In this document: piece by piece, positions 1-64,000 of the stretch
Layout of the letters: every line of letters starts with the position of its first letter
Numbering within the stretch: the stretch's first letter is position 1
The notes under the pieces: generated by a model
Databases searched by the model: none
Told to the model about the DNA's origin: nothing
The model's input: the letters and a program-made list of their open reading frames with translations, nothing else
Made by a program: the position numbers and the translations under genes
Virus record (IMG/VR): IMGVR_UViG_3300032038_000028
Location: 48,853 to 112,852 of that record
DNA: 64,000 nt
Direction: 5' to 3' (one strand)
DNA from: a virus
Lineage: Duplodnaviria; Caudoviricetes

Positions 1-576
1 GCCGACGATGGCGTAGTCGTCAATCATGTCGGCAGGAGGCGTCAAGTCGAACGTCAGGTTGAAGAAGGCCGGCTCAGCCCCGCCGCGGCTGTTGCTGTTG
101 ACGGAGAAGATGAAGTTCTGCATCGACTGCTTGACTTCGTTGTAGCTGAGCTTGTCCGCCTTGATGAACGGAGCAAGCAGGGTGTCGAAGCTGTTAAAAG
201 CAACGGCTCCCATGATCTCGTTCTGAAACACGGTGACCAGATTCGCGCACTGGTTGAGCACGGAATCAAAGTGCTTGGCCGGGGCGGATACGGGGATGTT
301 GGACACGCCACGGACGCCTTTATAGAGGATGTCCTTCAGGGAGTACCCGCAGCAGTACAGCGTCAGCCCGCCCAGATCGTGGATATGAATATGGCCATCG
401 ACGTAGGCCTGAGAGATGTACTCCGGGTACACCTCCCGGAGCCAGTAGTCCTTGCTGACCTCGGCGGTCATGTATTTGTTGAGCGCTCCGAAGGAAAACG
501 GGCTGTTGGAATTCTCCTTGGTGCGCCAGTCGGACTTCTTCAGGTACGCTTCGACGATGGCCTTGGAATTCTTCAT
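1..576 (-). CDS. nrdD: anaerobic (class III) ribonucleoside-triphosphate reductase, runs off the window edge
   Basis: Not in ORF track. Translated by hand from ATG at 576: MKNSKAIVEAYLKKSDWRTKENSN...GHIHIHDLGGLTLYCCGYSL...PAKHFDS...QNEIMGAVAFNSFDTLLAPF, typical NrdD motifs. Frame stays open to position 1. Confidence 0.93.
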   Translation of the reverse strand, partial: MKNSKAIVEAYLKKSDWRTKENSNSPFSFGALNKYMTAEVSKDYWLREVYPEYISQAYVDGHIHIHDLGGLTLYCCGYSLKDILYKGVRGVSNIPVSAPAKHFDSVLNQCANLVTVFQNEIMGAVAFNSFDTLLAPFIKADKLSYNEVKQSMQNFIFSVNSNSRGGAEPAFFNLTFDLTPPADMIDDYAIVG

Positions 577-582
577 AGTCGG

Positions 583-795
583 TCACTCCTTTTTATATTT
601 AGCCAGCCAGGCGAGGGCGGCAGTCTCATAGAGGATTTCTCCGTCGACCTCGATGGCCGGAACACTGTCAAGATTTCGGGCGACGATCTGATCTACGTCG
701 CTGATTTTTGTGTATTCAATGCCGCGCTTCTTCAGCATCTCGCTGAGGAAAGCACAGCGGTGGCATCCATCCACCCCGTACAGGATTACTTTCAT
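583..795 (-). CDS. glutaredoxin/NrdH-like redoxin
   Basis: 70 aa with CHRC motif and SVPAIEVDG cis-Pro motif; directly upstream of nrdD. Confidence 0.85.
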   Translation of the reverse strand: MKVILYGVDGCHRCAFLSEMLKKRGIEYTKISDVDQIVARNLDSVPAIEVDGEILYETAALAWLAKYKKE

Positions 796-1289
796 CGGTC
801 CTCTCCCATCCTTTTTCCAAATTCTACGATGCGCGGGTCGTTGCGGTTGTCGGAGAGACGCTCCTCGTCCGTGCCGTAAACAACCGGCTTCTGACGCTTG
901 GCATCTTCCGCCATCCGGTCAAGCACTTCGCTGACAAAATGGATGGCGCCGGCGATGTCCCACCGGGTGATCATTACGACGGCAGCAGCCAGAGGAGGAT
1001 CCAGCTCCTTGTCCCGGGCAAAGGCCACCGGGTCGATCTGCGGGGTATAATCCGCCCACTCCGTCTCCCGGGGGTAGGTGGTGTTGGTAACGAGCTTCTT
1101 CAGGTATTCGAGCGCCTTGCGCAGATCCTGTTCGAGCGCGTCCTTGTGCCCGGCCCGGACGAGATACTTGACGGCGTTGCCCCGCAGGAAATCCAACCGC
1201 CAGTCGGAGATGAAGTCCCAGGTTTCAATGGTTCCTCTCGTGTAGTACACGGGATGGGAGACCGCCTGCTCAATCTGCTGTGTCGTCAT
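792..1289 (-). CDS. DUF3310 (SaV/T7 gp1.7-like) protein
   Basis: VSHPVYY..G.IETWDFI...F..GNAVKYLVRAGHK...DLRKA..YL signature. Confidence 0.85.
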   Translation of the reverse strand: MTTQQIEQAVSHPVYYTRGTIETWDFISDWRLDFLRGNAVKYLVRAGHKDALEQDLRKALEYLKKLVTNTTYPRETEWADYTPQIDPVAFARDKELDPPLAAAVVMITRWDIAGAIHFVSEVLDRMAEDAKRQKPVVYGTDEERLSDNRNDPRIVEFGKRMGEDR

Positions 1290-1947
1290 TCTGATAAACC
1301 TCGCTTAAATGTTTATGCCGTCCGCACCCCTGCCGCTCCGGGCAGAAGGGATAGTCGGCGTTGATTTCACACTTGGGGACAAGGTACGGCCCGATCAACG
1401 GTACCTCTGCTTCGGCGGCAGCTGCCATCTCCCCGGCAAGCTCGCGGATTTCCCACTGGGCTCTGGTACATAGCCGCTCATGGCAGAAGTGCATCAGCTC
1501 CCGGGCGTTCATGGTAACCGTCAGCTCCGTCTCGCAGGCGTTGGGCAGGACGAAGCGGGCGTCTTCCGGCGGCATGCCGTAGTCGAGCAGGCGGCCGTAA
1601 GCGTTGCGGATGTAATCGATCACGTTGTTGTACAGCTGCCGGGCCGCATCGTTGTGAGCGATGGAGGGAGGGGTAACCACGCCGAAATTATTCTCTTTGC
1701 AGTAGCGCTGAGAGCGTACGGAAAAGCTCATCAGGCGGTGTCTGGTCAGCTGGGCCAGCAGGGCACGGCTGACGCCTTCGATACGGAAGGTAAAATTCAT
1801 GTGCTCCCAGACCGACAGGTGGCCGGTGCGGGCACAGGCTTTGAGGATCCGCCCGTCTTCGGACGGCTGGCTGTCATAACAGGTGGACGCCGCCTGCTCA
1901 CAGGTAGCGACCGGGTCGCTCGTGACAGCGATCAGTTCAACATACAT
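1270..1947 (-). CDS. thyX: FAD-dependent thymidylate synthase
   Basis: GHLSVWEH, RHRLMSFSVRSQRY (RHRx7S), EDARFVLP and AQWEIR motifs. Confidence 0.97.
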   Translation of the reverse strand: MYVELIAVTSDPVATCEQAASTCYDSQPSEDGRILKACARTGHLSVWEHMNFTFRIEGVSRALLAQLTRHRLMSFSVRSQRYCKENNFGVVTPPSIAHNDAARQLYNNVIDYIRNAYGRLLDYGMPPEDARFVLPNACETELTVTMNARELMHFCHERLCTRAQWEIRELAGEMAAAAEAEVPLIGPYLVPKCEINADYPFCPERQGCGRHKHLSEVYQNDDTAD

Positions 1948-2296
1948 CCCTTTTCCTCCCGGCAGAAGCCTGCATATCCAGTACGTTCAGCATATGACGC
2001 AGTGCTTTTCTGATGGTGTCCAGCTCAGCGTCGCCGTGCATCACGATCTCAATGGCAGAAGCACCAGCGTGATTTGAGACGTCGATAGACCACTGAGTGC
2101 TTCCCATATCTTCGAGGCGCAGATAGGTGCAGCAACCGGAATCGCCACCGTGGTATCCGTTTGTGCCGGCCTCGGCCTCCAGGATGTTGCAGTCTGCGAT
2201 CTCTGTGCCCCATGTCTGTACCTCGCAGCCGTCGACCAGACGGGTACGATTTACCAGCTGTTCCTGCGTCGTTGCAATGATTTCATTTTCAGTCAT
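1937..2296 (-). CDS. hypothetical protein
   Basis: Start moved to the ATG with an AGGAGG SD; overlaps the thyX start. Confidence 0.65.
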   Translation of the reverse strand: MTENEIIATTQEQLVNRTRLVDGCEVQTWGTEIADCNILEAEAGTNGYHGGDSGCCTYLRLEDMGSTQWSIDVSNHAGASAIEIVMHGDAELDTIRKALRHMLNVLDMQASAGRKRDVC

Positions 2297-2507
2297 GGTC
2301 ATGTCCTCCTGCTTTGTAATAGCTGGCGCAGATCTCGCCGAAGTCAGCGATGGATGCGCCGTAGTATTTATGTTTCGGGATTTCCCAGTTGATACAGCTC
2401 TGCTTGCGGTAACACCCGGCGACACAGTCCATGGCGCCGCAGTACGTAATGTCGTCCGGCCACGCTGGCGGCTCGGGCAGACGGAAATCAGTCATCGTTG
2501 TATCCAT
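2289..2507 (-). CDS. small Cys-rich hypothetical protein
   Basis: Packed between neighbours; ITYC..MDC..GCYR; start uncertain. Confidence 0.45.
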   Translation of the reverse strand: MDTTMTDFRLPEPPAWPDDITYCGAMDCVAGCYRKQSCINWEIPKHKYYGASIADFGEICASYYKAGGHDHD

Positions 2508-2706
2508 AATCTTCCATGTCATCCGGGACGCACCCGGACATTCCTTCTGCGTAATCCCACAGCTCTCCGCGGATATCTGTCCCGCGGGCGATGTGGTCGG
2601 AGATGAGCGCTGTGTACAGCAGGCGCTCAAGTTCTTCGTGCTCACGGATCTCTTTCTTCAGCGCTGAGACCGTGGGCGCGGCGCGCTGTGCTGGCAACGG
2701 CAGCAC
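2488..2706 (-). CDS. hypothetical protein
   Basis: GTG start with GGAAAGGGG SD just after the dnaE stop. Confidence 0.5.
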   Translation of the reverse strand: MLPLPAQRAAPTVSALKKEIREHEELERLLYTALISDHIARGTDIRGELWDYAEGMSGCVPDDMEDYGYNDD

Positions 2707-2721
2707 CCCCTTTCCAAGGTG

Positions 2722-5700
2722 TCAGCTGGCTTCTGCCAGCCTGTAACGGCACAGGTAGTAATATGTCCGCCCGTTGTAGGTCTTCGGGTACCATGAGTTG
2801 GTGTAGACCGGTTTGCCGCTGCCGGTCTCCGGGACGACGCGCAGGATGTCGCCCTTGGCGAACTGCTCCAGATAGCTGCCGTCCTTGATCGTCCACTCAT
2901 GGGTGCCACCGTCCTTCAGGCTGACTGCCGTAAAGGAGTAGGCCCACGGCTTGCCTGTCTTCTTGGACGTCAGGACGCGCACGTCGGACGTGACGTAGAG
3001 GAGAGCTTTGCCGTCGTTCCCCAGCGGTTCGACGTAGCCGAGGTACTCCATCTGGGCGCGGGCCCTTTCGGATGGCTTCGGCGGCGGGAGATGCTGAGAG
3101 CGGACATGGGCTTCGCACAGGGACAGGAGCTTCGGCATGTCGGTGATCGTCCAGCTCTTGAGCGTACCCGCCTTGCCCTGGTCGGTAGCGGCCGACTCAA
3201 TGATGCCCGACAGGCGGTAGGCTTCCACCTTGTCCTTGGCGACGCGGGTGAGCGTGCCCTTGTTGAGCTCGGTGAAGTAGGCGTTGATGGCGGTCAGCTC
3301 CGACGGATTGCCGAAGGCGGCGAAGAAGTCGAGCTGGATCAGGATGTCGAGCTGCAGGGAATTGAGGCTGGTCTCCTGGTCGATCACCTTCAGGACATCC
3401 ATGAAGGAAGCGTCCTGCGGCAGATGCTGAGCGGCTTCGTACAGCTGGTCAGCCACGTCTGCGTTCAGATGCTTGATGGACAGCAGCCCCTTGTAGATGA
3501 CGCCGTTTTCGGTATCGAACATGTAGTCGGCCCGGCTGTGGCCCCATCGTGGCGGGGAAACGGTGACGCCGTGGCTTCTGGCGTAGGCGATGACGGCCGC
3601 CGTCTTATCCGCCTTGTCGGCGTAGACGTTGAGCGCCGCCGCTACGAAGGGGAGCGGGTAGTGATAGCGCAGATAGCCGATGGCATAGCCGATCATTGCA
3701 TAGGCCAGGGCGTGGTTGCGGCTGAAGCTGTAGGAAGAGGCGTCCAGTATGGTCTGAATGAACGGCTTGACGATCTGCTGTGCCTTCTCCTTGGTGACGT
3801 CGTCGTAATGGGCCGGAGCGTATTCGACAAAGCGCCGCTCGATCTCCGGCAGAAGGGATTCCGTGCCCTTCTTCTTGGCGATGGCGCGGCGGACGCTGTC
3901 GGCTTCGCTGCCGGAGTAGCCGCAGAAGAGCTCCAGCCATTTCATAACTGTTTCCTGATAGGTTGCGAACCCGGCTTCGTCTGCGAGGAAATCATTCAGC
4001 GCCTTACAGCCGTTGTCGCGCACCTTCCCTTCCGCTACCTGATCACGGTAGGATGCGCTGCCGGGCCGGAGAAGGCCAGAGGCGAATGCGAACCAGTCGA
4101 TCATGCGGAAGCCAGGGTTGCGGGAGCGGGCCAGAGCGATGATGTCGGGGGACAGAAACTTCTTCAGATAGGCCGTGGCCTGTGCGGATTCAAACTGGAA
4201 GATGCAGGTCGTGTCTTCCCGGATGGACTGCCAGACCTTTGCGTCTTCCATGTCCATGTTGTCCGGCGTCAGCCGTTCGATGCCGGCGTAACGGCAGGCG
4301 CGGTTGATCAGGTCGTTGGAATCCAGCCCGAGCTCGTCCATCTTGACCAGATTCAGGCTGTCCAGCTCCTTCATGTTGAGGCAGGTGATGGGGTAGTTGG
4401 AGCCGGAGGAGGTACACAGACCGATCTCTGCGGCGACGTCGTGGTCGGTGACCAGCACGCCGCAGGGGTGAGACCCGTAGGAAACGACAGTGCCGCTGAC
4501 AATATCCACGTACTCAAACAGCTCCGGGTATTTTGCCCGCACCTCGTCCGGTACATTCCCATCTGCGTCCACCGCCTTGGTCAGCTTATCCACTTCATCC
4601 AGCGGCAGGTTGTCTGCCCGGGCGATGTCGCGGATGGCGCCCTTGGTGGCGATGGTGTTGAAGGTGATGATCTCCGCCGTCTGAATCCCGGAGAAACCCA
4701 TCTTGTCGTCCAGCAGATATTTCTTGGCCAGCTCCCGGTCTGCTTCGGCGTAGTCCACGTCGATGTCGGCGAGGGATACGCGCTCCGGGTTCATGAAGCG
4801 GAAGAAGTTGAGGCCGTACTCCATGGCGTCCACGTCGGTAATACCGGTGACGTAGGCACACATGGAGCCGGTGACGGATCCTCTGCCGTAGCCGGTGGCG
4901 ATGCCGTGTTCCTGTTCCCACATGTGCTGGTGATACTTGAGCGCCATGTAGGGGGAGGCGCCGCACTTTTCAAACACGGCCAGCTCCTCGTCCAGACGGC
5001 GGAACAGGGCTTCCCGCCCGTGCCGCTGCATGGCGTAGGGGTGGCGCTCCGCTGCCTGATACACTTCGTCCCGCCAGAGCTTCACCGGGTCGGCAAAGAC
5101 GTTGGGGTATTTGATGGAGCGGTCGACGGTGAAGGGCTCAATCATGTCGGCGAAGTGATTGGTCTCGTCGATGGCGGCCAGGAAGACAGCTTCGGGCAGG
5201 GAATTCTGAGCACGGTAAGCGTTGACCAGCTCGTCGTAGCTCATAAAGCGCAGGTTCCAGTCCGCTTCGTTGTCAAACCGGACGCCCTTGCCCTGCTGGA
5301 GCTTGACCCTGCCCCGGGCATGGCGCTCGTTGAGGGCGTGACTGTCTGTCCCGGCGATCAGCGGGATGCCATAGCGTTTGGAGTAATCCCACAGCTTCTG
5401 GTTGTACTGGGCCTGCTCGGCGACCAGATGGTGCTGGATCTCCAGCCAGCAGCGGCTCCTGTTTGCCCGCATGAAGCGGAGAAACCGCTCCTCGTCTTCC
5501 GACTTACCGTTGAGCGGGCCGCCCAGACAGGCGGAGGTGACGAGGATGTTGTCCGATGTCCCCTCCAGATCGTCCATGAAGATGCGGGGAACGTAGTAGA
5601 AGTGAGTGGTCTCCTTGCGCTCGAAGGAACCGGAGACCAGACGGTTCAGCTCCAGAAAGCCGTCGTAATTCCGGGCGTACAGGATGACGTGATAGTTGTC

Positions 5701-5949
5701 GCGCACCTTTTCCTCCGGGTGCATGGTGACATAGGCTTCCACGCCGTGCAGATACTTCATCCCGGCCTGCTCGACAGATTCTTTTTTGTGCAGCCACTCG
5801 TCGATGTTCCCGTGTTCCGAAAAGCCGAAGGCCTTTATGCCCAGCTCCGCCGCCCGGGCGGTGTACTGGTAGTACCGGGACACCGAGTCGATGTTGGTGG
5901 TGCAGTTGGACAGCATGGTATGTACGTGATAGGGGACGTAATTCTTCAT
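2722..5949 (-). CDS. dnaE: DNA polymerase III alpha subunit (C-family)
   Basis: PHP domain (HVH, EHGN, GVEAY, SACLGG, TDSH), GRGS, RFMNPER, catalytic DIDVD, KMDELGL, YSFSRNHALAY. Confidence 0.97.
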   Translation of the reverse strand: MKNYVPYHVHTMLSNCTTNIDSVSRYYQYTARAAELGIKAFGFSEHGNIDEWLHKKESVEQAGMKYLHGVEAYVTMHPEEKVRDNYHVILYARNYDGFLELNRLVSGSFERKETTHFYYVPRIFMDDLEGTSDNILVTSACLGGPLNGKSEDEERFLRFMRANRSRCWLEIQHHLVAEQAQYNQKLWDYSKRYGIPLIAGTDSHALNERHARGRVKLQQGKGVRFDNEADWNLRFMSYDELVNAYRAQNSLPEAVFLAAIDETNHFADMIEPFTVDRSIKYPNVFADPVKLWRDEVYQAAERHPYAMQRHGREALFRRLDEELAVFEKCGASPYMALKYHQHMWEQEHGIATGYGRGSVTGSMCAYVTGITDVDAMEYGLNFFRFMNPERVSLADIDVDYAEADRELAKKYLLDDKMGFSGIQTAEIITFNTIATKGAIRDIARADNLPLDEVDKLTKAVDADGNVPDEVRAKYPELFEYVDIVSGTVVSYGSHPCGVLVTDHDVAAEIGLCTSSGSNYPITCLNMKELDSLNLVKMDELGLDSNDLINRACRYAGIERLTPDNMDMEDAKVWQSIREDTTCIFQFESAQATAYLKKFLSPDIIALARSRNPGFRMIDWFAFASGLLRPGSASYRDQVAEGKVRDNGCKALNDFLADEAGFATYQETVMKWLELFCGYSGSEADSVRRAIAKKKGTESLLPEIERRFVEYAPAHYDDVTKEKAQQIVKPFIQTILDASSYSFSRNHALAYAMIGYAIGYLRYHYPLPFVAAALNVYADKADKTAAVIAYARSHGVTVSPPRWGHSRADYMFDTENGVIYKGLLSIKHLNADVADQLYEAAQHLPQDASFMDVLKVIDQETSLNSLQLDILIQLDFFAAFGNPSELTAINAYFTELNKGTLTRVAKDKVEAYRLSGIIESAATDQGKAGTLKSWTITDMPKLLSLCEAHVRSQHLPPPKPSERARAQMEYLGYVEPLGNDGKALLYVTSDVRVLTSKKTGKPWAYSFTAVSLKDGGTHEWTIKDGSYLEQFAKGDILRVVPETGSGKPVYTNSWYPKTYNGRTYYYLCRYRLAEAS

Positions 5950-6092
5950 GACTGCTCCTGTTGGTTGATGATGGGGTGTCTGGCGAACACTTCCTCCAGT
6001 GTCCAGCCCTGCTTATACATGTCCCAGACGTCAAAATACTGAAGGCCCGTCATTTCAGCCACCTGACGGATGGTGAATTCCCAGTCCGGCAT
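5946..6092 (-). CDS. small HTH-like protein (48 aa)
   Basis: MPDWEFTIRQVAEMTGLQYFDVWDMYKQGWTLEEVF, coupled to both neighbours; below the ORF-track cutoff. Confidence 0.55.
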   Translation of the reverse strand: MPDWEFTIRQVAEMTGLQYFDVWDMYKQGWTLEEVFARHPIINQQEQS

Positions 6093-8041
6093 CAGAAAGG
6101 CTCTCCTCCCTGTCCGCTCAACGTCAGGTACTTCTGCATATCGAAGAATGGAAGCTCGTCCTCATGCTCCTCCTTATCCCAGTTATAATGTTTCGCCAGC
6201 ATTTCCGGCGAATCATAGAAACGGCGGGACGGGATGTCGTAGAACAGCGGGATGATCTTGCCCAGAGCGCTTCCAAACCTGTCCTTGATGACGCGGAGCT
6301 GGACGTTGCAGTTGGTAAAGGGTTTTCTTCGCCCGGTCTTGCCGAGCTCCCGGTCTGAGTCCTGTACGCGGTACAGCGAGAAGATGCGGTGTGCCAGGTT
6401 GGCGCTGGACGTTACGCCGGACAGATCGAACAGATCAACCGGCCTGATCTCCATCATCTTCTTCGGGTGCAGGACGATCAGGAGAATGATATCCAGCCGC
6501 CGCGCCATCTCGACGCAGTCCCGGATGAAGACGTCCTGTTTGTGGTATTTGTTTTCCTCATTGGCTTCCAGATCCACGCTGGTCATGTTGTCCAGTACAA
6601 CTGTGCGGACACCGTAGCGTTTCACACAGGCTTCAATGGATTCCATGATGCGGGAAATCTGCGGAGACTCCGTATCCTTGTAGAAGTAGAGCTGGCCTTC
6701 ATAATACTGATTGATGCGCCTGCTGGCCTCCGGCTTGATACGGTATACCGTACGCCCGTCCTTCTGCTCGCTGATCAGGTTGGCCTGCCCGGCATGTACG
6801 AAGTCAATCCACGATTTAAGAAGTGGGTTGTTAAGCTCCCCGGAGTACACGAACGTCGGAAAACCCTGATCCACTGACTGGTTGATGATGGTGGACAGGA
6901 AGGAGCTTTTGCCGGAGCCGGTGATCCCAGTAATCAGATTGGTGGTTCCGCAGAACAGTTTGCCGATCGAAGAATCCAGCTCCTCGAATCCTGTTTTGAT
7001 GCCGTCCACGTCGTCCATGTTGAATTCCCTGACCTTGGTGTAGTCAGCGGCCGACATAATTTCCCGTTCCTTTGCGCTGTTGATGGCGTCGATGACGGCC
7101 TGCTTCCCGCCCCTGGCCAGCAGCTCGTTGAGATCCTTGACGTGATGCGGAACGCCGTTATCGTCCGTCCAGTGGTCGGGCACATCCACCACCTTGCAGC
7201 GGTATTCGCCAAGGCGCCGCGTAGCTTCCTTGACAAACTTCTGCCCGGCCTCGTCGTTGTCATGGATCAGGATGATCTCGGAAAACTGCTCCAGCCACGC
7301 CCAGTTCTGCGTGATGAACTGCAAATTTCCGTCCCCCATCGGGATGGATGTCGAGTTGGTGAACCCGCACTCATATGCGGCTGCGCAGTCGCCTTCTCCG
7401 CAGCAGATGATCAGGGGTTGGGTGATGTTGATGTGGTTCATATTGAACAGCAGGTGCATGGTGTCGCTCTTCATCCACCAGCACTTCATCTTGTCCACGC
7501 CCTTGCGGATAGGCCGGCTGGGCCGCACCTTGACGCAGCGGAGCACATCTTCCAGATCCCAGTAGCAGAAGCAGGTGTTGCCGCCGGTGTCCTGCATGAT
7601 ACCAAGAGCGTCGATGGTTTCAGGAGAGATACAGCGTTTCCGCCAGTAGGCGTAGACTTCATCCTTGTTGTCGGCCCATTCCGGCTTGGGGTAGGCGTAG
7701 TCCCGGTCGGTCGGGATGCCGCGGTAGGAGAAGTTGTGCGGCATATCAGCTTCCTGGAACAGCTTTTCGGCCGCCTGCAGGAAGGTATCTCCTGCGCTCA
7801 TCCATGCGTCGATGACGTCGTAGGTGGCATGGCATCCGAAACAGTAGAAGTTGTGGGCTCTCGGGTTATAGGAACAGCTTGGGGTGTCGTCGTGATGGGC
7901 AGGGTTGGGGCAGCACCCGATCCGGCGCTGAGGGTTATACTTTTCCAGCTTCATGACATCGGCGATGATCTCGGCATTCCGGTCGCCCAGACGCTCTTTT
8001 GCTTCTTCGATTCTTTCCCGGCTGATATTGGAGTCCATCAA
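6092..8041 (-). CDS. bifunctional primase-helicase (Zn-binding + TOPRIM + DnaB-like, T7 gp4/Twinkle type)
   Basis: CPNPAHHDDTPS..FYCFGC zinc finger; TOPRIM DNDEAG; Walker A GITGSGKS; VVLDN; LHPKK; KDRFG. Confidence 0.93.
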   Translation of the reverse strand: MMDSNISRERIEEAKERLGDRNAEIIADVMKLEKYNPQRRIGCCPNPAHHDDTPSCSYNPRAHNFYCFGCHATYDVIDAWMSAGDTFLQAAEKLFQEADMPHNFSYRGIPTDRDYAYPKPEWADNKDEVYAYWRKRCISPETIDALGIMQDTGGNTCFCYWDLEDVLRCVKVRPSRPIRKGVDKMKCWWMKSDTMHLLFNMNHINITQPLIICCGEGDCAAAYECGFTNSTSIPMGDGNLQFITQNWAWLEQFSEIILIHDNDEAGQKFVKEATRRLGEYRCKVVDVPDHWTDDNGVPHHVKDLNELLARGGKQAVIDAINSAKEREIMSAADYTKVREFNMDDVDGIKTGFEELDSSIGKLFCGTTNLITGITGSGKSSFLSTIINQSVDQGFPTFVYSGELNNPLLKSWIDFVHAGQANLISEQKDGRTVYRIKPEASRRINQYYEGQLYFYKDTESPQISRIMESIEACVKRYGVRTVVLDNMTSVDLEANEENKYHKQDVFIRDCVEMARRLDIILLIVLHPKKMMEIRPVDLFDLSGVTSSANLAHRIFSLYRVQDSDRELGKTGRRKPFTNCNVQLRVIKDRFGSALGKIIPLFYDIPSRRFYDSPEMLAKHYNWDKEEHEDELPFFDMQKYLTLSGQGGEPF

Positions 8042-8050
8042 ATCACCGCC

Positions 8051-8803
8051 TTATTTGTAGTCGCATACGGATCTGGTGTCGCAGAGGTTATGACAGAAGA
8101 ACCAGTCCGGCATGGGAAGGAAGACCTTGGAGTTCTCGATCCGCTTGATGCTGTCGATGGCCCAGTTGACGGCTTCTAGCTCGCCGGCTGCCGAATACGG
8201 TTCCTCGATACGGATGCCGGACTTGAAACAGTTGAAGACCAGCTTGGTCACCTGCCCGAACTTCAGCTCCCGGCAGGCATGGGCATATAAATAGAGCTGG
8301 CGCAGATACCGATCCAGCTCCTGATCCTTGATGGTGGGTTTGCGTTTGCCGGAGCGCGGCTGCAGGTCATGGCTCTTGTGATCCATGATGACCAGCCCGC
8401 CATTTTCACGGTAGAGCAGGTCGGCAATGCCGATGAAGCGGTACTTGCCGACATGGAATTTCAGCCGCTGCTCGACGCCGACGATGTCGTCCGGCGTGTA
8501 GATGTCCTGGGCGAAGTAGTTGAGTCCGCTGGTGAGGTAACGGCTTCTGCGTTTGGAATCCGTTTCCGGCAGGGTGATGAACTGGCGGATGAAAGTAGGG
8601 ATGATCTGTTCCTTTTGGATCTCGCCCTTGTACCAGCGCTCGTGAAGCTCGTGGACGAGGGAGCCGTAGGCGGAGAAGAAATTCTGTTCCCCGCGCTGGG
8701 CTTCCCCGTACAGATACTTCTGAGCGAAGCCCCACGGGCATTGCTCGAAGGACTGGAGTCTGGAGTAGCTCCAGACCCAGTCGTCAAAAAGTATGCTTGC
8801 CAT
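8051..8803 (-). CDS. PD-(D/E)XK (Cas4/RecB-like) nuclease
   Basis: WSYSRL..F.QCP, GSLVHE, GIADLL..IMDHKS, QLYLYA and C-terminal Cys cluster. Confidence 0.9.
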   Translation of the reverse strand: MASILFDDWVWSYSRLQSFEQCPWGFAQKYLYGEAQRGEQNFFSAYGSLVHELHERWYKGEIQKEQIIPTFIRQFITLPETDSKRRSRYLTSGLNYFAQDIYTPDDIVGVEQRLKFHVGKYRFIGIADLLYRENGGLVIMDHKSHDLQPRSGKRKPTIKDQELDRYLRQLYLYAHACRELKFGQVTKLVFNCFKSGIRIEEPYSAAGELEAVNWAIDSIKRIENSKVFLPMPDWFFCHNLCDTRSVCDYK

Positions 8804-8815
8804 GACGGCACCGCC

Positions 8816-9193
8816 TTAGAAGGGCAGCTCGTCGGTGTCTTCTTCCACTGCAGGAGCAGCCTTGGGCGCGGCAGCAGAAGACTTTGTTCCGGATCCACCC
8901 TTGCTGTCGGCCATCTCGAAGTCCCAGACGCAGAAGGTGTAGCGGTTGATTTTCTTTTCCTTGTCATACTGAGAGGTGACGCTGGTCTGCAGGAGCTTGA
9001 CGCGATCCTTCTCCTTCAGCTTCGCTGCTTTCCTGGCGGCGTCTCCGCTGAAGAAAGCGTAGTCACCGAAGTCGTTGATGTACTCGCCAGTCTTCTTGTC
9101 CTTATAGGACGTGGAAATACGGACCTTCATGGAAGATCCACGGGTAGGTTTGACTTCCCAGACGGTTGCAAAAGCGTTGTCACGAAATGCCAT
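8816..9193 (-). CDS. ssb: single-stranded DNA-binding protein
   Basis: OB-fold sized, acidic tail ending DTDELPF, in the recombination module. Confidence 0.85.
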   Translation of the reverse strand: MAFRDNAFATVWEVKPTRGSSMKVRISTSYKDKKTGEYINDFGDYAFFSGDAARKAAKLKEKDRVKLLQTSVTSQYDKEKKINRYTFCVWDFEMADSKGGSGTKSSAAAPKAAPAVEEDTDELPF

Positions 9194-9208
9194 AGTGCTG
9201 GTTCCTCC

Positions 9209-9934
9209 TTACTTCTGTTGCTTATCCAGATAAGCGCTGACGGCGGCGTAGATGTTCTGCGCGTCCTCAAGCGACTTGATCTTCAGGTAGTTGCTGGACG
9301 GTTTTCCGTCGATCTTCAGGTTCTTCTTGATCAGGGCGGTGATCTCAGCCTTGTTTTCCTCGGTCAGGTTGGCGCGGATCAGGGTGTCCAGCTGGCCGAC
9401 CAGCAGGGTGACGGCTGCGGCTTCCTCTGCATCCGCTGCTTCGCTCTTCTTGCGTTTCCATTCGTCGGGATCATCTTCCGGCGTGGCGATGCCGAAAAAC
9501 TTCATCATGAAGTAGCGGTTGGAGTAGGTGAAGGAAGAGCCGACGGCCTGAGAGTCGTCCGCCTGCGATCCGACGAGCGGCCAGGGGACGACGATCGCAT
9601 CGTCCGGGTTGTCAGTGTTGACGACCCTGAAGTTCAGCCAGCCGCGCACGCAGTATTCCGACTGCGGATCGTCGATGTAGGACTGGGTCGCCTTGTCGAA
9701 CTTCTTCTTGATGAAGTCCCGGCGCTCGATGCTGAAGGACGACATGTCCGGGATGGGGTAAATGAAGAGGTTGTACTTGTCCAGACCGGCTTTGACCTTG
9801 GCCAGAACCTCGTCTTCTGATACGTAGCGGTAGCCGTAGCCGGACTTGTTCTTGGCGATGACGTCCGCAATGGAGCGGACCTTCGCCAGCTTCTGCCACA
9901 GATTCATGGTGGCGGTGTCGATGCTTTCTGCCAT
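9209..9934 (-). CDS. erf: ERF-family single-strand annealing protein
   Basis: NLWQKL...KNKSGYGYRY; QAVGSSFTYSNRYFMMKFFGIATPEDDPD matches the ERF GSxxTYxxRY motif. Confidence 0.9.
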   Translation of the reverse strand: MAESIDTATMNLWQKLAKVRSIADVIAKNKSGYGYRYVSEDEVLAKVKAGLDKYNLFIYPIPDMSSFSIERRDFIKKKFDKATQSYIDDPQSEYCVRGWLNFRVVNTDNPDDAIVVPWPLVGSQADDSQAVGSSFTYSNRYFMMKFFGIATPEDDPDEWKRKKSEAADAEEAAAVTLLVGQLDTLIRANLTEENKAEITALIKKNLKIDGKPSSNYLKIKSLEDAQNIYAAVSAYLDKQQK

Positions 9935-9978
9935 ACAAACTCCTTTGCAGTTTCAATAAAAAAGGTCAGCCGGCCGGG

Positions 9979-10004
9979 ATGACTCAGGTCAACTGACGCA
10001 TAAT
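9979..10004 (-). promoter_or_regulatory. ATTATGCGTCAGTTGACCTGAGTCAT element upstream of the replication operon
   Basis: 24 of 25 nt match the repeat at 51690-51714, in the same orientation relative to transcription. Confidence 0.7.
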
Positions 10005-10020
10005 AAGGGAGTATCCTATA

Positions 10021-11163
10021 TCAGGATGCAAAAGACTCGTCTCCGGCGACCAGACGATCGCGGATCTGTTCGAGGCGGTCGATCAGGTTGTTGACCATCA
10101 GGTACGCCGTTCCGGCGCGGTCTCCGCACAGAGGGCGCGGATCATTGGCGACCTCAGAGAAGGCACTCATACAGGCGGAGATCAGAGAGCTGACCAGTTC
10201 GATGTCCGCCCCTGCCTGAGCTTCGTCTGCATCCTTCATGTACTGGTCGCGTTCCTCAGTGAGCCGGGCAATCTCGGCGGAATCCCCGCCCTGTTCGTCG
10301 AGCAGTTTTTCCATGGCGTCCATACGCTTCTCGTGATCCGCTTCAGCTTTTTTCAGCTGACGCTTCGCTTCCTGAAGCGCCTCGTAAGTGTTGCGTTCCT
10401 TGGTTTGCAGATCTTGAATCTTCTGACGCAGTTCCAGTTCCCCGTCGCCATTCTGGTACTCGGCAAGTCTTGCCTGAAGCTCTTCGACCTTCTGTGCCTG
10501 CGGGATATACTTCTCCGTCAGTTCCTTTGCCCGTTTCCGGATCTCCTCCTGTGTATACTTTTGCATGGAGTCCAACTGCATCACAAGCTCCACCTGTTGC
10601 TCCGGCGGGAGTTTTGCGATCACATCGTAGGCGACACGCGGTGGAATTACACCGCATTCCACCATGTCCTGCACAGGCTCCGGCATCACAGACAACGCTT
10701 TCGCACAGTTGGCAACCTTTTTATCGATGCCAAGATGTTCCTGAATATCCTTGCGGCTGACGGTGCCCGCACCGGGCTTTCCGCCAGAGGAACGTTTATC
10801 CGCGCCGTAGATCCGCTCATACTCTTTCATGATCCGTCCGAGCTTGACGGAAGGAAAGTTGATTATCCCGCGCTGGCGGAGATTGGATTCCATCAGGGCC
10901 AGCAGGATATCGTCTTCCGGGCATTCGCCTTTCGGCTGGTAAACGTAGCAGCGGACGGTGGGAATGTTCAGTGCCAGACAGGCGCGCCAGCGCTGATGAC
11001 CGGAGATGATAGTGCCATCTTCGGTAATCATCAGTGGATGCAGGATGCCTTCCCGCTGGACGGAGGTCAGGAACTCTTCCCACTTCTCTCCCTCGATATC
11101 GTCGAACAGGTACTCATTCATCGGATGCGGCTTCAGGTCAGCGACTTTCTTTTCAATCAGCAT
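10021..11163 (-). CDS. parB: ParB/Srx N-terminal domain protein with HTH and coiled coil
   Basis: LKPHPMN, GILHPL, ISGHQRWRA (GxxR), ESNLRQR. Confidence 0.85.
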   Translation of the reverse strand: MLIEKKVADLKPHPMNEYLFDDIEGEKWEEFLTSVQREGILHPLMITEDGTIISGHQRWRACLALNIPTVRCYVYQPKGECPEDDILLALMESNLRQRGIINFPSVKLGRIMKEYERIYGADKRSSGGKPGAGTVSRKDIQEHLGIDKKVANCAKALSVMPEPVQDMVECGVIPPRVAYDVIAKLPPEQQVELVMQLDSMQKYTQEEIRKRAKELTEKYIPQAQKVEELQARLAEYQNGDGELELRQKIQDLQTKERNTYEALQEAKRQLKKAEADHEKRMDAMEKLLDEQGGDSAEIARLTEERDQYMKDADEAQAGADIELVSSLISACMSAFSEVANDPRPLCGDRAGTAYLMVNNLIDRLEQIRDRLVAGDESFAS

Positions 11164-11660
11164 TTGCTTTGTTCTCCTTCACAGTTTCTGGGAACCGGTT
11201 CCGCGGACAGTATAACGCCGTTCCGGCAAATCCGTGCTGCAAGATTTTGACGATTTTCAAAAAATTTTTTGTCGACTATTTATGCTGATGGATCAGGCTG
11301 ATTTGCCGATCCTCAGAATACAGATGCACGATTTGTACAGTTTGGTATTTTCTGTACATGCAAATTCATAATTCGTTCATATCTAACAAAGTGACTGTGA
11401 TTCCAGCAAGAATGACACCGAAGAAGGTGCCGGCTCCGAAAGCGAAGAATGCGATCATCCACGGATTCATGGTCATCACTCCCCAGTCACTGGTTACAGA
11501 TACGGATTCATCTGCGTATAGGTTTTGGCACCGGGCAACTCTTTCTTCTTCCGGCGGCGGATGACATCACGGAGCCAGAAGAGGGCGGCGGCGAATCCAA
11601 GGGCGAAGGCGGCGATTCCGATCAGGACAATCCAGTACCAGCTCATAGGCTTTTCTCCTT

Positions 11661-12071
11661 TCAGGCGCCGAACATGATGTCGCCATTCGGCAGGTGGACG
11701 GTGACACACTGCGAAGTTTTACCCGCGCACTTCGGCTTTTCGGGGACCGGGACTCCCTTTCCGCGGTAGTAGGTATTCCGGTCATCCATGTAGGCGACGT
11801 GCGTGACGCCGATGACGGGCTCCAGTCGGGAGACGTTGGCCAGCTGCAGGACGAAGTCGAGCACTTCCTGTGTGGGGATGATGGCGATGATGGAATCCAC
11901 CACGCCGGGCATCTCCCCGTTCTTCGTCTTGCACATGACGTGGTCGCCTTTTTTGACACCGTCTACAGGAACGCGGAACAGGTAACGGGTTCCGTTCTGG
12001 AGAACCTGTGCCAGTCCGATGGGGAACTTGAGGTCGGTATACTGCGTTGCGGTTTCAGTGTTCTGCTTCAT
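11661..12071 (-). CDS. hypothetical protein
   Basis: ORF with AAAGGAG SD. Confidence 0.6.
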   Translation of the reverse strand: MKQNTETATQYTDLKFPIGLAQVLQNGTRYLFRVPVDGVKKGDHVMCKTKNGEMPGVVDSIIAIIPTQEVLDFVLQLANVSRLEPVIGVTHVAYMDDRNTYYRGKGVPVPEKPKCAGKTSQCVTVHLPNGDIMFGA

Positions 12072-12084
12072 AGCGTTTCTCCTT

Positions 12085-12270
12085 TCATTCCTCTGCGGTC
12101 AGCAGGTAGGACACGTCGCCCTGTACCCACACGTAACCGTTCTGCTCGACGGTGGCGGCCATGACGATGGCTGTCATGTTCTCTGTCACGGTAAAGGTTG
12201 CGACGTTGTCGCGGTTGATCCAGATGGGTCGGCCTTCCAGGTCGACGCACTGCACAAAAGGGTTTTTCAT
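12085..12270 (-). CDS. small hypothetical protein
   Basis: AAAGGAA SD; PIWINRDNV motif. Confidence 0.55.
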   Translation of the reverse strand: MKNPFVQCVDLEGRPIWINRDNVATFTVTENMTAIVMAATVEQNGYVWVQGDVSYLLTAEE

Positions 12271-12419
12271 ATGGTTCCTTTCTCCGGCTCAGCGGATTCC
12301 GACAGGATGACTGATGTCATATATATGCACACGGGCCGGCTGACTGCGAATCAACAGGCCCGTGAAACAGAGGAGGGCGGTGAACACGATCACCGCAAAG
12401 GCTGATATCAGCGTACGTT

Positions 12420-12638
12420 TCATGCGTATGGATCCTTTCCGTATTTCTCAATGTATTCCGGCTCAAACGGATCGGCCTGACTGGTACAGCAGGAGCAGCC
12501 GATGACGTCTCCGCCGCTGTCCAGTACGAAATACTCCGGGTCTTCTTCATTACAATAGGGGCAGTATACGTGATCCCCTTCCGGCGGGCCGAACAGCTCG
12601 GCTTCCCGGATCCACGGGGCGTCCGGCAGTTGCTTCAT
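12420..12638 (-). CDS. zinc-ribbon protein
   Basis: CPYC...GCSCC. Confidence 0.65.
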   Translation of the reverse strand: MKQLPDAPWIREAELFGPPEGDHVYCPYCNEEDPEYFVLDSGGDVIGCSCCTSQADPFEPEYIEKYGKDPYA

Positions 12639-12644
12639 ACTTCA

Positions 12645-13049
12645 TCACTTCCCGATAATTCTTCCGCGTTCTTCCCCGCGGCACATGTACAGGCGTTTTG
12701 AATTCTTCTCGGTGATCTTCCGCATCTGCCCGACGACTTCTCCAAAGCGCTTGACTGCGTCCGGGTTGGCATTGGCCCATGCAACCAGTGGCTGCAGCAG
12801 CTCGTACTGATCCTTGGCGACCCGGCGCTTCCGCCGTACCTTGCCGAGGCGCTGGGCCAGCTTGGCCCGTTCCGCGTAGGGCGGGGTCAGCAGCTCCAGC
12901 TCGTGCAGGATATCCTGCTGGGTGCCTTCGTGTTCCAGAATCTCGTCTGAAAGAGACGCCGCTTCCCTGTCCGCTGTACGGATCAGATCCCACGCGGCTT
13001 CAACGTCTTTGATGGTGATCAATCTGAGTCTCTCCTTTCTGAAAGGCAT
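12645..13049 (-). CDS. coiled-coil hypothetical protein
   Basis: QQDILHELEL...RRKRRVAKD; start probably slightly downstream of the ORF-track start. Confidence 0.65.
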   Translation of the reverse strand: MPFRKERLRLITIKDVEAAWDLIRTADREAASLSDEILEHEGTQQDILHELELLTPPYAERAKLAQRLGKVRRKRRVAKDQYELLQPLVAWANANPDAVKRFGEVVGQMRKITEKNSKRLYMCRGEERGRIIGK

Positions 13050-13076
13050 AAAAAAAGAGTGCCCGATGTCGGGCAG
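13050..13076 (-). terminator. intrinsic terminator
   Basis: TGCCCGA-CA-TCGGGCA hairpin followed by CTC and a T7 run on the minus strand. Confidence 0.65.
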
Positions 13077-13100
13077 TTGGGGGTCTGTGATTTATTTAAT

Positions 13101-13319
13101 TCACTCTTCGCAAATTGCTTCCAATCCATAGTCAACCTCTATGCTATTTATTTTTTGTTTATTATTTACCGCGAAGTGTGACACACCACCACACCGTTTG
13201 CAAAAATACGTTACACAACTGAGCGCACCAGATATAGTCGCTCCTCTTTCCATTTGACCGTTACACCAGAAACATTGAATCTCTAATGGTATAAATGTGT
13301 TTCTGCTGTTCATATTCAA
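13101..13319 (-). CDS. AT-rich zinc-finger small protein
   Basis: CFWC..CKRC; AGGAG SD; much lower GC than the flanks. Confidence 0.65.
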   Translation of the reverse strand: MNMNSRNTFIPLEIQCFWCNGQMERGATISGALSCVTYFCKRCGGVSHFAVNNKQKINSIEVDYGLEAICEE

Positions 13320-13495
13320 AACTCCTATTTATTTAACCATGTTGTTTCCTGTTGTACTCTTCAATTGTGAAATCCAGCTCACGGTTGAAGTCTTGCAGCA
13401 GGCATTCATCGCATGAATGACAACAATCAATGCAATAATAATCGATCAACTTGCTGACGTCTGATGTGGTCATTTTCTGTGGATCAACAGGCATC

Positions 13496-14107
13496 TTACG
13501 CGCTCACCTCTGACAGGTAGTCCTTCCTGATCATCGTCAGCTCGGCGATGAAGGCGTCCAGCGATCCTGCGTCGAAGATGGCGACCTCCGACGATCCATT
13601 GGTAACCGTCAGGGTGCCGGTCTTTCCGTCCGTTTCCACTTCGTACTGGCACTCCAGACCCTTCAGCTTCACCGTACGTCTGCTGCTTACGACAGTGCAG
13701 ACTGGAGTGCGGGCTGTGACAACAGGGGCTGCAGTCACAGGTGCCGCCGGGACTTCCACAGGAGCCTGCGCTTCCGGCTGAAGTTTCTTTTTCCGGTTGG
13801 GCCCGAGATCAGCAATGTACTTTTTAACGGTCTTCCAGCTCAGGCCGACATGTTCCGCAATGGTGTTGATCGACTTGCCGTCCAGGTACATCTCCCGCAT
13901 GGAATCAACGAGCTTGGTGGTCACGACACAACGCTTGCCCTTCCTCGGCTGGACGGGCTGGCGAATGTCCGGGCCGATATAGCGGAGGATGGTGGCAGGA
14001 TGAACGTCCAGTCTCTCGGCGATCTGCCGGTTGGTGAGATGATCCTCGTTCCGCATGTGCAGAAGCTCGGCAACAGAAACAGATTTTGTCAGCGGTTCCT
14101 TTACCAT
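13496..14107 (-). CDS. double-HTH DNA-binding protein
   Basis: LTNRQIAERLDVHPATILRY and KSINTIAEHVGLSWKTVKKY; GAAGGAG SD. Confidence 0.8.
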   Translation of the reverse strand: MVKEPLTKSVSVAELLHMRNEDHLTNRQIAERLDVHPATILRYIGPDIRQPVQPRKGKRCVVTTKLVDSMREMYLDGKSINTIAEHVGLSWKTVKKYIADLGPNRKKKLQPEAQAPVEVPAAPVTAAPVVTARTPVCTVVSSRRTVKLKGLECQYEVETDGKTGTLTVTNGSSEVAIFDAGSLDAFIAELTMIRKDYLSEVSA

Positions 14108-14126
14108 ATGCGATTCTCCTTCCAAT

Positions 14127-14151
14127 AAAAAAGCACCCGGCGACCGGATGC
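14127..14151 (-). terminator. promoter-proximal intrinsic terminator
   Basis: GCATCCGG-TCG-CCGGGTGC followed by TTTTTT. Confidence 0.7.
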
Positions 14152-14165
14152 TGTTTTGTGGTTCC

Positions 14166-14194
14166 ATTATACAGTTTTGTGTGGGTGGTGTCAA
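14166..14194 (-). promoter_or_regulatory. consensus sigmaA promoter
   Basis: TTGACA-17 nt-TATAAT on the minus strand. Confidence 0.85.
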
Positions 14195-14200
14195 ATGAAG

Positions 14201-14234
14201 AGGGCTAACCGGGACGTACGTCCCGGTTAGCCCT
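14201..14234. repeat. perfect 34-bp palindrome
   Basis: AGGGCTAACCGGGACGT|ACGTCCCGGTTAGCCCT; its core recurs at 35630-35649. Confidence 0.95.
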
Positions 14235-14326
14235 AATAATGTCTCTTACCGGGGTAGTTGCCCCGATTACATTGTAACTCTGCAACGATCTTTGCCAGCT
14301 CCGCGGCCTCCGTTTCCGTCAAACCG

Positions 14327-14599
14327 CTATTCTATGGCCGACCCCAGGCTGTCGAGCGCTTCGCCTATACTCACGAGCACGTCGTCCAGCGTGAGCCCCG
14401 CATCGTCCAAATTCACCACAGCCTCCTCGCCCTTCTCATACCGCTCCGACCCCTGCAGATTCTCCGGAATACAGTCCAGCGCCTCCTGTTCCTCGTCCTG
14501 TATATCCCCGACGACGCTCCGCAGTTCTTCCAGCCTTGATCTCACATCACAGATCTCATCGAACACGGTGCTGATTCTCTCTCTGCGTTCCTTATTCAT
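14327..14599 (-). CDS. helical-hairpin hypothetical protein
   Basis: MNKERRERI...DEEQEALDCIPENLQGSERYE. Confidence 0.7.
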   Translation of the reverse strand: MNKERRERISTVFDEICDVRSRLEELRSVVGDIQDEEQEALDCIPENLQGSERYEKGEEAVVNLDDAGLTLDDVLVSIGEALDSLGSAIE

Positions 14600-15905
14600 C
14601 CTGCTCCGCCTCCCATTTCTTCTGCTCGTCCACAAACTCGTTCCACCATTCCGCGAAATCCTCTGCGGTCAGATCTTCCGGGACATCATACCCGGCGGCA
14701 CGGAAACGCACCAGATCGCTGGCGGCGGTTTTTACGTCCAGCTCCAGATCATATCCTACACGGCTGTTCAGCCAGTAATTTTTTACCCATTCATACGGCG
14801 TCATCTGCTGCTCCTCCTCTCCACAATGTAGCCGCGCAGGGTGCGCTTGGGATCGTCCTGCCAGTCCCGGTCGGCCGGATACCAGACAGGGAGGATGACA
14901 GAATCAGCGTAGCAGGAGAAAGCGGAATCATGCCTTTCCCGGTACCGTTCATCCCGGCACAGCTGCTCGGCTTCCTTCCGGGTGATCTGCTCGCAACCTG
15001 CCTGCTTTGCCCGCTCTTCCTGCTCGGGCGTCTCAGTGTATCCCAAAGAGTACTGGTTGGCGAAGTCTCCGCGCCTGATCCAGTAATGTTTCTTCATACG
15101 CATTCTCCTTACCGTCCGAGGATGACGTCAGAGATCACGGCGTGATCCGCAACGGCTTCCTGATAGAGGAAATATGAGTCATCCCAGGTGTACGTGTCCA
15201 GAAATTCTTCCAGAGGTGTTCCGTCCAGCCACCGGGCAACCCATTCCTTCGAGACCTCAAACACCCGGAGCTCGTTGTCATAGTCCTCATTTTCGCTTCC
15301 GTCATTCAGTAGCAGCGGCGGGTAGGTTTCCAATGCGATCTTCTCCATAGCTATCTCCTTTCAGAATTTCCGGGCCAGCAGATTCATCAGTTCCGATGCG
15401 GCGGTCAGCACGCTGTCTCCGGTGACGTTGATGGTGTACAGGAGGTCGCCCGTTTCCCGTTCCCAGATCCAGAAGTACTCGTCGCCCGGGACGAGATGAT
15501 GGTACTGGCGCTCCCACTCCGTGGTAGTGGATTCGAGCCAGGGGTCTGTTGCCCGGCGGTAGATGATGTTCCAGCTATACTCCTTGGGTGCGTCGATCAC
15601 TTGCAAGACCGGTCGCATCTGTGTCACTATCATCTGCATCTGTCCGTCTCTGGTCATGATGGTTTACTCTCCTTTCTCGATCAGGTTCCAGTTGATCAGC
15701 GTCGCTTCGAGGCCGTCCGCGATCTCGCTGTAGTCCGTGCCGTAGATGTTGGCGGCATCAGGATCCTCGTTTTTCTCCGGGTTCCGGATGGCGATCCCCC
15801 TGGCGTCCAGAAAATCCTCGAAGACGTCGACCAGCTGGCCGATCAGTTCCATACGCTCACTGTTGTTCAGCTTCATCATAGCTCTCCTTCCTTTGGCCAG
15901 TTTTG

Positions 15906-16301
15906 TTACCATACTTCTTCATACTCTTCGTCGGCGTCGTCCTCCCACTGTTCCGGCGGCAGAAGTTCCTGCCCGAACAGGTTGTACCAGCGGCCGCACT
16001 TTTCGCAGGGGCAGGCACCCATGTATCTGTCGTACAATTCCACCCTGTTTCCGCATGAGCAGGTGCCGCTGGCCGGCTCCCGGTAGCTGTGCTTGCGGCG
16101 GACGACTTCGCCGGCCATGACAAACTCGCCAGCGTGGTTCCGGCACCATTCGAGATTCTTCAGGGCCGCCGGGTTCATGTCCGGCAACGGGTTCCCGCAT
16201 TCATCGCAGGGGAAGACGAATCCGCTTCCGTCCTCACGTTCGTAGGCAATTTCAAACCAGTACTCTGTCTTCCACTCGCCTCGGTCATAATTCTTCAGCA
16301 T
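15906..16301 (-). CDS. Zn-binding hypothetical protein
   Basis: GFVFPCD..G; CSCG; CEKCGRWYNLFGQEL. Confidence 0.7.
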   Translation of the reverse strand: MLKNYDRGEWKTEYWFEIAYEREDGSGFVFPCDECGNPLPDMNPAALKNLEWCRNHAGEFVMAGEVVRRKHSYREPASGTCSCGNRVELYDRYMGACPCEKCGRWYNLFGQELLPPEQWEDDADEEYEEVW

Positions 16302-16315
16302 GGCGCGCTCCTCTC

Positions 16316-16618
16316 TCAGTCCCAGAAGAAGGTGTTGTCCCGTACGAACCACCAGCCGGTGGTCTCGTCGGTGAGTCCGCTTCCCGCATCGTCTTCCGGG
16401 TCGAAGTAACCGTATTCGATGGCATCGTAGGAGGGGCAGGGGCCGCAGCAGTCAAAGCCGATCAGCTCGGCCAGCTCGATCGCCTGCGCTTCTGTCCGGC
16501 ACAGGATGTAATCATAGCCAGAATACCATTTATCTGTCCCTTTGGCGGGATAGTCCGGCAGAGAACGGGCAATACCCACAAAGCTCTGATGAGCGGCATC
16601 GTGTTCCAGTAATCTCAT
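16316..16618 (-). CDS. hypothetical protein, paralog of 17361-17657
   Basis: Shared WY.G.D.ILCRTE and DPE.D...D..TGWW.V motifs. Confidence 0.7.
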   Translation of the reverse strand: MRLLEHDAAHQSFVGIARSLPDYPAKGTDKWYSGYDYILCRTEAQAIELAELIGFDCCGPCPSYDAIEYGYFDPEDDAGSGLTDETTGWWFVRDNTFFWD

Positions 16619-16796
16619 ATGATTATTCTACCTCCTCGATCTCGACGACCTTGCCGTCTTCGTTGAACGTGATGTTATATGCTTTGCCGGTATTAAATCC
16701 ACATCCGACAATCGTGTTGGAGTAGTTCAAATCGTCGACATAGTAGCTGATGCTGTCTCCGTTGTAATCGATGGATGCCATTCCAGTCATGATGGA

Positions 16797-17327
16797 TTAC
16801 TCTCCTTCCGGGCAATACTTCTGAATCCGCTCGTTAATTATGCGCATCGTGTCTTCTGATTCTCCGTACATCACCCATAGTGTGGTTGAGATGCACTCCC
16901 GGAAAGATTCCCTCAGGACGTTGTCACAAAAGTCGATCAGCTCTCCGGCTTTTTGCATAATCTCTTCCAATGTGGTGTCCTCTGGTAGCGTTTCGCTTTC
17001 CGTGATCTCTTCGACGAAGTCTCCCATATACAGGTAGTCACGGATCTGATTGATCATTTCATCCGTCAGGCGTTCGCACTCTTCGAATGTCAGGAAATCA
17101 TAGGACAGATCCCACTCCTCCAGTGCGCTGTCCATGCAATTGTGTACGGCAACTGTGACTCCGTCCATGCTGCGCTGGATCTGCATACTGTACTCCGTTT
17201 TGCGCCAGCCGTGCCACCCGGTATCAAACGGCTGTCCGCTGGCCAGCGCCGCCCGCAGCTGCTCTTCCACTCCGTCGTACCAGTCGTCGAGACCCCATCT
17301 GCCCCAGTCGTCAAAATCAAATGCCAT
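16797..17327 (-). CDS. acidic hypothetical protein
   Basis: GAAGGAG SD; D/E-rich. Confidence 0.7.
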   Translation of the reverse strand: MAFDFDDWGRWGLDDWYDGVEEQLRAALASGQPFDTGWHGWRKTEYSMQIQRSMDGVTVAVHNCMDSALEEWDLSYDFLTFEECERLTDEMINQIRDYLYMGDFVEEITESETLPEDTTLEEIMQKAGELIDFCDNVLRESFRECISTTLWVMYGESEDTMRIINERIQKYCPEGE

Positions 17328-17360
17328 TGTAATATCTCCTTCCTTTATATGCCATGGATT

Positions 17361-17657
17361 TCAGGTTGTCACGTACCACCATCCGGTGTACTCATCAACG
17401 CAGTCATTCTCCCGGTCTCCTTCGGGATCATAGCACCCGGTCAGCGTTGTATACCCATGCTCATCCAGCCAGTCCGCTACAGCATCGGCGACGTCTTCCG
17501 TCCGGCACAGGATGTCGTCTCCGTCATACCACATGTCGCTTGTTGTTACAGGCTTCTTCGGCAGGGTATTCCCCAGCAGCGCAAATAGATTCTGTTCCGC
17601 CAGAATATCATCCGCCCAGCCGAAGACTTCACGTCTTACCTGGTCTCTCGATTTCAT
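17361..17657 (-). CDS. hypothetical protein, paralog of 16316-16618
   Basis: Shared motifs as above. Confidence 0.7.
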   Translation of the reverse strand: MKSRDQVRREVFGWADDILAEQNLFALLGNTLPKKPVTTSDMWYDGDDILCRTEDVADAVADWLDEHGYTTLTGCYDPEGDRENDCVDEYTGWWYVTT

Positions 17658-17671
17658 ATTCATATCTCCTC

Positions 17672-18322
17672 TCACATGATTACGGTTCCAACGGGCTCGG
17701 TGGTGGTGTCTATGTTCCAACCTCTGTCGCTCTGATTGACGCCCATCCAATCGATCTCCTCATCCGCAATGAAAGGCTCTCCACCCGTGCTGGTATCCAG
17801 TAACTTGCTGCCAAACTCCTCCGGCGTCATTTCACACAGCACTTTCCGGCCGAGCTTTGCAATCGCATCCATCGTGGCGTCTTTCGGCACGGACAGGTAC
17901 ATCCGATAGGTGCGAACCAGGCCGAAGTCAATGCAGGCAACGGCGTGCTCTTCCGGTTCCTTTTTCTCTTCGGTGAAGTGCCAGACGGTTTCCGGCAGGG
18001 AGCCGTCTTTGATCTGGACATAGACGCAGACTTCACTGCACATCAGCCTGCACTCAGACACCCAATTCCACACGACGTCCCGGAGCCGGCTCGGGGTCTC
18101 TCTAAAGTCTTCTTCCGTTTCCGAGAACGCCGCTGTGCTTCCGCCGCCGTAGTAGTCTGCGATCCAGCACATGCCGTTGTCAAACATGGCGTCAGGCAGA
18201 CGGCGGATGCCGTAGGAATACTCGCCGTCTTTGGTCGCCGCCAGTCCGATTTCAGATCCGACATCCATCTTGCGCATCCGGTCAACCAGTTCCATCACGG
18301 TAATCATTTCTGTTTTGTACAT
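17672..18322 (-). CDS. hypothetical protein, tandem paralog
   Basis: Colinear with 18337-18978 (YGIRRLPD..DNG.CWIAD.YGGG; ACI.F; PVGTV). Confidence 0.8.
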   Translation of the reverse strand: MYKTEMITVMELVDRMRKMDVGSEIGLAATKDGEYSYGIRRLPDAMFDNGMCWIADYYGGGSTAAFSETEEDFRETPSRLRDVVWNWVSECRLMCSEVCVYVQIKDGSLPETVWHFTEEKKEPEEHAVACIDFGLVRTYRMYLSVPKDATMDAIAKLGRKVLCEMTPEEFGSKLLDTSTGGEPFIADEEIDWMGVNQSDRGWNIDTTTEPVGTVIM

Positions 18323-18336
18323 ATTCATATCTCCCT

Positions 18337-18978
18337 TCACTTTACTACTGTTCCCACGGGCAGTTCCGTTTCGCAGTCTTCAAAGCCTACGAAATCCTGA
18401 TCCACTTCCATCCAGTTAATGTCTTCCATGTCGATAAAGGGATCCCGCCCTTCGCTGTCGTCGGTCACCTTCTGTTCGAATTCGCCGGTCACCATCTGGC
18501 ACAGAGCCTTCTTGGCGGCGTCCTGAATCTCTTCGTCCGTCGCTTCCGGCGGGACGGAGATGTACATATTGAAGGGACGGTTCATCTCGAAGTTGATGCA
18601 GGCCAAGCGATTCTTCTTCGGTTCCACAACCGTCCTCTGAAAATCGTATCGGATTTCCTGCTCGGTTCCGTCTTTGATTGCCACCTGTACGGTTTCACCA
18701 TCATCGCCCATCAGATGTACCATGAACAACCAGGTGAACAACTGGGATTTCAGAGAAACCCCATGCGCTCCGTCCGTGAACACCCTCGCTGCTCCGCCGC
18801 CGTACACATCGGCGATCCAGCAACTGCCATTATCCAGCATGTTGTCCGGCAGGCGGCGGATTCCATACCACTGCTCTTCATCATTCTGCTTTCTTACCAG
18901 ATCGATCGCGGTTCCGATTTCCATTTTGCGCATCCGCTGCTCCAGTTCTTTCGCGGTAATCTTTTCGGTTTTGATCAT
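18337..18978 (-). CDS. hypothetical protein, tandem paralog
   Basis: Colinear with 17672-18322. Confidence 0.8.
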   Translation of the reverse strand: MIKTEKITAKELEQRMRKMEIGTAIDLVRKQNDEEQWYGIRRLPDNMLDNGSCWIADVYGGGAARVFTDGAHGVSLKSQLFTWLFMVHLMGDDGETVQVAIKDGTEQEIRYDFQRTVVEPKKNRLACINFEMNRPFNMYISVPPEATDEEIQDAAKKALCQMVTGEFEQKVTDDSEGRDPFIDMEDINWMEVDQDFVGFEDCETELPVGTVVK

Positions 18979-20402
18979 GTTCATATCTCCTTTCACCACA
19001 GTTCGCTATACCATTCATCCATGATACTCCGGCTCTCAAACCTGCAGCCCTTATAATAGGTAACTTCAACACTAAGTAACCGCCGATCCGCGGAGCGCAG
19101 GCAGAAGGTACACTGGGGAAACTGTTTGCTGATCGTACGCATGATGCTGTGGACATCCAGTTCGCAGAGTCCCTTGGATTCAAAGACCAGCTCTTCTCCC
19201 GGTTCCTTCACCCACACACGGTCGTAGTCCGAGAACAGCGCCGTGTCAAACAGATCCTGATTGTACAGGGCTTGCCAGATTTTGTGGATCAGTGCCGCCG
19301 TGAAGGTACTGGCTCCGCCGTTGTTGTGGATGAACAGCGAGTAGTACTTCATGTTCCTGTCTCCTTTCACACTCTCGGGTTCCATCCGCCGATGAAGGTC
19401 AGCCGCTCCCGGTTATCCTGCTTCGTGGCTTCGTAGAGGAAGTAACCCAGGTTCTGTTTCCGCATGGCTTTCGTGGCGGCCATGGCTTCTTCGTGGGTGT
19501 CCAGCAGGCGGGGCTTGTCGCACAGGGGAATCAGTTTGTAGTAGGTTTTCATAGGACGGCTCCTTTCATTTCCACGCCCAGCTTCCGGGCGATCACACGT
19601 TCCAGCGTTAACTGGATCTCCGCGTCCGTCACAGATTCATGATTCGGCAGTTCCCGCCAGACCGCCATCTGCAAGACGGGCTGGACGTCGTCGTAATGGG
19701 CTTCAAAATGCCGCCCGATTTCCCGATTGATCCGCGTCAGAATTTCATTCCGCTTGTCTTCGCTGGTGGCAGGGGCGAGCTGATCGTCCGGGATCAGCCA
19801 GCTGCATCCGCTCACTGTGTACTGTGCCAGCCCACTTTCCCAGTAGCGGAGCGGGACAGTCATGGTGTACTGGCGATGGCAGTAGTCGATGGTTTGCACG
19901 CCGGCAAGCTTAGCTGCCAGCAACGGGTTAACTTCCGAGACACGCCGCAGGAAATCCGTGGAGATGGTTACCTGATCGCCCTTATGGAACCGGCCGAGGA
20001 TGGCGATTTTGTTTCCGTCCCAGTCCGTTGCGGTTTCAAATACGATGTAGGGTTTCTGATCCTTTTTCATACGCTCACTCCTCCTCCTTGAACGTGCTGT
20101 CGATCTGTTCCGCCGTGAGATTCACATCCCATACGGGTTCATCCCAGTGGGATTCCGGCGACCAGTAGTGGGCTTTCATCTGTACATCTGTCAGATCACA
20201 CTGATCCACTTCCACCAGCATCGGGGCAAAGACATTTCCGTCCGGCCGCTTCAGGCTGATGTACACACCGGGGTAATCACCATTCGGCGAAACGTCCACA
20301 GGTTCCACCAGCAGGGTTCCCAGTGCGGTGTCGATTTCCATCTTGGCTTCCTGTTCGATCACGGTTCCGTCTTTCAGAATGATGCGCATGGTGTATCTCC
20401 TT

Positions 20403-20708
20403 TCAGTCCGTCGTCCGGTAATAGTAGTCGGCTTCTTCGCCGGTTAGGTGTTCCTGTGCATAGGTGTCGGCTTCACCGTACAGTTTGTTGTACATCTCCG
20501 CCATGTTCTGCCTGCCCGAGTTGTACCACTGCCAGAGCTTGTGGTTCAGCACCATGACCAGCTCGGTCAGGTATACACAGTTGTCTTTCCATTCCGCGAA
20601 AGCCCGATCGAAGGTATCCTGCACAGCGGCAGGGCCGAAGCGGTCAGCGATGGAGAAGTCCATCCAGAAGGTGGTCTGCAATTCGTAGTCCGTGTTGGGA
20701 AGATACAT
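20403..20708 (-). CDS. hypothetical protein
   Basis: TTFWMDFSIADRFG...YLTELVMVLNHK.W; GAAAGGAG SD. Confidence 0.75.
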   Translation of the reverse strand: MYLPNTDYELQTTFWMDFSIADRFGPAAVQDTFDRAFAEWKDNCVYLTELVMVLNHKLWQWYNSGRQNMAEMYNKLYGEADTYAQEHLTGEEADYYYRTTD

Positions 20709-20725
20709 GGGGCACGCTCCTTTCA

Positions 20726-20974
20726 TCAATATCCTTCGTAGTATTTTGAGATCACGCTGTGCGGCAGGAATTTGTATCCGCGCTCCGCCAGCGTATCCAT
20801 GATGTAGTTCTCCATGTTGAGCACGGTGAAGTCATCTTCGGCGACTGACTCACGGTACTCTTCTTCGAGGTCGTCCATCAGGTATTCAAAGTCATCATCC
20901 GATTCCGGCGCTTCGATCAGGGCGAAGTCGTCGTCGCCGTAGTCATTGTGCATATGGATCAGCTTGATGCTCAT
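20726..20974 (-). CDS. very acidic small protein
   Basis: Multiple DDD/EEE runs; GAAGGAG SD. Confidence 0.7.
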   Translation of the reverse strand: MSIKLIHMHNDYGDDDFALIEAPESDDDFEYLMDDLEEEYRESVAEDDFTVLNMENYIMDTLAERGYKFLPHSVISKYYEGY

Positions 20975-20977
20975 GAT

Positions 20978-21526
20978 TTACTCTCCTTCCTCTTCCTCAT
21001 CGTCGTCACACATCTCATCTTCGTAAATTCCCCAAAGGTCGGCGGCTGTTTCCCAGAACTCCGGCGTTCCGTATGCGTAGTCGTCGCTGTCTGAACAAAC
21101 CATGTCATCCTCGAACCAGAACACATGCCATTTCGCTCCGCAAGCGATATCTTCATTCATGGCTGTGACATCGATCTGTGCTTTGGTGTTTTCAACCAGC
21201 GCCCACACCGGCGGTTCAGCAAATGACCATGCTGTATCATATCTGATTTCATGGCGCTGATAATTAACGTTGCCATGACAGGCATTCCATTTGGTACCCC
21301 AATGATTGACACTCCAGTCGTACCAGTTAAGCTCGCCCGGATACTTCTCTCTGTCCTCCGCACTCAGCGGCCCGCGGAACACCGTGTCCGGCATCGGGAT
21401 CAGTTTCTGAAAATCCAGAGTCGTATCGCCATCGGGTTCCTTTGTGCAGTACTGATCTACAATGTTCCTGAATTCTTCGTCCGTGACATCTACAAACCTC
21501 AACTTCGTTGCAACCCAGTTCGGCAT
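20978..21526 (-). CDS. YubB/DUF1281 ferredoxin-like domain protein
   Basis: MPNW...LDFQKLIPMP...NWYDWSVNHWGTKWNA...YDTAWS signature. Confidence 0.85.
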   Translation of the reverse strand: MPNWVATKLRFVDVTDEEFRNIVDQYCTKEPDGDTTLDFQKLIPMPDTVFRGPLSAEDREKYPGELNWYDWSVNHWGTKWNACHGNVNYQRHEIRYDTAWSFAEPPVWALVENTKAQIDVTAMNEDIACGAKWHVFWFEDDMVCSDSDDYAYGTPEFWETAADLWGIYEDEMCDDDEEEEGE

Positions 21527-21542
21527 ACTCTTATCTCCTTCC

Positions 21543-22022
21543 TTACAGATGGGCGTCCACGGCGCCGCAGATGTAGTACTTTTTGCCAGGCTCCGCTGCC
21601 CGCATGAAGTCCTGTGCCGTCAGCCAGCCGTCGTCCCATGAGAAAAACATGCTCTCGTCGGTAGCATCATGGGACATGCTGAGCCGGTACAGGCCCGGTA
21701 CACTGTACGCCCTCATATCTTCTTCCGTTGTGGTATTGAGCAAAGCAAGCGCTTTCTTGAATTCCTGCCAGATACCGTGGAAGTAATTGTCGATAGATTC
21801 CTGATCCAGCTGGACGTACCAGCCGTTCTCATCCTGATCCACAACGGCGCGTCCGCCGGTCAGCCAGTCGCTGATCTCCTGCGCCAGCTCTTCGTCGGAA
21901 GTCGAGATGTCCTGCCAGTAATCATAGTGGCCGATGGCATAGGAGTCATCATCCAGCATGTCGGCTGCGATCTTGTCGATGTTGTCCGTGTTTTCTGCGA
22001 TTCCGTAAATTGTGATATGCAT
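21543..22022 (-). CDS. acidic hypothetical protein
   Basis: GAAGGAG SD; ends YYICGAVDAH. Confidence 0.7.
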   Translation of the reverse strand: MHITIYGIAENTDNIDKIAADMLDDDSYAIGHYDYWQDISTSDEELAQEISDWLTGGRAVVDQDENGWYVQLDQESIDNYFHGIWQEFKKALALLNTTTEEDMRAYSVPGLYRLSMSHDATDESMFFSWDDGWLTAQDFMRAAEPGKKYYICGAVDAHL

Positions 22023-22041
22023 ATTCTTATCTCCTTCCATT

Positions 22042-22066
22042 AAAAAAGGAACCGGCTTACGGTTCC
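22042..22066 (-). terminator. intrinsic terminator
   Basis: GGAACC stem around GTAAGCC followed by TTTTTT. Confidence 0.65.
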
Positions 22067-22371
22067 CGTTCGATTGCTTCCAGTTCTCTGAGCGCCCAGC
22101 GGTGGCTGACCTGTTTGGATGCCACCCGGTTGAGCAGGTCGAGGAGCAGTTTGGTCTTGGTTCGGTAATGGATCCTGCCCGGTGATCCGTGACGGTAGCG
22201 GACACGGTACTCGAACATTTCCCGGGCGTAGTCTTCGTTCATGCACCGCTCAGTGGCGATGCGGATTTTCCTGTACACCCGCTCGGCGTCCGGTGGGAGA
22301 TTCTCGCTCCGCTTTACCTTCACCCGGGCGTTTGTGTTCTTCCATCCTTTGCCCATAGGTATCTCCTTCCG

Positions 22372-22713
22372 TTAATCGATCTCAATGGTGAATCCTTCGG
22401 GGTGTATGTAGTCTATCTCCACGTCTGGCCACAGCTCCGACATGCGGTCGATAATGTAGTCGTCTGCACTCAGGCGGTCGCCATCATACAGGAGCTCACA
22501 TGGCGTCTCTCCGTCATCGTTTTCTGTTGTGAATTCCTTTGCGATCTTCTGAAGGTCGTCGATCATGCGCCACCATTCGTCAACCGTGCATCCGTTATAG
22601 GTTACGTTGTACAGGAGCTGGTAGTCTTCACCGGGAGCTCCGACTCCGCAATTGGCGGCGTCCATCCCGTTCCATTTGATTCTCATGATCTGCTTCATCA
22701 TGATCTGCTTCAT
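22372..22713 (-). CDS. acidic hypothetical protein
   Basis: AAAGGAG SD. Confidence 0.65.
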   Translation of the reverse strand: MKQIMMKQIMRIKWNGMDAANCGVGAPGEDYQLLYNVTYNGCTVDEWWRMIDDLQKIAKEFTTENDDGETPCELLYDGDRLSADDYIIDRMSELWPDVEIDYIHPEGFTIEID

Positions 22714-22729
22714 ATTCTCATCTCCTTTC

Positions 22730-23128
22730 TCAGGCGGTGGTCTGTTCCTGCCAGCGGAGCTGCTGCGCTTCCTGAGCTGTTCTCATCTGCACGTTACGGC
22801 GTTTCAGGAAATTCCTGACGGTTGGTTCCGCCACATGAAAGACTGTCGCGATTTTAGGGCAGGACATGCCCTGCTGATACATCTCGAGCACTTCCTTCTC
22901 AAACTGTGGCAGGACGCCGATCCGACTGGTTCGCACAGGCTTCCAGTTCCTAACTGGTTCCGGCTTCCGAGGATCCAGCGCCACGATCTTCGGTTCCATC
23001 TTCGGCTCCGTCGTGTCCGAGCTGGTTTTCAAGGTGATGGTCGCATGCTGTGCGATGGTTTCTTTAATCTCTTCCGCGGTCAGTTCGATCTCCAGTTTCA
23101 TGCCAGCAACGTTCCGAATGATAATCAT
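22730..23128 (-). CDS. C-terminal HTH protein
   Basis: EMYQQGMSCPKIATVFHVAEPTVRNFLKR. Confidence 0.7.
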   Translation of the reverse strand: MIIIRNVAGMKLEIELTAEEIKETIAQHATITLKTSSDTTEPKMEPKIVALDPRKPEPVRNWKPVRTSRIGVLPQFEKEVLEMYQQGMSCPKIATVFHVAEPTVRNFLKRRNVQMRTAQEAQQLRWQEQTTA

Positions 23129-23164
23129 ATTCATGTCTCCTTCCATTATAAAAGACGCCCGATG

Positions 23165-23467
23165 TCAGGCGTCCTCTTTCCAAAGTTCTTTTTTTGCTTG
23201 GTTATATGCGTCCTTGAACAGCATCCTCGGATTCTCCTTGAGTATCTCCATCGCTCTGGCTTTGGTGATCTCGTACCGCCGGTTGGATTCCGCCTGCCGT
23301 TCCTCGGCTTCACGTTTCTCGCGCTTTTCCTTTGCATCTGCGCAGGCCAACCAGATCAGGATGATAATCACGATCACGACGGCGGTTCCTGCCCGGGCGA
23401 AATCCCCGGACGACATGTCGATGAAGAGACAACAGGCAAGAATAGCGATGGCAACTAATCCGAACAT
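23165..23467 (-). CDS. two-TM membrane protein
   Basis: Two hydrophobic N-terminal segments and a charged tail. Confidence 0.65.
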   Translation of the reverse strand: MFGLVAIAILACCLFIDMSSGDFARAGTAVVIVIIILIWLACADAKEKREKREAEERQAESNRRYEITKARAMEILKENPRMLFKDAYNQAKKELWKEDA

Positions 23468-23485
23468 TGCATCTCCCCTTTCCGA

Positions 23486-24172
23486 TTAACGCAGGATTTC
23501 CAGGATATCGAACTCGGTGTCCTTCCGGTAGCAACGCTTGCAGGTGGCACAACTGATTCCGGCACAGTTGGATTTCACGCCGTGGGCCAGCAGCCATTCC
23601 TTCGTGTAGACGGTGAAGCGGTGATCCACATATGGGAGAGCCCACGGTGGAATCGCGTCCGGCATGTTGATCCGCAGGCTGGAGAAGACGAGCGTCATGT
23701 TTTCCGGCTTGCCTTCCTGCTTCAGAGCTTCCACCCAGAGATCCAGATTCTTCGTCCAGACCCCGAACCGGCAGTCCGGATTGGCCTTGATGATCCTGAT
23801 GTAGTTGACTGCCTGCAGGACACTGGCGACATCGCCGAAGCTCTCCACCCGGGTCAGCTTGTCAGGATTGATCCTTAATGCTTTCGGAGTCCACTTGACC
23901 TTGGGCGCCGTTTCGATTTCCGTTGCGTTCAGTGTAGCAAAATTCTGTCCGGTTGTCAACTTAAGTCCGGGGCGGATCTTCTGCAGGGCACAGCTGAAGC
24001 AGTGAGCGCACACCGCTTCGCCGTTCAGCATCCGTGCAACGCACCGGGGATTCATCAGACAGCAGGTGGAGAAGGACGGGAGCCCGGCCATTTTGGATTT
24101 GCAATCGTGTTCCGTCTGGATGAGCTCCGCTGTGGTTCCGTTCGCCATGGTCATCGCAAGTCTGTACGCCAT
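23486..24172 (-). CDS. Gp88-like Cys-rich (radical-SAM-like fold) phage protein
   Basis: SKM...SFST; C..C motifs; RVESFGDV; FGVWTKN; C-terminal CATCKRCY. Confidence 0.65.
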   Translation of the reverse strand: MAYRLAMTMANGTTAELIQTEHDCKSKMAGLPSFSTCCLMNPRCVARMLNGEAVCAHCFSCALQKIRPGLKLTTGQNFATLNATEIETAPKVKWTPKALRINPDKLTRVESFGDVASVLQAVNYIRIIKANPDCRFGVWTKNLDLWVEALKQEGKPENMTLVFSSLRINMPDAIPPWALPYVDHRFTVYTKEWLLAHGVKSNCAGISCATCKRCYRKDTEFDILEILR

Positions 24173-24216
24173 ATGATACCTTCCTTTCGTAGACAGTTGT
24201 CTACCTTTTGTGCATT

Positions 24217-24238
24217 AAAAAAGAACCGTTTACGGTTC
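24217..24238 (-). terminator. intrinsic terminator
   Basis: GAACCGT-AA-ACGGTTC followed by TTTTTT. Confidence 0.65.
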
Positions 24239-26667
24239 CTGTTTGAGCCACGCTTCGATGGCGGATTGCGAATCGAACGTCATCGACTCGCCGGTCTCGG
24301 TGTTCTTGAAGAGGTAGGCCGTTTGCCGATGTCGTCCGACTGGCCGGGCCCGGAAGACCAGAACCCAGCCGCGCTTCAGCATTCGCTTTTCCAGGCGGAG
24401 CAGATGCTCCGGGTATTTATTGATTTCCATGGCTGTTCTCCTTCCGTCAGAAGCTCCGCGCCAGTGTTCCGTCCGGGTTGGTCAGGTAGCAGTACAGCCC
24501 ATCCCGCAGGTTGTACCCGGCGACCTGAATGATGTGGTCTTCGTGGATCCGCACCACGTTGATTCCCTTGACTCCCTTCAGCACGCCGCGATTCACGGCC
24601 GGGATCTGATTCCGCTTGGCGTAGATGCGCTTCGGGGGCTTGCTCAGTCCGGTGATGCCGGGCTTAAAGAGCTCGATCGCAATCATTTGGATTCTCCTTC
24701 CCACCACGGTTTCTCTTTCCGTCCACGCCAGCATCCATGTGCCGGGCACCAGTCACAGCGCTCGTCATGCCCTTCATCAGCGGCATCCCAGTGGCAGAGC
24801 GTGCAGAGCATCGTCTTCCGTCCACAGGTGGGGCAGGTGACGGCATAGGTTTCCATGTCGTCGTCATCAATTACAATTGGGATATCGGTATCGCATTCCG
24901 GGCAGTACTCTCCGAAGTCGTAACCGGTTTCCTGTTCCGTTTTAACGTGGGTCATACGACGCTCCCTTCCGCCGTGAACGAGATCGTAACTTCCCCGCTC
25001 AGATCCGGCATGTCATAGAACAGACTGTTGGTTCCGCTGACCACTGCTCTGGTGTGGTTCTCGTTTACAGACATTCCGGTACGGAGCCACATGGCGTGGG
25101 TCAAAGCTTCAAACGCGTTCCGGGTGGCAGATGCAAAAGCTTCCTGTCCGCCGCCGATGTCTTCGACGACGTACTGCTCCACCATGGGGGAGTAAACATG
25201 GTCGCCGTTTTCAAAGTGCAGGACGGATCCCACCTGACCAAGGTCGCGCCGAATTCGGATTCCGGTTGTGGCGCCGTTGTCAACCATGAGTACCATTACA
25301 GCTCACCTTCTTCCAGCTCGAGCCCGTTCTTCTGCAGGATGGCGTTCACCAGCATGGGCAGATTCTGATCCACCATGCGCTCGGCTTCCTGTTCCGCTTT
25401 GGCAGACTTGCGGGCGACTTCCTTCAGGAGAAGCTTGGTGCCGCTGAAGGCAACGAAACCTTCCATCATGACGCCGTTGCCGCAGGAGCGTCGTTCCACC
25501 GGGACGACCGTCAGATAGTAGCCGCGCCGCTCGTTCTTGTAGGTGAACAGGTTCATGCCGCCAAGGCTGTAGGACATATCCACTTTCAGGTGGGTTGTGG
25601 TTCCGGCGTTGGGTTTCACTTTCAGATAACGTTTCATGGTTTACTCTCCTTCCATTTCTGCGTCCGCTCTGGCGATGATGTCTTCCAGATAGTAGCCGAC
25701 CAGCTCCCCGAACAGAGTGCCGGCGGGTTCTGATTCCTGTGCAAGATTGATGATCGTATGGGCGGTGACTTCGGGAATGTGAGTCCACGTTTCATCGACC
25801 GCCTTGGCGATCGCGTTCATAAAGCAGTAGCACCAGTCGGGATTGCTCAGGCGGGATTTCATGTCGGGCATAGTTTATTCTCCTTCCTTCACGGGCTTCT
25901 TGCTGATGATGACGGTTGCGACGTCCTCGAGCCAGCCTTCCATCACATCGAAGGTGCCGTCCGCTACATTTTGCTCGATGGCCTTGATGGCGGCGTCGTC
26001 GGTGCGTGCCCGGTGGCACATCCGATTAACCCAAGTTTCGCGCCGTTCCACTTCATATTCGTACATCGGTTCTTCTTCCACTTCATACTGGTCGATTATG
26101 CCGTACTTGTCATAGATGTACAGTCCGCCTTTATCGCAATCAATGCGGATGTCGGTAATGGTTACCTTTCCGGTGGCACTGATTACGTAACGCTGAGCAC
26201 TCAGGATGTGAAAATTTGCGCGCCGTTTCCCAGACATCACCCAGCTGTGCATAACTTTGAGATCTTCTATGTCCGACCAAAGGACCGGCTTTCCGCCGTA
26301 GGTCACAACGAGAACATATTTGATGTCGCTTTCCATTATTACTTCTCCTTCCGTCAATGGTCGAATTCCGGGAACCATCCTTCCCAGACAACGTTTTTGC
26401 AGATGTCTCCGAAGCGGAAGTGCTCGCCCGGTTCCCATCCGAAGTACCAGACGCGCTCTCCGTGCCAGTAGATCTCGGTGACGTCATCGTTCGTGCAGTC
26501 ATCGAAGGCAATGATTTTGGAAACGTCGGTGAAAAACCGATCCGCTGAGACGTTGCTCGAGTATCCGTGAACGGTGACGATCCGCTCATCGGAGTCCGCG
26601 GTATCATGTTCCACTGCAAACAGGTTCAGCTTGGCGCCGATGCTTCTCATGTTGGGTTCTCCTTCCG

Positions 26668-26859
26668 TCAGTAGATCCACAGGGCTTGCTCGAAGGTCTG
26701 CCCGTCCACTGTGACGTTAATGAGCCAGTCACCTTCCGCCGGGCGAACGTATTCGTTGAGCCAGATTTCGGCGTCCGCTACGACGTGATGGATGCCGCTG
26801 CGGAATCCGATGAACCATGCCAGTGCGGCGACCAGCAGGACGGCGATCAGTTTTTTCAT
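26668..26859 (-). CDS. small membrane-anchored protein, paralog of 30175-30339
   Basis: Signal-like N-terminus; G..H....A..W...DG pattern. Confidence 0.65.
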   Translation of the reverse strand: MKKLIAVLLVAALAWFIGFRSGIHHVVADAEIWLNEYVRPAEGDWLINVTVDGQTFEQALWIY

Positions 26860-27227
26860 GCGTCATTCTCCTTCCATTCCAGCTTGTACACCCGGTGGGC
26901 GGTCGCTTCGGTGTCTACGATCCAGTACCGGCGAATGATTTTCGTTTCCCGATCCGGCGACACACTGGTCAACTGGGTCGGCAGGTAGCCGGCGTAGGTA
27001 TAGCCGTACTCGGTGCGCTCCGTTCCGCCGAGATTCCGGAAGAACGGGATGGCGTCGAAGATGTTGTGGTAGAATTCGTAGGAGATTTTGCGCACCGTTT
27101 CTGAGTCCGGCTTGGTCTTCCAGCTCTTGCCGGAAGTCGTGCGGGAGAAGCGCTGTTCCTTTTCCACTATGACGGCGTTCTCCAAATAGCTGCGGTTCAT
27201 GCGAATGTTGCGGGTGGGATCAGACAT
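26856..27227 (-). CDS. hypothetical protein downstream of hammerhead 1
   Basis: AGAAAGGAAGG SD; PFFRNLGGTE...YTYAGY. Confidence 0.75.
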   Translation of the reverse strand: MSDPTRNIRMNRSYLENAVIVEKEQRFSRTTSGKSWKTKPDSETVRKISYEFYHNIFDAIPFFRNLGGTERTEYGYTYAGYLPTQLTSVSPDRETKIIRRYWIVDTEATAHRVYKLEWKENDA

Positions 27228-27267
27228 AATTTACCTTCCTTTCTGGCTCCGTTGAGCCTGTACAATG

Positions 27268-27329
27268 TAGCCTGTCTCGTCAGTAACGGGCGGCCATTCC
27301 CGTCAGACCGCCCGAAGGCGGTTTCGACA
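27268..27329 (-). ncRNA. type II hammerhead ribozyme (HH1)
   Basis: GUC-GAAA-CCGCC(UUCG)GGCGG-UC^-UGACGGG(AAUGGCCG)CCCGUUA-CUGACGA-GAC; loop UGGCC can pair with 3' GGCUA. Confidence 0.93.
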
Positions 27330-27358
27330 ATTCGATTTCCTTTCCGGTTCCGTTTACC

Positions 27359-27751
27359 TTATGCGGTCTGCTCGGCGGCTTCGGCAGCCTTCTTCGCTTC
27401 CCGTTCCGCCCACCACCGTTCCGAGGCGATACGTTCCTGCTCGCGCCGCTCGGCATTCTCGTTCAAAATCTTTTCCTGTTCCGCGGGAGACACTTCGCCG
27501 ACCAGCTTGTACACGTACAGCGTGTAGGCATCCTTGCCATTCTGCTGTTCCTCGTCCCACTCGTAACGGCGGGACGCCTTAATAATCTTATCGGGGGCCT
27601 TTTGGCCTGGTTTATACTGGTAACGTTTTATCAATTCGGGTTCCAGCGCGTAGTCGTCGAAGCTCTTGACGTGGCTCTGTTCGCACTCATAGCAGAGATC
27701 GTAGTCTTCGTAGGTCTGGCCGCAGTGGTCGCACACATACAGATTTTTCAT
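27359..27751 (-). CDS. zinc-finger hypothetical protein
   Basis: YVCDHCG...C..CE..H. Confidence 0.75.
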   Translation of the reverse strand: MKNLYVCDHCGQTYEDYDLCYECEQSHVKSFDDYALEPELIKRYQYKPGQKAPDKIIKASRRYEWDEEQQNGKDAYTLYVYKLVGEVSPAEQEKILNENAERREQERIASERWWAEREAKKAAEAAEQTA

Positions 27752-28101
27752 TTTGATTTCCTTTCTGGTTCCGATGAACCTTAGTCCAGATCGTCCAATG
27801 TGAGAATGCCCATAGCCCAGAAGAGCTTCCAGAAGGTTTCCGAATTGGTTCTGATTCCGTTGGGCAGATGGATGTCGCAAACGGTGCTCCGCTGACGGTG
27901 CGAGCAATATTTGCTGTTCCGCGTGGTATATAGGGGTGTGATCTGATTCCCCTTGACGTAGGCGTAAAGCATGATTCGATTTCCTTTCCGGTTCCGTTGA
28001 ACCTTTTGGGATCGTTTCGGGTTCCGTTTACCTATGTGTATAATATGCAAGATTGTGTGTATAATTATGCATTTTGGAATCGATTCGGGTTCCGTTGAAC
28101 C

Positions 28102-28443
28102 TTATGCAAGCTGTTCAGCTGCTTCCCGTTTCGCCCAAACGTGGTCTTGTGCATCGTAAACCTTGTTCCGCTGGTGCCACTTCAGGCGGTTGTCTCCGGC
28201 GTCCAGATCCACTGTGTAGGATCCGTCGTTGAAATCCACGAGCCGTCCGCCGACGAAATCGCCAGCGTCAGCCCAGACCTGATTCCCGTTCCGCATATAG
28301 AACTTAATGACTTCATCGCCGGATATGATGGTTACGTCCACCTTGACGACGTCTTCGATCTTGACGCAATCCAGATAATGACGGTCGTTCCGATAATCCA
28401 TTACGCATGCCAGTCCGTTGTGCTTTCCTTTGTAGGTGCTCAT
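28102..28443 (-). CDS. hypothetical protein
   Basis: AGAAAGGAG SD preceded by the hairpin motif. Confidence 0.75.
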   Translation of the reverse strand: MSTYKGKHNGLACVMDYRNDRHYLDCVKIEDVVKVDVTIISGDEVIKFYMRNGNQVWADAGDFVGGRLVDFNDGSYTVDLDAGDNRLKWHQRNKVYDAQDHVWAKREAAEQLA

Positions 28444-28476
28444 GATCCTATCTCCTTTCTGGTTCCGTTGAACCTA

Positions 28477-28707
28477 TCAGAAAACCCGCATGTAAGGCTG
28501 TTCCGGTTCCGAGAGCTGAAGGTAGCAAGCAAGCTGACGCTTGACATAGAAATTCTCTTCCTCGTTGATCTTACCAACGATGAAGAGAATCAATTCCGAT
28601 TCCAGTATATGCCCCTGCTTCCATTGGGCGATCTTCTCACGGATTTCTGCCTCTGCCAGAGCAAAGCGGGCGTTAGCATTCCGTTCCATCGTTTCTGTAA
28701 TCTTCAT
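28477..28707 (-). CDS. hypothetical protein downstream of hammerhead 2
   Basis: AGAAAGGAG SD preceded by the hairpin motif. Confidence 0.7.
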   Translation of the reverse strand: MKITETMERNANARFALAEAEIREKIAQWKQGHILESELILFIVGKINEEENFYVKRQLACYLQLSEPEQPYMRVF

Positions 28708-28752
28708 TGTTATCTCCTTTCTGGTTCTGTTATGAACCTGTGCATAAAAATA

Positions 28753-28813
28753 CAGCCTGTCTCATCAGTAGCGGTAGGCTGGTTCCGCCAGACCGCCCGA
28801 AGGCGGTTTCGAC
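28753..28813 (-). ncRNA. type II hammerhead ribozyme (HH2)
   Basis: GUC-GAAA-CCGCC(UUCG)GGCGG-UC^-UGGCGG(AACCAGCCUA)CCGCUA-CUGAUGA-GAC; loop CAGCCU pairs with 3' AGGCUG. Confidence 0.95.
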
Positions 28814-29353
28814 TTCCATCAGCGGCGAGCGTCCCAATCGAAAAGGTAGCTGGTTCCGGTGGCCACTGCGACAAATTTGATGTGTCCGTCATTCGGAGCG
28901 TCGAAATGGACGAAGCTTTCCGCTTCCGCATAGGTCATTTCTTTTGTGGTGCTGGTTCCGTTCCAAGTCATGATCGTTACATTGCACTTTAAGTTTGCCA
29001 TAGTGATACCTTCCTTTCTGTCGTTGAGTTATGAAAACCGGTTTCGATTCCGGTTCCGCTCTTAATAAAAACGCCGTCCAGAGCGGGCGGCGAGCTTGCG
29101 AATGTTCCGTTTGAATTGTTTTGCCTGCCAGCGTTCGGCGCGTTCCTGCTGGATTCTGTCTCCGTCGAAGACGGCGTGCAGGAAATGCTGTTCCTTCACA
29201 AACTCGATGATGCAGGCTATCAGGTAGGCCAAGCAGAGGAGGGCAAAGGGGATAGCTGCAATGAGCCAGTTGGGCGGGAGCATAAGCATTTTCCTTTCTG
29301 ATTCCGATATGGATTCTGGTTCCATCATCGCCTCTTGCGGCGATTTTTGGCAT

Positions 29354-29376
29354 AAAAAAACCGCCCGAAGGCGGTT
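29354..29376 (-). terminator. intrinsic terminator
   Basis: AACCGCC-TTCG-GGCGGTT followed by a T run. Confidence 0.8.
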
Positions 29377-29392
29377 GGGTGCGGAAGCTGGG

Positions 29393-30124
29393 TTATTCGT
29401 AACAGTTGAAATACTCGAAATACAGGGTTACATACTGGTCATGCCGCTCGACGCGCACGCCGTCGGGGTGAATCGGCTCCTGAGCTGGAGCATCGTTAGA
29501 CAGTACATCGTCAAAGCAGTCGCCCAAGTCGATGTCAGCAGACTCGGCTATGATGTTGATCTCCAAGATTTCGACGCCGTAATAGGCACGGGTCGTGTCA
29601 GTGGCTTTGTAGTGCTTTGCAACGACGTCATGGCGTTCGCTGACCTCGGGCTTGCCCATGGCCAAATTCATCACCTGCTGCCACTTGGCGGCAAACGACA
29701 CTTCGTCAGGGAAATCGCCTTCAACAGGCGTCACGTTGTCGATGGTACAGTTGAATTCTTCGTTGATATGCCTGCACAGACAGTCGATCTGTGTCAGCCT
29801 GCTTTCGACAGGTCTGGTCTTCGGTGGTAACTGCTCAGCGTCGTCAGTCTGCCGCCCTTTGTGCTTGAGCACATCGGCCCAACTGTCGATCACTGCCTGC
29901 GGAGCGCCCGCCATTTGCAGGGCACCAAGTTTCAGGTACACCTCAGATGCGGGCGTTGTCTTAAAATCATCTCCTTCAAAATATCGTTGTGCGGCGTCAG
30001 GATCGCGCCACAGGTTGTAAAAGTGATAAGGGTCTTCATTGAACATTTTTCGGAACTCTTCTTTTTGCTCATCAGTCAGCTCAGAAGGGTCAAGGTCGTC
30101 AAGATATAGCATGCAGGTTATCAC
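29393..30124 (-). CDS. acidic hypothetical protein with its own promoter and terminator
   Basis: 243 aa, GTG start, GAAGGGAG SD. Confidence 0.75.
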   Translation of the reverse strand: MITCMLYLDDLDPSELTDEQKEEFRKMFNEDPYHFYNLWRDPDAAQRYFEGDDFKTTPASEVYLKLGALQMAGAPQAVIDSWADVLKHKGRQTDDAEQLPPKTRPVESRLTQIDCLCRHINEEFNCTIDNVTPVEGDFPDEVSFAAKWQQVMNLAMGKPEVSERHDVVAKHYKATDTTRAYYGVEILEINIIAESADIDLGDCFDDVLSNDAPAQEPIHPDGVRVERHDQYVTLYFEYFNCYE

Positions 30125-30139
30125 GCTCCCTTCGCTCAG

Positions 30140-30168
30140 AGTATAAACGTTGTGACATGCGCTGTCAA
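30140..30168 (-). promoter_or_regulatory. sigmaA promoter
   Basis: TTGACA-17 nt-TATACT. Confidence 0.8.
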
Positions 30169-30174
30169 GCGCGG

Positions 30175-30339
30175 TTACCTGTACTCATGCACCTCCCCAT
30201 CAAAGTCGATCAGGAACGCGTCACCTTCGGCCCATACTTGGGCAGTGGCGGCGGCATGGCGTACACCTTGGGCGTAGGCGTTGTGAGCGATAACGGCGGC
30301 CAAGGCAAGCAGGGCAATGATCTTAAACAGTTTACGCAT
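30175..30339 (-). CDS. small membrane-anchored protein
   Basis: MRKLFKIIALLALAAVIA...; similar to 26668-26859. Confidence 0.6.
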   Translation of the reverse strand: MRKLFKIIALLALAAVIAHNAYAQGVRHAAATAQVWAEGDAFLIDFDGEVHEYR

Positions 30340-30443
30340 AAGGAAACCCCTTTCGCCCATAGCGTCTTCATGCGGACGCAAGCGGGCATATAAGCCGGGT
30401 ATCAGGCCCCCGGCAGGCCGCAGGTATGGGAAGCGCGGGGAGC

Positions 30444-31286
30444 TTACTTCTCTTCGCGCCAGATCACGTCGTAGGCAACGCCGGACACTACATGGGAGAG
30501 GACGACGAACATCAGGTGCATGGTCTTCTCGGGCGTGCGGATGTGGGGCTTGCCAGTTTTGTCGTCAAGCCAGAACATGTACTGCATGAAGAAGCGGGCG
30601 TCTTCACGGCGGATGCGGTAACGGTTCTGCCCGTCGTCGCGCCCGGTCGTGTCGAACAGGATATTGTCGACGATCGTCTGCAGGCGCCTCATGATCTGGT
30701 TGATGGTCAGCTCTTCTGTCCATGCGTTCTTCTCGTTTTCGGTCATGTCACATACGTCGATCGGCTGACCGTCGTCAGTGTAGACGAGCATGTCCCCGGT
30801 CATGGCGAACGCATCGCGGAACTTCTGCATGTCGCACTTCAGGAGCTTGCACTCTGCCGCCGCCGCATACAGACGGGCGCGGTAGGTGCGGGAAGACCAT
30901 TTCTGGTCGTGCATCAGGTCGCCGAGGTTAAGGTCGCTGTAGGTGCTTTCCAGAAGCTTCAGCCGGTAGGGCTCAGTGTCTTCGGTCTCGATCTCGACGT
31001 TCTTGATGCGGTCGGTGCCACTTTCCTTGGTGATCTTTCTGGTCGCGAGGCCAGAGAAGGAAAACGCTTTCGCGGCGGTTGCAACGACGTCTTCGCCGGC
31101 ACAGATCGTCTCGTAGGCGTTCGTGCGGACCTTCTTGTTGTAATCGGCCAGAGCTTCACGCAGTTTCTTCTCGGCCGCATCAATGGCGACTTTGGTCACG
31201 GCGGGAGTGTTGGCAACCGTCTTGTAAGCGGTAGCGGCGGACTTGCAGTTGTTCATAGCGACGTTCAGTTCTTCAGCTGTGTACAT
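30444..31286 (-). CDS. hypothetical protein, first gene of the left arm
   Basis: 280 aa, GGAGG SD. Confidence 0.8.
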   Translation of the reverse strand: MYTAEELNVAMNNCKSAATAYKTVANTPAVTKVAIDAAEKKLREALADYNKKVRTNAYETICAGEDVVATAAKAFSFSGLATRKITKESGTDRIKNVEIETEDTEPYRLKLLESTYSDLNLGDLMHDQKWSSRTYRARLYAAAAECKLLKCDMQKFRDAFAMTGDMLVYTDDGQPIDVCDMTENEKNAWTEELTINQIMRRLQTIVDNILFDTTGRDDGQNRYRIRREDARFFMQYMFWLDDKTGKPHIRTPEKTMHLMFVVLSHVVSGVAYDVIWREEK

Positions 31287-32394
31287 AGTGTACCTCCATG
31301 GCGCCAGTGGCGCAGTTTTTTAGCTCGGGCCGTCATCATTGCAGGCGGCGCGAACAGGGAGGCCCGGCCGATCGAAATCAGCAGGGCCTGAGGAAGTACT
31401 ATATGCGCACGGCCGAAGCCGAGAATTTCGCATGGTTTAACACTTATGCCAGTTACTATGCGTATCGCCCACAAGCCGCTCCCAGATACTAAGAGCCAGT
31501 AACAGACAGGAGAGATGACAAACCTGCCCCATCGCGGACGATTCGCCAGTGCGCTGACACTTGGCGAGTAACGGCAACTTCGGTATGGTGCCACTACCAG
31601 ATTGTACCCCCGTACTACACGAGCAGTCTGTACAGGTAGGCTGACCGCTTCACAGCGGACCACAGACGACCCCGCGCAAAAAATGCGACAGTTTCCCGTC
31701 TGCGATGCTCATGCCGCCCAGCCGCTATGCGACCGCGCGACACGAGCGCGAAACCCGCGCCGCGACCGCCGCGCCAACCGCGACCGCCGCGCGCTTTATT
31801 ATCGCGCTCACAATGGACGGGAACGAGACCGAGAAAAAGTATGAACAAACTGTGAACAAATTATGAACGAGAAAAAGAGTGAAAACGCGACCGCGACCGC
31901 CGCGCGGATACGCTGACGGTTGGAAAAGTAACACTTTCGTAACATGATTTTTGATTTTTGATCAGAAAAGCGGGGAAATACTCACGCATAAAAAAAAGCC
32001 CGTCTTAAAATCGAGATGAAAATGCCTGTGAAATGAGGCGTTTTAACATATGAACAGGCGCTCAGACTTAAAATCGACCAGATACGACAAAAAGAGCGAA
32101 AAAACGCCGAAAAACAGGCATTTTCCGGGCTATTTTTGATCAGGAAACGCCATTTTCCCCGCCGTCAGAGGAAAAACGGTATAAATGTTACAAAAATGTA
32201 ATAATTATATACAGAAAATGGATAAAAATACATATAAAACGGCAGTTTATACATTGATATACATTGAAATTGTATAAAAAAATCTCAAAAAAATAGAGAA
32301 AATCGTCTGATCAGGCAGGAGAATTTCACTTTTTGTCGAATATGTATAGTGTAATTCAATACACCACACCACTACATGAAGGAGGAAACACACC

Positions 32395-33378
32395 ATGAAG
32401 AATTACATCACCAGCAACCCGGGCACCTTGTATCGCATCAGCATGAACCGCGCGCGCGGCATCTTAAAACGCCTTTACGATCTGAAGGCCCACGGAGCAG
32501 ATACCACCGCGCGCGCCCTGACCGTCGCGAAATTCATTGACGATCATTCAACCGCGCGATTTATCCGCGACACCCGCCGCGCCGCCCTGATTTATCATTT
32601 ATCCCACATCAGCAACCCCACACCCGCCCACCGCGCGCGCCTTGAAAAGCTGACCGCCATCGACAACCGTATCAGCGCGCGCCCCGCCGTCAAGAGCGCG
32701 GCAACCGTCAAGGCCTATAAAGCACTGACTACCCACCGCGAAAAATTCCCCGCAATAGACACGCGCGGTATTGAATACCTGCCAGCGCGGACGGCCCTTG
32801 CCATGGTTATACGGAGCGCGGAAACCCGCCGCCACGTCGACCCCGCGCGCAACCCCTACCGCGACCCCATCAAACGAAACGATTTTTTACAAATCGCCGC
32901 CCTTGAGTATCAGACAGCTATTGCCCGGTCGACATTGCGCGCCGTCACCCTGCCGGACGGTCGGACAGTCTACAATTTCAACGAGCTTAACCCGGTTGAC
33001 TGTAAGCCCCTGACATACGCCGCGCGCGCCATCGAGCGCGCCGAGTATCAGAGCCGCGCGCGCCGCATCGTCTACAAAGACGGCGAAGCGACCGCCGCCG
33101 CCCCGGTTGATGAATGTATCAGAACGAGGAAGCCCGCCCCGGAAATCCCGGAACACGACATCGACCGCGCGTTTGACGCAAAAGCTTTTCAGGCCGCCAT
33201 GATTGACGCTATCAAAGCAGAGAACCGCCTAAACGAGAAACGCCGCGCCGTATTGATTGACATAGTAAAAGGGAAGCAGGAAAGCACCCCGCGCGACCGC
33301 GACTACTTGAAGCAAATCGGACTAAACGCCGGACTCGTGAAAAAGGGAATCGGGAAGCACTTTTTAATCAACGATTGA
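32395..33378 (+). CDS. basic protein with weak sigma-factor-like features
   Basis: AAGGAGG SD; DFLQIAALEY, YAARAI and LNEKRRAVL segments; own terminator. Confidence 0.75.
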   Translation: MKNYITSNPGTLYRISMNRARGILKRLYDLKAHGADTTARALTVAKFIDDHSTARFIRDTRRAALIYHLSHISNPTPAHRARLEKLTAIDNRISARPAVKSAATVKAYKALTTHREKFPAIDTRGIEYLPARTALAMVIRSAETRRHVDPARNPYRDPIKRNDFLQIAALEYQTAIARSTLRAVTLPDGRTVYNFNELNPVDCKPLTYAARAIERAEYQSRARRIVYKDGEATAAAPVDECIRTRKPAPEIPEHDIDRAFDAKAFQAAMIDAIKAENRLNEKRRAVLIDIVKGKQESTPRDRDYLKQIGLNAGLVKKGIGKHFLIND

Positions 33379-33395
33379 CGAACGAGCGAGCGCGC

Positions 33396-33427
33396 CGCCG
33401 CCCCATCACAGGGACGGCGGATTTTTT
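33396..33427 (+). terminator. intrinsic terminator
   Basis: CCGCCGCCCC/GGGACGGCGG stem followed by ATTTTTT. Confidence 0.7.
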
Positions 33428-33684
33428 GTGTTTTTTGGCATGGACGAAAAACCGCCCCACATAAAACCAGCATATTCAACCGCCGCGCCGCGCGTCTTTT
33501 CCTGCCGCCGTCAGCCGTCACCCGTCAGCGATGGACGCGCCGCCGCCCTGATCAGTACACCGCGCGCGCGGTTCGCTCTTCACCACAAACGCGAACCCCG
33601 CCCCGGCGGGAAGCCCATCCCCCGGCGGTTTTAAGGCATGGCAACCGCCAGAAAAATGGCTCGCCAGGTAAGCTCTTCCATCTT

Positions 33685-33734
33685 CCAACCCCGAAATCCA
33701 ACCCCGAAATCCAAAGCCCGAAATTCAACCCCCG
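33685..33734 (+). repeat. 13-bp tandem repeat CCAACCCCGAAAT
   Basis: Two exact and two degenerate copies. Confidence 0.85.
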
Positions 33735-33960
33735 CCACAATCGCGCCCAATTTTCGTCACCAAATATTATTTTCAGCTTCACTATCTGTATACACACGAT
33801 GACCACTGCCACACCGCGCTTTTGTATACATCCCAGACGAGCGGGCTGTTTATATTCACTTCCCGGATCCGCGCTTTACTGCTTTCAAAAAGCCGCTACG
33901 ACAGCATTGCCAGACACCCGAAAATCACACAAAAATCCCTGATGTATCAGGCCAAAACGC

Positions 33961-33989
33961 TTGACTTCACAGGCCCGTCGTGGTATAAT
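33961..33989 (+). promoter_or_regulatory. sigmaA promoter of the recombinase gene
   Basis: TTGACT-17 nt-TATAAT with TG extension. Confidence 0.8.
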
Positions 33990-34030
33990 AAAGGTGCCCT
34001 GAAGGGGCCACTACAGAAGGGGGATTACGG

Positions 34031-34972
34031 ATGAGCGAACTGGCTTACAGGCATCAGGAGAGCAACATCTACACGGAGACCGAAGGCAACCTTACCAGGA
34101 TCTTCTTCGGCCAGAGCGAAGCGATGGGCGAGAACAGAGCACCGTCAGGTGCGGGATTTTTCGGCCAGAGCGAAGCGATGGACACTGCCGCGCCCGATCT
34201 CTATCAGGCCGCTACGACCGACGATCACCTGACGCCCCGCCAGAAGGAGCTCGCCAAACCCGACAGCCGTGACATGGCTGTCGTCCCCCTGGAGAGCTAC
34301 GATCAGGTGCGCAGCCTGATCGACTGGTTCGAGAGCAAACAGGATTACCGCGACGCCTGCCTGCTGACCTTCGGGTTCTGCACCGGCCTGCGGATCTCCG
34401 ACCTGCTGAACCTGAAGATCAGCGACATCGTGGAGAGCATCAAGCCCATGGTCTTCAAGCGGGCTATCGACATCCGCGAGCAGAAGACCGGCAAGCGCAC
34501 GGTCGGCCACCTTGACGACATGCTGATCACCCAGGCGATGCAGGAAGCCTTCAGCCGCTACATGGACAGGAAGCCCTACCCAGAGCTCGAGCCTGACCGT
34601 TATCTGTTCACGTCCATGTATACGCATGGCAACAAACCGATGAGCATCAGGGCGATCCAGAAAGTGCTGACTCCCGCCTTCGCAGCAGTCTGCCCCCACC
34701 TTCACTGCTCCACCCATACGATGCGCAAGACCTTCGTCTCGATCATTCACACCTTTGCGACCCAGGCCACGATGACCGGCGCCGGGATCAACCCCGCTAC
34801 CGCCTGCCAGATCGCCCTGCGTCACGCGAACGCCGCTACGACGATGGCGTACATGGGCACGATGAAGTCCGGGATGCTGTCCCTGCGCCAGGCCGTAAGT
34901 GATTTCGTGATGGGCAGGACCAAGATTCGCAGCCTGAAGACGCAGTATTCGTGGGAGCTCGTGGACGACTGA
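34031..34972 (+). CDS. tyrosine recombinase/integrase family protein
   Basis: TGLRISD (R), EQKTGK (K), THTMRKTF (HxxR), LRHANAATTMAY (H, Y). Confidence 0.93.
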   Translation: MSELAYRHQESNIYTETEGNLTRIFFGQSEAMGENRAPSGAGFFGQSEAMDTAAPDLYQAATTDDHLTPRQKELAKPDSRDMAVVPLESYDQVRSLIDWFESKQDYRDACLLTFGFCTGLRISDLLNLKISDIVESIKPMVFKRAIDIREQKTGKRTVGHLDDMLITQAMQEAFSRYMDRKPYPELEPDRYLFTSMYTHGNKPMSIRAIQKVLTPAFAAVCPHLHCSTHTMRKTFVSIIHTFATQATMTGAGINPATACQIALRHANAATTMAYMGTMKSGMLSLRQAVSDFVMGRTKIRSLKTQYSWELVDD

Positions 34973-35230
34973 GCCTGACAACGACCAGCTCCCACGTACC
35001 GAGACGCGCAGCGTCGAAGGTACATGGGAGACGATCGACGACTGAGACGCAGATGGCCGTAGAGCGACCGTAGCTCAATGTGGTGACCGGTGTAGCGGTC
35101 GGGTGGATATCTTGGTAGGGTAGAAAGACAGGGGCCGTCACACGTCGCTGAAGCGTCTCTACGACTATCGGGCCGCTACGAGCTGTGACGGAGCGGGCAG
35201 CGACGGGCCTGAGAATCATCGTCGTAGTGG

Positions 35231-35600
35231 TTTTTTTAAAAAAAATAAATCGGGGCGAAAGCCCCCTATAAATAATTTATATATTTTTAATTTACAACTA
35301 AATCGGGAAACAATGTATAAAGAGCTGTAATGCTAATCGAGCCCTATGGAATCAGGACTAGTAGTGTAACTTGAATAGGATATCAACTTGGTATGTTGAC
35401 TCTAAGGAATAGGTACTTGTGTACATCGGAGGTCGAGCCCTATAGTATAACGACCTGTACCGTTTCTTGAATAGAAGCAGGACTAGTCATGTATCTATCG
35501 TGAATAGAAGCTTGAGCCCTATTGTAAATCGACACACATTGCTAATCGACCTGTAACGTAATCAGGCTGTAATGTTTCTCTATATATAATATATAATAAG
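35231..35600. repeat. AT-rich region with interspersed short direct repeats (ori/att candidate)
   Basis: GAGCCCTAT x3, CAGGACTAGT x2, TGAATAGAAGC x2, TGCTAATCGA x2, CGACCTGTA x2; no credible ORF. Confidence 0.6.
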
Positions 35601-35629
35601 GGGTGTCTTGCTTGCCGGGAAAGTTTCAA

Positions 35630-35649
35630 ACCGGGACGTACGTCCCGGT
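35630..35649. repeat. 20-bp palindrome ACCGGGACGTACGTCCCGGT
   Basis: Identical to the core of 14201-14234. Confidence 0.95.
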
Positions 35650-35664
35650 ATCCCGCTGCTCGAT

Positions 35665-35693
35665 TTGACCGGCCACCCCGCCCGTGGTATAAT
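35665..35693 (+). promoter_or_regulatory. sigmaA promoter
   Basis: TTGACC-17 nt-TATAAT with TG extension. Confidence 0.8.
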
Positions 35694-35977
35694 ATCCATG
35701 TCAGCAGGGGCGCGGTTTCGGCCGCGTTCTTTTTGTGCACAAAGAAAATGACCCGCGCAACATATCCGCCCTCATCGGGCTGCGCGAGCCATCTTCCTGT
35801 GGTTGTTCACCCAGACCATCTTGCAGATCCCTCAGCGCGGCGATCCCGTCCCTCGGGGCGGGCGAACGCTGTTGCGGTTGTTGCCGCTGCGTGCCTTCGC
35901 CGGGCACCACGGTTGGATATGCGCACCGCTTCTATGAGATGGCACTTCAGAGCACAGGCTGGCACAATACCCAAATT

Positions 35978-36119
35978 CATGCCGTGGCGGAACAGGTAGA
36001 CGCGCAGAGGCCAGGAGACAGGGGCAGGTTTAAACACCAACGGTGAGCTCCTATGGGTTCGACTCCCTCCGATGCGGGCAGTGCACGGCCCATGCAGGGT
36101 GCAGATCCCTGCCGGCATG
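35978..36119 (+). ncRNA. tRNA-like RNA 1 (no anticodon arm, long insert)
   Basis: Closing stem CATGCCG/CGGCATG; D arm GCG-GAACAGGTAGA-CGC; T arm GCAGGG-TGCAGAT-CCCTGC. Confidence 0.75.
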
Positions 36120-36164
36120 TTTCAGGGCGGAGACCACATGGCTCCGACCCTTAACTTTTATCCA

Positions 36165-36185
36165 GTCGCCTTCGGGCGGCTTTTT
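36165..36185 (+). terminator. intrinsic terminator
   Basis: GTCGCC-TTCG-GGCGGC followed by TTTTT. Confidence 0.8.
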
Positions 36186-36211
36186 CATTTACATCGAAAG
36201 GAGAGACCGAT

Positions 36212-36427
36212 ATGGACAAAATGAAGGAACTGCTTCTGGACTGCGCCAGACGGATCACGAAGGAGCTCACGGAGACCATTGAACCGGACAAGATCCCGAA
36301 TCTCAGCTACGCGATGAGCGGCATAGCGGACAGCTACACCGAGCTGGTAAAGCTGGAGAAGGCGCCGGACGCCGACCAGCAGACGGCCGCTCTCACGCAG
36401 CTGCTAAAACTTCTGGCAGAGGCATGA
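36212..36427 (+). CDS. hypothetical protein
   Basis: AAAGGAG SD. Confidence 0.7.
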   Translation: MDKMKELLLDCARRITKELTETIEPDKIPNLSYAMSGIADSYTELVKLEKAPDADQQTAALTQLLKLLAEA

Positions 36428-36431
36428 GCCT

Positions 36432-36803
36432 ATGGAGATTCTGAACACTGTAACTGGGAGCCCCGCCGGTACCGGAACGCTGATGGCATTGCTCATCGTT
36501 CTCATGGCACTGGCAGCGGCTGCGCTCGGTTATCTGATCTATCAGCTTTTCGATGCCATCAGAGATCGCGATCTCGACGGCGGTCTTGCAGCGCTGGTGG
36601 TTTTTAGCGGTGCGCTCTGTCTGCTCATGATCGTCTTCGGCTGGCGCGGGGTAGATAGGCTGCACAACGCCCGCGAGACCATCGTCTACGCCACCATCGA
36701 CGACAGCACCCCGTGGTCAGAGATCAACGAGCGCTACGAGCTGATCAGGCAGGACGGGAAGATCTATCAGCTGAGGCTGAGGGAGGAAGTCGGCCATGAG
36801 TAA
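36432..36803 (+). CDS. two-TM membrane protein
   Basis: Two hydrophobic helices and a soluble C-terminus. Confidence 0.7.
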   Translation: MEILNTVTGSPAGTGTLMALLIVLMALAAAALGYLIYQLFDAIRDRDLDGGLAALVVFSGALCLLMIVFGWRGVDRLHNARETIVYATIDDSTPWSEINERYELIRQDGKIYQLRLREEVGHE

Positions 36804-37629
36804 AGCACTGAGCGTGACGACGTTTGACAACAAGATGTTTGGTACCGTGCGCGGCGGAGAGATCAACGGGAAGCCGTGGTTTGTTGGCAGCGATCTTGCT
36901 GTGTCACTTGGGTACAAGAAACCTGCCAACGCGCTCCGCATGCATGTTCCAGAGAAGCATAAACGTCTGATGCGGCTGGATGATTCAGAGGGTTCTACCC
37001 TAAATCGGGGAGGAACTCCCAGCATGGGCGGCAACCCACACCACACTATCATCGACGAAGCCGGGATGTACCGGCTGATTTTCCACAGCAGGCTCAAGGC
37101 CGCTGACGACTTTGTCGAATGGGTCACGGCCGATGTCCTGCCGACACTGCGCAAGACCGGCACCTACTCGACCGGGGCCAGGCTGATAGCTCCTGATGTA
37201 CAGGCCCTGATGGATGGAAAGACGGACGACGAGATCCGGGTGGCGATGCAGCAGTACAACAACCGGGTAGCCGGAAACGCCAAACGCAAAGCAACCAACG
37301 CGGCAAAGCGGGCCGCCGAACACCTGAGTGATGATCAGATTGTAGTGGCCATCGCCCGGGCGATCAGCTCGAAGCTGTATGGCGGGCGTTTCGGCGAAGG
37401 GACGCTGGCAATGTATGACGTGATCGAGAGCCGGTGCCGGATCCCGCTGCGTGACAGGCAGAGGATGTGGCAGCTGGGGCGCGGCGTCGGAACGCCGTCG
37501 GGGAAGCGGAGCCTGTACTCCTTCATCCTGCCAGAAGAAATCCCGGGCGTGCTGCAGGCACTGACAGCGTACTGCTCGGAGAACGGTGCGGATATCAGCG
37601 GGATTGTCAGCAAGCGGAAGCCGCAGTGA
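36796..37629 (+). CDS. BRO-N domain (antirepressor-like) protein
   Basis: FDNKMFGTVR...PWFVGSDLAVSLGY...IIDEAGMYRLIF.S...FVEWVTADVLPTLRKTGTY. Confidence 0.92.
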   Translation: MSKALSVTTFDNKMFGTVRGGEINGKPWFVGSDLAVSLGYKKPANALRMHVPEKHKRLMRLDDSEGSTLNRGGTPSMGGNPHHTIIDEAGMYRLIFHSRLKAADDFVEWVTADVLPTLRKTGTYSTGARLIAPDVQALMDGKTDDEIRVAMQQYNNRVAGNAKRKATNAAKRAAEHLSDDQIVVAIARAISSKLYGGRFGEGTLAMYDVIESRCRIPLRDRQRMWQLGRGVGTPSGKRSLYSFILPEEIPGVLQALTAYCSENGADISGIVSKRKPQ

Positions 37630-37630
37630 T

Positions 37631-37659
37631 TTGCCAGCCGGAGCCGGATGTGGTATAAT
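37631..37659 (+). promoter_or_regulatory. sigmaA promoter
   Basis: TTGCCA-17 nt-TATAAT with TG extension. Confidence 0.75.
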
Positions 37660-37669
37660 ACAGTCATCA

Positions 37670-37697
37670 CCGGGGACAGACCCCGGGTTTCTTTTTT
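37670..37697 (+). terminator. promoter-proximal intrinsic terminator
   Basis: CCGGGG-ACAGA-CCCCGG followed by GTTTCTTTTTT. Confidence 0.7.
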
Positions 37698-37748
37698 ATT
37701 ACGTCATGCGGTACATCCGCGTGGCGTTTTTATATAAGGAGATCGTAC

Positions 37749-38162
37749 ATGAAGATCATTGACTTCGAGCGCCGCGGCAATGTCGTCCGCCTGTACATCG
37801 GCAACGACGACCTTGTCGAGTGGTGGGGCGACGACTGGAACGACCGCCCCTATGAACACAACGCCGGCCGGGTGTACGACCAGTACGTCGCCGGCCACGT
37901 CGACATCGCCTTCCCGTTTGACTCTCTGGTACTGGAACCCTGCGACGGCGCCTTCAACTCCGAGTACTCCAAGGAAGACATGGTTGCCCGCCGGGTGCCA
38001 TGCCTGATCATCGTGCCGAAGGAAGTGAGCGGCGACAGCTGGTACTGGGAAACCTTCGACCACTGGGTCGGCGCGGATGGGATCACAAAGCTGTACTTCG
38101 GCGACAGGATGGATACCCTGAAGGACGCCGGGATCGGCACGTTACTGGAGTGGTGTGAATGA
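37749..38162 (+). CDS. hypothetical protein
   Basis: WGDDWNDRPYEHNAG motif; AAGGAG SD. Confidence 0.8.
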   Translation: MKIIDFERRGNVVRLYIGNDDLVEWWGDDWNDRPYEHNAGRVYDQYVAGHVDIAFPFDSLVLEPCDGAFNSEYSKEDMVARRVPCLIIVPKEVSGDSWYWETFDHWVGADGITKLYFGDRMDTLKDAGIGTLLEWCE

Positions 38163-41100
38163 CAAAAACTTTCTGTGACCGCTGTGGCCGGGAGATCGAC
38201 CCAAAGATGCATGCCGCCCTCAGGCACCGCGTGCACTACGCAGAGACCTGGCTGTGGACCTTGGCAAACGATGAAATCACGCATGTGCTCTGCCCGAGCT
38301 GCGAGGAGAGCCTGATCTACTGGTTCAACCACGCAGAGACCTGGGTGGTACGTGAAGGCAGAGTGCTAAGTATGTAAAGAATGACCCCTATGCCCACGGA
38401 AGTCTGCGGACGGACCGTGAAAGCTCGACCTCTTCGGAGGCATGAGAAAGGCATCTTCCTGAAAGGAGACATATGGACAGGGAACAGATGATAGCCGGAC
38501 TGCAAAGTCTGGCGGAGAATATCTACTTCGGGCGGACGGTCACGATCCCGGAGTTTACATACCTGGAAATGGCGATCGAGCAGCTGAAGCCGAAACGTGT
38601 GGTGCGTAAGGAGGACATGACGCGGTGCCCGAACTGTAACACGCCGTTCAACGGCTGGAGCGTTTACCGCGCTGACAACTACTGCTGGAAATGCGGACAG
38701 GCGGTGAAGTGGGATGGCTGACACAGAAAAAGCGATATCCCTGCTTCAGCAATGTCTTGACGAACGGCCTTATGCCGCGGTACGGGTTAGTCAGATCATG
38801 TCTTGTATTCAGGAAGCAGTCGAACTGCTGAAAGAGCAGGAAATAATGTCCCCGGATGAATTCAAGGAAAAAATTCTGGGTATGTTTTCTTCGATTTGGG
38901 ACTGTGAAATAGATCATCCTGTTTTCCAAGATAAGGTTGGCGAATTGATGGATGCGGTCGTTGCGCTTTACAGAAAGGCGGTGAAGTGGGAATGACATTC
39001 GGACAGCTTTTCACGGTCATGAATCCTGATGTAAAGGTCAGAGAAAATAGCACTTGCGTGTGGCTTTTCTTCGACGAAGTAAACCATTACACCATAGCAG
39101 CCGAATGGTGGAAGCGAGAAATTCCTGATTATGCAGTTGAACTGCTGAATGAGCCGAAGCCCGTGGTTTACACAACGAGCACGGTGCGGTGCCCGGGGTG
39201 CGGGAAACAGATCACAACCCGGAGAGCCATTCACCCCAAGATCAACTACTGCTGGAAGTGCGGACAGGCGGTGAAGTGGGGTGACTGACAGGAAGAAGGT
39301 TATCAGAGCTGTTGAAACCTGTTTTGACAGCTGGATTGATAAGCACCGAGACATGGGCCTGGATTTGCACAACGTCGAGCGTTTGAAACGCGAAGCACTT
39401 GAGCTGCTGAAGGAACAGGAAGCGGTGAAACCGATAGTTGATCAATGTGCTATTCCACTTACAACATACACTGTACAATTCATAAAAAAGTATTACTGCG
39501 GTATATGCAATGAAGAAATAACCGGGAACAATGTCTACTGTCACAAGTGCGGGAGAAAGGTGAAGTGGGATGAGTGACAGGGAGAAAGCGATCAGGATTC
39601 TCGAAGGGAATTACAAGGATTTCGTGCTTCGCCATAATGGTGAGTTGCTTACAGTAAATAAACTAATCGCGCTGCTGAAAGAGCAGGAGCCGCGGGTGTT
39701 GACGCTGGACGAGGCCGACGCCGCAGAGGTTGTATGGTTTGAGGCGCGTAACCATATATTCATCGAGCCCATGATGACACGCGGGAAGCGGCTCTCTGAT
39801 GAGGCGGCGGACTGGTTTCGATATGGCCGCGACTGGCGATGCTGGTCTGCCCGGCCAACAGATAAGCAGAGGGAGGAGGAACCGTGGGATGAAATTACAG
39901 GTTGACCTGCAGGATCTCCGGTACATGATCAAGGAGAAGTGCGATGATATCATCGCCGACCCCAAGCTCGCGCATGAATTCTTCGACAGGATCTGTGACA
40001 TCGAGGAAGACCAGCGGTTCGAGGAAGTACGCGAGGGCAGGTGGGTACCCCTGACCGGGATGGCGCCACCTGAGTATCATGGGCACAAGATCTGTTCGCT
40101 CTGTGAGTGCTTCGCGCCGTATGACCCGCTGCATATGGGGCATGAAGTGCTGACGAAGTATTGTCCCGGCTGCGGGGCGGAAATGGAGAATGGCACGGAT
40201 GACTGACAGGGAGAAGGTTATCACCGCGCTTCAGCTGGAGCTGGAATACCCGTACTCATGGGAGTGCGCAGCTGAGTGCCCGTACTACGGCAAAACGGAC
40301 TGCGACTGTTTTGCCCAGGTCACCAAGGATGCGATTGAGCTGCTGAAGGAGCAGGAGATAACGGTGCAGCCGGAAAGACGATATCTGAGTATCGACCCGC
40401 ATCTGGATAAATACAGATGTTCGCGGTGCGGAGAACTTGGGTTGCGTTATCTGCAGCGGTTCTGTGGTGGGTGCGGAAAGGAAGTGGACTGGCTTGATCG
40501 TATTTGAACTGACGATGCCGCATTGCGGATCATGGAACGGAAGATGGTCGCAGGCGGAAAGATTACATGTCAGGGTGAAGAGCGAGCGGGACGTTCCGAA
40601 GGCGTATTGGAACAATGAGTTTTATTACCGATGGGATGACGGTTGGACGGCCTGTGTGACGACGCGCCGGTTGAAAGCGAACGAAGCCAGAAAGATCGAG
40701 CGCAGGTCGGATGGTTTCTGTGGTTATGACTGGATGATCCGGAGCATTTGCCGGAAGGGCCTGATCGAGCCGGAGGAGGGGTGAGCGCAGATGACGCCCA
40801 AGAAAATCATTGACGCCTTCGAGCGGTGCATCAGGATCAGTGACGAGGGCCTGCTGGACGCCGACTGCGACGGCTGCCCGTACCAGACAGAGGATTGGGT
40901 TGAGCACGGCTACGCCGCCTGCGGTGAGTTTTCGGACCTGAGCGTGGAGATCCCATGGCAGCTGGCCGACGACATGCTTCAGCTGGTAAAGGAGCGGAAC
41001 GCTCTTACCAAGCATCTGCGCGAAGATCTGGTGATCGCGATGGAGGGGAGAGGATCTGAGGATGAGTAAAGGACTTACCGTGTACGGATATGAGAGCATG

Positions 41101-41750
41101 ATTCAGGAGCTGCTTGACGAAGCGCTGAACGAACTGACGCCGGACGGTTTCGCGAAACTGCTGGACAGTATCAACATGATGCTGGCCGACTATGAGGAGT
41201 GATCGGATGCAGAGGGAGCGGGTTATCGCCGAGCTCAAGGACATCGCGTACCGGGAGCGCGAGTATCTGGCCGAAGTCACCGGGGAGGAGCCCGGGTACA
41301 TCGCCGAGGTGCTGTACATCGCCGCCGAGATGCTGGAGCCGAAGAAGGGGCGCTGGATCCCGGAGCCAGATCGTGGGTGGCACTGGGCATGCAGTGTGTG
41401 CGGGAACGTCGTCGGTCTGGCCGGGCTGATGGGCAACTACTGTGAAAAGTGTGGAGCCGAGATGGAGAAGCTCCCGGTCGATCAGATTTTCCGGAAGGAG
41501 CAGAACGATGTTTGCTGATATTGAGTTTCGCCCGGTGTGCGGTAACTGCGGGAGGATGGTCGACGGTATCGTCGACATCCTCCAGGCGGAGCCTTACTGC
41601 AGCGGAGGCTACAACGTGGTTGACTATCTGATCAAGCCGGCGGAATGCCAGCACTGCGGCGCCCTGTTCCAGAGCATCCGTATGGCGACCAGACTGCCGT
41701 TTGATAACCGAAGTGTGCGCACAGGAGGGGATCTGAATTGGGACGACTGA
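38159..41750 (+). other. cluster of translationally coupled small zinc-ribbon/modular genes
   Basis: ORFs 38159-38377, 38473-38721, 38714-38995, 38992-39288, 39281-39577, 39570-39905, 39889-40206, 40199-40507, 40494-40784, 40791-41069, 41192-41518 and 41508-41750 reuse M(T/S)DREK, ELLKEQE, CxxCG and AVKW blocks. Confidence 0.8.
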
Positions 41751-42106
41751 TAGATGCCGAGGAGCTGAAAGAAATCATCGGCTGTGAAAACGCCGTGAAG
41801 TACGGGAACGCGGACAGAGAGCAGCAGGCCGTCAGCTACGGCACGATGATGATGTACGAAATCAATGACGCGATTGACGTCGCCCCGACTGTTGGCGGCT
41901 GGATCAGCGTCAAGGATAGACTACCTGTACGGCCACCTGATGTTTGTGGTCTTCTTGTTAGGCGGCAGTGGTATTTGGTCGCACTTGAGAGTGGAACCGT
42001 ACTTACACTTGCGTATGAATTTGATGAGGACAGATGGCAAGGTGTCGGCTCTCCTGTCACGCACTGGATGCCGCTGCCGAAACCGCCGGAGAGGAATTCA
42101 CAATGA
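41738..42106 (+). CDS. RLIDA-type / DUF551 protein
   Basis: WISVKDRLP...VTHWMPLP.PP. Confidence 0.85.
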   Translation: MGRLIDAEELKEIIGCENAVKYGNADREQQAVSYGTMMMYEINDAIDVAPTVGGWISVKDRLPVRPPDVCGLLVRRQWYLVALESGTVLTLAYEFDEDRWQGVGSPVTHWMPLPKPPERNSQ

Positions 42107-42462
42107 GACTGATAGATGCTGACGCGCTGAAAAATATGGTACCAGACACTCGTGTGGACATTTTTGAGAATTGTCGCAACTGCGCACTGCTTACAGCAGA
42201 GGACGTGCTGCGGCTGATTGATCGGGCGCCCACCGCCAGCGAATGGGTCAGTGAAAATGACAAGCCGCCGCAAAGTGGGGAACGTTATCTGACGGTCGGC
42301 GCTCGTGGCGTCATGCGGGTGGCAAAGGCCTATGTCCCGGCTCAGGTGATGCCCAACTGGGGCGGTGCCGCGGATTATCACTGGTGGGAATGCGAGGGCA
42401 AACGATGTTCGGTCACTCATTATATGCAGTTGCCCGCTAAGCCGGAGGGGAGTGCGCCATGA
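42103..42462 (+). CDS. RLIDA-type / DUF551-like protein
   Basis: MRLIDAD...WVS...VTHYMQLP. Confidence 0.8.
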   Translation: MRLIDADALKNMVPDTRVDIFENCRNCALLTAEDVLRLIDRAPTASEWVSENDKPPQSGERYLTVGARGVMRVAKAYVPAQVMPNWGGAADYHWWECEGKRCSVTHYMQLPAKPEGSAP

Positions 42463-42794
42463 GACTGATCGATGGGGACGCACTGGTTCATGAATTGACC
42501 GAGCTGATCAGATACAGCACAGGCGAGTACAAACACGGCATTACCGCCGCCCGGTTCGCCGCAATGACGGCGCCTGCTGTCGCCGGCTGGAACACCGGCA
42601 CTCCGAAGGAATCCGGCTGGTACTGGGTGTACGCACCGGACTATACCGGCGGATCGTCAACGCACCGGGAGCACCACGGCGGCATCATGTTTGCAAAGTG
42701 GAACGGAAAGGTATGGAGTATTGAGCGGTGCTATTACAACCGGCCGGGCTGTGTCAAAGCGTGGATGCCGCTGCCGGCCGCACCGGAACAATGA
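42459..42794 (+). CDS. RLIDA-type / DUF551-like protein
   Basis: MRLIDGD...VKAWMPLP. Confidence 0.8.
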   Translation: MRLIDGDALVHELTELIRYSTGEYKHGITAARFAAMTAPAVAGWNTGTPKESGWYWVYAPDYTGGSSTHREHHGGIMFAKWNGKVWSIERCYYNRPGCVKAWMPLPAAPEQ

Positions 42795-42798
42795 ACAT

Positions 42799-42915
42799 GA
42801 GCGGTGGCGGAATAGGTAGACGCTAAGACAAATGCGACGTGGGAACTACGGAGAATGTGCCGTCAGAATTCGAAGGGCATAAGAATTCATGTGAGGTGCA
42901 AATCCTCACCCGCTC
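42799..42915 (+). ncRNA. tRNA-like RNA 2 (no anticodon arm, long insert)
   Basis: Closing stem GAGCGG/CCGCTC; D arm GCG-GAATAGGTAGA-CGC; T arm GTGAGG-TGCAAAT-CCTCAC; intergenic. Confidence 0.78.
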
Positions 42916-44589
42916 TTAACACACAGGAGACCGTCATGAAAGCAATCGTTACTTTTAACTGTCGTCTGGAATTTGATCTCAAGGAGCCGCTCGGAGATAT
43001 GATACCACAGGACGAGCAGGTGAAAGATATGGAGCTGGCTCTAAAGGACGAGCTCGGCTGCAGCCGGGCAGAGGTCATCGGCTATCAGGTCGTGCTTGCA
43101 CCAACAACATGAATACATCCGGTGCCGGCCGCCGGGGAAGGGCTGGCTAAGTGTTATCCGATGGTTGACCGAAAGGCGGTCATAACAGCCGGATTTTTAA
43201 GGAGGTTGCCTATGTGGCTGTTTATTGGCGGATTTTTCACCGGGGTGTTTACGGGTATCCTGATCATTGCACTGGTATCGGCCAACCGGTTTGGCGAAGA
43301 TGAGGAGGTGACGGCGGAATGATGGCGGTTCATATTACATCCCTGCTGATCGGAATCATCGGCGGGCTCTTCATCGGCATGTGCGTTGCCTTCTACGCTA
43401 CCTGGGCGGTTGAACAGCGGGACGAGCTAGAGCGCGGCAATCAGTGGTCGAGAGGCTGGGACATGGGCTGGGAGAGCCGGGGCGAGCATGAGGAGCTGAT
43501 GCGGCTCAAGAAGGACGGAGGGAAAACATGCAGCAGATAGCGGAACTCATGCAGAAAAAGGACATGTTACTGAAGCGCGCTGAGGCTTATAAGGAAAAGC
43601 GCACTGCCGGCGGCCCGTGCATGGCCCTGGCCGACGAATTCGCGTACGACGCTATTGTGGACGAAGCTCATCAGCTCGAGCTCGAGATCGAGGAGCTGAT
43701 GAAACCCCCGCTCGGCGCCAAGCCATACTATATCACCGCATGGAGCAGGATCGGCGAGCTGGCCGAAGCGATCTACAGACAATACGAGGCCGCGAAGGGC
43801 GACCCGGAGCTGGTCAGCCGGTGGGCCGAGGAGATCAGGTGGCAGTGCGCGATGATCCAGTCTCTGCAGGAGGACGAGAACGATGGCTGAGAAATGTCCG
43901 AAGTGCGGGGCGGAGATGGCGATCGGGCAGTTGGAGCTGCGCATGTACGACGGGTATCGGTGGACGAGCGGTGATATCGCCGACTGCCCTGCGTGTAAGA
44001 CGCGTTATGTTGAGGCCGACGGCGACATGAGCCCGCTGCCGGCATGGAAGGAAATCAACGCGCTGTTTGATCTCATATGGTACCAAACCGAAAATCGACT
44101 TCAGCGACATGTGACGGGGCCTTTCCTGTGACCCTTATAAAGTATCCACCACGGCCGTACACCGGCCACCACATTGAGCTGAGGCTTCTCTACGACTATG
44201 CTGACGATACTGCCGCCAAACAGGCGGTGTTTTTTATATAGAGGTCTACCATGCAGGAGCGGGGAATCAGAACTCTGGAGGAGTGGATCTGCTCCTTTGA
44301 CGACCCGGTGTACGTAGCCGGGCTGCTGGCCAGGCTGGGGATCTGCCCGGCGAAGGAGGATACTGATGATGACAACGATGTATGAAGAGATGCTGGCGGC
44401 GCATGCGCCGATCCCGGCGCCACCCTGCGCATTCTGCTCGAAGCACGGCAGAGGCGAGGATGTTTTCGCGAGGAGTGGCGACTGGGCGAGCAACGACCTG
44501 GACATGTACGGCCCGATTCAGTTCTGCCCGCTGTGCGGCAAGCGGCTGAAGGCGTACGCGGTACTGGATAATCTGATGGAGGAAAGACA

Positions 44590-44871
44590 ATGACGAGCAA
44601 TCAGTTTGACATGATAGCAAGGGCGGCTGTCGCGGCAGTGTGCGTACAAAACTACGGCGAGGAGTACGATGCCAGAGACATTCAGGTGGTCTGGTTTGCT
44701 CATGTGCTGGGCAACAAGAAGACGATTATGATCGCTAACGGGCCAAATAACCGCATCTATGAGGTGACCTATAACGCCGCGAAGGATGAGCTGTATGTAG
44801 ATGCCTACAGCAAAACCAGCAACACCGTGGTGCGCGGCGCGTCAGATCTGGTGGCTGCGACGGAGGGATAA
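44590..44871 (+). CDS. DUF6275-like protein
   Basis: VVWF...LGN.K...YEVTYN..KDELYVDAY.K. Confidence 0.75.
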   Translation: MTSNQFDMIARAAVAAVCVQNYGEEYDARDIQVVWFAHVLGNKKTIMIANGPNNRIYEVTYNAAKDELYVDAYSKTSNTVVRGASDLVAATEG

Positions 44872-46708
44872 ATGAACCAGTACGCTGACATCGAGATGGG
44901 CAACCTGCTCTTCGGTCACAGCATGGGCGCGTATAAGTTCCCCGACCGTGAGATCGAAGACGGCGACGAGTGGCTGGCTCTGTTGAATGCGCTGGGGCTG
45001 GATCACTACGGGTATGCAGAGATGGACAACCCTTACGTGAACGACCGCGGCGGCTATGACGACGGCGAGATCTGTATCAACCCCTATTACTGGGGCGACG
45101 ACCCGGACGAAGCCGAGAAGCCCAACTTCCTGGATCGCAGGCTTGGGCTTGAGATCAGATGGTACAAGTACCCGTTCAGGGACGCCTACATGAGCTGGAA
45201 CGCAGACGCGCCGGCTATCAGGAAGTACTTCGGCGCTCTGGCGCTGGCAAAGGCCGCGAAGAATTACCGAGAGGAGTGGGGATATGAAACCTGATCAACT
45301 GGATCTGATCAACGTGCTGATGCAGGTGCCCGCCAGCATCGTCAGGATGAGCCTGACAGCGGAGTATGTAGATGATACCGGGCCGCACACGGCGGACTGC
45401 GTATACAGCGCCAAAGACCTGCGGGGAACGTGGAATGACTTTCTGATGTCGCAGGAGGGATACTTCCGGGATTACCCGCAGCTGCTGGGCGAAGACGCGC
45501 CGATGATACCGGTGATCATCAAGCTGCCCGACATGACCTACCGTGTACAGCTGAGAAACCTGCTGGATGTCAGCGACGACATGGCTGAGGAGCTGCAGAC
45601 GCGAGGCTGCGGGCGACTGATCGAGCGCCGCGAGATCCGTCAGATGCGCAGGGATTTCCTGAACTACGTCCCGGAAGGCGACGAGTACGACGCGGTCTAT
45701 ACGCTGACAGATGATGGCCGCGCAGAGCTGGAGCGGCTGATGAAGGAGGACGACGAATGAAAATGAGAAAGCACAAGCGGATCGTCGGCAGGGTGATGCC
45801 GTACGACCGGGATAAGATGAAAGCGGCGCTGGCTCAGTTCGGCATCGAGATGAGCGATGAACCGATCGGCCCCTACCAGCCGTGGGAGGAAAGGATTCTC
45901 GGTGCGGTCAACGGGCTGCTGGCCAACCACCTGACTTCCGAAAAGGAAGCGATCCTGCAGACGCTGGGCCAGTACAAGGTCTTCTGCTACTGGCTGGAGA
46001 ACAAGCTGCCGCAACTGATCGCCGACAATCCCGGAGCGAGCGGCAGGCTGCTGATGGCCATGGCTGCCCAGAGCTACACGATGGAGATGATGCTGTGGGC
46101 GCAGCGCCGGGATCAGGAGGCGCAGGATAATGGCCCGCTCGGAGGAAGGGAGCGGCCGGCATGGTGAGCTACACGATAGAGGTATGCGGCCTGAGGGTGG
46201 CGAAGCTGATCGCGAAGCTGAAGGCCGAGGACAAATTTTTTCTTACCCATATCCAGGAGGACGACGGGGCACGCACGATCTTCGGAAACGGCTACCTTGT
46301 GTTTATCGTGCCGTTCAAGATCGGCGAAGAGAAAAATCGTAAGACCGGAGAGAGCGTAGTGAAGCTTGTGCAGAGCAGGCTCTGGAGCGATGACGCACAG
46401 CGGCACATGCAATGGGTGCCCCTGCCGAAGGCAGATGAGCTGAAGCCGGGGCGCGACAGGGAATACCCGGTGCGCTGCCATCTGGCGGCGACGGATATGC
46501 TGGCTGCCGAGTGGGCCGCCGAGAACATGCCGTGCGCTACCTACCCGTTTGATGTGCAGGCCAGGTACCTGAAAATGGCGCTGCAGCTGGCGAAGTTCAG
46601 CGGGCAGAAGGACACGCGCTCTGCGTTTAACCCGCTATGTCTGTGGGCGGAAGACGATGACGGCAACGTTATACAGGCGTTCATCATGCCGATGCGGGGT
46701 GACGGGGC

Positions 46709-47026
46709 GTGAATGCTATCAGAGCACAGGAGCTCGCCCCGTGGGCTACCGGCTGGGAACCGATGCCGGACAAGAAGCCGCGGGTCAGGAAGTGCCCGGC
46801 CTGCAAGTCGCCGCCCCTGTGGCGTCACATGCTGCGATGTTACTGGATCGTCTGCACGACATGCGGTCTGAGCACGGCGGCGTTTAAGACCATGGAGGGG
46901 GCGGCCGGCGCGTGGAACATCGGCAGCGAAGAAACCGACCGCGTACAGGGTGAGCTGGAAATCACAGAAGCAACACTGGATGGAATCATTGATCAGGTGA
47001 CGGGGAGAAGCGATGAGGAAGGATAA
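46709..47026 (+). CDS. Lar-like (restriction alleviation family) zinc-ribbon protein
   Basis: CPAC...YWIVCTTCG...A..AWN pattern. Confidence 0.6.
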   Translation: MNAIRAQELAPWATGWEPMPDKKPRVRKCPACKSPPLWRHMLRCYWIVCTTCGLSTAAFKTMEGAAGAWNIGSEETDRVQGELEITEATLDGIIDQVTGRSDEEG

Positions 47027-48486
47027 CGTAATCCCGATTACCGGGGACTGGTACCTCGGGACGGATGGTATGAGCCTGCTGCTGCTGAAGCGGCAGGTGG
47101 TGTCGGCGGAGAAGGCGAAGCGCAAGGAGAACGTCGGCAGGGAGAACTACGTCACGTTCGGCTACTACAGCAGTCTGAAGTCGCTGGCAGCCGGCCTGCA
47201 CCGGTATCTGTCGATCGACGTGCTGATGACCGACGGGCCGAAGACGCTGGAAGACTTCGTCGGAAAGCTGGACGAACGGATACAGAAAATCGCAAAGCTG
47301 GATGAGGCGATGGTACGCAGCCTGACCCAGCGGATAGGAGCATCCAATGAGTGAAGAAATAAAACAGGATCTGCTGGACATCCGGTATTTTGCAGAGCGG
47401 ATGCTGCAGGGCCTTTACAATAACGACCAGAGAGCGCAGGCGGACACGATGTATGAGCTGGCGAAGCTGGTGGCCATTACCTATCACCTTTCGCCGGTGC
47501 CCATCTTCCAGACGCTGATCGCCATCTGGAACGGGTCGACCATCGACCTGCGCGACCGGACTGTCTCGGGCGACGAGACCAGACAGACGGTGTTCAGGAT
47601 CATCGGTGAGATCTTTGGCAAGTACGGGCTGCCCGACCCGGGATACGAGGAGGACGAACTGTGAAGCACTGGTTTTTAACGGCTGTCAGGGGCGAACAGG
47701 AGGACGGCGTACAGTACACGGTCTGCACTCAAAAGTTCTTCATTGACGAAGATCGTATTCTGATAGACCTGGCCGGACTGTTTCAGAACACCGGTGTCGG
47801 GTTGGACAGCTGGCCGCTTCGGGTCTACATCGCAAAGAACAGCGTCGGGATGGTGGACGACAAAGGCGTCCGACGGCCGATGGCTCCGCTCAGTCAGGCT
47901 CAGCAGATTCTGATGGGGGCGCTGGCCGCCGGTTACGGGAATAAGCCGGACATTCAGGACGCCATGGCCTATCTGACGCACCTGCAGAACGTGCTGGCGA
48001 AGAACGCTATGGGTGCCTATGTGGCAGAGGCAGCCAAGGCTCACATCATCAGCCCGTCAGAGGGGGATGATGGCGCATGAGATCGTGTGAAGAGTGCTAC
48101 TGGCGTCTGTCGGGATGCCAGCCGGAAGCAACGGCCTGCGAATACTTCTATCCCATCGCTATTGGCGAAGATCTGACGGAGCCGGAGATTGAATACGACG
48201 CGGGGCCGAATGCCGACGCATGGGGCCGGGCCGGGTTCTCGGTGATCACCATCGCAGAGGAGTGCCGTATGTCAGCAATGGAAATCGAAGTGCCGGTTGG
48301 CAACCCGGAAGGAGATAACGCTGATGAAGTGTGACATCTGCGGGAGGTTGCTCTGGACGAATCACCCCAGAGTGCTGCTGATGGGAGGCCGCGCCGAGGT
48401 TGGCGTACGGCTGGAAGTCTGCGACAGCTGCTACGACAGGATGCTTGCGGTGCAGGGAATACTGAACCAGAAGGTGGTGATGGACG

Positions 48487-51042
48487 ATGCAGGCGCCGCC
48501 GCTGTACATTGTCCGGTCGATTGATCTGAGGACGCTGGTCGCCAATGACTACGTGCTCAACATTTCGCCGGAGGAAGAAAAGAAATACCTGATCAAGCAG
48601 GCGGACAGCCCCTATCTGCGGCTGATCAGGCAGGTGACCGGGGTGACGTCAAGATATAACCCGTTCATCATCTTCGTTGACATCAACTACCACAAGGACA
48701 TCGCGCTGGTGATCTCGACGCTGGTGCGGAACGGGATCCGGGTGCGGGGCAGGAAGTTTGTGATGGCAGAGAGGAGCGCGTCCATGGTTCGCCAGGGCGT
48801 GCTTTCTTTTATCGACGCCGGGATCGCGGACATCATGCTGGAAAAGGTGACTATGGGGCTGAGCATCGGTGAAACGGTGCTCAGCAAATGGTACGCCTAC
48901 CGCGGCCTGCTGCTGAGCTCGGCTCACTGCGTGGAGGACTACCTGCCGAAATTCATTGTGGTGCCGGACTGGATGACGACCGTCAGCAATCAGCACATCC
49001 GGTACCTGTACGATGATAAAAAGACCTACGTCAACCAGGAAGGGAAGTCCTTCGAGTGGACGCAGAAGAACGTGGCCAGCGACATCCGCGACATCACGAT
49101 TAACGCGTTCGACGGCATGGGGATCATGCACAGGAACATCGCGGCCGAGATCGAGCGACGGACACACAGCACCACGCCGATCACCACCTGTATCTTTCGC
49201 GCCCCCTTCATCAAGGGCTGCCTGCATGCGATCGACTACGAGGCGTTCTTTGAGGAGCGCGGGGTTGAGTACATTCAGGATATCTGGGGCAGATACCACA
49301 GCGTCCACGATGAAATGGTTATCCTGACGGAGAGCATGTATAAGGGCCTCAAGTATTTCAAGCTTTATGGTGACAGTCGGGACTGGGATCGGTACTGGGA
49401 TCTGTTTCAGAAGTACGGCCACTGCATTGCGATCGCCCGGACAAACTTCACCGAAGACGAAGAGCCGGTGTACACCCGGAGCAACTATCAGATTTTGCAG
49501 ACGATGGATCTCCCGTATGCGGATTTCAGGCGTCTGGCGGATGAGAGTGTATACTGGATCAACAAGATCGTGGACGGCGACGAGCTGTACACCAAGTGCT
49601 TCCTCGGGATCGTGGACGGCAAGTGTAATGCCCTGAACCCGTACGTGGCAGCCATTGCGAAGAATGACGACATGATGCGGGAGCCGACGATCAGGCGGTA
49701 CGTGATCTCGCTGGTCGAGAAGTACATGGACGACATGAAGTGCGGGAAGCTGTACATCAAGTCATGCTTCAAGTTCGCCATGCCGGACATGATCGCCTTT
49801 CTGGAACACATCGGCGGCCTGCCGGTAAAAGGTGTGCTGGGGCCGGACGAATTCTGGACGCAGGCAAAGTATGTGAAGTACGACGGCGAATATCTGGTGA
49901 CGCGCAACCCGCACATCTGCAAGTCGGAGAACGTGGTGCTCAGGCAGAACAACGACCCGGAGATCCTGAAGTGGTGCGGGCATCTGACCAACGTGGCGAT
50001 GGTGAATGTAAAGAGTCTGGTAGCGCAGAGATTGAACGGGATGGATTTTGACGGGGACATCATCCTGATCAATGACCACCCCCTGATGCTGCAGGGGTCA
50101 GATAAGAACGCGCTGATCACCATTGACGTAGAGGACAAGGTGACGGCGTTGGCCGAAGAAGACACGGAGATCGGACGGATCGCCCTGATCTCCAGAACCA
50201 CGAAGAACATGATCGGCGAGTTCAGCAACTACGCCAGCGTGTATCTGAACCGCATCCCGCAGAAGGAAGAGCAGAAGAAGCGGTATGACGATTTCCTGTC
50301 GACGATCAGCGTGACCGTCGGAAAATCCATTGACTACGCAAAGACCGGGGTGCTGTACCCCATGCCGCGGGTGATCAGCAAATACGGCCGGCCGCTTCCA
50401 TACTTCATGCGCTACCGTTCACCCTACTACGCCAGACAGCAGCTGGCCCGGGCACCGAGCAACATGAACCGGCTGTGCTGGGAGCTGGAGCGGTGGGAGC
50501 GTGGGATACGCTGGAAGAAGGAAGGCCGGTTCGACTGGCATCTGATGTATGATGACAACGTGACCTACACCAACGAACAGTTTGAAGCAGTGGAAAAGCT
50601 CTTCCTGGATTTCTGCGCGGAGGTATCACGCGTCCAGAAATATCAGGCGTTGGTGCGGAAGTATCAGGCGAAGGATATCCGGGAGAAGTACACGAGGGCG
50701 GAAGCGTCCTCCTATATCGCCGATTGGGACAGCCTGTACCGGCGGTATAAGGAGCTGGGAAAACAGGTCTGCCCGGACGAGCGGGTGCTGGCCAACATCG
50801 GTGTGATCTTGACGTACGTCAAGTATAAATCCCGGGGAAAGAAGTTCCCGTGGATTGTGGCGCCGGACGGGCTGATTCAGAACATCCGCCCGAAAGACCT
50901 GATGTATATACCGGAACAGTGCGACGACGGAGCGTGTACCTATCTGGGCAAGCCGTACAAGCTGGTGCCCAAACTGGCGGATGATCTGGAGCTGAGCCTG
51001 GAGCCGGATATTTTTGATGATCTGGAGGGATGGAATGGTTGA
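48487..51042 (+). CDS. yonO: YonO-like single-subunit two-barrel RNA polymerase
   Basis: SASMVRQG, AFDGMG, RAPFIKG, VTRNPH, catalytic NGMDFDGD and IDYAKTG; upstream of SPbeta-like head genes. Confidence 0.88.
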   Translation: MQAPPLYIVRSIDLRTLVANDYVLNISPEEEKKYLIKQADSPYLRLIRQVTGVTSRYNPFIIFVDINYHKDIALVISTLVRNGIRVRGRKFVMAERSASMVRQGVLSFIDAGIADIMLEKVTMGLSIGETVLSKWYAYRGLLLSSAHCVEDYLPKFIVVPDWMTTVSNQHIRYLYDDKKTYVNQEGKSFEWTQKNVASDIRDITINAFDGMGIMHRNIAAEIERRTHSTTPITTCIFRAPFIKGCLHAIDYEAFFEERGVEYIQDIWGRYHSVHDEMVILTESMYKGLKYFKLYGDSRDWDRYWDLFQKYGHCIAIARTNFTEDEEPVYTRSNYQILQTMDLPYADFRRLADESVYWINKIVDGDELYTKCFLGIVDGKCNALNPYVAAIAKNDDMMREPTIRRYVISLVEKYMDDMKCGKLYIKSCFKFAMPDMIAFLEHIGGLPVKGVLGPDEFWTQAKYVKYDGEYLVTRNPHICKSENVVLRQNNDPEILKWCGHLTNVAMVNVKSLVAQRLNGMDFDGDIILINDHPLMLQGSDKNALITIDVEDKVTALAEEDTEIGRIALISRTTKNMIGEFSNYASVYLNRIPQKEEQKKRYDDFLSTISVTVGKSIDYAKTGVLYPMPRVISKYGRPLPYFMRYRSPYYARQQLARAPSNMNRLCWELERWERGIRWKKEGRFDWHLMYDDNVTYTNEQFEAVEKLFLDFCAEVSRVQKYQALVRKYQAKDIREKYTRAEASSYIADWDSLYRRYKELGKQVCPDERVLANIGVILTYVKYKSRGKKFPWIVAPDGLIQNIRPKDLMYIPEQCDDGACTYLGKPYKLVPKLADDLELSLEPDIFDDLEGWNG

Positions 51043-51664
51043 CGAAATGGCGGAAGCCAGAAAGTATTTGAGCGGGCAGCAGCTCGAGCAGAAGGGAAAT
51101 CTGTATCGCGCCTGTTATATGGTCGCCAAGTACTACAAGCAGCTCGGCTGTGACGAAGAGGCGATCTTTCAAAAGACAGCCGAGTGGGTCAGGACGTACA
51201 ACCTGACCCTCGGCTTTTCTCTGGCCGGATGTATCGCCGCGGCGTATATGAACGATAGGGAACTGCGCAACGGAAATGTCGTCCGCATTTCCAAAGAGGA
51301 TGCGGACACCATTCGGCTGTACGCGTTAAACAAGGCAGACAGACGGGTGGCCCTCGCGCTGCTGTGCTGTGCGAAAGGCTATGCAGGATCCGACGGTTCG
51401 TTTGTGGCCAGCAGCGGCGCCATTGGCAGTTGGCTTGGGATGGACGCTGGTAATGTGCGTAGCCGTTATATCCCAAGGCTTGTTAAGATTGGTTATATCG
51501 AAAAGCTCCCGACGCAGGAAACAATTCGCGGCTGGCAAAAAAACTATTACCGCAACGCTTACAGGCTTCGCTTGAAAGTGCCGTATCGTGATGACGGGGA
51601 ATGGGAGCTACGCAACAACGATATCCGGACATTGTATACACAGGTTTTCGATGAGCCGTTTTAA
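51035..51664 (+). CDS. RNAP-coupled hypothetical protein with possible winged HTH
   Basis: Overlaps the RNAP stop; SSGAIGSWLGMDAGNVRSRYIPRLVKIGYIE. Confidence 0.7.
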   Translation: MVDEMAEARKYLSGQQLEQKGNLYRACYMVAKYYKQLGCDEEAIFQKTAEWVRTYNLTLGFSLAGCIAAAYMNDRELRNGNVVRISKEDADTIRLYALNKADRRVALALLCCAKGYAGSDGSFVASSGAIGSWLGMDAGNVRSRYIPRLVKIGYIEKLPTQETIRGWQKNYYRNAYRLRLKVPYRDDGEWELRNNDIRTLYTQVFDEPF

Positions 51665-51689
51665 CGCGCCTGTTATTGGGTAGGAAATA

Positions 51690-51744
51690 ATTATGCGTCA
51701 GTTGACCTGCGTCACTTGACCCGCGTCAGTTGACCTGCGTCATC
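51690..51744 (+). repeat. 14-bp tandem repeat GCGTCAGTTGACCT (about 3.5 copies)
   Basis: GCGTCAGTTGACCT GCGTCACTTGACCC GCGTCAGTTGACCT GCGTCA. Confidence 0.92.
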
Positions 51745-51775
51745 TCCTGCCACTAAGCTGAACTACGGAGGCTAT

Positions 51776-51943
51776 ATGATCAGAATCGACAAGGATGAAG
51801 CGGCTTATCTGCGCGAACGGTTTCCGGATGTAACCATTACCCGGACGATGAAGCAGAGGAGCAAACGCCACCGCTATTACGTCGAGGAATCCCGAAAGGT
51901 CCTTGGCGCGCTGGATAAATACAGAAGGGGTGGTGTACGATGA
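51776..51943 (+). CDS. small basic protein (55 aa)
   Basis: GGAGG SD; MIRIDKDEAAYLR...KRHRYYVEE; below the ORF-track cutoff. Confidence 0.7.
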   Translation: MIRIDKDEAAYLRERFPDVTITRTMKQRSKRHRYYVEESRKVLGALDKYRRGGVR

Positions 51944-52599
51944 AGAAACTTGACGGAGAAATCATGCTGCCGGTCATCCAGACGTGCGGCAGTCTTGCGA
52001 ACATGCAGCTCCCCGACCCGGAGCTTCTGCAGGATTACCGGGACGACGCCCGGAGGGTCTACTGGCTGGACGACGAGATCACCGCAATGGACAACCTGTT
52101 CATCCGGCGCCTGATCGACTGGAATCAGGAAGACATCGGCAGGCCTCCCGAAGAGCGCAAGCCTGTCTATCTGATGATCGACACGCCCGGCGGGGCGCTG
52201 GATACGACGTTCGCTCTGATCGACGCGATTCAGGCCAGCCAGACGCCGGTGATCGGCGTGGTCAACGGCATCGCCTACAGCGGCGGCTTCTACGTGCTAC
52301 TCGCCTGCAACAGGCGGCTGGGCATGAAGCACAGCAGCTACATGATGCACCGCGGCAGCGGCGAAGTCAGCGCGCCTGACCAGCGGGCTGCCGAGATGTT
52401 CATGAAGCAGTGGAGCTCTCAGGTGAAGACGCTGACCGACTACGTGGTGGATCGTACGGATATGACATCCCGCGAAGTCAAGAAAGCCATCGACACGGAT
52501 ACCTACTATTCTGCGGACGAAGCGCTGAAGAAAGGCATCCTGACTGACCTGATCAGTTCCTACGACGTGCTGCTCGAAGATATGGCCAGTATTGAATAG
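51940..52599 (+). CDS. clpP: ClpP-like protease
   Basis: IDTPGG, AYSGG (Ser), MMHRG (His), DTYYSADEALKKG. Confidence 0.92.
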   Translation: MKKLDGEIMLPVIQTCGSLANMQLPDPELLQDYRDDARRVYWLDDEITAMDNLFIRRLIDWNQEDIGRPPEERKPVYLMIDTPGGALDTTFALIDAIQASQTPVIGVVNGIAYSGGFYVLLACNRRLGMKHSSYMMHRGSGEVSAPDQRAAEMFMKQWSSQVKTLTDYVVDRTDMTSREVKKAIDTDTYYSADEALKKGILTDLISSYDVLLEDMASIE

Positions 52600-52658
52600 A
52601 GATCGCGCCAGCCGGGAATACTCCCGGCTGGCATCCTGTAATATGGGGGTGAGCGCTT

Positions 52659-53459
52659 TTGGGCGCACGCAAGTCTCTGCCCCGGACGGAGCCCGTCGTT
52701 GAACGCGCACCTGAGAATCTGGACGGGCATGTGTTCTACGGGCTGGCAAAAACAATGGACGATGATCAGCGGAAGTTCAGAGATTTGATCTGGGACGCAG
52801 TTGCAGGAAACGGGAAGAAGCTGATCTTTGTCAACAGCAGGGCCGGCACCGGCAAAACGACTATCGCTGTAGCGACATCCATGCTGCTGGTGGAGTACGG
52901 GCTGCTGGACAGGATCATCTACCTGTCGGCCGCAGGCACTTTTGAGGGCAAGCAGGGTTACCTGCCCGGCGACCTCGCCATGAAATCCCAGTACTACGCC
53001 ATGCCATGCGTACAGGCGCTGCTGAAAATAGGAAAAGATCCGATGCGCACCGTGGACTACGGCGGCATGATGGACAGCGGGGCGACAGACGCCACTGTCT
53101 TCTGCATGACGGACACCTTCCTGCGGGGTGTAAACCTGAACAGCCCGGACCGCGGAGAACGGACGGCGCTGATTGTAGATGAAGCGGAAAACTATACGGC
53201 CGAGCGACTCAAGACCGTGCTGACACGGTTCAACGACGAAGGCGGGGTCTGCATTGTGATCGGACACGACGCTCAGTGCGACCTGCCGGGATATGAGGAG
53301 AGCGGCTTTGCATCATACAGAAAGCATTTTGAGGGGAGCGGGCTGGCGGCCTACTGCGAGCTGAACAGGAACTATCGCGGACAGATTGCCACCTGGGCCG
53401 ATGAGCTCCCGATAAGGAGAAAGCATGACAGACATCACACTCAAAAGGATGCCGGGTGA
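52659..53459 (+). CDS. phoH: PhoH-like ATPase
   Basis: AGTGKT, GYLPGD, FLRGVNL, IVDEAEN, VLTR, IGHDAQCD. Confidence 0.9.
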   Translation: MGARKSLPRTEPVVERAPENLDGHVFYGLAKTMDDDQRKFRDLIWDAVAGNGKKLIFVNSRAGTGKTTIAVATSMLLVEYGLLDRIIYLSAAGTFEGKQGYLPGDLAMKSQYYAMPCVQALLKIGKDPMRTVDYGGMMDSGATDATVFCMTDTFLRGVNLNSPDRGERTALIVDEAENYTAERLKTVLTRFNDEGGVCIVIGHDAQCDLPGYEESGFASYRKHFEGSGLAAYCELNRNYRGQIATWADELPIRRKHDRHHTQKDAG

Positions 53460-54618
53460 AACGGAAACCCAGTTTGTGTACCGGCTGGCGTCTGCCCGGG
53501 AAGACGGGCTGCTGGATATGACGTGGGACGATCTGGCTGAGGTATTTAACCAGGAGCTCGGGAAAAACCAGTGCAGCTCTGCCTACCGCAAACCCTTCCA
53601 GAACGCTCAGCGGTACCGGGACGAAGTCTTCGCCGCCGAGGATAACGCCGCTGTACTTCAGAAGATCAGGGAGGAGCGGCAGGAGATCTACAAGCAGCGG
53701 ACGCTTCTGCGGGACGAGAGGAACGAGTACAACCGGCAGCTTCGCGAGGATGCCCGGAAGGGGAACTTTGTGGCGCAGCTGGCCGCCGCCATGGTAGACG
53801 TACCGCCAATCACGATCAGCCAGTGCAGGCTGGACGGGGCACAGGAGACGGAGGTCGTCGCCTGCCTGTCGGATATGCACACCGGGCTGACCACGGACAA
53901 CGCCCAGAACGTGTACGACGAGAGCGTGCTGCACAGCCGGCTGGAACACTACGCCGCCGAGCTGGCAGACATTCAGCAACGGCACCACGCCGGACGTCTG
54001 GTGCTGGCCCTGCTGGGCGATCAGATCAGCGGGAGCATTCACACGGCGCTGATTGCGAAGAACACCATGAACACCGTGCAGCAGCTGAAGCTTGCCTGCC
54101 GGGAGATTGCCGAGTTCATCCGGGCGCTGACGGAGTACTTCCCGAAGATCTCCGTATACAGTGTCTCCGGGAACCACAGCCGGGTGAACAGTAAAAAGGA
54201 AGACAACCTGCCCGGGGATAACCTGGACAGTCTGATCCCCTTCTATCTGAAGGCCGTGTTTCAGGACAGCAGCAGGGTGGAAATCTGCTGGGACGAAAAT
54301 GTGCTGGACGAATACTCCAACGCCTTCGTCTCCTGCGGCTGGCAGTTCGTGATGATGCACGGCGATCTCGACGCCCCCGATAGGGCGACATACAACGCCA
54401 CGCAGCTAATCGGGTACATCCCGGACGTCATCCTCGTCGGCCACCGCCACAACAGCGGACTGCTGACGGAGGGGCGGACACGGGTGGTGCAGACGGGCTG
54501 CCTGTGTGGGACGGACGACTACGCCTACAACAAGCGGCTGTTTGCGCCGCCGGAGCAGAGCGTGGTGATCGTTTCGGACAGAGCACCCATTGAGTGCCTG
54601 TACAACGTGACGCTGTAA
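53425..54618 (+). CDS. calcineurin-like metallophosphoesterase (YonJ-like position)
   Basis: SDMHTG, LGDQISG, GNHSR, MHGD, GHRH. Confidence 0.9.
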   Translation: MTDITLKRMPGETETQFVYRLASAREDGLLDMTWDDLAEVFNQELGKNQCSSAYRKPFQNAQRYRDEVFAAEDNAAVLQKIREERQEIYKQRTLLRDERNEYNRQLREDARKGNFVAQLAAAMVDVPPITISQCRLDGAQETEVVACLSDMHTGLTTDNAQNVYDESVLHSRLEHYAAELADIQQRHHAGRLVLALLGDQISGSIHTALIAKNTMNTVQQLKLACREIAEFIRALTEYFPKISVYSVSGNHSRVNSKKEDNLPGDNLDSLIPFYLKAVFQDSSRVEICWDENVLDEYSNAFVSCGWQFVMMHGDLDAPDRATYNATQLIGYIPDVILVGHRHNSGLLTEGRTRVVQTGCLCGTDDYAYNKRLFAPPEQSVVIVSDRAPIECLYNVTL

Positions 54619-54681
54619 AAAGGTTAGAGCCAGACACGCTGAGCCATCGCGGATGCGAACCACGTCTGGACATGATAAAGC

Positions 54682-54711
54682 GAGCCCGGGTATATCGCCC
54701 GGGCCTTTTTT
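54682..54711 (+). terminator. intrinsic terminator
   Basis: GCCCGGG-TATATCG-CCCGGGC followed by CTTTTTT. Confidence 0.75.
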
Positions 54712-54729
54712 GATTTTTGGGGGTGCAAT

Positions 54730-55707
54730 ATGCCTGCTGTTCAACCATTAACCAGACCGTCTACGAAGCCGAAGAACACACGGCAGACATCGCAGCTACC
54801 AGACGAAGCTAAGCCGCACCAGTGTTTTATCTGCGGGTGTGTATACCCGAAGCAGCCGGACTTCTTCCCGAAGATCCGGACGAAAATGTACAGAGGTAAC
54901 AACTCCTACGCACCGGTCTGCAGAACCTGCTGCACGCAGTATTACCAGAACTGGCTCAAGGCGTTTGACGGGGACGATAAGAAAGCGATCCGCAGGTGCT
55001 GTGAGTGGCTGAACGTCTATTACGACAGGGATCTTGCCGGGACGTGCGGCGACGGGATCGTCGGCTATCTGGCGGATATGGATAAAAACTGCAAGCCGTT
55101 CATCTACCGTTCGTGGGATGACACGCTGGCAGAGGAAGCGCAGATCGTCGGCTCGGATGTAAACGCCATCATGACTGTGGGCGAAGACAGGTCCCCGGTC
55201 GTCGAAGAGGGCGTCGAGGTATTCGGCGAAGGCTTCCCGGCGGATGCGTACGCAGAGATGCTGCACTCATACCACGGCTATATCGACCCGCTGGGCGATA
55301 CGGTGACGGCGGCGCAGGTGAAGTCTGCCCGTTTTCTGGCGGCGCTGGAATACAGGTGCATGGAAGCCATCAAGGCGGACAAGCCGAATGCGTCCGCACT
55401 GAGCTCTTCGCTGACCCGTGCCATCAAGGAGAGCGGGTTTGATACGGTACAGGCTCCTGAAACGTCGGGCGAAGAAAACATGTACGGCCAGTGGCTGGCC
55501 GACATCGAAGAGTACACGCCGGCCGAGTACGTCAAAAAGCATCCGTACCTGGACGTCGACAACTATGGCAAATACTACGACCGTTTTGTCAAGCGGTCTG
55601 TCGAGAATCTGCTGAACCGGTCTTCCCAGAAGCAGGAAGACGAGCTGTCGATTTCCGACGAGGAGGCGCGTATGCTGGACACGGGTGACGACGATGGGGA
55701 CAAATGA
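54730..55707 (+). CDS. probable terminase small subunit
   Basis: N-terminal CxxC pairs and GQWLADIEEYTPAEY; overlaps the large terminase gene. Confidence 0.6.
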   Translation: MPAVQPLTRPSTKPKNTRQTSQLPDEAKPHQCFICGCVYPKQPDFFPKIRTKMYRGNNSYAPVCRTCCTQYYQNWLKAFDGDDKKAIRRCCEWLNVYYDRDLAGTCGDGIVGYLADMDKNCKPFIYRSWDDTLAEEAQIVGSDVNAIMTVGEDRSPVVEEGVEVFGEGFPADAYAEMLHSYHGYIDPLGDTVTAAQVKSARFLAALEYRCMEAIKADKPNASALSSSLTRAIKESGFDTVQAPETSGEENMYGQWLADIEEYTPAEYVKKHPYLDVDNYGKYYDRFVKRSVENLLNRSSQKQEDELSISDEEARMLDTGDDDGDK

Positions 55708-57469
55708 CAAACTGCTGGACAGGTACCAGCGCAGTCTTGCCGGGCGTTTCCCGGACGGATACCTGAGCGAACAGGAGCACATCAACCGGCTGATCGAATG
55801 GACGGACTTCTACCGGACGAATCTTCACCGGTTCGCCACCCACTATCTTGGGCTGAAGCTGTACGAATACCAGCGGCTCATGCTGTATGAGCTGGGAAAC
55901 GCGCAGGACACGACGGTGATCGCGTCCCGTGCCGCGGCCAAATCCTACGTAATCGCAATCTTTGCCTGCTGCGAGGCGATTCTCCGGCCGCGCAGTCAGA
56001 TCGTCATTGCTGCCGGCACGCTGAAGCAGAGCAAGCTCATCGTCTCGCAGAAGATCGAGCGTGAGCTGATGCCGGTCTCTCCGAACCTCAGGCGGGAGAT
56101 CCTGCAGATCAGGACGCACGGCGACGAGATCGAAGTGATTTTCAAAAACAACAGTACCATTCTGGTGGTTGTCGGCAATGATAACGCCCGCGGCAACCGT
56201 TCGACAATTCTGGTGCTGGACGAGTACCGGCAGCTGAAGAAGGTCATCATTGACTCGGTACTGACCCAGTTTCAGCATGTCCGAAACGCGCCGTACAAAG
56301 ACCGGCCGGAGTATATGGCACTCGACCCGGAAGAGAGCAAGACAGTACAGCTGTCATCTGCATGGTACCGGAGCCACTGGATGTGGCAGGGGATCAAAGA
56401 CAGCGCGGCCCATGTCGCCGCAGGGGACAGGCGCTATGCGCTGCTTGCCTTTTCCTATGAGATATGCCTGTACCACAAACTGAAGACAAGGTCTCAGATC
56501 GCCCGGGACAAACGCAGGATGGATCCTGCGCTTTTTGATATGGAGTACGGTGCGATCATGTGCGGTACGGGCGAAAACGCCTACTACGATTACGAGCTGC
56601 TTGCTTCTGCTCAGACGTGGAAGCAGCCGCCGATTTACCCGCGCCAGAAGATCGACGACCCGCCTCCCAAGAAGGGAAGCTGTCTGCCGCATCAGAAGGG
56701 CGAGATCAGGATTCTGTCTGTTGACTTGAGCTTTGTCACACGCGACGGCAACGACAACACTATCGCGTCAATCATCCGCTGCTTCCCGGAACACCCGGAC
56801 GACAACACGGTAATGTACCGGAAAGTCGTCAGCTACATGGAGTCCCAGCAGGGCGGCGACACGGCAGCTCAGGCCCGCAGGATCAAGGAGCTCTTCTACG
56901 ATACCGAGTGCGACTATGTCGTGCTGGATACCAGATCGGGCGGTATCGGCGTCTACGACATGCTGGCGCGGCCAACCTATGATGACGGCGCCGGTGTGGA
57001 GATGCCCGCATGGCGGTGCATGAACGACGAGAATACGGCCAACCGCGTCCGCGTAGAAGGCGCACAGGATGTGCTGTTCGCGGTGGTGGCAACATCAAAG
57101 CTGAACAGCGACATCGCGCAGTTGATGCGGCGTGAGTTTGTGGACGGCCGGGTGAGCTTGTTGATTCCCTATGACATGGCTACGGATGAGGTGCTGCCGA
57201 AGATCAAGGCGTACACGGATTCTGTGGATATGGAAACCACGATGTTCTACGAAGCCCCGTACATCGAGACGGCTGCTTTCATCAACGAAAGCGTGTCGCT
57301 CAGGTACGACCGGCTGCAGGACACGGGCATCATCAGAATCTCGGAGGTCGGCAACATGACCAAGGACAGGTTCACCAGCGTGAGCTACGGCCTGTACTTT
57401 GCGTCGCTGCTGGAGCGGGATCTGATGTCGATTTCAAATCAGTACGATTATCAATGCATGCTCAACTGA
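55685..57469 (+). CDS. terL: terminase large subunit
   Basis: ASRAAAKSY, ARGNRS, LVLDEYR, LSSAW, nuclease LSVDLS and KDRFTS. Confidence 0.93.
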   Translation: MTTMGTNDKLLDRYQRSLAGRFPDGYLSEQEHINRLIEWTDFYRTNLHRFATHYLGLKLYEYQRLMLYELGNAQDTTVIASRAAAKSYVIAIFACCEAILRPRSQIVIAAGTLKQSKLIVSQKIERELMPVSPNLRREILQIRTHGDEIEVIFKNNSTILVVVGNDNARGNRSTILVLDEYRQLKKVIIDSVLTQFQHVRNAPYKDRPEYMALDPEESKTVQLSSAWYRSHWMWQGIKDSAAHVAAGDRRYALLAFSYEICLYHKLKTRSQIARDKRRMDPALFDMEYGAIMCGTGENAYYDYELLASAQTWKQPPIYPRQKIDDPPPKKGSCLPHQKGEIRILSVDLSFVTRDGNDNTIASIIRCFPEHPDDNTVMYRKVVSYMESQQGGDTAAQARRIKELFYDTECDYVVLDTRSGGIGVYDMLARPTYDDGAGVEMPAWRCMNDENTANRVRVEGAQDVLFAVVATSKLNSDIAQLMRREFVDGRVSLLIPYDMATDEVLPKIKAYTDSVDMETTMFYEAPYIETAAFINESVSLRYDRLQDTGIIRISEVGNMTKDRFTSVSYGLYFASLLERDLMSISNQYDYQCMLN

Positions 57470-57505
57470 CGAGCAGATCAACGAACACAAAGGAGGTGAC
57501 CAGCG

Positions 57506-59056
57506 ATGGGCCAAAAAGAAACCAAAGAAATGAACAGCATGTGGAGCAACGTCAGCTGGGTACCTGCCGGTGGATGTACCATTCTGGATCTTTACCGGAT
57601 TGAAGATATCCTCAGGATCATCCGTGATCCCATGTCTTACAACGAAGAGGCGCGTGCGTTAAGCCGCGCCCTTTATTCTTCTAACGGCATTATCACCAAC
57701 GTGATCGACTATATGGTCGCCCTGCCTGTGCTCAACCCGGTCGTTGTGCCGCACGGCGACAGCGCCGGAAAGAAGCAGAAGAACAAGCAGGCGGTGCTGG
57801 ACATCTGGCGCTCCATACGCGGGGACGAGGTGCTCCGGGACGGTCTGCACGGGACGCTGCTCGAAGGCGTGTACTTCGCCTACTTTGAGACGATCGAGCG
57901 GCCGCTGCCCAAGGACAGGAGCATGGACGACTGGACGGTCGCCAACATCGTCGAGATCAACGACGCCAACGTGAACGCCGCCGTGATCTCCCTGAACCCG
58001 GACTATACGCGGATCGTGGGGATCGTAGACGGCACTTACCGGCTGGCTTTCGACCTGTCCTATTTTGACCTGCACGACCGGGTGCCGACAGAGGTCAAGC
58101 TCCGCCAGTATCCCAAGGAAATCCGCAGGGCATACAACGACTGGAAGAACGGGAAGGGCAAGCAGTGGGCGGTGCTGAGTACCGATCACACGCTGGCCGT
58201 CAAGTACCGGGCGAAGCGGTCGGAGCCCTATGGCAGGCCGCTGGCACTGGCGGCAATCGATGACGTGCTTTACGACGCCTCCGATACGAAGGCGAAGCGG
58301 GCGGCTCTGGCTGAGGTTATGAACCGCATCTACTGGCAGGAGTTCCCGCAGGGGGCTCAAAAGGGCCAGTCTGCCCTGACCGGGCCGCAGCAGGAAAAGC
58401 AGCACGAGACCGTCAGGGACGCCCTGCAGCGCCATACCAACGGAGACAGCTTTACGACATTTTTCTCTGTGGCAGCAGGCACAAACATCAACGCCCTGAA
58501 ACCGGACGTGTCGATTCTGGACGACGATACGGATAACAGCAACCGCAAGAAGATCTCCCAGAGCCTTGGCTTTGCCGGCAGTCTGCTGACCGGCGAGGGC
58601 ACCAGCTCGTTCAGCTCGCAGGAGAACAACCTGCAGCTGATCACGGCGCAGATCTTCCAGATCATCGGCATGCTGACGACCGAGCTCAACAAGGTTATCA
58701 ACCGCTGCGTCATCAGAAACCCAAAGTACCGGACGGAGATTCAGTTTCTTCCTATCACCTACTGCAACCGCAAGGCCTTTGTGGAGATGGCGAAGGATCT
58801 CTACCTGCAGGGTAAGGGCAGCCTGGCTCTGTGGGCGAGCGCGGTCGGGATCAGCCCAGAAGCGTTCTTCGACATGCTGGACGAAGAGCTGGAGAACGAC
58901 ATCGAGCATAAGTACCCGGTGCACCAGACTTCGTTTACCTATACAGGCAAGAGCGATGAGGCCGGCCGGCCGACGGACGAGGACACCCAGAACCCCAAGA
59001 CGCTCAACAACCGGGCGAACGCCAGCAACGACACCCCGCATCCTGAGACGGAGTAA
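57506..59056 (+). CDS. portal protein
   Basis: 516 aa directly after terL; EPYGRPLA; C-terminal AGRP tail. Confidence 0.85.
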   Translation: MGQKETKEMNSMWSNVSWVPAGGCTILDLYRIEDILRIIRDPMSYNEEARALSRALYSSNGIITNVIDYMVALPVLNPVVVPHGDSAGKKQKNKQAVLDIWRSIRGDEVLRDGLHGTLLEGVYFAYFETIERPLPKDRSMDDWTVANIVEINDANVNAAVISLNPDYTRIVGIVDGTYRLAFDLSYFDLHDRVPTEVKLRQYPKEIRRAYNDWKNGKGKQWAVLSTDHTLAVKYRAKRSEPYGRPLALAAIDDVLYDASDTKAKRAALAEVMNRIYWQEFPQGAQKGQSALTGPQQEKQHETVRDALQRHTNGDSFTTFFSVAAGTNINALKPDVSILDDDTDNSNRKKISQSLGFAGSLLTGEGTSSFSSQENNLQLITAQIFQIIGMLTTELNKVINRCVIRNPKYRTEIQFLPITYCNRKAFVEMAKDLYLQGKGSLALWASAVGISPEAFFDMLDEELENDIEHKYPVHQTSFTYTGKSDEAGRPTDEDTQNPKTLNNRANASNDTPHPETE

Positions 59057-59068
59057 GGGGGTGAGTAG

Positions 59069-60292
59069 ATGGAGAGATGGAACACCCGGCTGTTTGAGCT
59101 GAGCAGCGAGGCGCGAGGCGGCAAACGGCCGATCAAAATGATTCTGCACAGGATCATGGACAGCGCGGACGACTGGCAGGACAACGGCGTCAGCTGGAAG
59201 GAAGCGTATGTCCGGGAAGCCATGAAGGGCATCGTCGGTGCGGACATCGCCGTGGAATACCTGAGCAAGGGCGCGACTGCGGACGACATCGAGATCAGTG
59301 GTCACGGCTTTACCGGGGAGACCACGGACTATGACGGCCGCCCCATGCCAGCGTTCAACGCGGACTCGGAAGTGGTCGGCACCATTACCGGCGCGGAGAT
59401 CACGACCGTGGAGCTGAACGGCGCCAGCGTCAAGGTGCTGATGGCGGACGGGTATATCTATGAGCACCGGCACCCCGGGCTGGTGGAGTGGCTGAAACTC
59501 CATGTGCCCAAAGGGGAAGTGATGGGCAGCGTCGAGATCGTCGGCTGCCCGGAGAACAACAATGAGATCGTTTACGAGGACGGTTACAAGCCCAAAGGGC
59601 GCGTCCCGATGCGATATGAGTACGCGGGCTATGCCATCTTGTCGGCCAGTGTGGAGCCGGCTGACAAAGCTTGCTATGTGCTCGAAATCAACAACAAGGA
59701 GGAAGCGTGTATGGACGAGGCAAAAGCCCGCGAGTTTGTCGATGAGATCAAGCAGGAACTGCACAGTGTGCTTGATGAGAACACGAAACTCACGGCGGAG
59801 ATCAACAGCCTGAACGAAACGACTCAGGCCAAAGACGCCGAGCTAAATGAAGCCAACGCCAAAGTCGCCCAGCTGGAAGCCGCGCTTGAACAGGTCAAGG
59901 CCGAGCTGCAGCAGAAGTGCGACGAGTTCGACCAGCAGTGGCAGAAGCGCGATCAGGAGCTGTCCGAGCTCTACAACCAGAAGCATCTTCTGGAGGAAGA
60001 GATCGCGAAGTATCAGCTGCAGGAAAGGCTGAACAATCTGGAAACCGCGCTGCAGCCCTTCAACGCCGAAGAGCTGAACATGGCGCAGGAGCAGATCGAC
60101 GCCTACAAGGCCGACCCGATGAACCATGAGGTCAGCGAGGTTGTCGATGCGATCTATATCGGCATCGGCAAAAAGAACAAGGAAGCCGCGAAGGCCGCCG
60201 AGCAGAACCAGAAGCAGAAGGTTGAAGAGCCTGAAGCGATCGAGTCTGTCGTTGAGCCCGAGAAAAACTTCAAGAGCTCCAGCATTTTTTAA
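59069..60292 (+). CDS. prohead protease/scaffold protein
   Basis: N-terminal protease-like domain (SGHG, GSVEI, AILS..VEPA) followed by a long coiled coil. Confidence 0.75.
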   Translation: MERWNTRLFELSSEARGGKRPIKMILHRIMDSADDWQDNGVSWKEAYVREAMKGIVGADIAVEYLSKGATADDIEISGHGFTGETTDYDGRPMPAFNADSEVVGTITGAEITTVELNGASVKVLMADGYIYEHRHPGLVEWLKLHVPKGEVMGSVEIVGCPENNNEIVYEDGYKPKGRVPMRYEYAGYAILSASVEPADKACYVLEINNKEEACMDEAKAREFVDEIKQELHSVLDENTKLTAEINSLNETTQAKDAELNEANAKVAQLEAALEQVKAELQQKCDEFDQQWQKRDQELSELYNQKHLLEEEIAKYQLQERLNNLETALQPFNAEELNMAQEQIDAYKADPMNHEVSEVVDAIYIGIGKKNKEAAKAAEQNQKQKVEEPEAIESVVEPEKNFKSSSIF

Positions 60293-60317
60293 TCTGAGAA
60301 AGGAAAGGTGAATCACT

Positions 60318-60758
60318 ATGGTACAGTTTGGCACCATCGAGATGATTGAGCACAGCGCTCACAATGATCCTACCGTCGTGGCGCACGCCAATGTCCCCAA
60401 CGGTTATTTCCACATCATTTCTAACGGCTCTTCTGCCGTCCCCACCGCGGAAGGCGAACTCTGGGTGGCGATCAACACCCTCCTGGGCGACGACCGCTAT
60501 CTGGCCGACGCCACCATCAAGCAGGGCGCGAAGCTCAACAGCTACCGCGTCAAGGACTGGGACGACAAGGAACTGATCGTGACCCAGGCCAACGTGACCG
60601 ACGCCATCTCCGGCCTGTCTGCGGGCGACACCCTGAAGGCGGACGCTACCGGCAAGCTGGCCAAGGCCGGCATCAACACCACCGTTACCTTCAGCGTGGT
60701 CGAGAAGCTCAACTACTTCGGCACCCCCGCCATCCGCGTCAAGATCGTCGTGGCGTAA
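60318..60758 (+). CDS. head decoration protein
   Basis: 146 aa, beta-rich, between scaffold and major capsid genes; strong codon bias. Confidence 0.7.
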   Translation: MVQFGTIEMIEHSAHNDPTVVAHANVPNGYFHIISNGSSAVPTAEGELWVAINTLLGDDRYLADATIKQGAKLNSYRVKDWDDKELIVTQANVTDAISGLSAGDTLKADATGKLAKAGINTTVTFSVVEKLNYFGTPAIRVKIVVA

Positions 60759-60782
60759 TCTACGGAAAGGAGAGAATGGATT

Positions 60783-61886
60783 ATGAGCTATACCTTTGAA
60801 ATGAACAACGCCCGCAAGGACGTTGGTAATCCCGAAATTAAGCGCACCTCTCCCGTCGTGGAAGTTTTCTCCGCGATGGTCGAGGGCCGTCAGCTGCCCG
60901 TCTTCAAGGACGCCGACGTCGCCGACAAGGCGGTTGAATACATCAAGGGCCTTGCCAGCAAGGCCGGCAACGGCGACCTGAGCGCCTCTGCCGAGCTCAA
61001 CCAGATCCGCCGCGAGATCCTCGAGCCCGCTGTTCTGGAAGAGATGAAGATGCTCCAGCTGTTCGGCAACTACACCCAGCTGGGCGCCGGTGACACTATC
61101 GAGCGCGAAATCTGGAACGTCGCCGGTGGCGCTGCCCGTATGCAGGCCGTGAACGGTGACGTCCGCGTCCCCATGCATGCTGCTGTCCGCTACACCGTGG
61201 CCCCGATCAGCATCGGCGCCGGCTATCAGGTGGACTACCGCACGCTGGCTGACGGCGATGCCTCCCGCGAAAACGCCGCGATGGCCCAGGTTCGCACCGA
61301 GATGCTGAACATGGCGACCGACTATGTCATCCGCAAGATCTACAACTCTGTGAAGAACGCGACCGGCGTCAAGTACTTCGCCGAGGCCGCCGGTATCAAC
61401 CAGGCCTCCCTGGACGACGTCGTGAAGGCCGTACGCCGCTTTGGCCCGACCAGCATCCTGGGCGCCTATGCCGTGGTCTCCCAGATCAACAACTTCGTGC
61501 CCTACAGCAACGGCACCGTGACCGGCATCTCTGACGCCGTCATGGAAGAGATCCGCAAGAACGGCCTGGTCATGAACTACAAGGGCAGTATCGTCCGTGA
61601 GACCCCCGCTCCCTATGACCTGACCAAGCTGAACGCTGCCGGCACTGACTTTGCCACCATGCTGCCCGAAGGCCTGCTCTTCGTGCTGCCCGGCGGCTTC
61701 CGGTCTCCCGTCGCGACCTGGACGGTCGGCGGACTGACCAGCTTCAGCGGCAACGACGTTTCTACCGGCCGCGTGCTGACCCGGTTCGACCTGGTCGTGG
61801 CTGCCGACGTCGCCAAGGGCCATGAATATGAGATCGGCCTGCTGAACGACACCAACATCACGCCCGCCGCCAGCCTGGCGCTGTAA
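60783..61886 (+). CDS. major capsid protein
   Basis: 367 aa; position in the head module; highly biased codons. Confidence 0.85.
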   Translation: MSYTFEMNNARKDVGNPEIKRTSPVVEVFSAMVEGRQLPVFKDADVADKAVEYIKGLASKAGNGDLSASAELNQIRREILEPAVLEEMKMLQLFGNYTQLGAGDTIEREIWNVAGGAARMQAVNGDVRVPMHAAVRYTVAPISIGAGYQVDYRTLADGDASRENAAMAQVRTEMLNMATDYVIRKIYNSVKNATGVKYFAEAAGINQASLDDVVKAVRRFGPTSILGAYAVVSQINNFVPYSNGTVTGISDAVMEEIRKNGLVMNYKGSIVRETPAPYDLTKLNAAGTDFATMLPEGLLFVLPGGFRSPVATWTVGGLTSFSGNDVSTGRVLTRFDLVVAADVAKGHEYEIGLLNDTNITPAASLAL

Positions 61887-61927
61887 TCTGAACAGGGGGA
61901 TGGGGTGATACGCACCCCTTTCGGCAT

Positions 61928-62143
61928 ATGGAAAGCGAAAAGAAAAACCTTTTCTACTGCTACAACGAGGCCGTGGCCCGTCATCTGATGGATCGCGGCC
62001 TCGTCCCCGCCTTCAACAGTATCAACCGCCGTACGCAGACTGCCTACTGGGCGTTTGAGCGGGGGCCCGCACTGGACGAAGGACTGGACGCGTGGCAGAA
62101 AAAGAAATGGTCTTATAAAGCGGAGGAAGCAAAGCATGAATGA
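61928..62143 (+). CDS. small hypothetical protein (DUF5659-like)
   Basis: FYCYN...L...G...YWAFER...L...L..W. Confidence 0.6.
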   Translation: MESEKKNLFYCYNEAVARHLMDRGLVPAFNSINRRTQTAYWAFERGPALDEGLDAWQKKKWSYKAEEAKHE

Positions 62144-62591
62144 AGCGAAGCTCAATGAAAAAGTGACGGTGACCAACCTGGCCCCGTGGCCTGTGTATTT
62201 TTCCCGCAAGCTGAATACTGGCGATGTCAAGGTACCGGCCAACGGTACGATCCCGATGGATCGGACGGAGCTGGAAGCCCAGTTCTATGACGGCAACCGG
62301 CTGCTGGTGGGCACGGACGGCCATGGGGCGCACGCTCAGCTGGTGGTCAACGACGAGGCCCTGAAGGCCCAGTTCGAGATCCCGGAGGAGCAGCAGGTGC
62401 TGACGGACGAGCTGCTGGACAAGCTGTTTGCCATCAAGTCTCAGAGCGCGTTCACGGCGAAGATCGACGAGCTGGTGATCATGGACTATGAACGTCACAG
62501 GCTGATCAGCTACATCGAGCGCAAAAAGGTCAACGACTTTGCCAAGGTGCGCTACGCCGAGCAGCTGGCAGGGGTCAGCGTCACCATGTAA
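62136..62591 (+). CDS. virion assembly hypothetical protein
   Basis: GGAGG SD; position after the capsid gene. Confidence 0.7.
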   Translation: MNEAKLNEKVTVTNLAPWPVYFSRKLNTGDVKVPANGTIPMDRTELEAQFYDGNRLLVGTDGHGAHAQLVVNDEALKAQFEIPEEQQVLTDELLDKLFAIKSQSAFTAKIDELVIMDYERHRLISYIERKKVNDFAKVRYAEQLAGVSVTM

Positions 62592-62604
62592 GGGGGAAGG
62601 GCGC

Positions 62605-62994
62605 TTGTTCACGAAGACCGACGTAATCGATTCGTTCGAGACACTCATCAGAGAACGGACGCCGCTGCCGCAGGGTCTGGTCGAGCTCTGGTTTGAACAG
62701 GCGCTGGGTCAGTACGAGCTGGAGATCGGCGATGTCGGATACAACCGGGAGGCGGGAGCTTTCTCGGAGACGGTGAACCGGGCTGTGATCACGACGCTCG
62801 GCTACATGATGAAGGTCATGTACGTGGAGCGGGAGCTCAGCCGGGTCAACAAGATCAACAACATCATCACCAACGACATCAAGCTGAACGGCAACGGCGA
62901 GACCAAGAAGTACACCTACAACGAGCTCCTCGAAGAACGCGCCGCGGCCGCCGACTACATCAACAAACAGAAGACCTCATGGTTCGGGAATTGA
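62605..62994 (+). CDS. probable head-tail adaptor
   Basis: TTG start; about 130 aa, helical; assigned by position. Confidence 0.55.
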   Translation: MFTKTDVIDSFETLIRERTPLPQGLVELWFEQALGQYELEIGDVGYNREAGAFSETVNRAVITTLGYMMKVMYVERELSRVNKINNIITNDIKLNGNGETKKYTYNELLEERAAAADYINKQKTSWFGN

Positions 62995-63003
62995 GGTGGT
63001 CGG

Positions 63004-63789
63004 ATGGCACAGGACTGGTACCTGATGGAACCGTCCGTACTGGGCGGCTTTGAGAACGAGGAGTTTAAGCTCTGGAAAGGATCGTTCGAGAACAGTATCC
63101 TGAACAGCGTAGTTGCCAGGGATGTGTATGTATACGGGAACTACCCGACGGGCAAGCCCAGGAAACAGATCCGGGCGCTGGTGCTGGATCAGGTGGAGAA
63201 CAGCTACAACACGATGAGCAAGCGGCAGATTCTCTGCAACGTCGGAGAACTGTGCTGCGGGGATTACCTGTGGATCGACGGACGGTGGTGGCTCTGCATC
63301 ACCCTGTTTGACAACAACCGTCTGTACAGCAAAGGGATCCTGTGGTACTGTAACACGCCTGTGTACTTTACGTCGCTGACCAGTTTTGAAACGGTCAAGT
63401 ACCCGGCGTATGTACACAACGCCACGCAGTACAACAGCGGCGAACGCTACACGGACTACCTGTTCACGATCTCTTCTCAGCGGCTGCTTTACCTGCCCTG
63501 CAACGAAGAGACCGTACTGATCGACAACGACTACCGTTTCCTGATTGATAAAAACCGTCTGCATCCCTCCGCGTGGAAGGTCGCGCAGACCGACACCGAG
63601 AACGACGACTGGGGCGGCTACGGCCTGGTGCGTCTGATGCTGGTGGAAGACGAGCTCCGGCCGACAGACGACGTGGAGCACATGGTTGCGGACAACGCGG
63701 AATGGATCAAAAAGTACGGTAAAAACAGCGGATACCCGACGCCGGAAGAAGTGCCGCCGAGCGACGGCATGGGATGGATTGATATGTAA
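63004..63789 (+). CDS. probable head closure protein
   Basis: GDYLWIDGRWWL...CN; assigned by position. Confidence 0.55.
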   Translation: MAQDWYLMEPSVLGGFENEEFKLWKGSFENSILNSVVARDVYVYGNYPTGKPRKQIRALVLDQVENSYNTMSKRQILCNVGELCCGDYLWIDGRWWLCITLFDNNRLYSKGILWYCNTPVYFTSLTSFETVKYPAYVHNATQYNSGERYTDYLFTISSQRLLYLPCNEETVLIDNDYRFLIDKNRLHPSAWKVAQTDTENDDWGGYGLVRLMLVEDELRPTDDVEHMVADNAEWIKKYGKNSGYPTPEEVPPSDGMGWIDM

Positions 63790-63803
63790 AGCGGAGGAAA
63801 GCT

Positions 63804-64000
63804 ATGGCCTATTTAAGCGAACTTACGGAATTCAAGCGGAAGATTGCCAATCTGCTTGTGAACGATGAAATGCTGGTCGAGCTCGTCAGTGGGGAAAAGG
63901 GGAAGCAGCTTCCCGCAGCGGATCTGATCGGAAAGAATGTATATCTTTACGACTATGTGGATGATACGCTGAAAGACGCCCGTACGCTCATCTGTATTGA
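63804..64000 (+). CDS. probable tail completion protein, truncated by the window edge
   Basis: GGAGG SD; MAYLSELTEFKRKIANLL..., open to the end. Confidence 0.55.
   Translation, partial: MAYLSELTEFKRKIANLLVNDEMLVELVSGEKGKQLPAADLIGKNVYLYDYVDDTLKDARTLICI

Follow-up and report, generated by a model that had tools for sequence, protein, structure and literature searches.

The locus described here raises the question of whether a self-cleaving ribozyme, the hairpin that follows it and the ribosome-binding site behind that hairpin form one device, or whether the ribozymes stand in front of a leader that genes nearby also use without one. Two type II hammerheads, referred to as A and B, occupy intercistronic positions in the same orientation on the minus strand of an uncultivated 113-kb phage (112,852-bp genome); the window is the whole stretch analysed, 64,000 nucleotides of that genome, and all positions refer to it (Table 1). 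Clustered hammerheads between prophage genes, with message cutting as their proposed role, were described by Perreault et al. in 2011 (PMC3088659), and according to a 2019 review more work is needed on phage hammerhead function (PMC6765202). The layout, hammerheads between phage genes, has been known since 2011, and this locus is a new example of the same kind of arrangement; what hammerheads do for phages is a question that it does not answer. An earlier note on this DNA read each ribozyme and its hairpin as a natural insulator resembling RiboJ, a hammerhead plus a 23-nt hairpin (PMC7536230). In our reading, which we hold to be probable as a whole, these are real type II hammerheads within a minus-strand run of small, closely packed ORFan genes, and the leader that follows them is a generic element and a joint for recombination rather than a ribozyme device.

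Table 1. Features of the hammerhead locus, listed in the direction of the minus strand
Feature	Position	Strand	Description or basis
Strong intrinsic terminator	29376-29359	-	hairpin has 17 nt (AACCGCCUUCGGGCGGU) in common with stem III of A and B
60-aa ORFan	29001-28819	-	TGA stop ends 7 nt before C11.1 (C of CGAAAC) of hammerhead B
Hammerhead B (type II)	28814-28751	-	RF02276, R1 model, sequence reading
B stem II, 3 bp	28813-28811 with 28761-28759	-	GUC with GAC; sequence
B predicted self-cleavage site, 3' of C17 (28791)	between 28791 and 28790	-	GUC triplet in Rfam alignment and sequence
B pseudoknot, 6 bp, loop I/3' tail	28781-28776 with 28758-28753	-	CAGCCU with AGGCUG; sequence
B core CUGAUGA	28768-28762	-	sequence
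AT-rich spacer, B tail to leader hairpin	28752-28739	-	near-palindrome TGTATTTTTATGCA; conserved in relatives
Leader after B	28738-28708	-	hairpin GGUUC-AUAACA-GAACC 28738-28723; Shine-Dalgarno AGAAAGGAG 28722-28714; spacer
76-aa ORFan, downstream of B	28707-28477	-	ATG 28707; identical protein in L068-L072
Leader without ribozyme, before 113-aa gene	28474-28444	-	sequence, repeat family
113-aa gene	28443-28102	-	ribozyme-free leader before start
Intergenic region with two tandem AT-rich TGCATA..TATACA boxes	28101-27973	-	candidate internal promoter/operator
Degenerate leader copies, no Shine-Dalgarno	hairpins start at 28101 and 28032	-	in the 28101-27973 intergenic region
Leader without ribozyme, before 63-aa gene	28003-27973	-	sequence, repeat family
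63-aa gene	27972-27781	-	ribozyme-free leader before start
Leader without ribozyme, before 130-aa gene	27780-27752	-	sequence, repeat family
130-aa zinc-ribbon-like gene	27751-27359	-	ribozyme-free leader before start
Leader upstream of A	27358-27332	-	5' arm broken (GGUAAACGGAACC); Shine-Dalgarno GGAAAGGAAA
Hammerhead A (type II)	27329-27266	-	RF02276, R1 model, sequence reading
A stem II, 4 bp	27329-27326 with 27276-27273	-	UGUC with GACA; sequence
A GAAA	27325-27322	-	sequence
A stem III, 6 bp	27322-27307	-	ACCGCC-UUCG-GGCGGU; sequence
A predicted self-cleavage site, 3' of C17 (27306)	between 27306 and 27305	-	sequence and Rfam
A stem I, 7 bp, 8-nt loop I	27305-27299 with 27290-27284	-	sequence
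A pseudoknot, 5 bp, loop I/3' tail	27296-27292 with 27272-27268	-	UGGCC with GGCUA; sequence
A core CUGACGA	27283-27277	-	sequence
Leader after A	27258-27228	-	hairpin GGCUC-AACG-GAGCC 27258-27245; Shine-Dalgarno AGAAAGGAAGG 27244-27234; spacer
123-aa gene, downstream of A	27227-26856	-	ATG 27227; phrog_16226, no known function

Both elements hold the complete conserved core of a type II hammerhead (CUGA(C/U)GA, GAAA, an A-U closing pair and GUC), and the U1.1-A2.1 and G10.1-C11.1 pairs are intact in each, with stems I and III closed and stem II open. Stem III with its UUCG loop is identical in the two copies, and B has a 6-bp stem I and a 10-nt loop I. Two compensatory exchanges separate the copies: A-U versus G-C in stem I, and U-A versus C-G in the pseudoknot that joins loop I to the 3' tail. 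The claims that two minus-strand elements carry the full hammerhead core, and that stem I diverges yet stays paired while the pseudoknot covaries, were thus borne out, with all core bases and the three stems where they had been placed; the proposed cuts agree with the sites predicted from the position of the GUC triplet, and the 5-bp hairpin, AGAAAGGA and start codon were found after each ribozyme as described. When folded in isolation, both copies are predicted to form stems III and I. Against shuffled loops the pseudoknot was matched in 185 of 2000 cases for A and 94 of 2000 for B, so that each, taken singly, is only modestly beyond chance.

A search with the Rfam type II model, proposed in the earlier note as a check, gave a divided outcome. 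Hammerhead A scored 49 bits with RF02276 (E 5e-7 over the window), above the gathering score of 37 bits, whereas B scored 33.9 bits (E 2e-4 over 3 kb, 1.9e-6 per genome) and fell about 3 bits short of it because of its 10-nt loop I. An independent covariance model, R1, built from 41 other phage hammerheads, gave 68.6 bits for A and 69.1 bits for B (E ~1e-17), scores to which the stem III shared with A and B contributes a part, since its members were picked by that stem. A chance origin of the two motifs is ruled out by the RF02276 and R1 scores. Full core, closed stems I and III, short open stem II, pseudoknot and phage origin are all as in the type II hammerheads of RF02276 (PMC3088659), and the shortfall of B to the gathering score is the only departure. 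No third copy was found in the whole 112,852-bp genome, and the A/B-type hammerhead pattern had no match in GTDB genomes or IMG/VR.

The family to which these elements belong appears to be maintained as a fold. Across it, 95.4% of cells are paired, double changes occur at 13 of the 16 pairs, and the covariation score is 0.642, compared with 0.136 after shuffling and at most 0.083 after sliding; the pseudoknot is clear at this level, averaging 4.57 bp versus 3.67 +/- 0.14 with tails permuted. Many contigs in the family survey carry three to seven co-oriented hammerheads. In a set of 73 type II hammerheads from phages, the median gap between the end of the preceding stop codon and C11.1 is 2 nt (7 nt or less in 61), and a Shine-Dalgarno and start codon lie downstream at a median core-to-start distance of 29 nt. 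As read from these sequences, stop codon, ribozyme, ribosome site and start is the general geometry of phage type II hammerheads, and any functional model must account for this spacing. In the present locus the core-to-start distance is 49 nt for A and 54 nt for B, and the stop codon upstream of A ends 32 nt before C11.1.

A and B are genuine hammerheads of type II placed where genes meet, and for this reason cutting of the message between cistrons would be the natural reading. Each ribozyme would fold as the operon RNA is made, adopting a form in which loop I pairs with the 3' tail, stem II is open and the other two stems are closed, and would cut 3' of C17. The upstream product would then have the UUCG-capped and very stable stem III at its 3' end, finished by a 2',3'-cyclic phosphate, and in the downstream product the stem I hairpin and pseudoknot would follow immediately on the 5'-OH. 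To our knowledge, no hammerhead permutation other than type II leaves both cleavage products with a closed hairpin. From what is generally known of RNA decay, structured ends on both pieces should resist exonucleases, and neighboring cistrons may then become independent of each other, both in decay and in the RNA context upstream.

It is plausible that A and B belong to one transcription unit, which the earlier note took for an early polycistron, since no terminator-like site was seen on the minus strand from 29359 to 24240. The only consensus promoter found lies at 30168-30140, with the strong intrinsic terminator between it and the ribozymes, and the consensus scan identified no promoter feeding A or B. 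An internal promoter may be present in the intergenic region that contains the tandem boxes, where the same scan called nothing; A and B need not then be on one transcript. The possibility that stem III of the hammerheads is itself a terminator was rejected because no U-tract follows it. Pfam, PHROGs and the ESM Atlas (Pfam only for the 63-aa gene) gave nothing usable on the functions of the flanking genes, and the region 26800-29400 had no DNA match among public phage records. For the 123-aa and 130-aa proteins, a search for relatives gave one distant match in IMG/VR (L065), without a hammerhead, and none in GTDB genomes; a further search with the 130-aa protein also found none. Between this phage and the related contig L067, the 130-aa gene shows 22 synonymous versus 14 amino-acid changes over 127 codons, which indicates purifying selection.

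The hairpin and the ribosome-binding site are not confined to the ribozymes. The sites after A and B read AGAAAGGA(A/G)G, and the leader motif of hairpin plus AGAAAGGA has eight matches spanning 2.1 kb, all at positions 27237-29305; none was found in the remaining 110 kb of the genome or in IMG/VR. These copies form a 41-nt repeat family. Four of them stand before ribozyme-free genes, and one more lies upstream of hammerhead A. The idea that the hairpin partners the ribozyme fails on these four copies, and on the mismatched, broken or deleted hairpins of relatives. Because there are eight local copies, four of them at ribozyme-free genes, the hairpin and AGAAAGGA are probably, as part of the same overall reading, a local standard leader (stop codon, GGUUC-AACG-GAACC, Shine-Dalgarno, start) rather than a ribozyme-specific partner. 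It stands in front of the majority of genes in this 2-kb cluster, whether or not a ribozyme is there. The leaders show no promoter-like site and no U-tract after the hairpin, and thermodynamic z-scores for the intergenic regions and leaders were unremarkable (-0.3 to -1.4). The copy upstream of A stops 1 nt short of the position of a sibling leader's ATG.

Homology between related phages breaks at the leaders, and for this reason we take them, with the probability given to the whole reading, to act as recombination joints. In L066 homology stops at the leader. In L067 two genes are in swapped order, and one intergenic module keeps 97% identity over its whole length, stop codon to start codon, while the genes on either side differ; hammerhead A is identical in sequence there (49 bits with RF02276). 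Related phages have, on this reading, exchanged genes at the leader: whole intergenic modules stand next to different genes across genomes, and that of leader, hammerhead A and leader is found before three different ones. This resembles the PeSL cassettes of T4-type phages (PMC2839356, PMC4122927), in which repeated intergenic stem-loop motifs flank variable small ORFs and, in hyperplastic regions, coincide with gene insertion, replacement and reordering among close relatives; here, too, a repeated motif borders variable small ORFs and the breakpoints of relatives fall at the motif. A PeSL consists of a terminator-like stem-loop together with an early promoter, whereas the leader here has neither a recognizable promoter nor a U-tract.

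Another reading is that the hammerheads travel as passengers in mobile intergenic cassettes: they may cut, but would bring no selected benefit to expression and would turn over through leader recombination. Hammerhead A behaves in this way: two genomes have it intact, L069 has a truncated copy and L068 has none, the gene that follows A in L067 having only a Shine-Dalgarno in L068. Any benefit of A is dispensable, judging from these genomes, because A was lost in two relatives. The 21-nt segment CGAAAC-stem III-GUC, an exact copy of which is common to 62 unrelated IMG/VR contigs, also suggests horizontal spread of a module. However, hammerhead B is identical in five related contigs (L068-L072) and every one of the six genomes that carry the 76-aa gene has it in front of that gene; the strong covariation and regular stop and start placement of the family indicate selection on the active fold there. 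We regard passenger status as unlikely.

A dedicated, co-evolved insulator of the RiboJ type, giving a standard 5'-OH leader and exposing the ribosome site regardless of what lies upstream, is unlikely too. The order of ribozyme, 5-bp hairpin, Shine-Dalgarno and start is the same in both copies and is that of RiboJ, the predicted downstream RNA has a 5'-OH and a defined leader as it does, and the occurrence of the leader-hammerhead A-leader module before three genes is what a plug-in part would show. The pairing of the hairpin after A has also survived a double change (U-A to C-G, giving GGCUC/GAGCC). This compensatory change hints at some selection on the leader stem, which the recombination-joint view alone does not need. 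Nevertheless, the same hairpin and Shine-Dalgarno serve the four ribozyme-free genes and occur upstream of A, the orthologous hairpin after A in L067 has an A.C mismatch (GACUC/GAGCC), and other copies in L068 and L072 are broken or precisely deleted. L067 has an intact hairpin at the position of the broken leader upstream of A.

The folding data bear on the same point. The hairpin is predicted to form and to leave the Shine-Dalgarno mostly unpaired, but the unpaired probability by partition-function folding, a model value only, is the same in cleaved and uncleaved RNA (0.55-0.60 for A, 0.75-0.84 for B). Of the RiboJ-like insulator, the real hammerheads at gene junctions stand, a ribozyme-specific hairpin and ribosome site do not, and the folding model predicts no accessibility gained by cleavage. 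The hairpins begin 9 nt (A) and 14 nt (B) past the pseudoknot tail, whereas in most of the 73 other phage type II hammerheads the start codon is too near to leave room for such a hairpin. RiboJ is a type III hammerhead derived from sTRSV that is kept on the downstream RNA and has a purpose-built hairpin. The elements here are type II, so that half of the ribozyme would leave with the upstream piece, and their hairpin, 14-16 nt long, is a general part of the leaders, including those that lack a ribozyme.

It is very unlikely that cleavage is conditional on translation, with the ribozyme unfolded by ribosomes that finish at the stop codon beside stem II or start at a UUG before A, and with cutting as a readout of translation of the upstream gene. 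Most family members have the stop codon inside the 5' strand of stem II at the median distance given above, a frame of 16 codons with a Shine-Dalgarno and UUG crosses hammerhead A and ends at the UGA of the core, and in L071 the stop codon of the 60-aa gene is CGA, so that the frame extends 18 codons into hammerhead B. In this locus, however, the stop codons end 7 nt and 32 nt before C11.1, an overlap weaker than that of the family, and the leader junction accounts for the UUG frame. Scarcely credible is a circular, exonuclease-proof phage mRNA, in which the 1,485-nt four-gene RNA from 28790 to 27306 would be excised and the 5' half of A (UGUC-GAAA-stem III-GUC) and the 3' half of B (stem I, CUGAUGA, GACA) would complete a hybrid hammerhead with a 4-bp stem II, the ends being joined by the reversed ribozyme reaction or a host RtcB-type ligase.

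The locus also resembles the prophage hammerhead clusters (PMC3088659, PMC6765202). As in those, co-oriented ribozymes bracket genes, here two ribozymes 1,485 nt apart around four small genes, and the role proposed for both is to process a long phage transcript. Unlike in the prophage clusters, B is fixed to its gene and A is gained, truncated or lost with the repeated leader. The locus is an unusually clean natural comparison set, with leaders in a single operon that are nearly the same but may or may not have a ribozyme, the same gene with A (L067) or without it (L068), and a truncated ribozyme (L069).

Both elements that the earlier note had called type II hammerheads carried all features of that type, and Rfam model RF02276 matched hammerhead A at 49 bits and hammerhead B at 33.9 bits (cut-off 37). 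They were the only copies in the whole genome. For both, the positions claimed for the predicted cut sites, the hairpins, the Shine-Dalgarno sequences and the start codons were each confirmed to the exact base. A separate covariance model, made from 41 other phage type II hammerheads with the window sequences excluded, scored A at 68.6 and B at 69.1 bits, part of which arises by construction because the 41 were chosen by their shared stem III. Folding of the elements in isolation gave back stems III and I, and support for the pseudoknot was modest for each window copy alone.

Positions and parts of the hammerheads, and positions of ribozyme-free leaders and downstream genes (window coordinates)
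Feature	Position	Strand	Description
Hammerhead A	27329-27266	minus	full type II feature set (sequence reading)
A, core			CUGACGA
A, stem I			7 bp, loop 8 nt
A, stem II			UGUC/GACA, then GAAA
A, stem III			ACCGCC-UUCG-GGCGGU
A, C17	27306	minus	predicted cleavage base
A, pseudoknot			5 bp, UGGCC/GGCUA
Hammerhead B	28814-28751	minus	full type II feature set (sequence reading)
B, core			CUGAUGA
B, stem I			6 bp, loop 10 nt
B, stem II			3 bp
B, stem III			same as copy A
B, C17	28791	minus	predicted cleavage base
B, pseudoknot			6 bp, CAGCCU/AGGCUG
Ribozyme-free leader copies (four)	gene ATG at 29283, 28443, 27972, 27751	minus	
Primase-helicase	6092-8041	minus	farther downstream of hammerhead gene run
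DnaE-type polymerase	2722-5949	minus	farther downstream of hammerhead gene run

The exact 21-nt segment CGAAAC-stem III-GUC was present in 62 IMG/VR contigs, and the separate covariance model detected 73 type II hammerheads, spread over 42 of the fetched sequences; single contigs had as many as seven copies in the same orientation. Arrays of four to seven co-oriented copies within a few kb were seen on single phage contigs (L025, L040, L026 and L020). When the 73 were realigned, in an alignment fitted to the covariance model, 95.4% of cells were paired, both-sided changes occurred in 13 of 16 pairs, and the covariation score was 0.642 compared to 0.136 for shuffled sequences and at most 0.083 with partners slid. 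The pseudoknot was supported at family level (4.57 bp vs 3.67 ± 0.14 with tails permuted). Given their anatomy, the model scores, the family covariation and the folding, we take A and B, on sequence grounds, to be real ribozyme folds.

A frame of at least 40 codons ended 1-18 nt before the ribozyme in all 43 testable copies sharing stem III, compared to 20% of random positions. Among the 73 hammerheads, the gap from stop codon to C11.1 had a median of 2 nt (7 nt or less in 61), so the 5’ strand of stem II includes the stop codon. Downstream, the median distance from A9 to a start codon with its Shine-Dalgarno sequence was 29 nt (interquartile range 26-35). Hammerheads A and B have 49 and 54 nt between core and start, and it is the extra hairpin that puts them in the upper tail of this distribution. 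The position of the ribozyme shortly before a ribosome-binding site is thus a rule of the class, with the hairpin added locally. None of PMC3088659, PMC6765202 and PMC7536230 was found to mention this regular stop/start geometry.

The hairpin with AGAAAGGA is not specific to the ribozymes: the same unit precedes four genes without one. Allowing one mismatch, GGAACCNGAAAGGA matched eight times genome-wide, always on the minus strand within 27237-29305, and a repeat finder returned a 41-nt family of eight copies. The order within this leader is stop codon, GGUUC-AACG-GAACC, Shine-Dalgarno sequence, 7-9 nt and start codon. One copy adjoins hammerhead A upstream and stops one base short of its sibling’s ATG position, and the long intergenic region 28101-27973 contains a motif match plus an additional degenerate copy of the hairpin. 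Folding predicts that the leader hairpin forms (about -6 kcal/mol), but leader-hairpin regions showed no distinguishing difference in folding from shuffled sequence. The computed probability that the Shine-Dalgarno sequence is unpaired did not depend on whether the RNA was cleaved (0.55-0.60 for A, 0.75-0.84 for B). The 130-aa gene ends in ..AAEQTA and the 113-aa gene in ..AAEQLA; these ends, with the stop codon and leader start, were 78% alike (27356-27382 and 28099-28125), so for some genes the repeated unit includes part of the 3’ end.

RiboJ, a hammerhead followed by a 23-nt hairpin (PMC7536230), has the same order of parts. However, when the coupling between hairpin and ribozyme that defines RiboJ was tested here, it was not found, and the leader also occurs without a ribozyme. 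The observation in the earlier note is thus confirmed, and its reading as natural RiboJ-like insulators is supported in part. Hammerheads A and B belong to an already known kind of system. Type II hammerheads with a loop I/3’-tail pseudoknot, and prophage clusters of them on the flanks of one gene or a short block of genes, were reported by Perreault et al. 2011, who suggested that they process long phage transcripts and who sought spliced or circular products without finding them (PMC3088659); a 2019 review still called the purpose of hammerheads undefined (PMC6765202). The present locus offers a useful natural comparison set.

Neither the leader nor the hammerhead subtype of A and B was found in phage records, IMG/VR contigs or GTDB genomes. 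Metagenome contigs carry them: L066 and L067 were found through the leader, and L068-L072 through an identical 76-aa protein. Hammerhead B was identical in all five contigs with the 76-aa gene, always directly upstream of it. In L071 (1477-1534), a T-to-C change converted the stop codon of the 60-aa gene to CGA, and hammerhead B prolongs that frame by 18 codons, to the UGA of the catalytic core. Hammerhead A of L067 scored 49 bits, as in the window, with a printed ribozyme sequence identical to the window copy, and the surrounding intergenic module was 97% identical from stop codon to start codon. Upstream of it is the 63-aa gene, compared to the 130-aa gene in the window, because the two genes swapped order; the downstream gene is unrelated to the window’s. 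L069 has other sequence in place of the hammerhead A 5’ half (stem II strand, GAAA and stem III 5’ arm), and the 19-bit remnant precedes a third gene, of 270 aa. L068 lacks hammerhead A, and the gene following A in L067 has just a Shine-Dalgarno sequence before it there.

Homology of L066 to the window ends directly after a leader. Among the relatives, the leader hairpin shows one compensated form (GGCUC/GAGCC) and, in L067, a mismatch (GACUC/GAGCC); several copies are broken (GGUAAACGGAACC, GGUAAAAGGAACC, GGCAAACGGAGCC), and L068 and L072 have lost it by precise deletion. The constant part was CGGAACC with the Shine-Dalgarno sequence, not the stem. Given the gene swaps, the homology ends at leaders and this constant part, leaders behave as recombination joints for small-gene shuffling. 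In this they are similar to the PeSL cassettes of T4-type phages (PMC2839356, PMC4122927), but the leaders here have no evident promoter or terminator.

Given the type II topology, the upstream product of cleavage would end in the closed UUCG stem III and carry a cyclic phosphate, and the downstream product would start with a 5’-OH on the closed stem I. From what is generally known of bacterial RNA decay, both ends would be protected and neighbouring cistrons thereby uncoupled. The intrinsic terminator at 29376-29359 forms its hairpin from 17 nt (AACCGCCUUCGGGCGGU) that it shares with stem III of both hammerheads; this fits stem III as a 3’-end protector. The terminator region (29382-29311, minus strand) contains this hairpin, then a second hairpin and GAUGAUGG, and matched the hammerhead model weakly (21 bits); the region may be a former ribozyme that decayed into a terminator, or the likeness may be a coincidence arising from the very stable UUCG hairpin. 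At 27331-27281 (minus strand), the leader upstream of hammerhead A provides a Shine-Dalgarno sequence and a UUG opening a 16-codon frame that crosses the ribozyme and stops at the UGA within its core, as also in L067. Ribosome loading at this frame and folding of hammerhead A would be mutually exclusive.

The window is the final 64 kb of a 112,852-bp IMG/VR virus record rated complete by CheckV, and both hammerheads lie within a minus-strand series of small genes. The sole consensus promoter found is at 30168-30140 (11/12 matches), and the intrinsic terminator stands between it and both ribozymes; beyond that terminator, the minus strand showed no terminator-like site before 24240. The AT-rich boxes within 28101-27973 are a possible sign of an internal promoter. 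AT-rich near-palindromes of the type TGCATA..(A/T)..TATACA (28741-28756, 28056-28071, 28035-28052 and 32219-32234) gave six matches compared to 1.5 expected; one falls in the spacer separating hammerhead B from its leader hairpin, and the long intergenic region has a tandem pair spaced by ~21 bp. Within window positions 1-29400, all 24 occurrences of CGGAACC are on the minus strand, and GGAACC is found there 48 times compared to 11 on the plus strand. These copies are often within coding sequence, with one in loop I of hammerhead B, and their strand bias may reflect codon usage or a sequence signal.

Follow-up and report, generated by a model that had tools for sequence, protein, structure and literature searches.

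Organisation of the locus

The stretch of DNA analysed here (the window, 64,000 nucleotides) comes from an uncultured 113-kb Bacillota phage of the bovine gut. Seven small orphan genes, none of them given a function by PHROGs or Pfam, lie in a row on its minus strand at the head of an early leftward operon (Table 1). A promoter scan of positions 21500-31500 called one strong site only, of sigma-70 type and at the head of this operon; an intrinsic terminator lies past the first gene, upstream of the array formed by the seven. Each of the seven is preceded by a unit in which a short hairpin is joined to the SD, five of these units being intact and two decayed.

Table 1. Features of the array and of the phage genes considered with it (window positions; positions written high to low are read along the minus strand).
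Feature	Position	Strand	Details
Exonuclease	8051..8803	-	phrog_1218, E 7e-19; likely partner of the annealing protein
Erf-like single-strand annealing protein	9209..9934	-	phrog_155, E 3.8e-28; candidate recombinase for exchange at short repeats
ParB-like protein	10021-11163		phage-encoded
HTH proteins	13496-14107		phage-encoded
Intrinsic terminator	22067-22047	-	GGAACCG/CGGTTCC stem
Intrinsic terminator	24240-24221	-	GGAACCG/CGGTTCC stem
Seven small orphan genes (cassettes)	26856..29283	-	no function from PHROGs, Pfam
g123	27227-26856	-	
Unit before g123	27228..27261	-	compensatory GGCTC-AACG-GAGCC (27258-27245), SD GAAAGGAAGGTAAATT, ATG at 27227; 39.7 bits
Hammerhead type II, copy 1	27266..27329	-	RF02276, 49 bits against gathering score 37; between degenerate unit and g123 unit
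Degenerate GGTAAACGGAACC unit	27330..27362	-	copy 27359-27346, intact SD GGAAAGGAAATCGAAT, no gene; hammerhead copy 1 directly next; 37.9 bits
g130	27751-27359	-	
Unit before g130	27752..27783	-	g63 TAA, GGTTC-ATCG-GAACC (27780-27767), SD, ATG at 27751; 37.7 bits
g63	27972-27781	-	
Unit before g63	27973..28006	-	hairpin 28003-27990, SD GGAAAGGAAATCGAAT, ATG at 27972; 42 bits
Degenerate GGTAAACGGAACC unit	28011..28036	-	copy 28033-28020, no gene after, predicted non-folding; 28.7 bits
Unit without SD or gene	28079..28104	-	g113 TAA, hairpin 28101-28088, then CGAATCGATTCCAAAA; 33.1 bits
g113	28443-28102	-	
Unit before g113	28444..28477	-	TGA-TA, GGTTC-AACG-GAACC (28474-28461), SD, ATG at 28443; 40.5 bits
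g76	28707-28477	-	
Unit before g76	28708..28741	-	GGTTC-ATAACA-GAACC (28738-28723), 1 nt, GAAAGGA, ATG at 28707; 28.4 bits
Hammerhead type II, copy 2	28751..28814	-	33.9 bits, E 3e-4, under gathering score; between g60 and g76 unit
g60	29001-28819	-	
Decayed unit before g60	29002..29061	-	GGAACCGGAATCGAAACCGGTT hairpin, relic CTCAACGACA, SD GAAAGGAAGG; decayed copy 29032-29011; 12.6 bits, E 1.2
g73	29283-29062	-	
Decayed unit before g73	29284..29326	-	GGAACCAGAATCC...GGAATCA, then SD GAAAGGA; decayed copy 29312-29291; 12.9 bits, E 0.95
Intrinsic terminator	29359..29376	-	past first gene of operon, upstream of array
Sigma-70-type promoter	30140..30168	-	TTGACA-17-TATACT, 11/12 positions match; head of leftward operon
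Tyrosine recombinase	34031-34972	+	one of the phage's three

Two of the eight units have a type II hammerhead ribozyme 8-12 nt upstream, and the other six carry none. Copy 1 passes the Rfam gathering threshold; copy 2, which is 83% identical to it, falls below, with its core (CUGAUGA, GAAAC, GUC) intact. Self-cleavage would be expected behind the GUC, near 27305 in copy 1 and near 28790 in copy 2. The phage further encodes an exonuclease and an Erf-like annealing protein, as well as a YonO-like single-chain RNA polymerase (PF05183, 52.7 bits) whose gene lies on the other arm, beside those for terminase and portal.

Sequence and position of the repeat units

A complete unit runs from the stop codon through a 5-bp hairpin, one nucleotide, the extended SD GAAAGGA and a further 7-9 nt to the ATG. 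The hairpin, 14-16 nt long and usually of the form GGUUC-AACG-GAACC, occurs in eight copies on the minus strand between 27236 and 28741; three exact GGTTCAACGGAACC copies, three variants and two degenerate GGTAAACGGAACC copies had been listed in the preliminary description, and every one was recovered on that strand at the same position. Five of them do adjoin the SD of a gene (g76, g113, g63, g130 and g123), and the remark that several begin at the upstream stop holds for four, three starting right at TAA and one 2 nt past TGA. The (A/G)GAAAGGA reported at the hairpins is present at these five copies but is not specific to them, being the ordinary SD of the phage, with 25 occurrences on the genome's minus strand. 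Every copy that stands before a gene has a perfect stem; two of the three that lack a gene are degenerate.

A covariance model, proposed earlier as a check, was built and run over the whole 112,852-bp phage genome: exactly eight significant hits were obtained (28-42 bits), with none elsewhere, together with two decayed copies of about 12.6-12.9 bits, and all copies, intact and decayed, lie within 27236-29312. Searching with the 14-mer at up to three mismatches gave 16 matches against 5.6 ± 2.3 in shuffles (0 of 100 shuffles reached 16), and the matches with 0-2 mismatches all fall in one 1.3-kb span of a single strand. The module is thus restricted to about 2 kb and to a single orientation.

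Scanning for intrinsic terminators called none of the eight units, which have no U tract; it called instead the terminator upstream of the array and two others (Table 1), whose stems confirm the earlier observation that GAACC also forms terminators. Nor was a promoter-like site found within any unit in the 21500-31500 scan, and both a terminator and a sigma-70 promoter inside the units were rejected on these scans. A promoter for a phage polymerase, either of N4 type or YonO-like, would be another matter, making each small gene its own transcription unit; the position of the motif just upstream of each gene and the presence of the YonO-like enzyme suggest it, and the giant virion polymerase of N4 does use hairpin promoters, with stems of 5-7 bp and a 3-nt loop. 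The loops here vary in length, however, being of 4-6 nt with 3 nt in one variant, and the polymerase encoded in the genome beyond its first 48 kb is the YonO-like one, on the terminase and portal arm. YonO itself has a single start for the SPbeta late genes, which it transcribes as one operon (PMC5467207). With the array already placed behind a near-consensus sigma-70 promoter, and with hardly any leader left before the SD if transcription began after the hairpin, we hold this reading to be highly improbable.

The preliminary description spoke of an array of covarying hairpins. The array is real, but the covariation was overstated: it consists of one compensatory event, U-A to C-G, in two orthologous rows, plus one G.U variant, in a sample that, like that of the breakpoints below, left out the contigs behind eight g130 protein clusters that had been found. 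The stem is kept throughout while the loop takes the forms AACG, AUCG, AUAACA and AAG (3, 4 or 6 nt), its first base, A, being constant across all folding copies. At 24204-24189, and again in L013, a related metagenome contig, a hairpin of unrelated sequence stands equally far from an SD.

These variants bear on the possibility that the 14-bp palindrome is a double-stranded operator for a dimeric regulator, acting in silencing or partition much as a stoperator or centromere does. The 5-4-5 inverted-repeat symmetry would suit such a site and the phage has HTH and ParB-like proteins at its disposal; L5 stoperators, as cited in Pope et al. (2011, PMC3203893), likewise occupy short intergenic gaps in one orientation. 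Yet with spacers that vary among 3, 4 and 6 bp the half-sites would come to lie at different rotations, the GGCTC/GAGCC double change hits both half-sites with pairing kept, the G.U variant pairs on the sense strand only, and the fixed 1-nt gap to the SD points to the transcript, all of which makes an operator very unlikely.

Predicted behaviour of the hairpin in RNA

The RNA-level signal proposed in the preliminary description is plausible, because the hairpin always points the same way, stands at a constant distance from the SD and keeps its stem, through one compensatory and one G.U change, while the loop varies; these features stop short of a demonstration. The only sequencing runs flagged as RNA matched a small part of the stretch, as assembled contigs. 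In context the hairpin is predicted to form with a probability of 0.78-0.99, and to be weak (-3.3 to -5.7 kcal/mol). It brought no gain in predicted SD accessibility over 135 swapped upstream/downstream combinations (27 upstream contexts x 5 cassettes): 0.707 with the hairpin, 0.698 without (P = 0.43). The idea of an insulator that exposes the SD was rejected on this result, and for the same reason a role as mRNA leader stays unproven; the module is nevertheless probably a standard mRNA leader too, a claim we hold less firmly than its role in DNA.

With its 5-bp stem and 4-nt loop the hairpin is about the size of a boxB or Cas6f/Csy4 substrate, and it might be bound by an RNA-binding protein of phage or host, as a translational operator, a boxB/nut-like site or an endoribonuclease site, through which all cistrons of the array would be co-regulated or processed. 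Its single orientation 1 nt from the SD and its constant first loop base are consistent with this, and enrichment of ACGGAAC in early mRNAs (see below) could reflect a trans-acting reader. The variation of the loop in both sequence and length is harder to reconcile with such a protein, as is a copy at each gene boundary rather than one per operon; with four loop forms and eight copies, the boxB/nut-like antiterminator suggested earlier, a single promoter-proximal site with a conserved loop for an N-type protein, does not fit. No RNA-binding protein was recognised by PHROGs or Pfam in the genes neighbouring the array. Cleavage, moreover, would be redundant at the two junctions that already have a hammerhead, so that the processing site also suggested becomes less likely. 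We regard recognition by an RNA-binding protein as rather unlikely.

Cassette rearrangement among relatives

Last and least stressed among the preliminary suggestions was a recombination handle for swapping single-gene cassettes, and it is this one that comparison with relatives supports. Two related metagenome contigs, L013 and L014, and contigs of four bovine-gut runs from four studies differ from the window by entire cassettes, with joints in or beside the hairpin-SD units; gene content does vary between copies of the repeat, single genes being missing, replaced or reordered.

In L014, g130 precedes g63, the reverse of the window order, and both flanking genes differ; in L013, g63 is followed by a unit and then by a gene not in the window. 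All three sequences are identical across the g63 stop, the hairpin and GAAAGGA, and diverge completely thereafter. The block formed by unit, hammerhead and unit is near-identical in window and L014, with the upstream switch inside the 5' arm of the hairpin and the downstream one at the ATG. Contigs of the four bovine-gut runs link 27773 with 28001, 27782 with 28016, 28104 with 28448 and 28462/28468 with 28814/28754; one joint (X1) lies inside the loops of two hairpins, and g123 is replaced in bovine-gut contigs.

Of 14 breakpoints, ten are no more than 5 nt away from a unit, units making up 9.7% of the stretch (P about 5e-8), an excess to be read with two points in mind: aligners tend to stop matches within shared repeats, and phage mosaics are expected to break at gene boundaries anyway, through selection. 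The joints themselves are spread over different points—loop, 5' arm, after CGGAACC, after GAAAGGA, at the ATG—a pattern that fits homologous exchange. Since gene boundary and unit coincide here, we infer homology-driven exchange rather than take it as proven.

The same data speak to the resemblance of the array to an integron: promoterless one-gene cassettes in the same orientation behind a common promoter, boundaries of foldable inverted repeats, and a divergent tyrosine recombinase about 5 kb away that is conserved in L014. The hairpin would then be a folded single-stranded site, a mini attC, for a phage tyrosine recombinase, as the X1 joint within two loops might suggest. But this recombinase is of the generic Xer/phage-integrase type and not IntI (25.4 bits on TIGR02249, where the cut-off is 265), the perfect hairpin of 14-16 nt, without extrahelical bases, is not an attC, which measures about 57-141 nt and has paired R/L boxes as well as extrahelical bases, and the joints do not fall at a fixed point but vary as in homologous exchange. 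Membership of the integrons was accordingly rejected, and an attC-like site of any kind appears quite improbable. Neither a Y1 (IS200/IS605-like, PF01797) transposase nor a serine recombinase is present, the former being absent from the whole phage genome; REP/RAYT and serine-recombinase systems were rejected on these grounds.

No hairpin stands ahead of the SD in L015-L018, the four distant homologues of g130 (about 30% identity), which makes the module young or lineage-specific; a 98%-identical fragment found via the DNA polymerase (L011) stops short of the array. In IMG/VR the exact hairpin + SD pattern had no match, and with the loop left free it gave five single matches, at chance level and without an array; the shared SD-spacer GAAAGGAAGGTAAATTATG occurs there at 26 loci, none related to the phage by blastn and none with a hairpin. 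Single-protein searches of IMG/VR returned nothing for g130 and, for g123, one distant locus without hairpins. By blastn the region matched none of 50,697 phage records. Genome contigs yielded no relative of g130, no related prophage and no host, and the hairpin-SD pattern at two single Pseudomonas sites only, taken as chance.

A strand-specific word in the early genes

The strand-specific count of GGAACC that had been proposed showed a real bias (48 against 11; for CGGAACC, 24 against 0). The whole early gene block is enriched 6-8 fold in the word (A)CGGAAC(C) on its sense strand, whichever of the three reading frames is considered; against a synonymous-codon null the excess is about 2-fold. 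Cassette genes that only relatives have are likewise dense in the word, and ACGGAAC is enriched throughout the early mRNAs. Conceivably, though we doubt it, the hairpin is simply the palindromic and most visible form of this word. A trans-acting reader would then be implied. On mRNA it could be an RNA-binding factor of phage or host or an antisense RNA; on DNA the word, as GGTTCCG on the plus strand, could be a polar signal of Chi-like type for recombination or protection, and the concentration of exchange at the hairpins would then be accounted for as well.

A probable junction module for gene cassettes

The reading that we favour, at a probability of roughly 0.6, is that the repeat is a start-associated junction module by which orphan cassettes of one gene each are linked at the front of the early leftward operon. 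In DNA, the 25-45 nt of common sequence would act as homology patches, used by the phage Erf-like protein and exonuclease, or by replication slippage at the palindromes, for deletion, insertion and reordering of cassettes; an incoming gene would land behind a ready-made ribosome site. In RNA, where the case is weaker, the transcribed hairpin would provide a standard structured leader right 5' of each SD, which might stop decay in the 5'-to-3' direction or make the cistron independent of its upstream neighbour, and at two junctions it would act with a hammerhead that cuts the polycistronic RNA just upstream, as in RiboJ.

Alternatively, the repeats might have no function of their own, being flanks carried along with duplicated or copied cassettes and kept alike by gene conversion. 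Confinement of the array to about 2 kb, its absence from more distant relatives, the presence of degenerate (28033, 27359) and decayed (29032, 29312) copies and the lack of an insulation effect in the folding test would all agree with this. Mere hitch-hiking accounts poorly, on the other hand, for perfect stems before genes where most gene-less copies are degenerate, for the compensatory and G.U changes, for the unrelated hairpins at the same SD distance, and for analogous modules in unrelated phages (PMC2839356, PMC3203893); we judge it distinctly unlikely.

Comparison with known systems

The closest known systems are the promoter-early stem-loops (PeSLs) of T4-type phages (Arbiol et al. 2010, PMC2839356; Comeau et al. 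2014, PMC4122927) and the start-associated sequences of cluster K mycobacteriophages, SAS and the extended ESAS (Pope et al. 2011, PMC3203893). PeSLs too are short repeated modules, regulatory and with a stem-loop, that flank orphan genes where the early region varies; at these modules single genes are inserted, deleted or replaced between close relatives, as found here, with crossovers in or beside the stem-loop (PMC2839356), and the mechanism proposed is the phage's own recombination system acting on less than 50 bp of homology. Recombination between neighbouring PeSL units also gives circular excision products, the mini-circles. The differences are that PeSLs carry a consensus sigma-70 promoter, of which the units here have none; that their stem-loop is stable, G/C-rich and terminates, whereas ours is a weak one of 5 bp without a U tract, fused to the SD; and that host and phage lineage differ, with unrelated sequences.

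SAS is a 13-bp sequence, GGGATAGGAGCCC, and ESAS an imperfect inverted repeat with arms of 17 bp and a spacer of 4-13 bp, scattered across half the genome; the role proposed for them is translational (PMC3203893). Like our units, SAS places an SD core a few nucleotides (3-8) before start codons, often enclosing the upstream stop (here GAAAGGA stands 7-9 nt before the ATG), and it does so in one orientation, for non-structural genes only and ahead of unrelated gene families, with ESAS immediately upstream of it as the hairpin here is of the SD. The present sequence is unrelated to SAS, has 5-bp arms and an ordinary SD, and its copies are packed in about 2 kb; the main concern of Pope et al. (2011) was not the shuffling of cassettes at SAS sites.

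Type II hammerheads are known to flank genes in prophage transcripts (Perreault et al. 2011, PMC3088659), several per operon and beside single genes or short blocks of changing identity. The pseudoknot of type II between loop I and the 3' tail is possible in both copies here; an accompanying hairpin-SD repeat is not described in PMC3088659. The order of elements at our two junctions—self-cleaving hammerhead, short spacer, hairpin, RBS, gene—is instead that of RiboJ, a synthetic insulator in which the sTRSV hammerhead and a 23-nt hairpin stand ahead of the RBS (PMC6206723), with the differences that the hammerhead is a natural one of type II, the hairpin has 14-16 nt, six of eight units are free of a ribozyme and no exposure of the RBS is predicted.

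On the favoured reading, a junction module, this cattle-gut Bacillota phage would share the design principle of PeSLs and SAS/ESAS, in which the small orphan genes of the early region are plug-in cassettes and the standard leader in front of them doubles as a homology patch for shuffling, a shuffling that several independent metagenomes catch under way. The uses are modest: a compact intercistronic part of natural origin for Bacillota, and a marker in phage genomes for fast-turnover accessory genes, which are likely to serve host takeover or anti-defence. What sets the module apart is its very small size (a 14-nt hairpin and an SD), its lack of a promoter and its combination with self-cleaving hammerheads, which makes hammerhead, hairpin and SD together a natural counterpart of the synthetic ribozyme-hairpin-RBS insulators.

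Organization of the array

The hairpin copies listed in the preliminary description were all found, on the minus strand. The 14-mer, allowed up to three mismatches, gave 16 matches against 5.6 +/- 2.3 in shuffles, and a covariance model of these copies gave exactly eight significant matches genome-wide, of 28-42 bits and all within 27236-28741; two decayed copies, scoring about 12.6-12.9 bits, precede g60 and g73, two of the seven small orphan genes (cassettes) of the array. With the array genes re-called using their SDs, the unit consists of a stop codon, a gap of 0-2 nt, the 5-bp hairpin, one further nt, GAAAGGA, 7-9 nt and the ATG. A perfect hairpin of at least 5 bp ends 0-3 nt upstream of 12 of the 228 SD-like sites in the genome (4.65 expected), and the array supplies five of these. 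Two unrelated hairpins, GTAGAC-AACT-GTCTAC (window 24189-24204, minus) and GAACGGT-GTAATG-ACCGTTC (580-599, plus, of the related metagenome contig L013), end 0-1 nt before an SD of GAAAGGAAGGTA type, in array-like geometry. The GGAACCG/CGGTTCC terminators noticed earlier, at 22067-22047 and 24240-24221, are real. The AT-rich direct repeat within the array may be an internal promoter or operator; a variant of it, GCATAATGTATAAATATACAT...ATATGCAAA, lies upstream of a unit in L014, a second related contig.

The source IMG/VR record, 112,852 bp, is graded complete by CheckV; the window spans its bases 48853-112852. Genes in the window run on the minus strand from 1 to 30.2 kb and on the plus strand from 30.5 kb onward. 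Beyond the terminator that follows its first gene, the minus arm carries about 60 small genes, orphans for the most part, and at its distal end the replication and recombination genes. The plus arm includes an Ant-type anti-repressor (36796-37629) and the terminase and portal genes; it also encodes an 851-aa, YonO-like single-chain DNA-dependent RNA polymerase (48487-51042, plus; Pfam RdRP PF05183, 52.7 bits; phrog_8308). The closest relatives of the DnaE-type polymerase are those of Clostridioides, Thomasclavelia and Bacillus phages (40-45% identity), the phage's general SD is GAAAGGAG (n=25 on the minus strand), and the runs containing the stretch come from 13 bovine-gut metagenome studies; we therefore infer a cattle-gut host belonging to the Bacillota.

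Features of the minus arm, ordered 5' to 3' along the minus strand with array elements numbered 1-19, followed by differences from the window in contig sets X1, X3 and X5 from bovine-gut runs
Feature	Position	Strand	Remark
Near-consensus promoter	30168-30140	minus	TTGACA-17-TATACT; head of minus arm
Intrinsic terminator	29376-29359	minus	after operon's first gene; terminator scan
1 g73	29283-29062	minus	
2 decayed unit		minus	between g73 and g60
3 g60	29001-28819	minus	
4 hammerhead 2	28814-28751	minus	
5 unit		minus	between hammerhead 2 and g76
6 g76	28707-28477	minus	
7 unit		minus	between g76 and g113
8 g113	28443-28102	minus	
9 unit without SD		minus	after g113
10 AT-rich direct repeat	28035-28071	minus	TGCATA(A)TTATACACA x2; flanked by hairpin copies
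11 degenerate copy		minus	between AT-rich repeat and g63 unit
12 unit		minus	before g63
13 g63	27972-27781	minus	
14 unit		minus	between g63 and g130
15 g130	27751-27359	minus	
16 degenerate copy		minus	after g130; SD intact, no gene
17 hammerhead 1	27329-27266	minus	
18 unit, GGCTC/GAGCC		minus	before g123
19 g123	27227-26856	minus	
ParB-like	10021-11163	minus arm	
Erf-like single-strand annealing protein	9209-9934	minus	
Exonuclease	8051-8803	minus	
Primase-helicase	6092-8041	minus arm	
DnaE-type polymerase	2722-5949	minus arm	
X1: g63 absent	27773 to 28001		both ends within hairpins
X3: g63 absent	27782 to 28016		
X3: g123 swapped	26859 to 27230		609 other bases
X3: g130 tail and its unit replaced	27328 to 27382		
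X5: g113 absent	28104 to 28448		
X5: g76 and hammerhead 2 absent	28462/28468 to 28814/28754		

Cassettes vary in relatives, with the units as joints

No motif-bearing relative was found in IMG/VR, phage records or 185,579 species genomes; one metagenome scan yielded the two related contigs, L013 and L014. L014 has g130 then g63, the reverse of the window order, with different flanking genes on both sides, and in L013 g63 and a unit are followed by a 165-codon gene missing from the window. The window, L013 and L014 match exactly across the g63 end, TAA, hairpin and GAAAGGA, and are unrelated beyond. Window and L014 also have in common an almost unchanged unit-hammerhead 1-unit block; they part upstream of it within the 5' arm of the hairpin and downstream at the ATG.

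Logan contigs from four bovine-gut runs, of four studies, were aligned to window 26500-29500. Of the 14 endpoints, ten are no more than 5 nt away from a unit; units make up 9.7% of the stretch, giving a binomial P of 5e-8, a figure to be read knowing that gene boundary and unit coincide and that alignments tend to end inside shared repeats. Of the others, two lie at an end of hammerhead 2 (28814, 28754), one is the start codon of the gene following g123 (26859), and one (27382) borders another shared segment, D9, the 3' coding tail common to g130 and g113. These comparisons show that variation is cassette-wise and that units are the joints; the earlier suggestion that single-gene cassettes are swapped at the copies agrees with gene content that varies by cassette across both relatives and bovine-gut runs. 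The tail shared by g130 and g113 reads W-A-E/K-R-E-A ... A-E-Q-x-A-stop, then hairpin (27356-27412 and 28099-28137, minus), and the shared junction therefore takes in about 45 nt of the upstream gene.

Each unit shares 25-45 nt of sequence (repeat segments D1-D3 and D9). The genes for the Erf-like annealing protein and the exonuclease are adjacent (window 8051-9934, minus) and form a predicted Red-like recombination module. Pairs of Red-type or Erf-type annealing protein and exonuclease can recombine across short, imperfect homology. Recombination of phages across short homology has been argued likewise for the promoter-early stem-loops (PeSLs) of T4-type phages (PMC2839356). Here, annealing protein and exonuclease would exchange cassettes across the homology in the units. 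The joints are scattered over several points inside the unit, a pattern more in keeping with homologous exchange or slippage than with cutting at a specific site. Three tyrosine recombinases are encoded, at window 34031-34972 (plus) and at 16243-16686 (plus) and 41624-42151 (minus) of the whole record, G000; the first is divergently oriented, some 5 kb away from the array, and is kept beside it in L014. An integron integrase was rejected, all three being generic Xer/phage-integrase types far under the integron-integrase cut-off. Neither a Y1 transposase nor a serine recombinase is present.

The hairpin as a possible RNA structure

In a structure alignment of 14 copies, eight from the window and six from relatives, 84% of cells are pairing. 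The hairpins had been described as covarying; what stands is a single two-sided pair change, from U-A to C-G, seen in two rows that are orthologous and so represent one event. Loops differ (AACG, AUCG, AUAACA, AAG) and the stem is kept; a relative's copy, GGUUU-AAG-GAACC, has a G.U pair, possible on the sense strand only. The stem is lost in two copies (GGTAAACGGAACC), neither directly followed by a gene. Reading the hairpin as a double-strand DNA operator is disfavoured by the symmetric double change, the G.U variant and the variable length of the spacer.

In native context the stem is predicted to form with probability 0.78-0.99, leaving the SD 0.61-0.89 unpaired, and the hairpin is weak (-3.3 to -5.7 kcal/mol). 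Folding of 27 upstream contexts with five cassettes in silico gave no gain in predicted SD accessibility (0.707 with the hairpin vs 0.698 without, P = 0.43); the hairpin beat only a scrambled 14-mer. An RNA structure at the units is therefore plausible, any benefit from it putative. The unit might instead be a promoter for the phage's YonO-like polymerase, a reading we disfavour: YonO transcribes late genes from one start (PMC5467207), the array is downstream of a host-type promoter, and transcription begun downstream of the hairpin would leave the RNA with hardly any leader.

By sequence, the array contains two credible type II hammerheads, copy 1 at 49 bits (threshold 37) and copy 2 at 33.9 bits with its core intact. 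They are 83% identical, intercistronic in the same operon, and together flank the four genes g76-g130. Type II hammerheads have a pseudoknot between loop I and the 3' tail (PMC3088659), which as read from the sequence is possible in both (copy 1, UGGCC/GGCUA; copy 2, CAGCC/GGCUG), its pairing preserved between copies via one pair altered on both sides. A hairpin-SD unit follows each 8-12 nt downstream; ribozyme, hairpin, RBS is also the order of elements in the synthetic RiboJ (PMC6206723). A 17-nt hairpin (ACCGCCCGAAGGCGGTT, plus strand) is identical in the terminator at 29359-29376 (minus) and in stem III of both hammerheads (27307-27323, 28792-28808), and the terminator's U-rich tail resembles that following hammerhead 2. 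The hairpin as a cleavage site would be redundant at the two junctions that already have a hammerhead; because of this redundancy we favour a leader role, in which the hairpin would block 5'-to-3' decay or uncouple its cistron from the upstream neighbour.

A hairpin word enriched in early genes

The word (A)CGGAAC(C), hairpin loop plus 3' arm, is the strongest compositional marker of early against all other genes: GGAACC 32 vs 9, CGGAAC 41 vs 15 and ACGGAA 28 vs 8, or 6-8 fold per nt. In early genes it is spread over the three frames (12/14/15) and is about twice as frequent as in a synonymous-codon shuffle (z 5-6). Its density (window 11000-30200, minus) climbs toward the operon head, and it is absent from the other arm. 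The strand bias is clear, with CGGAACC occurring 24 times on the minus strand of the window and never on the plus. The cassette gene found only in L013 (111-605, plus) is likewise dense in the word, with five GGAACC in about 500 nt; it has no Pfam match and looks methyltransferase-like by eye. GGTTC, the word of the 5' arm, shows no enrichment. The preferred codons GGA and GAA account for part of the enrichment, and the 8-mer ACGGAACC within genes, read by eye, always encodes [N/D]-G-T; as causes, codon preference and [N/D]-G-T do not account for the 6-mers.

Comparison with known systems

Among known systems, PeSLs and the start-associated sequences (SAS/ESAS) of cluster K mycobacteriophages come closest. 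Like the array, both have a single-orientation repeat at starts or boundaries, placed in a variable region ahead of unrelated orphan genes and marking the joints for shuffling. Unlike PeSLs, the array has neither promoter nor terminator-grade stem, and its consensus is unrelated to that of SAS/ESAS. It is thus a relative of these systems in behaviour without their defining sequence features, and therefore a new form of a known kind of phage joint.

Follow-up and report, generated by a model that had tools for sequence, protein, structure and literature searches.

Small terminator-ended phage RNAs that lie antisense to early or regulatory transcripts are represented by lambda OOP, P22 sar, and P1/P7 c4, for which the promoters are defined and the targets mapped. 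In the lambda PR′–tR′ region, which is subject to Q antitermination, a strong promoter is followed by a terminator within a few tens of nucleotides. Weinberg et al. (2017; PMC5737381) described the FuFi-1 RNA (Rfam RF02986), a motif of unknown function that ends in a terminator, does not self-cleave, and seldom occurs in 5′ UTRs. In that year it was highlighted as a widespread RNA showing signs of a sophisticated function. A full-text literature search found no paper later than Weinberg et al. 2017 that names FuFi-1.

The locus described here is a 1.24-kb intergenic gap in a large phage, and a FuFi-1-like gene, a tRNA-like RNA, and the leader of an early operon are found within it. The window, that is, the whole stretch of 64,000 nucleotides that was analysed, forms the right-hand end (64 kb) of an IMG/VR virus record of 112,852 bp that CheckV rates complete, and all positions refer to the window unless another record is named. 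The features of the gap and its flanks are as follows.

34031–34972, tyrosine recombinase gene (Pfam PF00589), one flank of the gap.
35630–35649, perfect palindrome of 20 bp that ends 15 nt ahead of the −35 hexamer of P2; candidate regulator-binding site for P2 (repeat search).
35665–35693, plus strand, P2, promoter of the sigma-70 type, close to consensus and having an extended −10 (TG): TTGACC, 17-nt spacer, TGgTATAAT, 11/12 matches.
35706–35738, plus strand, T1, promoter-proximal terminator-like hairpin and U-run: GC-core stem 35706–35731, then UUCUUUUUG (fold).
35738–35986, minus strand, FuFi-1-like RNA gene: Rfam match 35986→35745, well-supported core from about 35962 to 35738.
35978–36119, plus strand, anticodon-less tRNA-Leu-like RNA: acceptor 35978–35984/36113–36119, D arm 35986–36003, T arm 36094–36112.
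36124–36151, plus strand, GC-rich hairpin without a U-run (folds).
36164–36190, plus strand, T2, UUCG-loop intrinsic terminator (terminator proper 36164–36181; terminator scan), last leader element.
36197–36427, plus strand, SD (AAAGGAGAG) and first early gene (gene 36212–36427; coding score +0.455, GC3 0.78).
36212 onward, plus strand, run of small genes, the other flank of the gap.
36796–37629, plus strand, Bro-N gene within the small-gene run, 0.6 kb from the FuFi-1-like setting.

The gap is non-coding, as the earlier note on this DNA had judged from the overlapping ORF calls: ORFs overlapping 35701–36282 score −0.24 to −0.44 log-likelihood per codon with flat GC1/2/3, the real neighbouring genes score +0.28 to +0.48 with GC3 of 0.70–0.85, and a Pfam search of the overlapping ORFs gave zero hits. 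A 127-codon minus-strand ORF (34836–35219), which runs into the 3′ end of the recombinase gene, is unlikely to be a real gene, since its codon score is non-coding (−0.48) and its product of low complexity. Between the recombinase gene and P2 lies an AT-rich block of interleaved short direct repeats (35270–35600; in the related phage L002, 4990–5780), which resembles an iteron-type origin or else a site of recombination. Direct terminal repeats are present in the relative G001.

The central part of the gap had been read in the earlier note as a plus-strand multibranch domain (35761–35921). The GC-rich hairpins and the closing CATATCC/GGATATG helix assigned to it do appear in the plus-strand minimum free energy (MFE) structure, but the fold as a whole is at chance level (z = +0.25; equalled or bettered by 116 of 200 shuffles), and the domain is not upheld as a plus-strand structure. 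Searching it against Rfam yielded one significant match, FuFi-1, on the minus strand, and none on the plus strand at E ≤ 10; the MFE of the minus strand is −105.9 vs −90.4 kcal/mol for the plus strand (minus-strand z = −1.57) and recovers both the P1 helix and the terminator of FuFi-1. These results bear directly on the model in which P2 and T2 bound a single plus-strand RNA of about 490 nt with a functional multibranch domain at 35761–35921. That model draws on the strength of P2 and T2, on the described helices of the plus-strand MFE structure, on the hairpin CCCGUCCC/GGGGCGGG, which is perfect on the plus strand only, its U–G pair becoming a C–A mismatch on the minus strand, and on the sibling element tl2 described below, which shows that tRNA-like elements are co-transcribed with flanking sequence. 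We nevertheless consider it improbable, given the chance-level fold, the lack of a plus-strand Rfam hit where the minus strand matches FuFi-1, the position of T1 directly after the start site, and the use of the same promoter design elsewhere to drive protein genes. What survives of the proposed phage ncRNA operon next to the recombinase is a non-coding segment with RNA genes beside that gene; it is not one plus-strand promoter-to-terminator unit, the central domain lying on the minus strand and P2 being the promoter of the early operon.

The RF02986 match, confined to the minus strand, scores 43.8 bits (E 6.3e-8 in the 1.1 kb searched, 1.5e-9 per 113-kb genome), which is below the Rfam gathering cut-off of 59.6 bits for this family. 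None of 50 unrelated viral records searched, which are integrase relatives, matches RF02986 at E ≤ 0.01. Among about 300 Clostridia genomes, every inspected hit of 35–52 bits has the invariant linker and all but one adjoin Cro/CI-type genes; by linker and setting, these sub-threshold hits are classed as genuine FuFi-1 members. Since no unrelated record is hit and the inspected Clostridia hits carry the linker, the match at this locus is not noise. Its recognizable parts, all on the minus strand, are the following.

35816–35942, minus strand, junction domain: P1 CCAUCU (35942–35937)/AGAUGG (35821–35816), holding CAUAGAA (35936–35930), a GC-rich expanded interior, and CUGCAA (35826–35821).
35793–35812, minus strand, conserved linker GGGUGAACAA...GGAAG, the most invariant family sequence.
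35738–35793, minus strand, intrinsic terminator: stem 35793–35781/35759–35747, U-tract 35748–35738.

The P1 helix pairs in 6/6 positions and stands in exact register with CAUAGAA and CUGCAA, where the family has AUAGAA on the 5′ side and UGCA on the 3′ side. Its sequence varies yet stays paired in L082, L098, L101, L107, and L123, the variants among members being AUGCGU/ACGCAU, GCAUAU/AUAUGU, GUCUGU/GCAGAU, and GCUUGU/ACAAGU. The other two junction helices (P2 and P3 of the Rfam alignment, distinct from the promoters of those names) pair in 5/7 and 5/8 positions, and the MFE structure of the interior is one long branched stem. An insert of about 80 nt occupies the second junction hairpin; L082, L098, and L101 carry one at the same place, and a large insert there is therefore normal for the family. 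The linker reads GGGUGAACAA-CCACA-GGAA at the family spacing, the family form being GGGUAAACAAAUUUGG, of which the AAAUUU part is replaced here. This block occurs in every member fetched, minimal ones included, and L122 also has GGGUGAACAA. Downstream, the terminator stem of at least 13 bp is followed by UCAUUUUCUUUGUG on the minus strand; three of its pairs are G–U and would be mismatches on the plus strand, and the terminator abuts T1 tail-to-tail through a shared A/T palindrome (35727–35748).

The likeness to FuFi-1 thus comprises the P1-closed junction with its AUAGAA/UGCA flanks, the GGGURAACAA...GG linker, the Rho-independent terminator, the variable large insert in the second junction hairpin, the phage-borne location, and a strong promoter placed head-on. 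Concerning the last point, an opposite-strand promoter with at least 9/12 matches faces the FuFi-1 3′ end from a distance of 18–120 nt in seven of the ten loci scanned, and here P2 faces the FuFi-1-like gene head-on, its −10 hexamer ending 52 nt from the Rfam 3′ end. Unlike canonical FuFi-1, the element scores below the gathering threshold, is GC-rich, and is without the conserved 5′ hairpin loop; unlike the full-length members, it has no promoter, SD, or micro-ORF in a 5′ extension. It also departs from the family in its setting. Of ten family loci, nine have a Cro/CI-type HTH gene no more than about 250 nt away, and in 6 of the 10 a cI-like gene with the same orientation follows FuFi-1 directly, whereas the element described here resides in a 113-kb phage and abuts a tRNA-like gene, and Pfam annotation of its neighbours revealed no Cro/CI gene next to it, only the tyrosine recombinase and small genes without Pfam matches, with Bro-N 0.6 kb off. 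Taken on these features, the element is classed as a diverged, 5′-truncated, GC-rich variant of the catalogued FuFi-1 and not as a new class. No close homologue was found by blastn against phage records, and pattern scans of viral, genome, and metagenome collections returned solely canonical FuFi-1 (L082, L098, L101) or chance hits; a near-identical phage fragment (98% in DnaE) does not cover the FuFi-1-like region. When the phage genome was searched for a trans target of the linker, only 9–10-mers at chance level were found, and the idea that the linker is a DNA operator half-site was rejected, as GTGAACA/TGTTCAC is not enriched. Two cases of ribozyme-like sequence may be recorded separately: a type II hammerhead ribozyme at 27266–27329 on the minus strand (49 bits vs an Rfam cut-off of 37), and sub-threshold twister-sister (1768–1834) and HDV-like (721–780) hits upstream of the recombinase in L002.

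The seven full-length members fetched (L082, L098, L101, L107, L108, L122, and L123) share a 5′ extension, about 90 nt upstream of each Rfam FuFi-1 match, that the Rfam model does not include. Its sigma-70 promoter, at a distance of 67–109 nt, is followed by a short hairpin and then by an SD with a micro-ORF. The micro-ORF starts M-T-K-L-L-x-L-P-V-P-D, and synonymous codon differences between members suggest that it is translated. A 5′ hairpin with a conserved GCAGAACC..ACUGC element, then AAGUGA, follows in the full-length members. A profile of this family 5′ region found nothing in the window, and a minus-strand promoter scan gave no site reaching 8/12 and zero −10-like hexamers in 35930–36300. 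What is left of the 5′ hairpin is a short stem and CUGAAGUG, the outer stem pairing in 5/7 positions, and the hairpin as aligned by Rfam overlaps the acceptor of the tRNA-like RNA by 8 nt. The complement of the tRNA-like element was considered as a source of the family 5′ extension or micro-ORF and rejected: its two short matches, CCUGUUCC and GGGAGUCG, can be put down to the D arm and to a hairpin resembling a T arm, and the family 5′-region profile gave no hit.

These absences lead to the main rival explanation, according to which the element is a recently truncated relic, namely an inactive 3′ remnant of a full FuFi-1 whose promoter, micro-ORF, and 5′ hairpin were overwritten by the arriving tRNA-like element, so that only the plus-strand leader (P2, tRNA-like RNA, and T2) works. 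The undetectable minus-strand promoter and the missing 5′ extension fit this explanation, as does the overlap between acceptor and poorly paired hairpin; furthermore, the tRNA-like RNA needs plus-strand transcription across the segment, unless a weak promoter candidate with 8/12 matches at 35939–35968 serves it. A relic is harder to reconcile with the intactness of P1 (6/6), the invariant linker, the 13-bp terminator stem, and the U-tract. Natural minimal members without the 5′ domains (L108, L125, and L126) also speak against it, since their existence means that the family tolerates loss of these domains, although at least L108 and L125 retain a clear promoter. A further objection is that the phage has a non-sigma-70 RNA polymerase, the promoters of which would be invisible to the scan. 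On balance, we regard the relic explanation as rather unlikely, while giving it serious consideration.

The polymerase in question is an 851-aa protein (48487–51042, plus strand) that matches the Pfam RdRP family PF05183 (E 4e-14), which suggests a YonO-like single-subunit RNA polymerase. With such a gene, part of the phage may use promoters that a sigma-70 scan does not see. Among the other genes of the phage are those for a DnaE-like Pol III alpha (2722–5949, minus strand) and a primase-helicase (6092–8041, minus strand). A bolder proposal, which we hold to be improbable, is that of a two-faced locus, in which transcription of a FuFi-1 core that has no promoter would be due to the YonO-like polymerase or would start inside the tRNA-like gene. 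This core would form, together with the tRNA-Leu-like RNA lying back-to-back with it, a portable module gating read-through of the early operon.

On the plus strand, the tRNA-Leu-like element keeps the acceptor, D, and T arms of tRNA-Leu; its D arm is of the tRNA-Leu type, its 7-bp acceptor and T stems are seen in the MFE as well as in the centroid structure, and the T loop is UGCAGAU. Unlike a tRNA, it has an insert of about 90 nt in place of the anticodon and variable region, where the anticodon arm would be expected, and CCA is not encoded. The earlier description as a tRNA-like RNA stands in respect of these three arms, but it does not extend to a tRNA proper: the anticodon arm is absent, ARAGORN found no tRNA, and the Rfam tRNA model RF00005 gave no hit at E ≤ 10. 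Two siblings were recognized.

42799–42915, tl2, insert of about 67 nt; acceptor and T stems differ in sequence and are still paired.
L239, about 1500–1712 (relative G001), third copy, insert of about 155 nt.

The tRNA-like family is common to both related large phages, at positions that differ between them. As tl2 sits tightly between two genes without a promoter of its own, it must be co-transcribed with them and cut out. By analogy with tl2, the tRNA-like RNA at 35978–36119 probably arises by processing of a longer transcript that starts at P2, the only nearer promoter candidate being the weak 8/12 site mentioned above. A scan for junctions of FuFi and tRNA-like elements returned 110 loci, none of which has the FuFi core pattern, and they are therefore probably ordinary tRNA-Leu genes or tRNA-like elements. 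An 11-nt repeat, TGCAGATCCCT (35822 and 36100), is put down to coincidence, as its sequence is that of the T-loop shared by the tRNA-like family.

The promoter, hairpin, and terminator signals of the earlier note are borne out: the promoter has the consensus matches and spacer given above, the early terminator-like hairpin (set at 35708–35734) folds at 35706–35731 with a U-run after it, the further hairpin following the tRNA-like RNA folds at 36124–36151, and the UUCG terminator is found at 36164–36181 by both terminator scan and fold. The T1 hairpin is absent from the list of the consensus terminator scan. Sites with at least 11/12 matches are rare, only five occurring on both strands of the window in the promoter consensus scan, and three of them (33961, 35665, and 37631) are on the plus strand within 3.7 kb. 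P2 is one of four similarly built early promoters, the others being at 37631 (plus strand; P3), at 14194 (minus strand; 12/12 matches), and in L002, a related 107-kb phage whose recombinase is 46% identical. They form the following modules.

14105–14240, minus strand, early-promoter module.
35630–35738, plus strand, early-promoter module containing P2.
37631–37748, plus strand, early-promoter module containing P3.
L002, 5787–5912, early-promoter module.

The shared design runs from a near-consensus promoter through 12–16 nt to a GC hairpin with a U-run, often followed by a second one, then to an SD and a start codon; the promoters have a 17-nt spacer, mostly with TG, and one or two terminator-like hairpins downstream. 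A device like T1 follows P3 at 37670–37686 and is also found after the 14194 and L002 promoters. P2 and the 14194 promoter share, in addition, a perfect palindrome of 20–32 bp centred near −61; the second copy of the 20-bp palindrome is at 14208–14227, 14 nt upstream of the −35 at 14194, and the 113-kb genome contains no third copy. Such a recurrent module suggests control by antitermination or by an activator. Because the design of P2, with promoter, hairpin or hairpins, SD, and gene, recurs, it is most likely that P2 serves the protein genes from 36212 onward.

The leader of L002 shows the same layout without a cassette. Its hairpins are about 20 nt apart, and the second has the ...ATTTAC...AGGAG tail of T2, whose position and ...TTTT(C/T)ATTTAC... 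tail are common to both; the distance from T1 to T2 here is about 430 bp (35739–36163). From the recurrence of the design at other promoters, and from an L002 leader without the non-coding elements, the non-coding stretch seems to be an insertion: a cassette of about 430 bp placed within a standard early leader. Flanking inverted repeats around the cassette were sought in a repeat search and not found.

The arrangement of P2 and an intrinsic-terminator-like hairpin soon after it, ahead of genes to be expressed, is reminiscent of lambda PR′–tR′, the difference being that no Q-like protein or qut site was identified here; the promoter-proximal hairpins may be leaky, or may instead be mRNA-stabilizing 5′ structures. 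A related explanation takes the plus-strand RNA as a cis-acting antitermination or processing leader resembling put of HK022, which modifies RNA polymerase or directs processing such that T1 and T2 are read through, the similarity to FuFi-1 being incidental. In favor of such a leader, P2 and other promoters of the phage are separated from their genes by two terminator-like hairpins; against it, those other promoters and L002 manage with short cassette-free leaders, and no known antitermination RNA family matches in the Rfam scan. We therefore judge it very improbable.

The explanation that we favor, and to which we assign a little better than an even chance, is that the gap holds the composite leader of a rightward early operon, into which a cassette of about 430 bp carries an antisense FuFi-1-like gene and a sense anticodon-less tRNA-Leu-like RNA, with a function that we infer. 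In this composite leader, a transcript that starts at P2 and gets past T1 would be antisense to the FuFi-1-like gene and would continue across the tRNA-like RNA and T2 to reach the early genes. This read-through may be damped or timed by the minus-strand RNA or by the act of its transcription, either by antisense pairing or by interference between convergent transcription; the invariant GGGURAACAA...GG linker would be the likely contact site for a partner, and the tRNA-like element would be co-transcribed and cut out. In favor of the composite leader we count the minus-only RF02986 match, the P1 covariation, the G–U pairs of the terminator, the minus-strand MFE, the head-on promoter, the recurrent promoter design, the cassette-free L002, the non-coding region, the covarying tRNA-like copies, and the YonO-like RNA polymerase gene. 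Counted against it are the score of 43.8 bits below 59.6, the absence of a minus-strand promoter and of the 5′ extension and hairpin loop, the weak junction helices P2 and P3, the perfect hairpin seen on the plus strand only, and the absence of a close homologue and of an adjoining Cro/CI gene. With its antisense, terminator-ended element at a phage control region, the composite leader may work in a way comparable to lambda OOP, P22 sar, and P1/P7 c4; this is a functional analogy and nothing more, as there is neither sequence nor structural relation.

If the two-faced locus should prove true, FuFi-1 would have its functional core in the P1 junction, the linker, and the terminator, and could dispense with the micro-ORF and the 5′ hairpin. 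More generally, the locus presents a stripped-down copy outside a cI/cro switch, in a large GC-rich phage with its own RNA polymerase, and still facing a strong early promoter. The features of the family that probably count are thereby narrowed down to four: its P1 junction, its invariant linker, its terminator, and its antisense position. This phage and L002 constitute a natural pair in which the cassette is present and absent, respectively. For the family as a whole, the finding means that the Rfam cut-off misses real FuFi-1 variants.

Follow-up and report, generated by a model that had tools for sequence, protein, structure and literature searches.

The DNA analysed here, referred to as the window, is a 64,000-nt stretch that lies within the 112,852-bp (~113 kb) genome of a large, temperate phage from the ruminant gut. 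A gene for a single-chain RNA polymerase overlaps a gene for a small partner protein, and a short tandem repeat lies between this pair and the late genes. The features that bear on how these elements may work together are as follows.

48487..51042, plus strand: YonO-like single-chain two-barrel RNA polymerase, 851 aa, an open frame with NGMDFDGD
51035..51042, plus strand: stop/start overlap ATGGTTGA, 8 nt, with the start codon of the partner and the stop codon of the polymerase
51035..51664, plus strand: partner protein, 209 aa, with a modelled four-helix N-domain and C-terminal winged helix
51683..51694, plus strand: box GGAAATAATTAT, read by eye, abutting the first repeat of site A
51695..51744, plus strand: site A, a direct-repeat array with 14-nt units at 51695, 51709 and 51723 and a partial fourth (GCGTCATC)
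51776..51943, plus strand: first gene after site A, a 55-aa small conserved protein at the head of the late block (gene map)
9209..9934, minus strand: ERF-family gene (PF04404, E 9.4e-15), opening the replication/recombination block
9977..10004, minus strand: site B, where the motif recurs (ATTATGCGTCAGTTGACCTGaGTCATCC on the minus strand), ~1.5 units, with an exact 14-mer at 9986-9999

The polymerase is encoded by the penultimate gene of the rightward early block. A sequence-only reading had identified it as YonO-like from the motif NGMDFDGD (aa 517-524), and profile and pairwise comparisons support that assignment. Pfam PF05183 (RdRP) matches at E 4e-14 and 52.7 bits, above its cut-off of 23.8, with aa 74-650 aligned on profile positions 56-571 of 582; phrog_8308 matches at E 3.5e-70, and SPbeta YonO is 24% identical over 613 aa (E 7e-23). 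The aspartate triad is intact: D520, D522 and D524 align opposite D-N-D-G-D of YonO (FDNDGD) and are invariant across 22 homologs. A second invariant block among 22 homologs, comprising G612, K613, D616, K619 and G621, is compatible with a second barrel. YonO itself is a single-peptide two-barrel DNA-dependent RNA polymerase in which the Asp triad is essential; starting downstream of its own gene, it reads the late genes of SPbeta as a single operon (Forrest et al. 2017, PMC5467207). Its promoter, and any need for extra factors, were left open in that study (PMC5467207), and the literature we searched gave no later answer on promoter recognition by YonO-type enzymes.

The ATG of the partner lies within ATGGTTGA together with the TGA stop of the polymerase, which gives an overlap of 8 nt between them, just as an overlap had been described for an uncharacterised gene at this position. 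No Pfam family is found in the partner at E up to 1. The AlphaFold2 model (pLDDT 88.9) has four helices over aa 1-72 and a winged helix over ~aa 79-207, built from helices H100-116, H127-134 and H138-151 plus strands; the C-terminal half, earlier called HTH-like, is thus modelled as a helix-turn-helix followed by a beta-hairpin wing. Foldseek against the PDB returned nothing at E < 0.001. VIA-align returned winged helices: the CAP DNA-binding domain (Z 7.7, the best for the whole model, with an rmsd of 1.5 Å over 65 residues), the extended winged helix of TFE-alpha (Z 7.5), LexA (Z 7.2), DnaD-NTD (Z 6.9) and the winged helices of Cdc6/ORC (Z 6-6.8). For the N-domain alone, the best Z is a middling 6.0. 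These matches, all of middling Z, are to the winged-helix fold in general.

Profile searches are similarly sparing. The sole match of the partner profile among PDB sequences is MarR (E 0.034), and phrog_8102 matches the partner weakly (E 0.067). The partner family comprises 180 representatives, and among 63 of its members the weak family matches lean toward replication proteins, with HTH_36 in 13, Rep3_N in 6 and RP-C in 2, all below curated cut-offs; no sigma family is among the 25 commonest weak matches, and the partner shows no sequence signature of sigma-70 region 2 or region 4. The best Rep3_N match in the family (E 0.0015) likewise lies below its cut-off, and the model has one winged helix behind its four-helix domain. 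Relatives of 238-273 aa exist. An uncontrolled complex prediction, pairing aa 75-851 of the polymerase and the 209-aa protein, scored 0.00 and 0.23, where the mark is 0.32; we weigh it neither for nor against binding.

Sequence alignment reveals a distant homology between the partner and the non-catalytic C-terminal half of AEP primases. Essentially the whole protein (aa 6-189) can be aligned with the C-terminal halves of proteins 416-526 aa long that have an AEP domain; among 1.8 billion proteins, four of these (P0275, P0282, P0289 and P0291) match at E 4e-8 to 6e-6 on their residues ~176-456. PF22548 is present in all four, with E 3e-11 to 1e-14 in three of them and a weak E 0.0013 in P0282. 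A structure search of the Atlas matched the partner to AEP-TOTE primase clusters at TM 0.56-0.60, and the N-domain model aligns weakly with PriX (Z 5.9, 76 residues) and with the RepB' helix bundle (Z 5.2), values in the chance range for helical domains. The AEP catalytic domain is absent from the partner, and because two non-catalytic domains cover all 209 aa we regard the protein as a relative of the AEP C-terminal module (PF22548 AEP-TOTE, with the PriX and RepB' bundles) rather than as a primase. It resembles that module along its whole alignment, but differs from AEP primases in having no catalytic domain and in adjoining an unrelated class of polymerase. No fused forms of the partner were found among longer proteins, which is weak evidence. 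One Atlas cluster of 579-aa proteins, in which 26% of members carry RdRP, matches the partner at TM 0.54.

Conservation of the gene neighbourhood had been named as a check of the earlier reading, and the partner is indeed conserved next to the polymerase. At all 30 loci found in IMG/VR with the partner profile, a polymerase gene lies directly upstream, ending no more than 41 nt away. Viewed from the polymerase, 19 of 30 lineages have the partner, always directly downstream; the same holds locus by locus (27/27 partner-bearing loci), and most of these 27 have a stop/start overlap of 8 nt or 4 nt. Partner-less rows group into a single nested clade when placed on the polymerase tree, eleven of them at 100/98 support; the twelfth, L084, comes from a truncated contig, and L083, which shares its 95% cluster, carries the partner. 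One nested clade of polymerases has lost the partner, and its members have neither partner nor arrays within 6 kb. Since this clade works without either, the partner is not a universal requirement of these polymerases. Within the partner-bearing lineages, L010 offers an instructive comparison with the window: the polymerases are 90% identical, the partners are only 57% identical, and the L010 repeat is a different one, of ATGTCGG type.

The 14-bp repeat reported directly after the partner gene is indeed there. Site A begins 30 nt past the partner stop codon, and 31 nt separate its end from the first late gene; TRF places it at 51694-51742 and describes it as 14 nt × 3.5 copies with 88% matches and a score of 84, the highest in the window. 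The repeat exceeds chance: allowing up to three mismatches, the 17-nt ATGCGTCAGTTGACCTG is found in the whole 112,852-bp genome only at site A and at one other place, the latter an exact match, and a reversed control of the pattern gave 0 matches across the same genome. Site B sits between a ParB-like gene and the ERF gene, ~42 kb from site A and on the opposite strand.

The gene map gives these positions a simple geometry. A divergent early region occupies genome 58.9-100.5 kb, the long operons that flank it converge at 41.2-41.6 kb, and sites A and B mark both same-strand borders between the early region and the converging operons. Beyond site B runs a replication/recombination block of ~17 kb, in which ERF is followed by a 125-aa gene, a 250-aa gene, a primase-helicase (6092-8041) and a DnaE-like polymerase (2722-5949). 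Beyond site A, the packaging and structural late block extends for ~53 kb on the plus strand, starting with the 55-aa gene and continuing with ClpP-like, PhoH, exonuclease, phrog_3314 and large terminase genes and onward. The 55-aa protein has homologs at 16 of the 27 loci with the partner and at 53 of the 55 without it.

A scan of 51000-52000 for sigma-70-type promoters gave no match above threshold, no plus-strand terminator was found after the partner gene in a scan of the locus, and Rfam at gathering thresholds placed no RNA family there. A weak promoter candidate visible by eye, TTGACC-18-TAAGCT, falls under the threshold of the sigma-70-type scan. Metatranscriptome contigs covering the first late genes, from four runs in three studies, begin at 51739, 51739, ~51757 and 51797, and none among the contigs listed bridges the partner gene into the late genes. 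These are assembled contigs, whose ends are not RNA 5' ends and which carry no strand or expression information, and they are a weak hint in favour of the proposed late transcription.

Arrays of period 12-14 recur behind the partner in many lineages. TRF misses most of them, since conservation covers only about half of a unit, and we therefore used a periodic-core scan (a 7-mer core with at most one mismatch, three copies, period 12-15). Of 17 lineages with the partner, this strict scan finds an array in the 200 nt after the partner stop in 8, against a background of 0.021 regions per kb, or ~0.07 expected. More arrays behind the partner are visible by eye. No array was found in partner-less lineages; the scan matches examined there (L055 and L063, before the polymerase gene) are coding acidic runs. 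Two other scan matches, in partner-less L020 and L084 and outside those examined, are kilobases away from the polymerase gene on its upstream side. The core sequence varies by lineage, and in four genomes a second site with the same lineage-specific core occurs on the opposite strand. The core is of GCGTCA type in the window, of TGTATCA type in G001 and G002 (two close relatives) and of ATTGTMA type in G004; both sites of a genome change in concert. The second site precedes the ERF gene in the window, G001 and G002, and in the latter two it ends ~15 nt before the start codon, abutting the ribosome-binding site. Boxes of the type GRAAWAC...TAATAATG, read by eye, precede arrays in other lineages as well.

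The nearest characterised system is YonO of SPbeta, which shares the PF05183 family, the aligned Asp triad and 24% identity, and whose gene likewise sits just upstream of a late block with a homologous exonuclease and terminase. The SPbeta order runs yonO, yonN, a gap, yonK and the exonuclease gene yonJ. It differs from the window in that YonO is followed by HU-like YonN and a 1.7-kb non-coding stretch, with no 209-aa partner and no array; inspection of the yonN-yonK spacer by eye revealed nothing comparable, and the 55-aa first late protein has no similarity to YonK. The genome that holds the window has, in addition, a second site heading its replication operon. Closer relatives are found in the Thomasclavelia phages TR-TP1 and TR-TP2, where gp3, annotated 'RNA-dependent RNA polymerase', is 38.5% identical to the window polymerase, and gp4, annotated only 'hypothetical protein', is a homolog of the 209-aa partner (28% identity, E 5e-17) that lies 3 nt downstream of gp3. 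An HU/IHF-like gene and an exonuclease follow. Unlike the window, these phages show no clear array of period 13-14 after gp4, and the intergenic stretch resembles a sigma-A promoter.

T7 RNAP, with short specific promoters, and N4 RNAPII, with its DNA-binding cofactor gp2, illustrate how an early-made phage polymerase can take over DNA-metabolism and late genes from few sites. Both have the unrelated T7-like (Pol A) fold, T7 RNAP recognises its promoter unaided, and tandem repeat arrays are not part of T7 or N4 RNAPII promoters.

How might the partner and the arrays be put to use? We give an even chance to a reading in which the arrays are bound by the partner, which would direct or gate the phage polymerase at these places. 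The polymerase would be made from the end of the rightward early block, a block that the host polymerase presumably transcribes, and the 209-aa partner would be co-translated with it. The winged helix would bind the 13-14-bp arrays through their lineage-specific core, and several partner molecules occupying an array would contact the phage polymerase and recruit or position it, with a positive effect on transcription from that place. Sites A and B each point to the genes downstream of them, the late block and the replication block, respectively; in essence, the phage polymerase would take over the middle (replication) and late operons, in parallel to YonO on the SPbeta late genes. A bolder version, which we put forward tentatively and hold to be less likely than not, is that the partner is a dedicated initiation and promoter-specificity factor for single-chain two-barrel RNA polymerases, recruited from the DNA-binding and initiation module of an AEP primase, with a 13-14-bp code for each lineage that is swapped with the factor as the polymerase stays unchanged. 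A strict sigma-like role is disfavoured, both by the nested clade that lacks the partner and by SPbeta, where YonO is followed by HU-like YonN.

The placement of the arrays leaves room for other readings. If the core promoter were the box that precedes the arrays and is conserved across lineages, transcription would start ahead of the arrays, and the partner could instead gate or repress it. Conversely, if transcription started after the array, the second site of G001 and G002, ending so close to the start codon, would leave little room for a leader. Both considerations favour an ordinary regulator (repressor, timer or roadblock) that acts on operator arrays to delay or gate the replication and late genes for any polymerase, with no contact needed. 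We consider this unlikely, though less so than the other rivals below. A genome with only two sites suits such a regulator; regulators of the MarR, CRP and LexA type are as good a likeness of the winged helix as any; in G001 and G002 the ribosome-binding site lies right against the second site; and one polymerase clade functions without the partner. Yet a regulator of this kind would need neither adjacency to the polymerase gene, seen at 30 of 30 loci, nor the stop-codon overlap of most lineages, and in each of the four genomes both sites face their operons. The homology with a non-catalytic primase half points instead to an origin as a polymerase accessory.

The same homology can be turned toward replication. 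Tandem repeats beside the gene of a winged-helix protein are the classic layout of iterons and iteron initiators (RepA/Rep3), site B adjoins replication genes, and the AEP C-terminal relationship, the DnaD-NTD and Cdc6/ORC alignments (Z 6.9 and 6-6.8) and the weak initiator-family matches (phrog_8102 at E 0.067; HTH_36, Rep3_N and RP-C) all lean that way. The partner would then be a Rep-like origin binder on iterons, and the polymerase would make a primer or activating transcript, or be a mere neighbour. We find this improbable. No AT-rich unwinding region lies by either site, the arrays stand 15-45 nt before start codons, and their period of 12-14 bp is shorter than the usual 17-22 bp of iterons. 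Nor does the protein fit well: the model has one winged helix plus a helical N-domain in place of a RepA-type WH1-WH2, its family matches fall below curated cut-offs, the phage encodes its own DnaG-type primase-helicase, and the linkage to the polymerase is constant, with two sites on opposite strands that each face an operon. Small terminases often bind short repeats, and the large terminase gene is found 4 kb downstream of site A; the arrays could be packaging (pac) sites, or sites of another phage DNA-binding protein, with the partner adjacent only by accident. That seems very improbable to us, as the second site is at the replication operon, ~42 kb off and on the other strand. Moreover, arrays are missing exactly where the partner is missing, although the terminase region and the 55-aa gene are kept there, and in L010 they track the partner while the polymerase stays 90% identical.

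New here are the linkage of partner and polymerase, the association of arrays with the partner, the paired lineage-specific sites, their layout at operon borders and the AEP homology of the partner. Together they supply a candidate factor and candidate DNA sites for promoter finding by YonO-type polymerases, a question open since 2017. If the promoter-specificity reading is right, the YonO class would for the first time have a defined promoter and cofactor, a primase accessory module would have been reused by a different class of polymerase, and the pair would constitute a minimal, naturally reprogrammable two-protein transcription system with many mutually distinct recognition sequences. Even as a gate or repressor, the partner would define the switch from early to middle and late expression in widespread ~100-kb phages of the gut and rumen. 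The L010 type provides a natural swap in either case, in which a polymerase 90% identical to that of the window is found with a different partner and a different repeat.

Judged by its sequence, the polymerase encoded in the final 64 kb of this 112,852-bp record (an IMG/VR virus rated 100% complete) is a further member of an already known family. The sequence-only reading had called it a YonO-like RNA polymerase with an NGMDFDGD motif, and database searches bear this out: the PF05183 (RdRP) match lies well above the Pfam cut-off, phrog_8308 is matched as well, and SPbeta YonO can be aligned across 613 residues (24% identity), D520, D522 and D524 falling opposite the aspartate triad essential for YonO function (PMC5467207). 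Across 22 homologs neither the triad nor another block (K613, D616, K619) varies. The features on which the argument turns are as follows, in window coordinates.

48487-51042, plus strand: polymerase, 851 aa, NGMDFDGD motif, PF05183 and phrog_8308 matches
51035-51664, plus strand: partner, 209 aa
51683-51694, plus strand, and 10005-10016, minus strand: (TAT)GRAAWAC box with TAATAATG-like letters, before the arrays, judged by eye
51694-51742, plus strand: site A, 14-nt direct repeat in 3.5 copies, starting 30 nt past the partner stop
51776-51943, plus strand: 55-aa first late-block gene
9977-10004, minus strand: site B, the sole other occurrence of the extended motif in the genome

The partner and polymerase are tightly linked. 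Their stop/start overlap and the 14-bp repeat directly after the 209-aa gene had both been read from the DNA correctly: the octamer ATGGTTGA holds the partner ATG and the polymerase TGA, and overlaps of 8 or 4 nt recur in most lineages. The survey covered 82 loci: 80 from IMG/VR, fetched via a polymerase alignment, plus two from GenBank phages. In 27 of them the partner is present, and each time its gene comes right after that of the polymerase; the other 55 lack it within 6 kb, even where translation is continued across stop codons. The loci cluster at 95% into 30 lineages, of which 19 carry it. Searching the other way, each of the 30 loci fetched via partner alignment has a polymerase gene ending at most 41 nt upstream. 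On a maximum-likelihood polymerase tree the rows without a partner form one nested clade (11 rows at 100/98 support), a pattern that fits a single loss; a twelfth such row comes from a truncated contig, and the partner is present in its cluster-mate. Thomasclavelia phages TR-TP1 and TR-TP2 are the only GenBank phages with the gene, where it is annotated as the 'hypothetical protein' gp4 and likewise follows the polymerase without a gene between; in SPbeta the HU-like YonN occupies this place.

The nested clade shows that the polymerase is able to do without the partner. In the two partner-less lineages examined, an 86-87-aa zinc-ribbon protein is encoded shortly after the polymerase (L030:8559-8819, directly; L026:8829-9092, with one small ORF between), has weak Pfam matches to the MqsA N-terminal ribbon and to TFIIB-type and RPB9-type ribbons, and may be a different accessory factor. 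Polymerase genes of this clade only also contain one or two in-frame TAG codons, at the same place within each lineage (L026-L038, L045, L048, L052, L053, L055-L059, L061, L072, L073, L078, L086), so that these phages could be recoding amber, or the genes could be broken.

No Pfam family matched the partner itself. A confident AlphaFold2 model (19 homologs as input, pLDDT 88.9) comprises an N-domain of four helices (aa 1-72) and, where the sequence-only reading had placed an HTH-like C-terminal half, a winged helix at about aa 79-207. Fold searches return generic winged-helix matches only (CAP, Z 7.7; TFE-alpha, 7.5; LexA, 7.2; DnaD-NTD, 6.9; Cdc6/ORC, 6-6.8) and thus provide no specific family name; when the N-domain is folded by itself, its top matches include PriX (Z 5.9) and the RepB' helix bundle (Z 5.2), at chance-level scores. 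A profile search of 1.8 billion representatives yields a small family, 180 representatives at E ≤1e-3, mostly of about 205 aa. Its remotest significant matches (E 4e-8 to 6e-6), 416-526 aa long, align with the entire partner through their C-terminal half, which follows an AEP primase domain (PF22548); one also has a weak PriCT_1 match. Independently of the profiles, an Atlas structure search returned AEP-TOTE primase clusters at TM 0.56-0.60. Because of these two lines of evidence, the partner looks like the non-catalytic DNA-binding/initiation half of a primase, now free-standing, and weak matches among family members to HTH_36 (13/63) and Rep3_N (6/63) agree with an ancestry among replication proteins.

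The repeat after the partner gene, the top-scoring tandem repeat of the window, has counterparts in many lineages: three to six direct repeats of period 12-14 downstream of the partner, with about half of each unit conserved. Their cores vary by lineage (GCGTCA, ATGTCGG, TGTATCA, TAGTCAA, TTTTCATTT, GATTCATTTT, ATTGTAA, TATACC, AAAGGTA, ATGTGC, TAGTTAA). In 8 of 17 lineages a strict scan (7-mer core, at most one mismatch, three copies, period 12-15) detected an array no more than 200 nt past the partner stop, against about 0.07 expected from a background of 0.021 regions per kb. No array was found in partner-less lineages, so that the arrays track the partner and not the polymerase as such; scan matches before the polymerase gene proved to be coding acidic runs in L055 and L063, and two further ones, in L020 and L084, lie kilobases upstream of that gene. 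Nor do the arrays track the 55-aa first late gene, since 53 of 55 partner-less loci keep it. That gene, conserved in 16 of 27 partner-bearing loci, has no family match and no similarity to SPbeta YonK. The second-ranked tandem repeat of the window (33684-33734; 13-14 nt in 3.7 copies, TRF score 75) lies just upstream of a tyrosine-recombinase gene (34031-34972).

Site B is flanked by a ParB-like gene and by the ERF gene (PF04404), opener of a minus-strand replication/recombination block with a primase-helicase and a DnaE-like polymerase further along. The related genomes G001 and G002 have a different core (TGTATCA), yet a second site with the identical core stands in front of ERF at the same position, and in the more distant G004 another array of three units, with a core particular to that genome (ATTGTMA), is found 9 kb from the first and on the other strand. 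In all four genomes each site is oriented toward its downstream genes. At locus L010 the polymerase shares 90% identity with that of the window, the partner only 57%, and the repeat is different; the partner thus varies in step with the repeats and independently of the polymerase.

A whole-genome map built from codon usage resolves four strand-coherent blocks (whole-genome numbering).

58.9-80.1 kb, leftward, and 80.6-100.5 kb, rightward: divergent early region
58.8 to 41.6 kb, leftward: replication block
100.6 kb, across the record end, to 41.2 kb, rightward: late block

The replication and late blocks converge at 41.2-41.6 kb, and the terminal genes of the early region are, at its left end, the ParB-like gene and, at its right end, those for polymerase and partner. 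Sites A and B fall exactly at the two same-strand borders, as expected if the polymerase, the last early-region product, were to take over both outer blocks. We favor, at roughly even confidence, a partner that binds the arrays and at the two sites either directs the phage polymerase or gates it. A plain regulator seems rather unlikely; a Rep-iteron origin, for which the replication-protein kinship and a site before ERF might speak, we regard as improbable next to paired sites at operon heads, and a packaging or unrelated site as more improbable still. The literature searched holds no description of the conserved partner, its primase-module ancestry or lineage-specific arrays at two operon heads.

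A GRAAWAC...TAATAATG-like box stands just upstream of the arrays; by eye it is conserved across lineages, and it follows the partner gene in L007-L009, L021, L039-L051, L116 and L139. A related TATATGAAAGGG / TTAATATATGAAAGGG box, also judged by eye, heads the same operon, before the 55-aa gene, in part of the partner-less clade (L026, L030, L052-L056, L063). The box may be the polymerase's own promoter element; if so, the initially transcribed region would include the arrays, and the partner's role may be to gate the enzyme instead of recruiting it. RNA evidence comes from metatranscriptome contigs only (four runs, three studies); runs holding the phage are goat, sheep and bovine gut metagenomes. 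Contigs over the first late genes start at 51739 (two, one without a loose end and one with 24 unlike letters upstream), ~51757 and 51797, and none of those listed links the late genes to the partner gene—a weak hint, as contig ends are not RNA ends.

The polymerase gene, uninterrupted in the window, is split in close relatives at two fixed places, after aa 522 (between DFD and GD of the catalytic motif) and after aa 615/616, by inserts of 260-1220 nt (L021:7557-7818; L008:7848-8146; L009:7566-7861; L010:627-1665; L081:7872-8362; L083:2189-3414; L086:6629-7587). For one insert, the Rfam model of group I introns is matched from end to end (E 2.8e-9; 42 bits, under the gathering score of 50). 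Partner homologs P0183, P0189, P0217 and P0226 carry a C-terminal NUMOD4 plus HNH homing endonuclease extension, and these extensions and the introns together make the locus a hot spot of mobile endonuclease genes. Amid small early genes, window positions 27266-27329 (minus strand) match the Rfam Hammerhead_II ribozyme above its gathering score (49 bits versus 37, E 1.2e-6).
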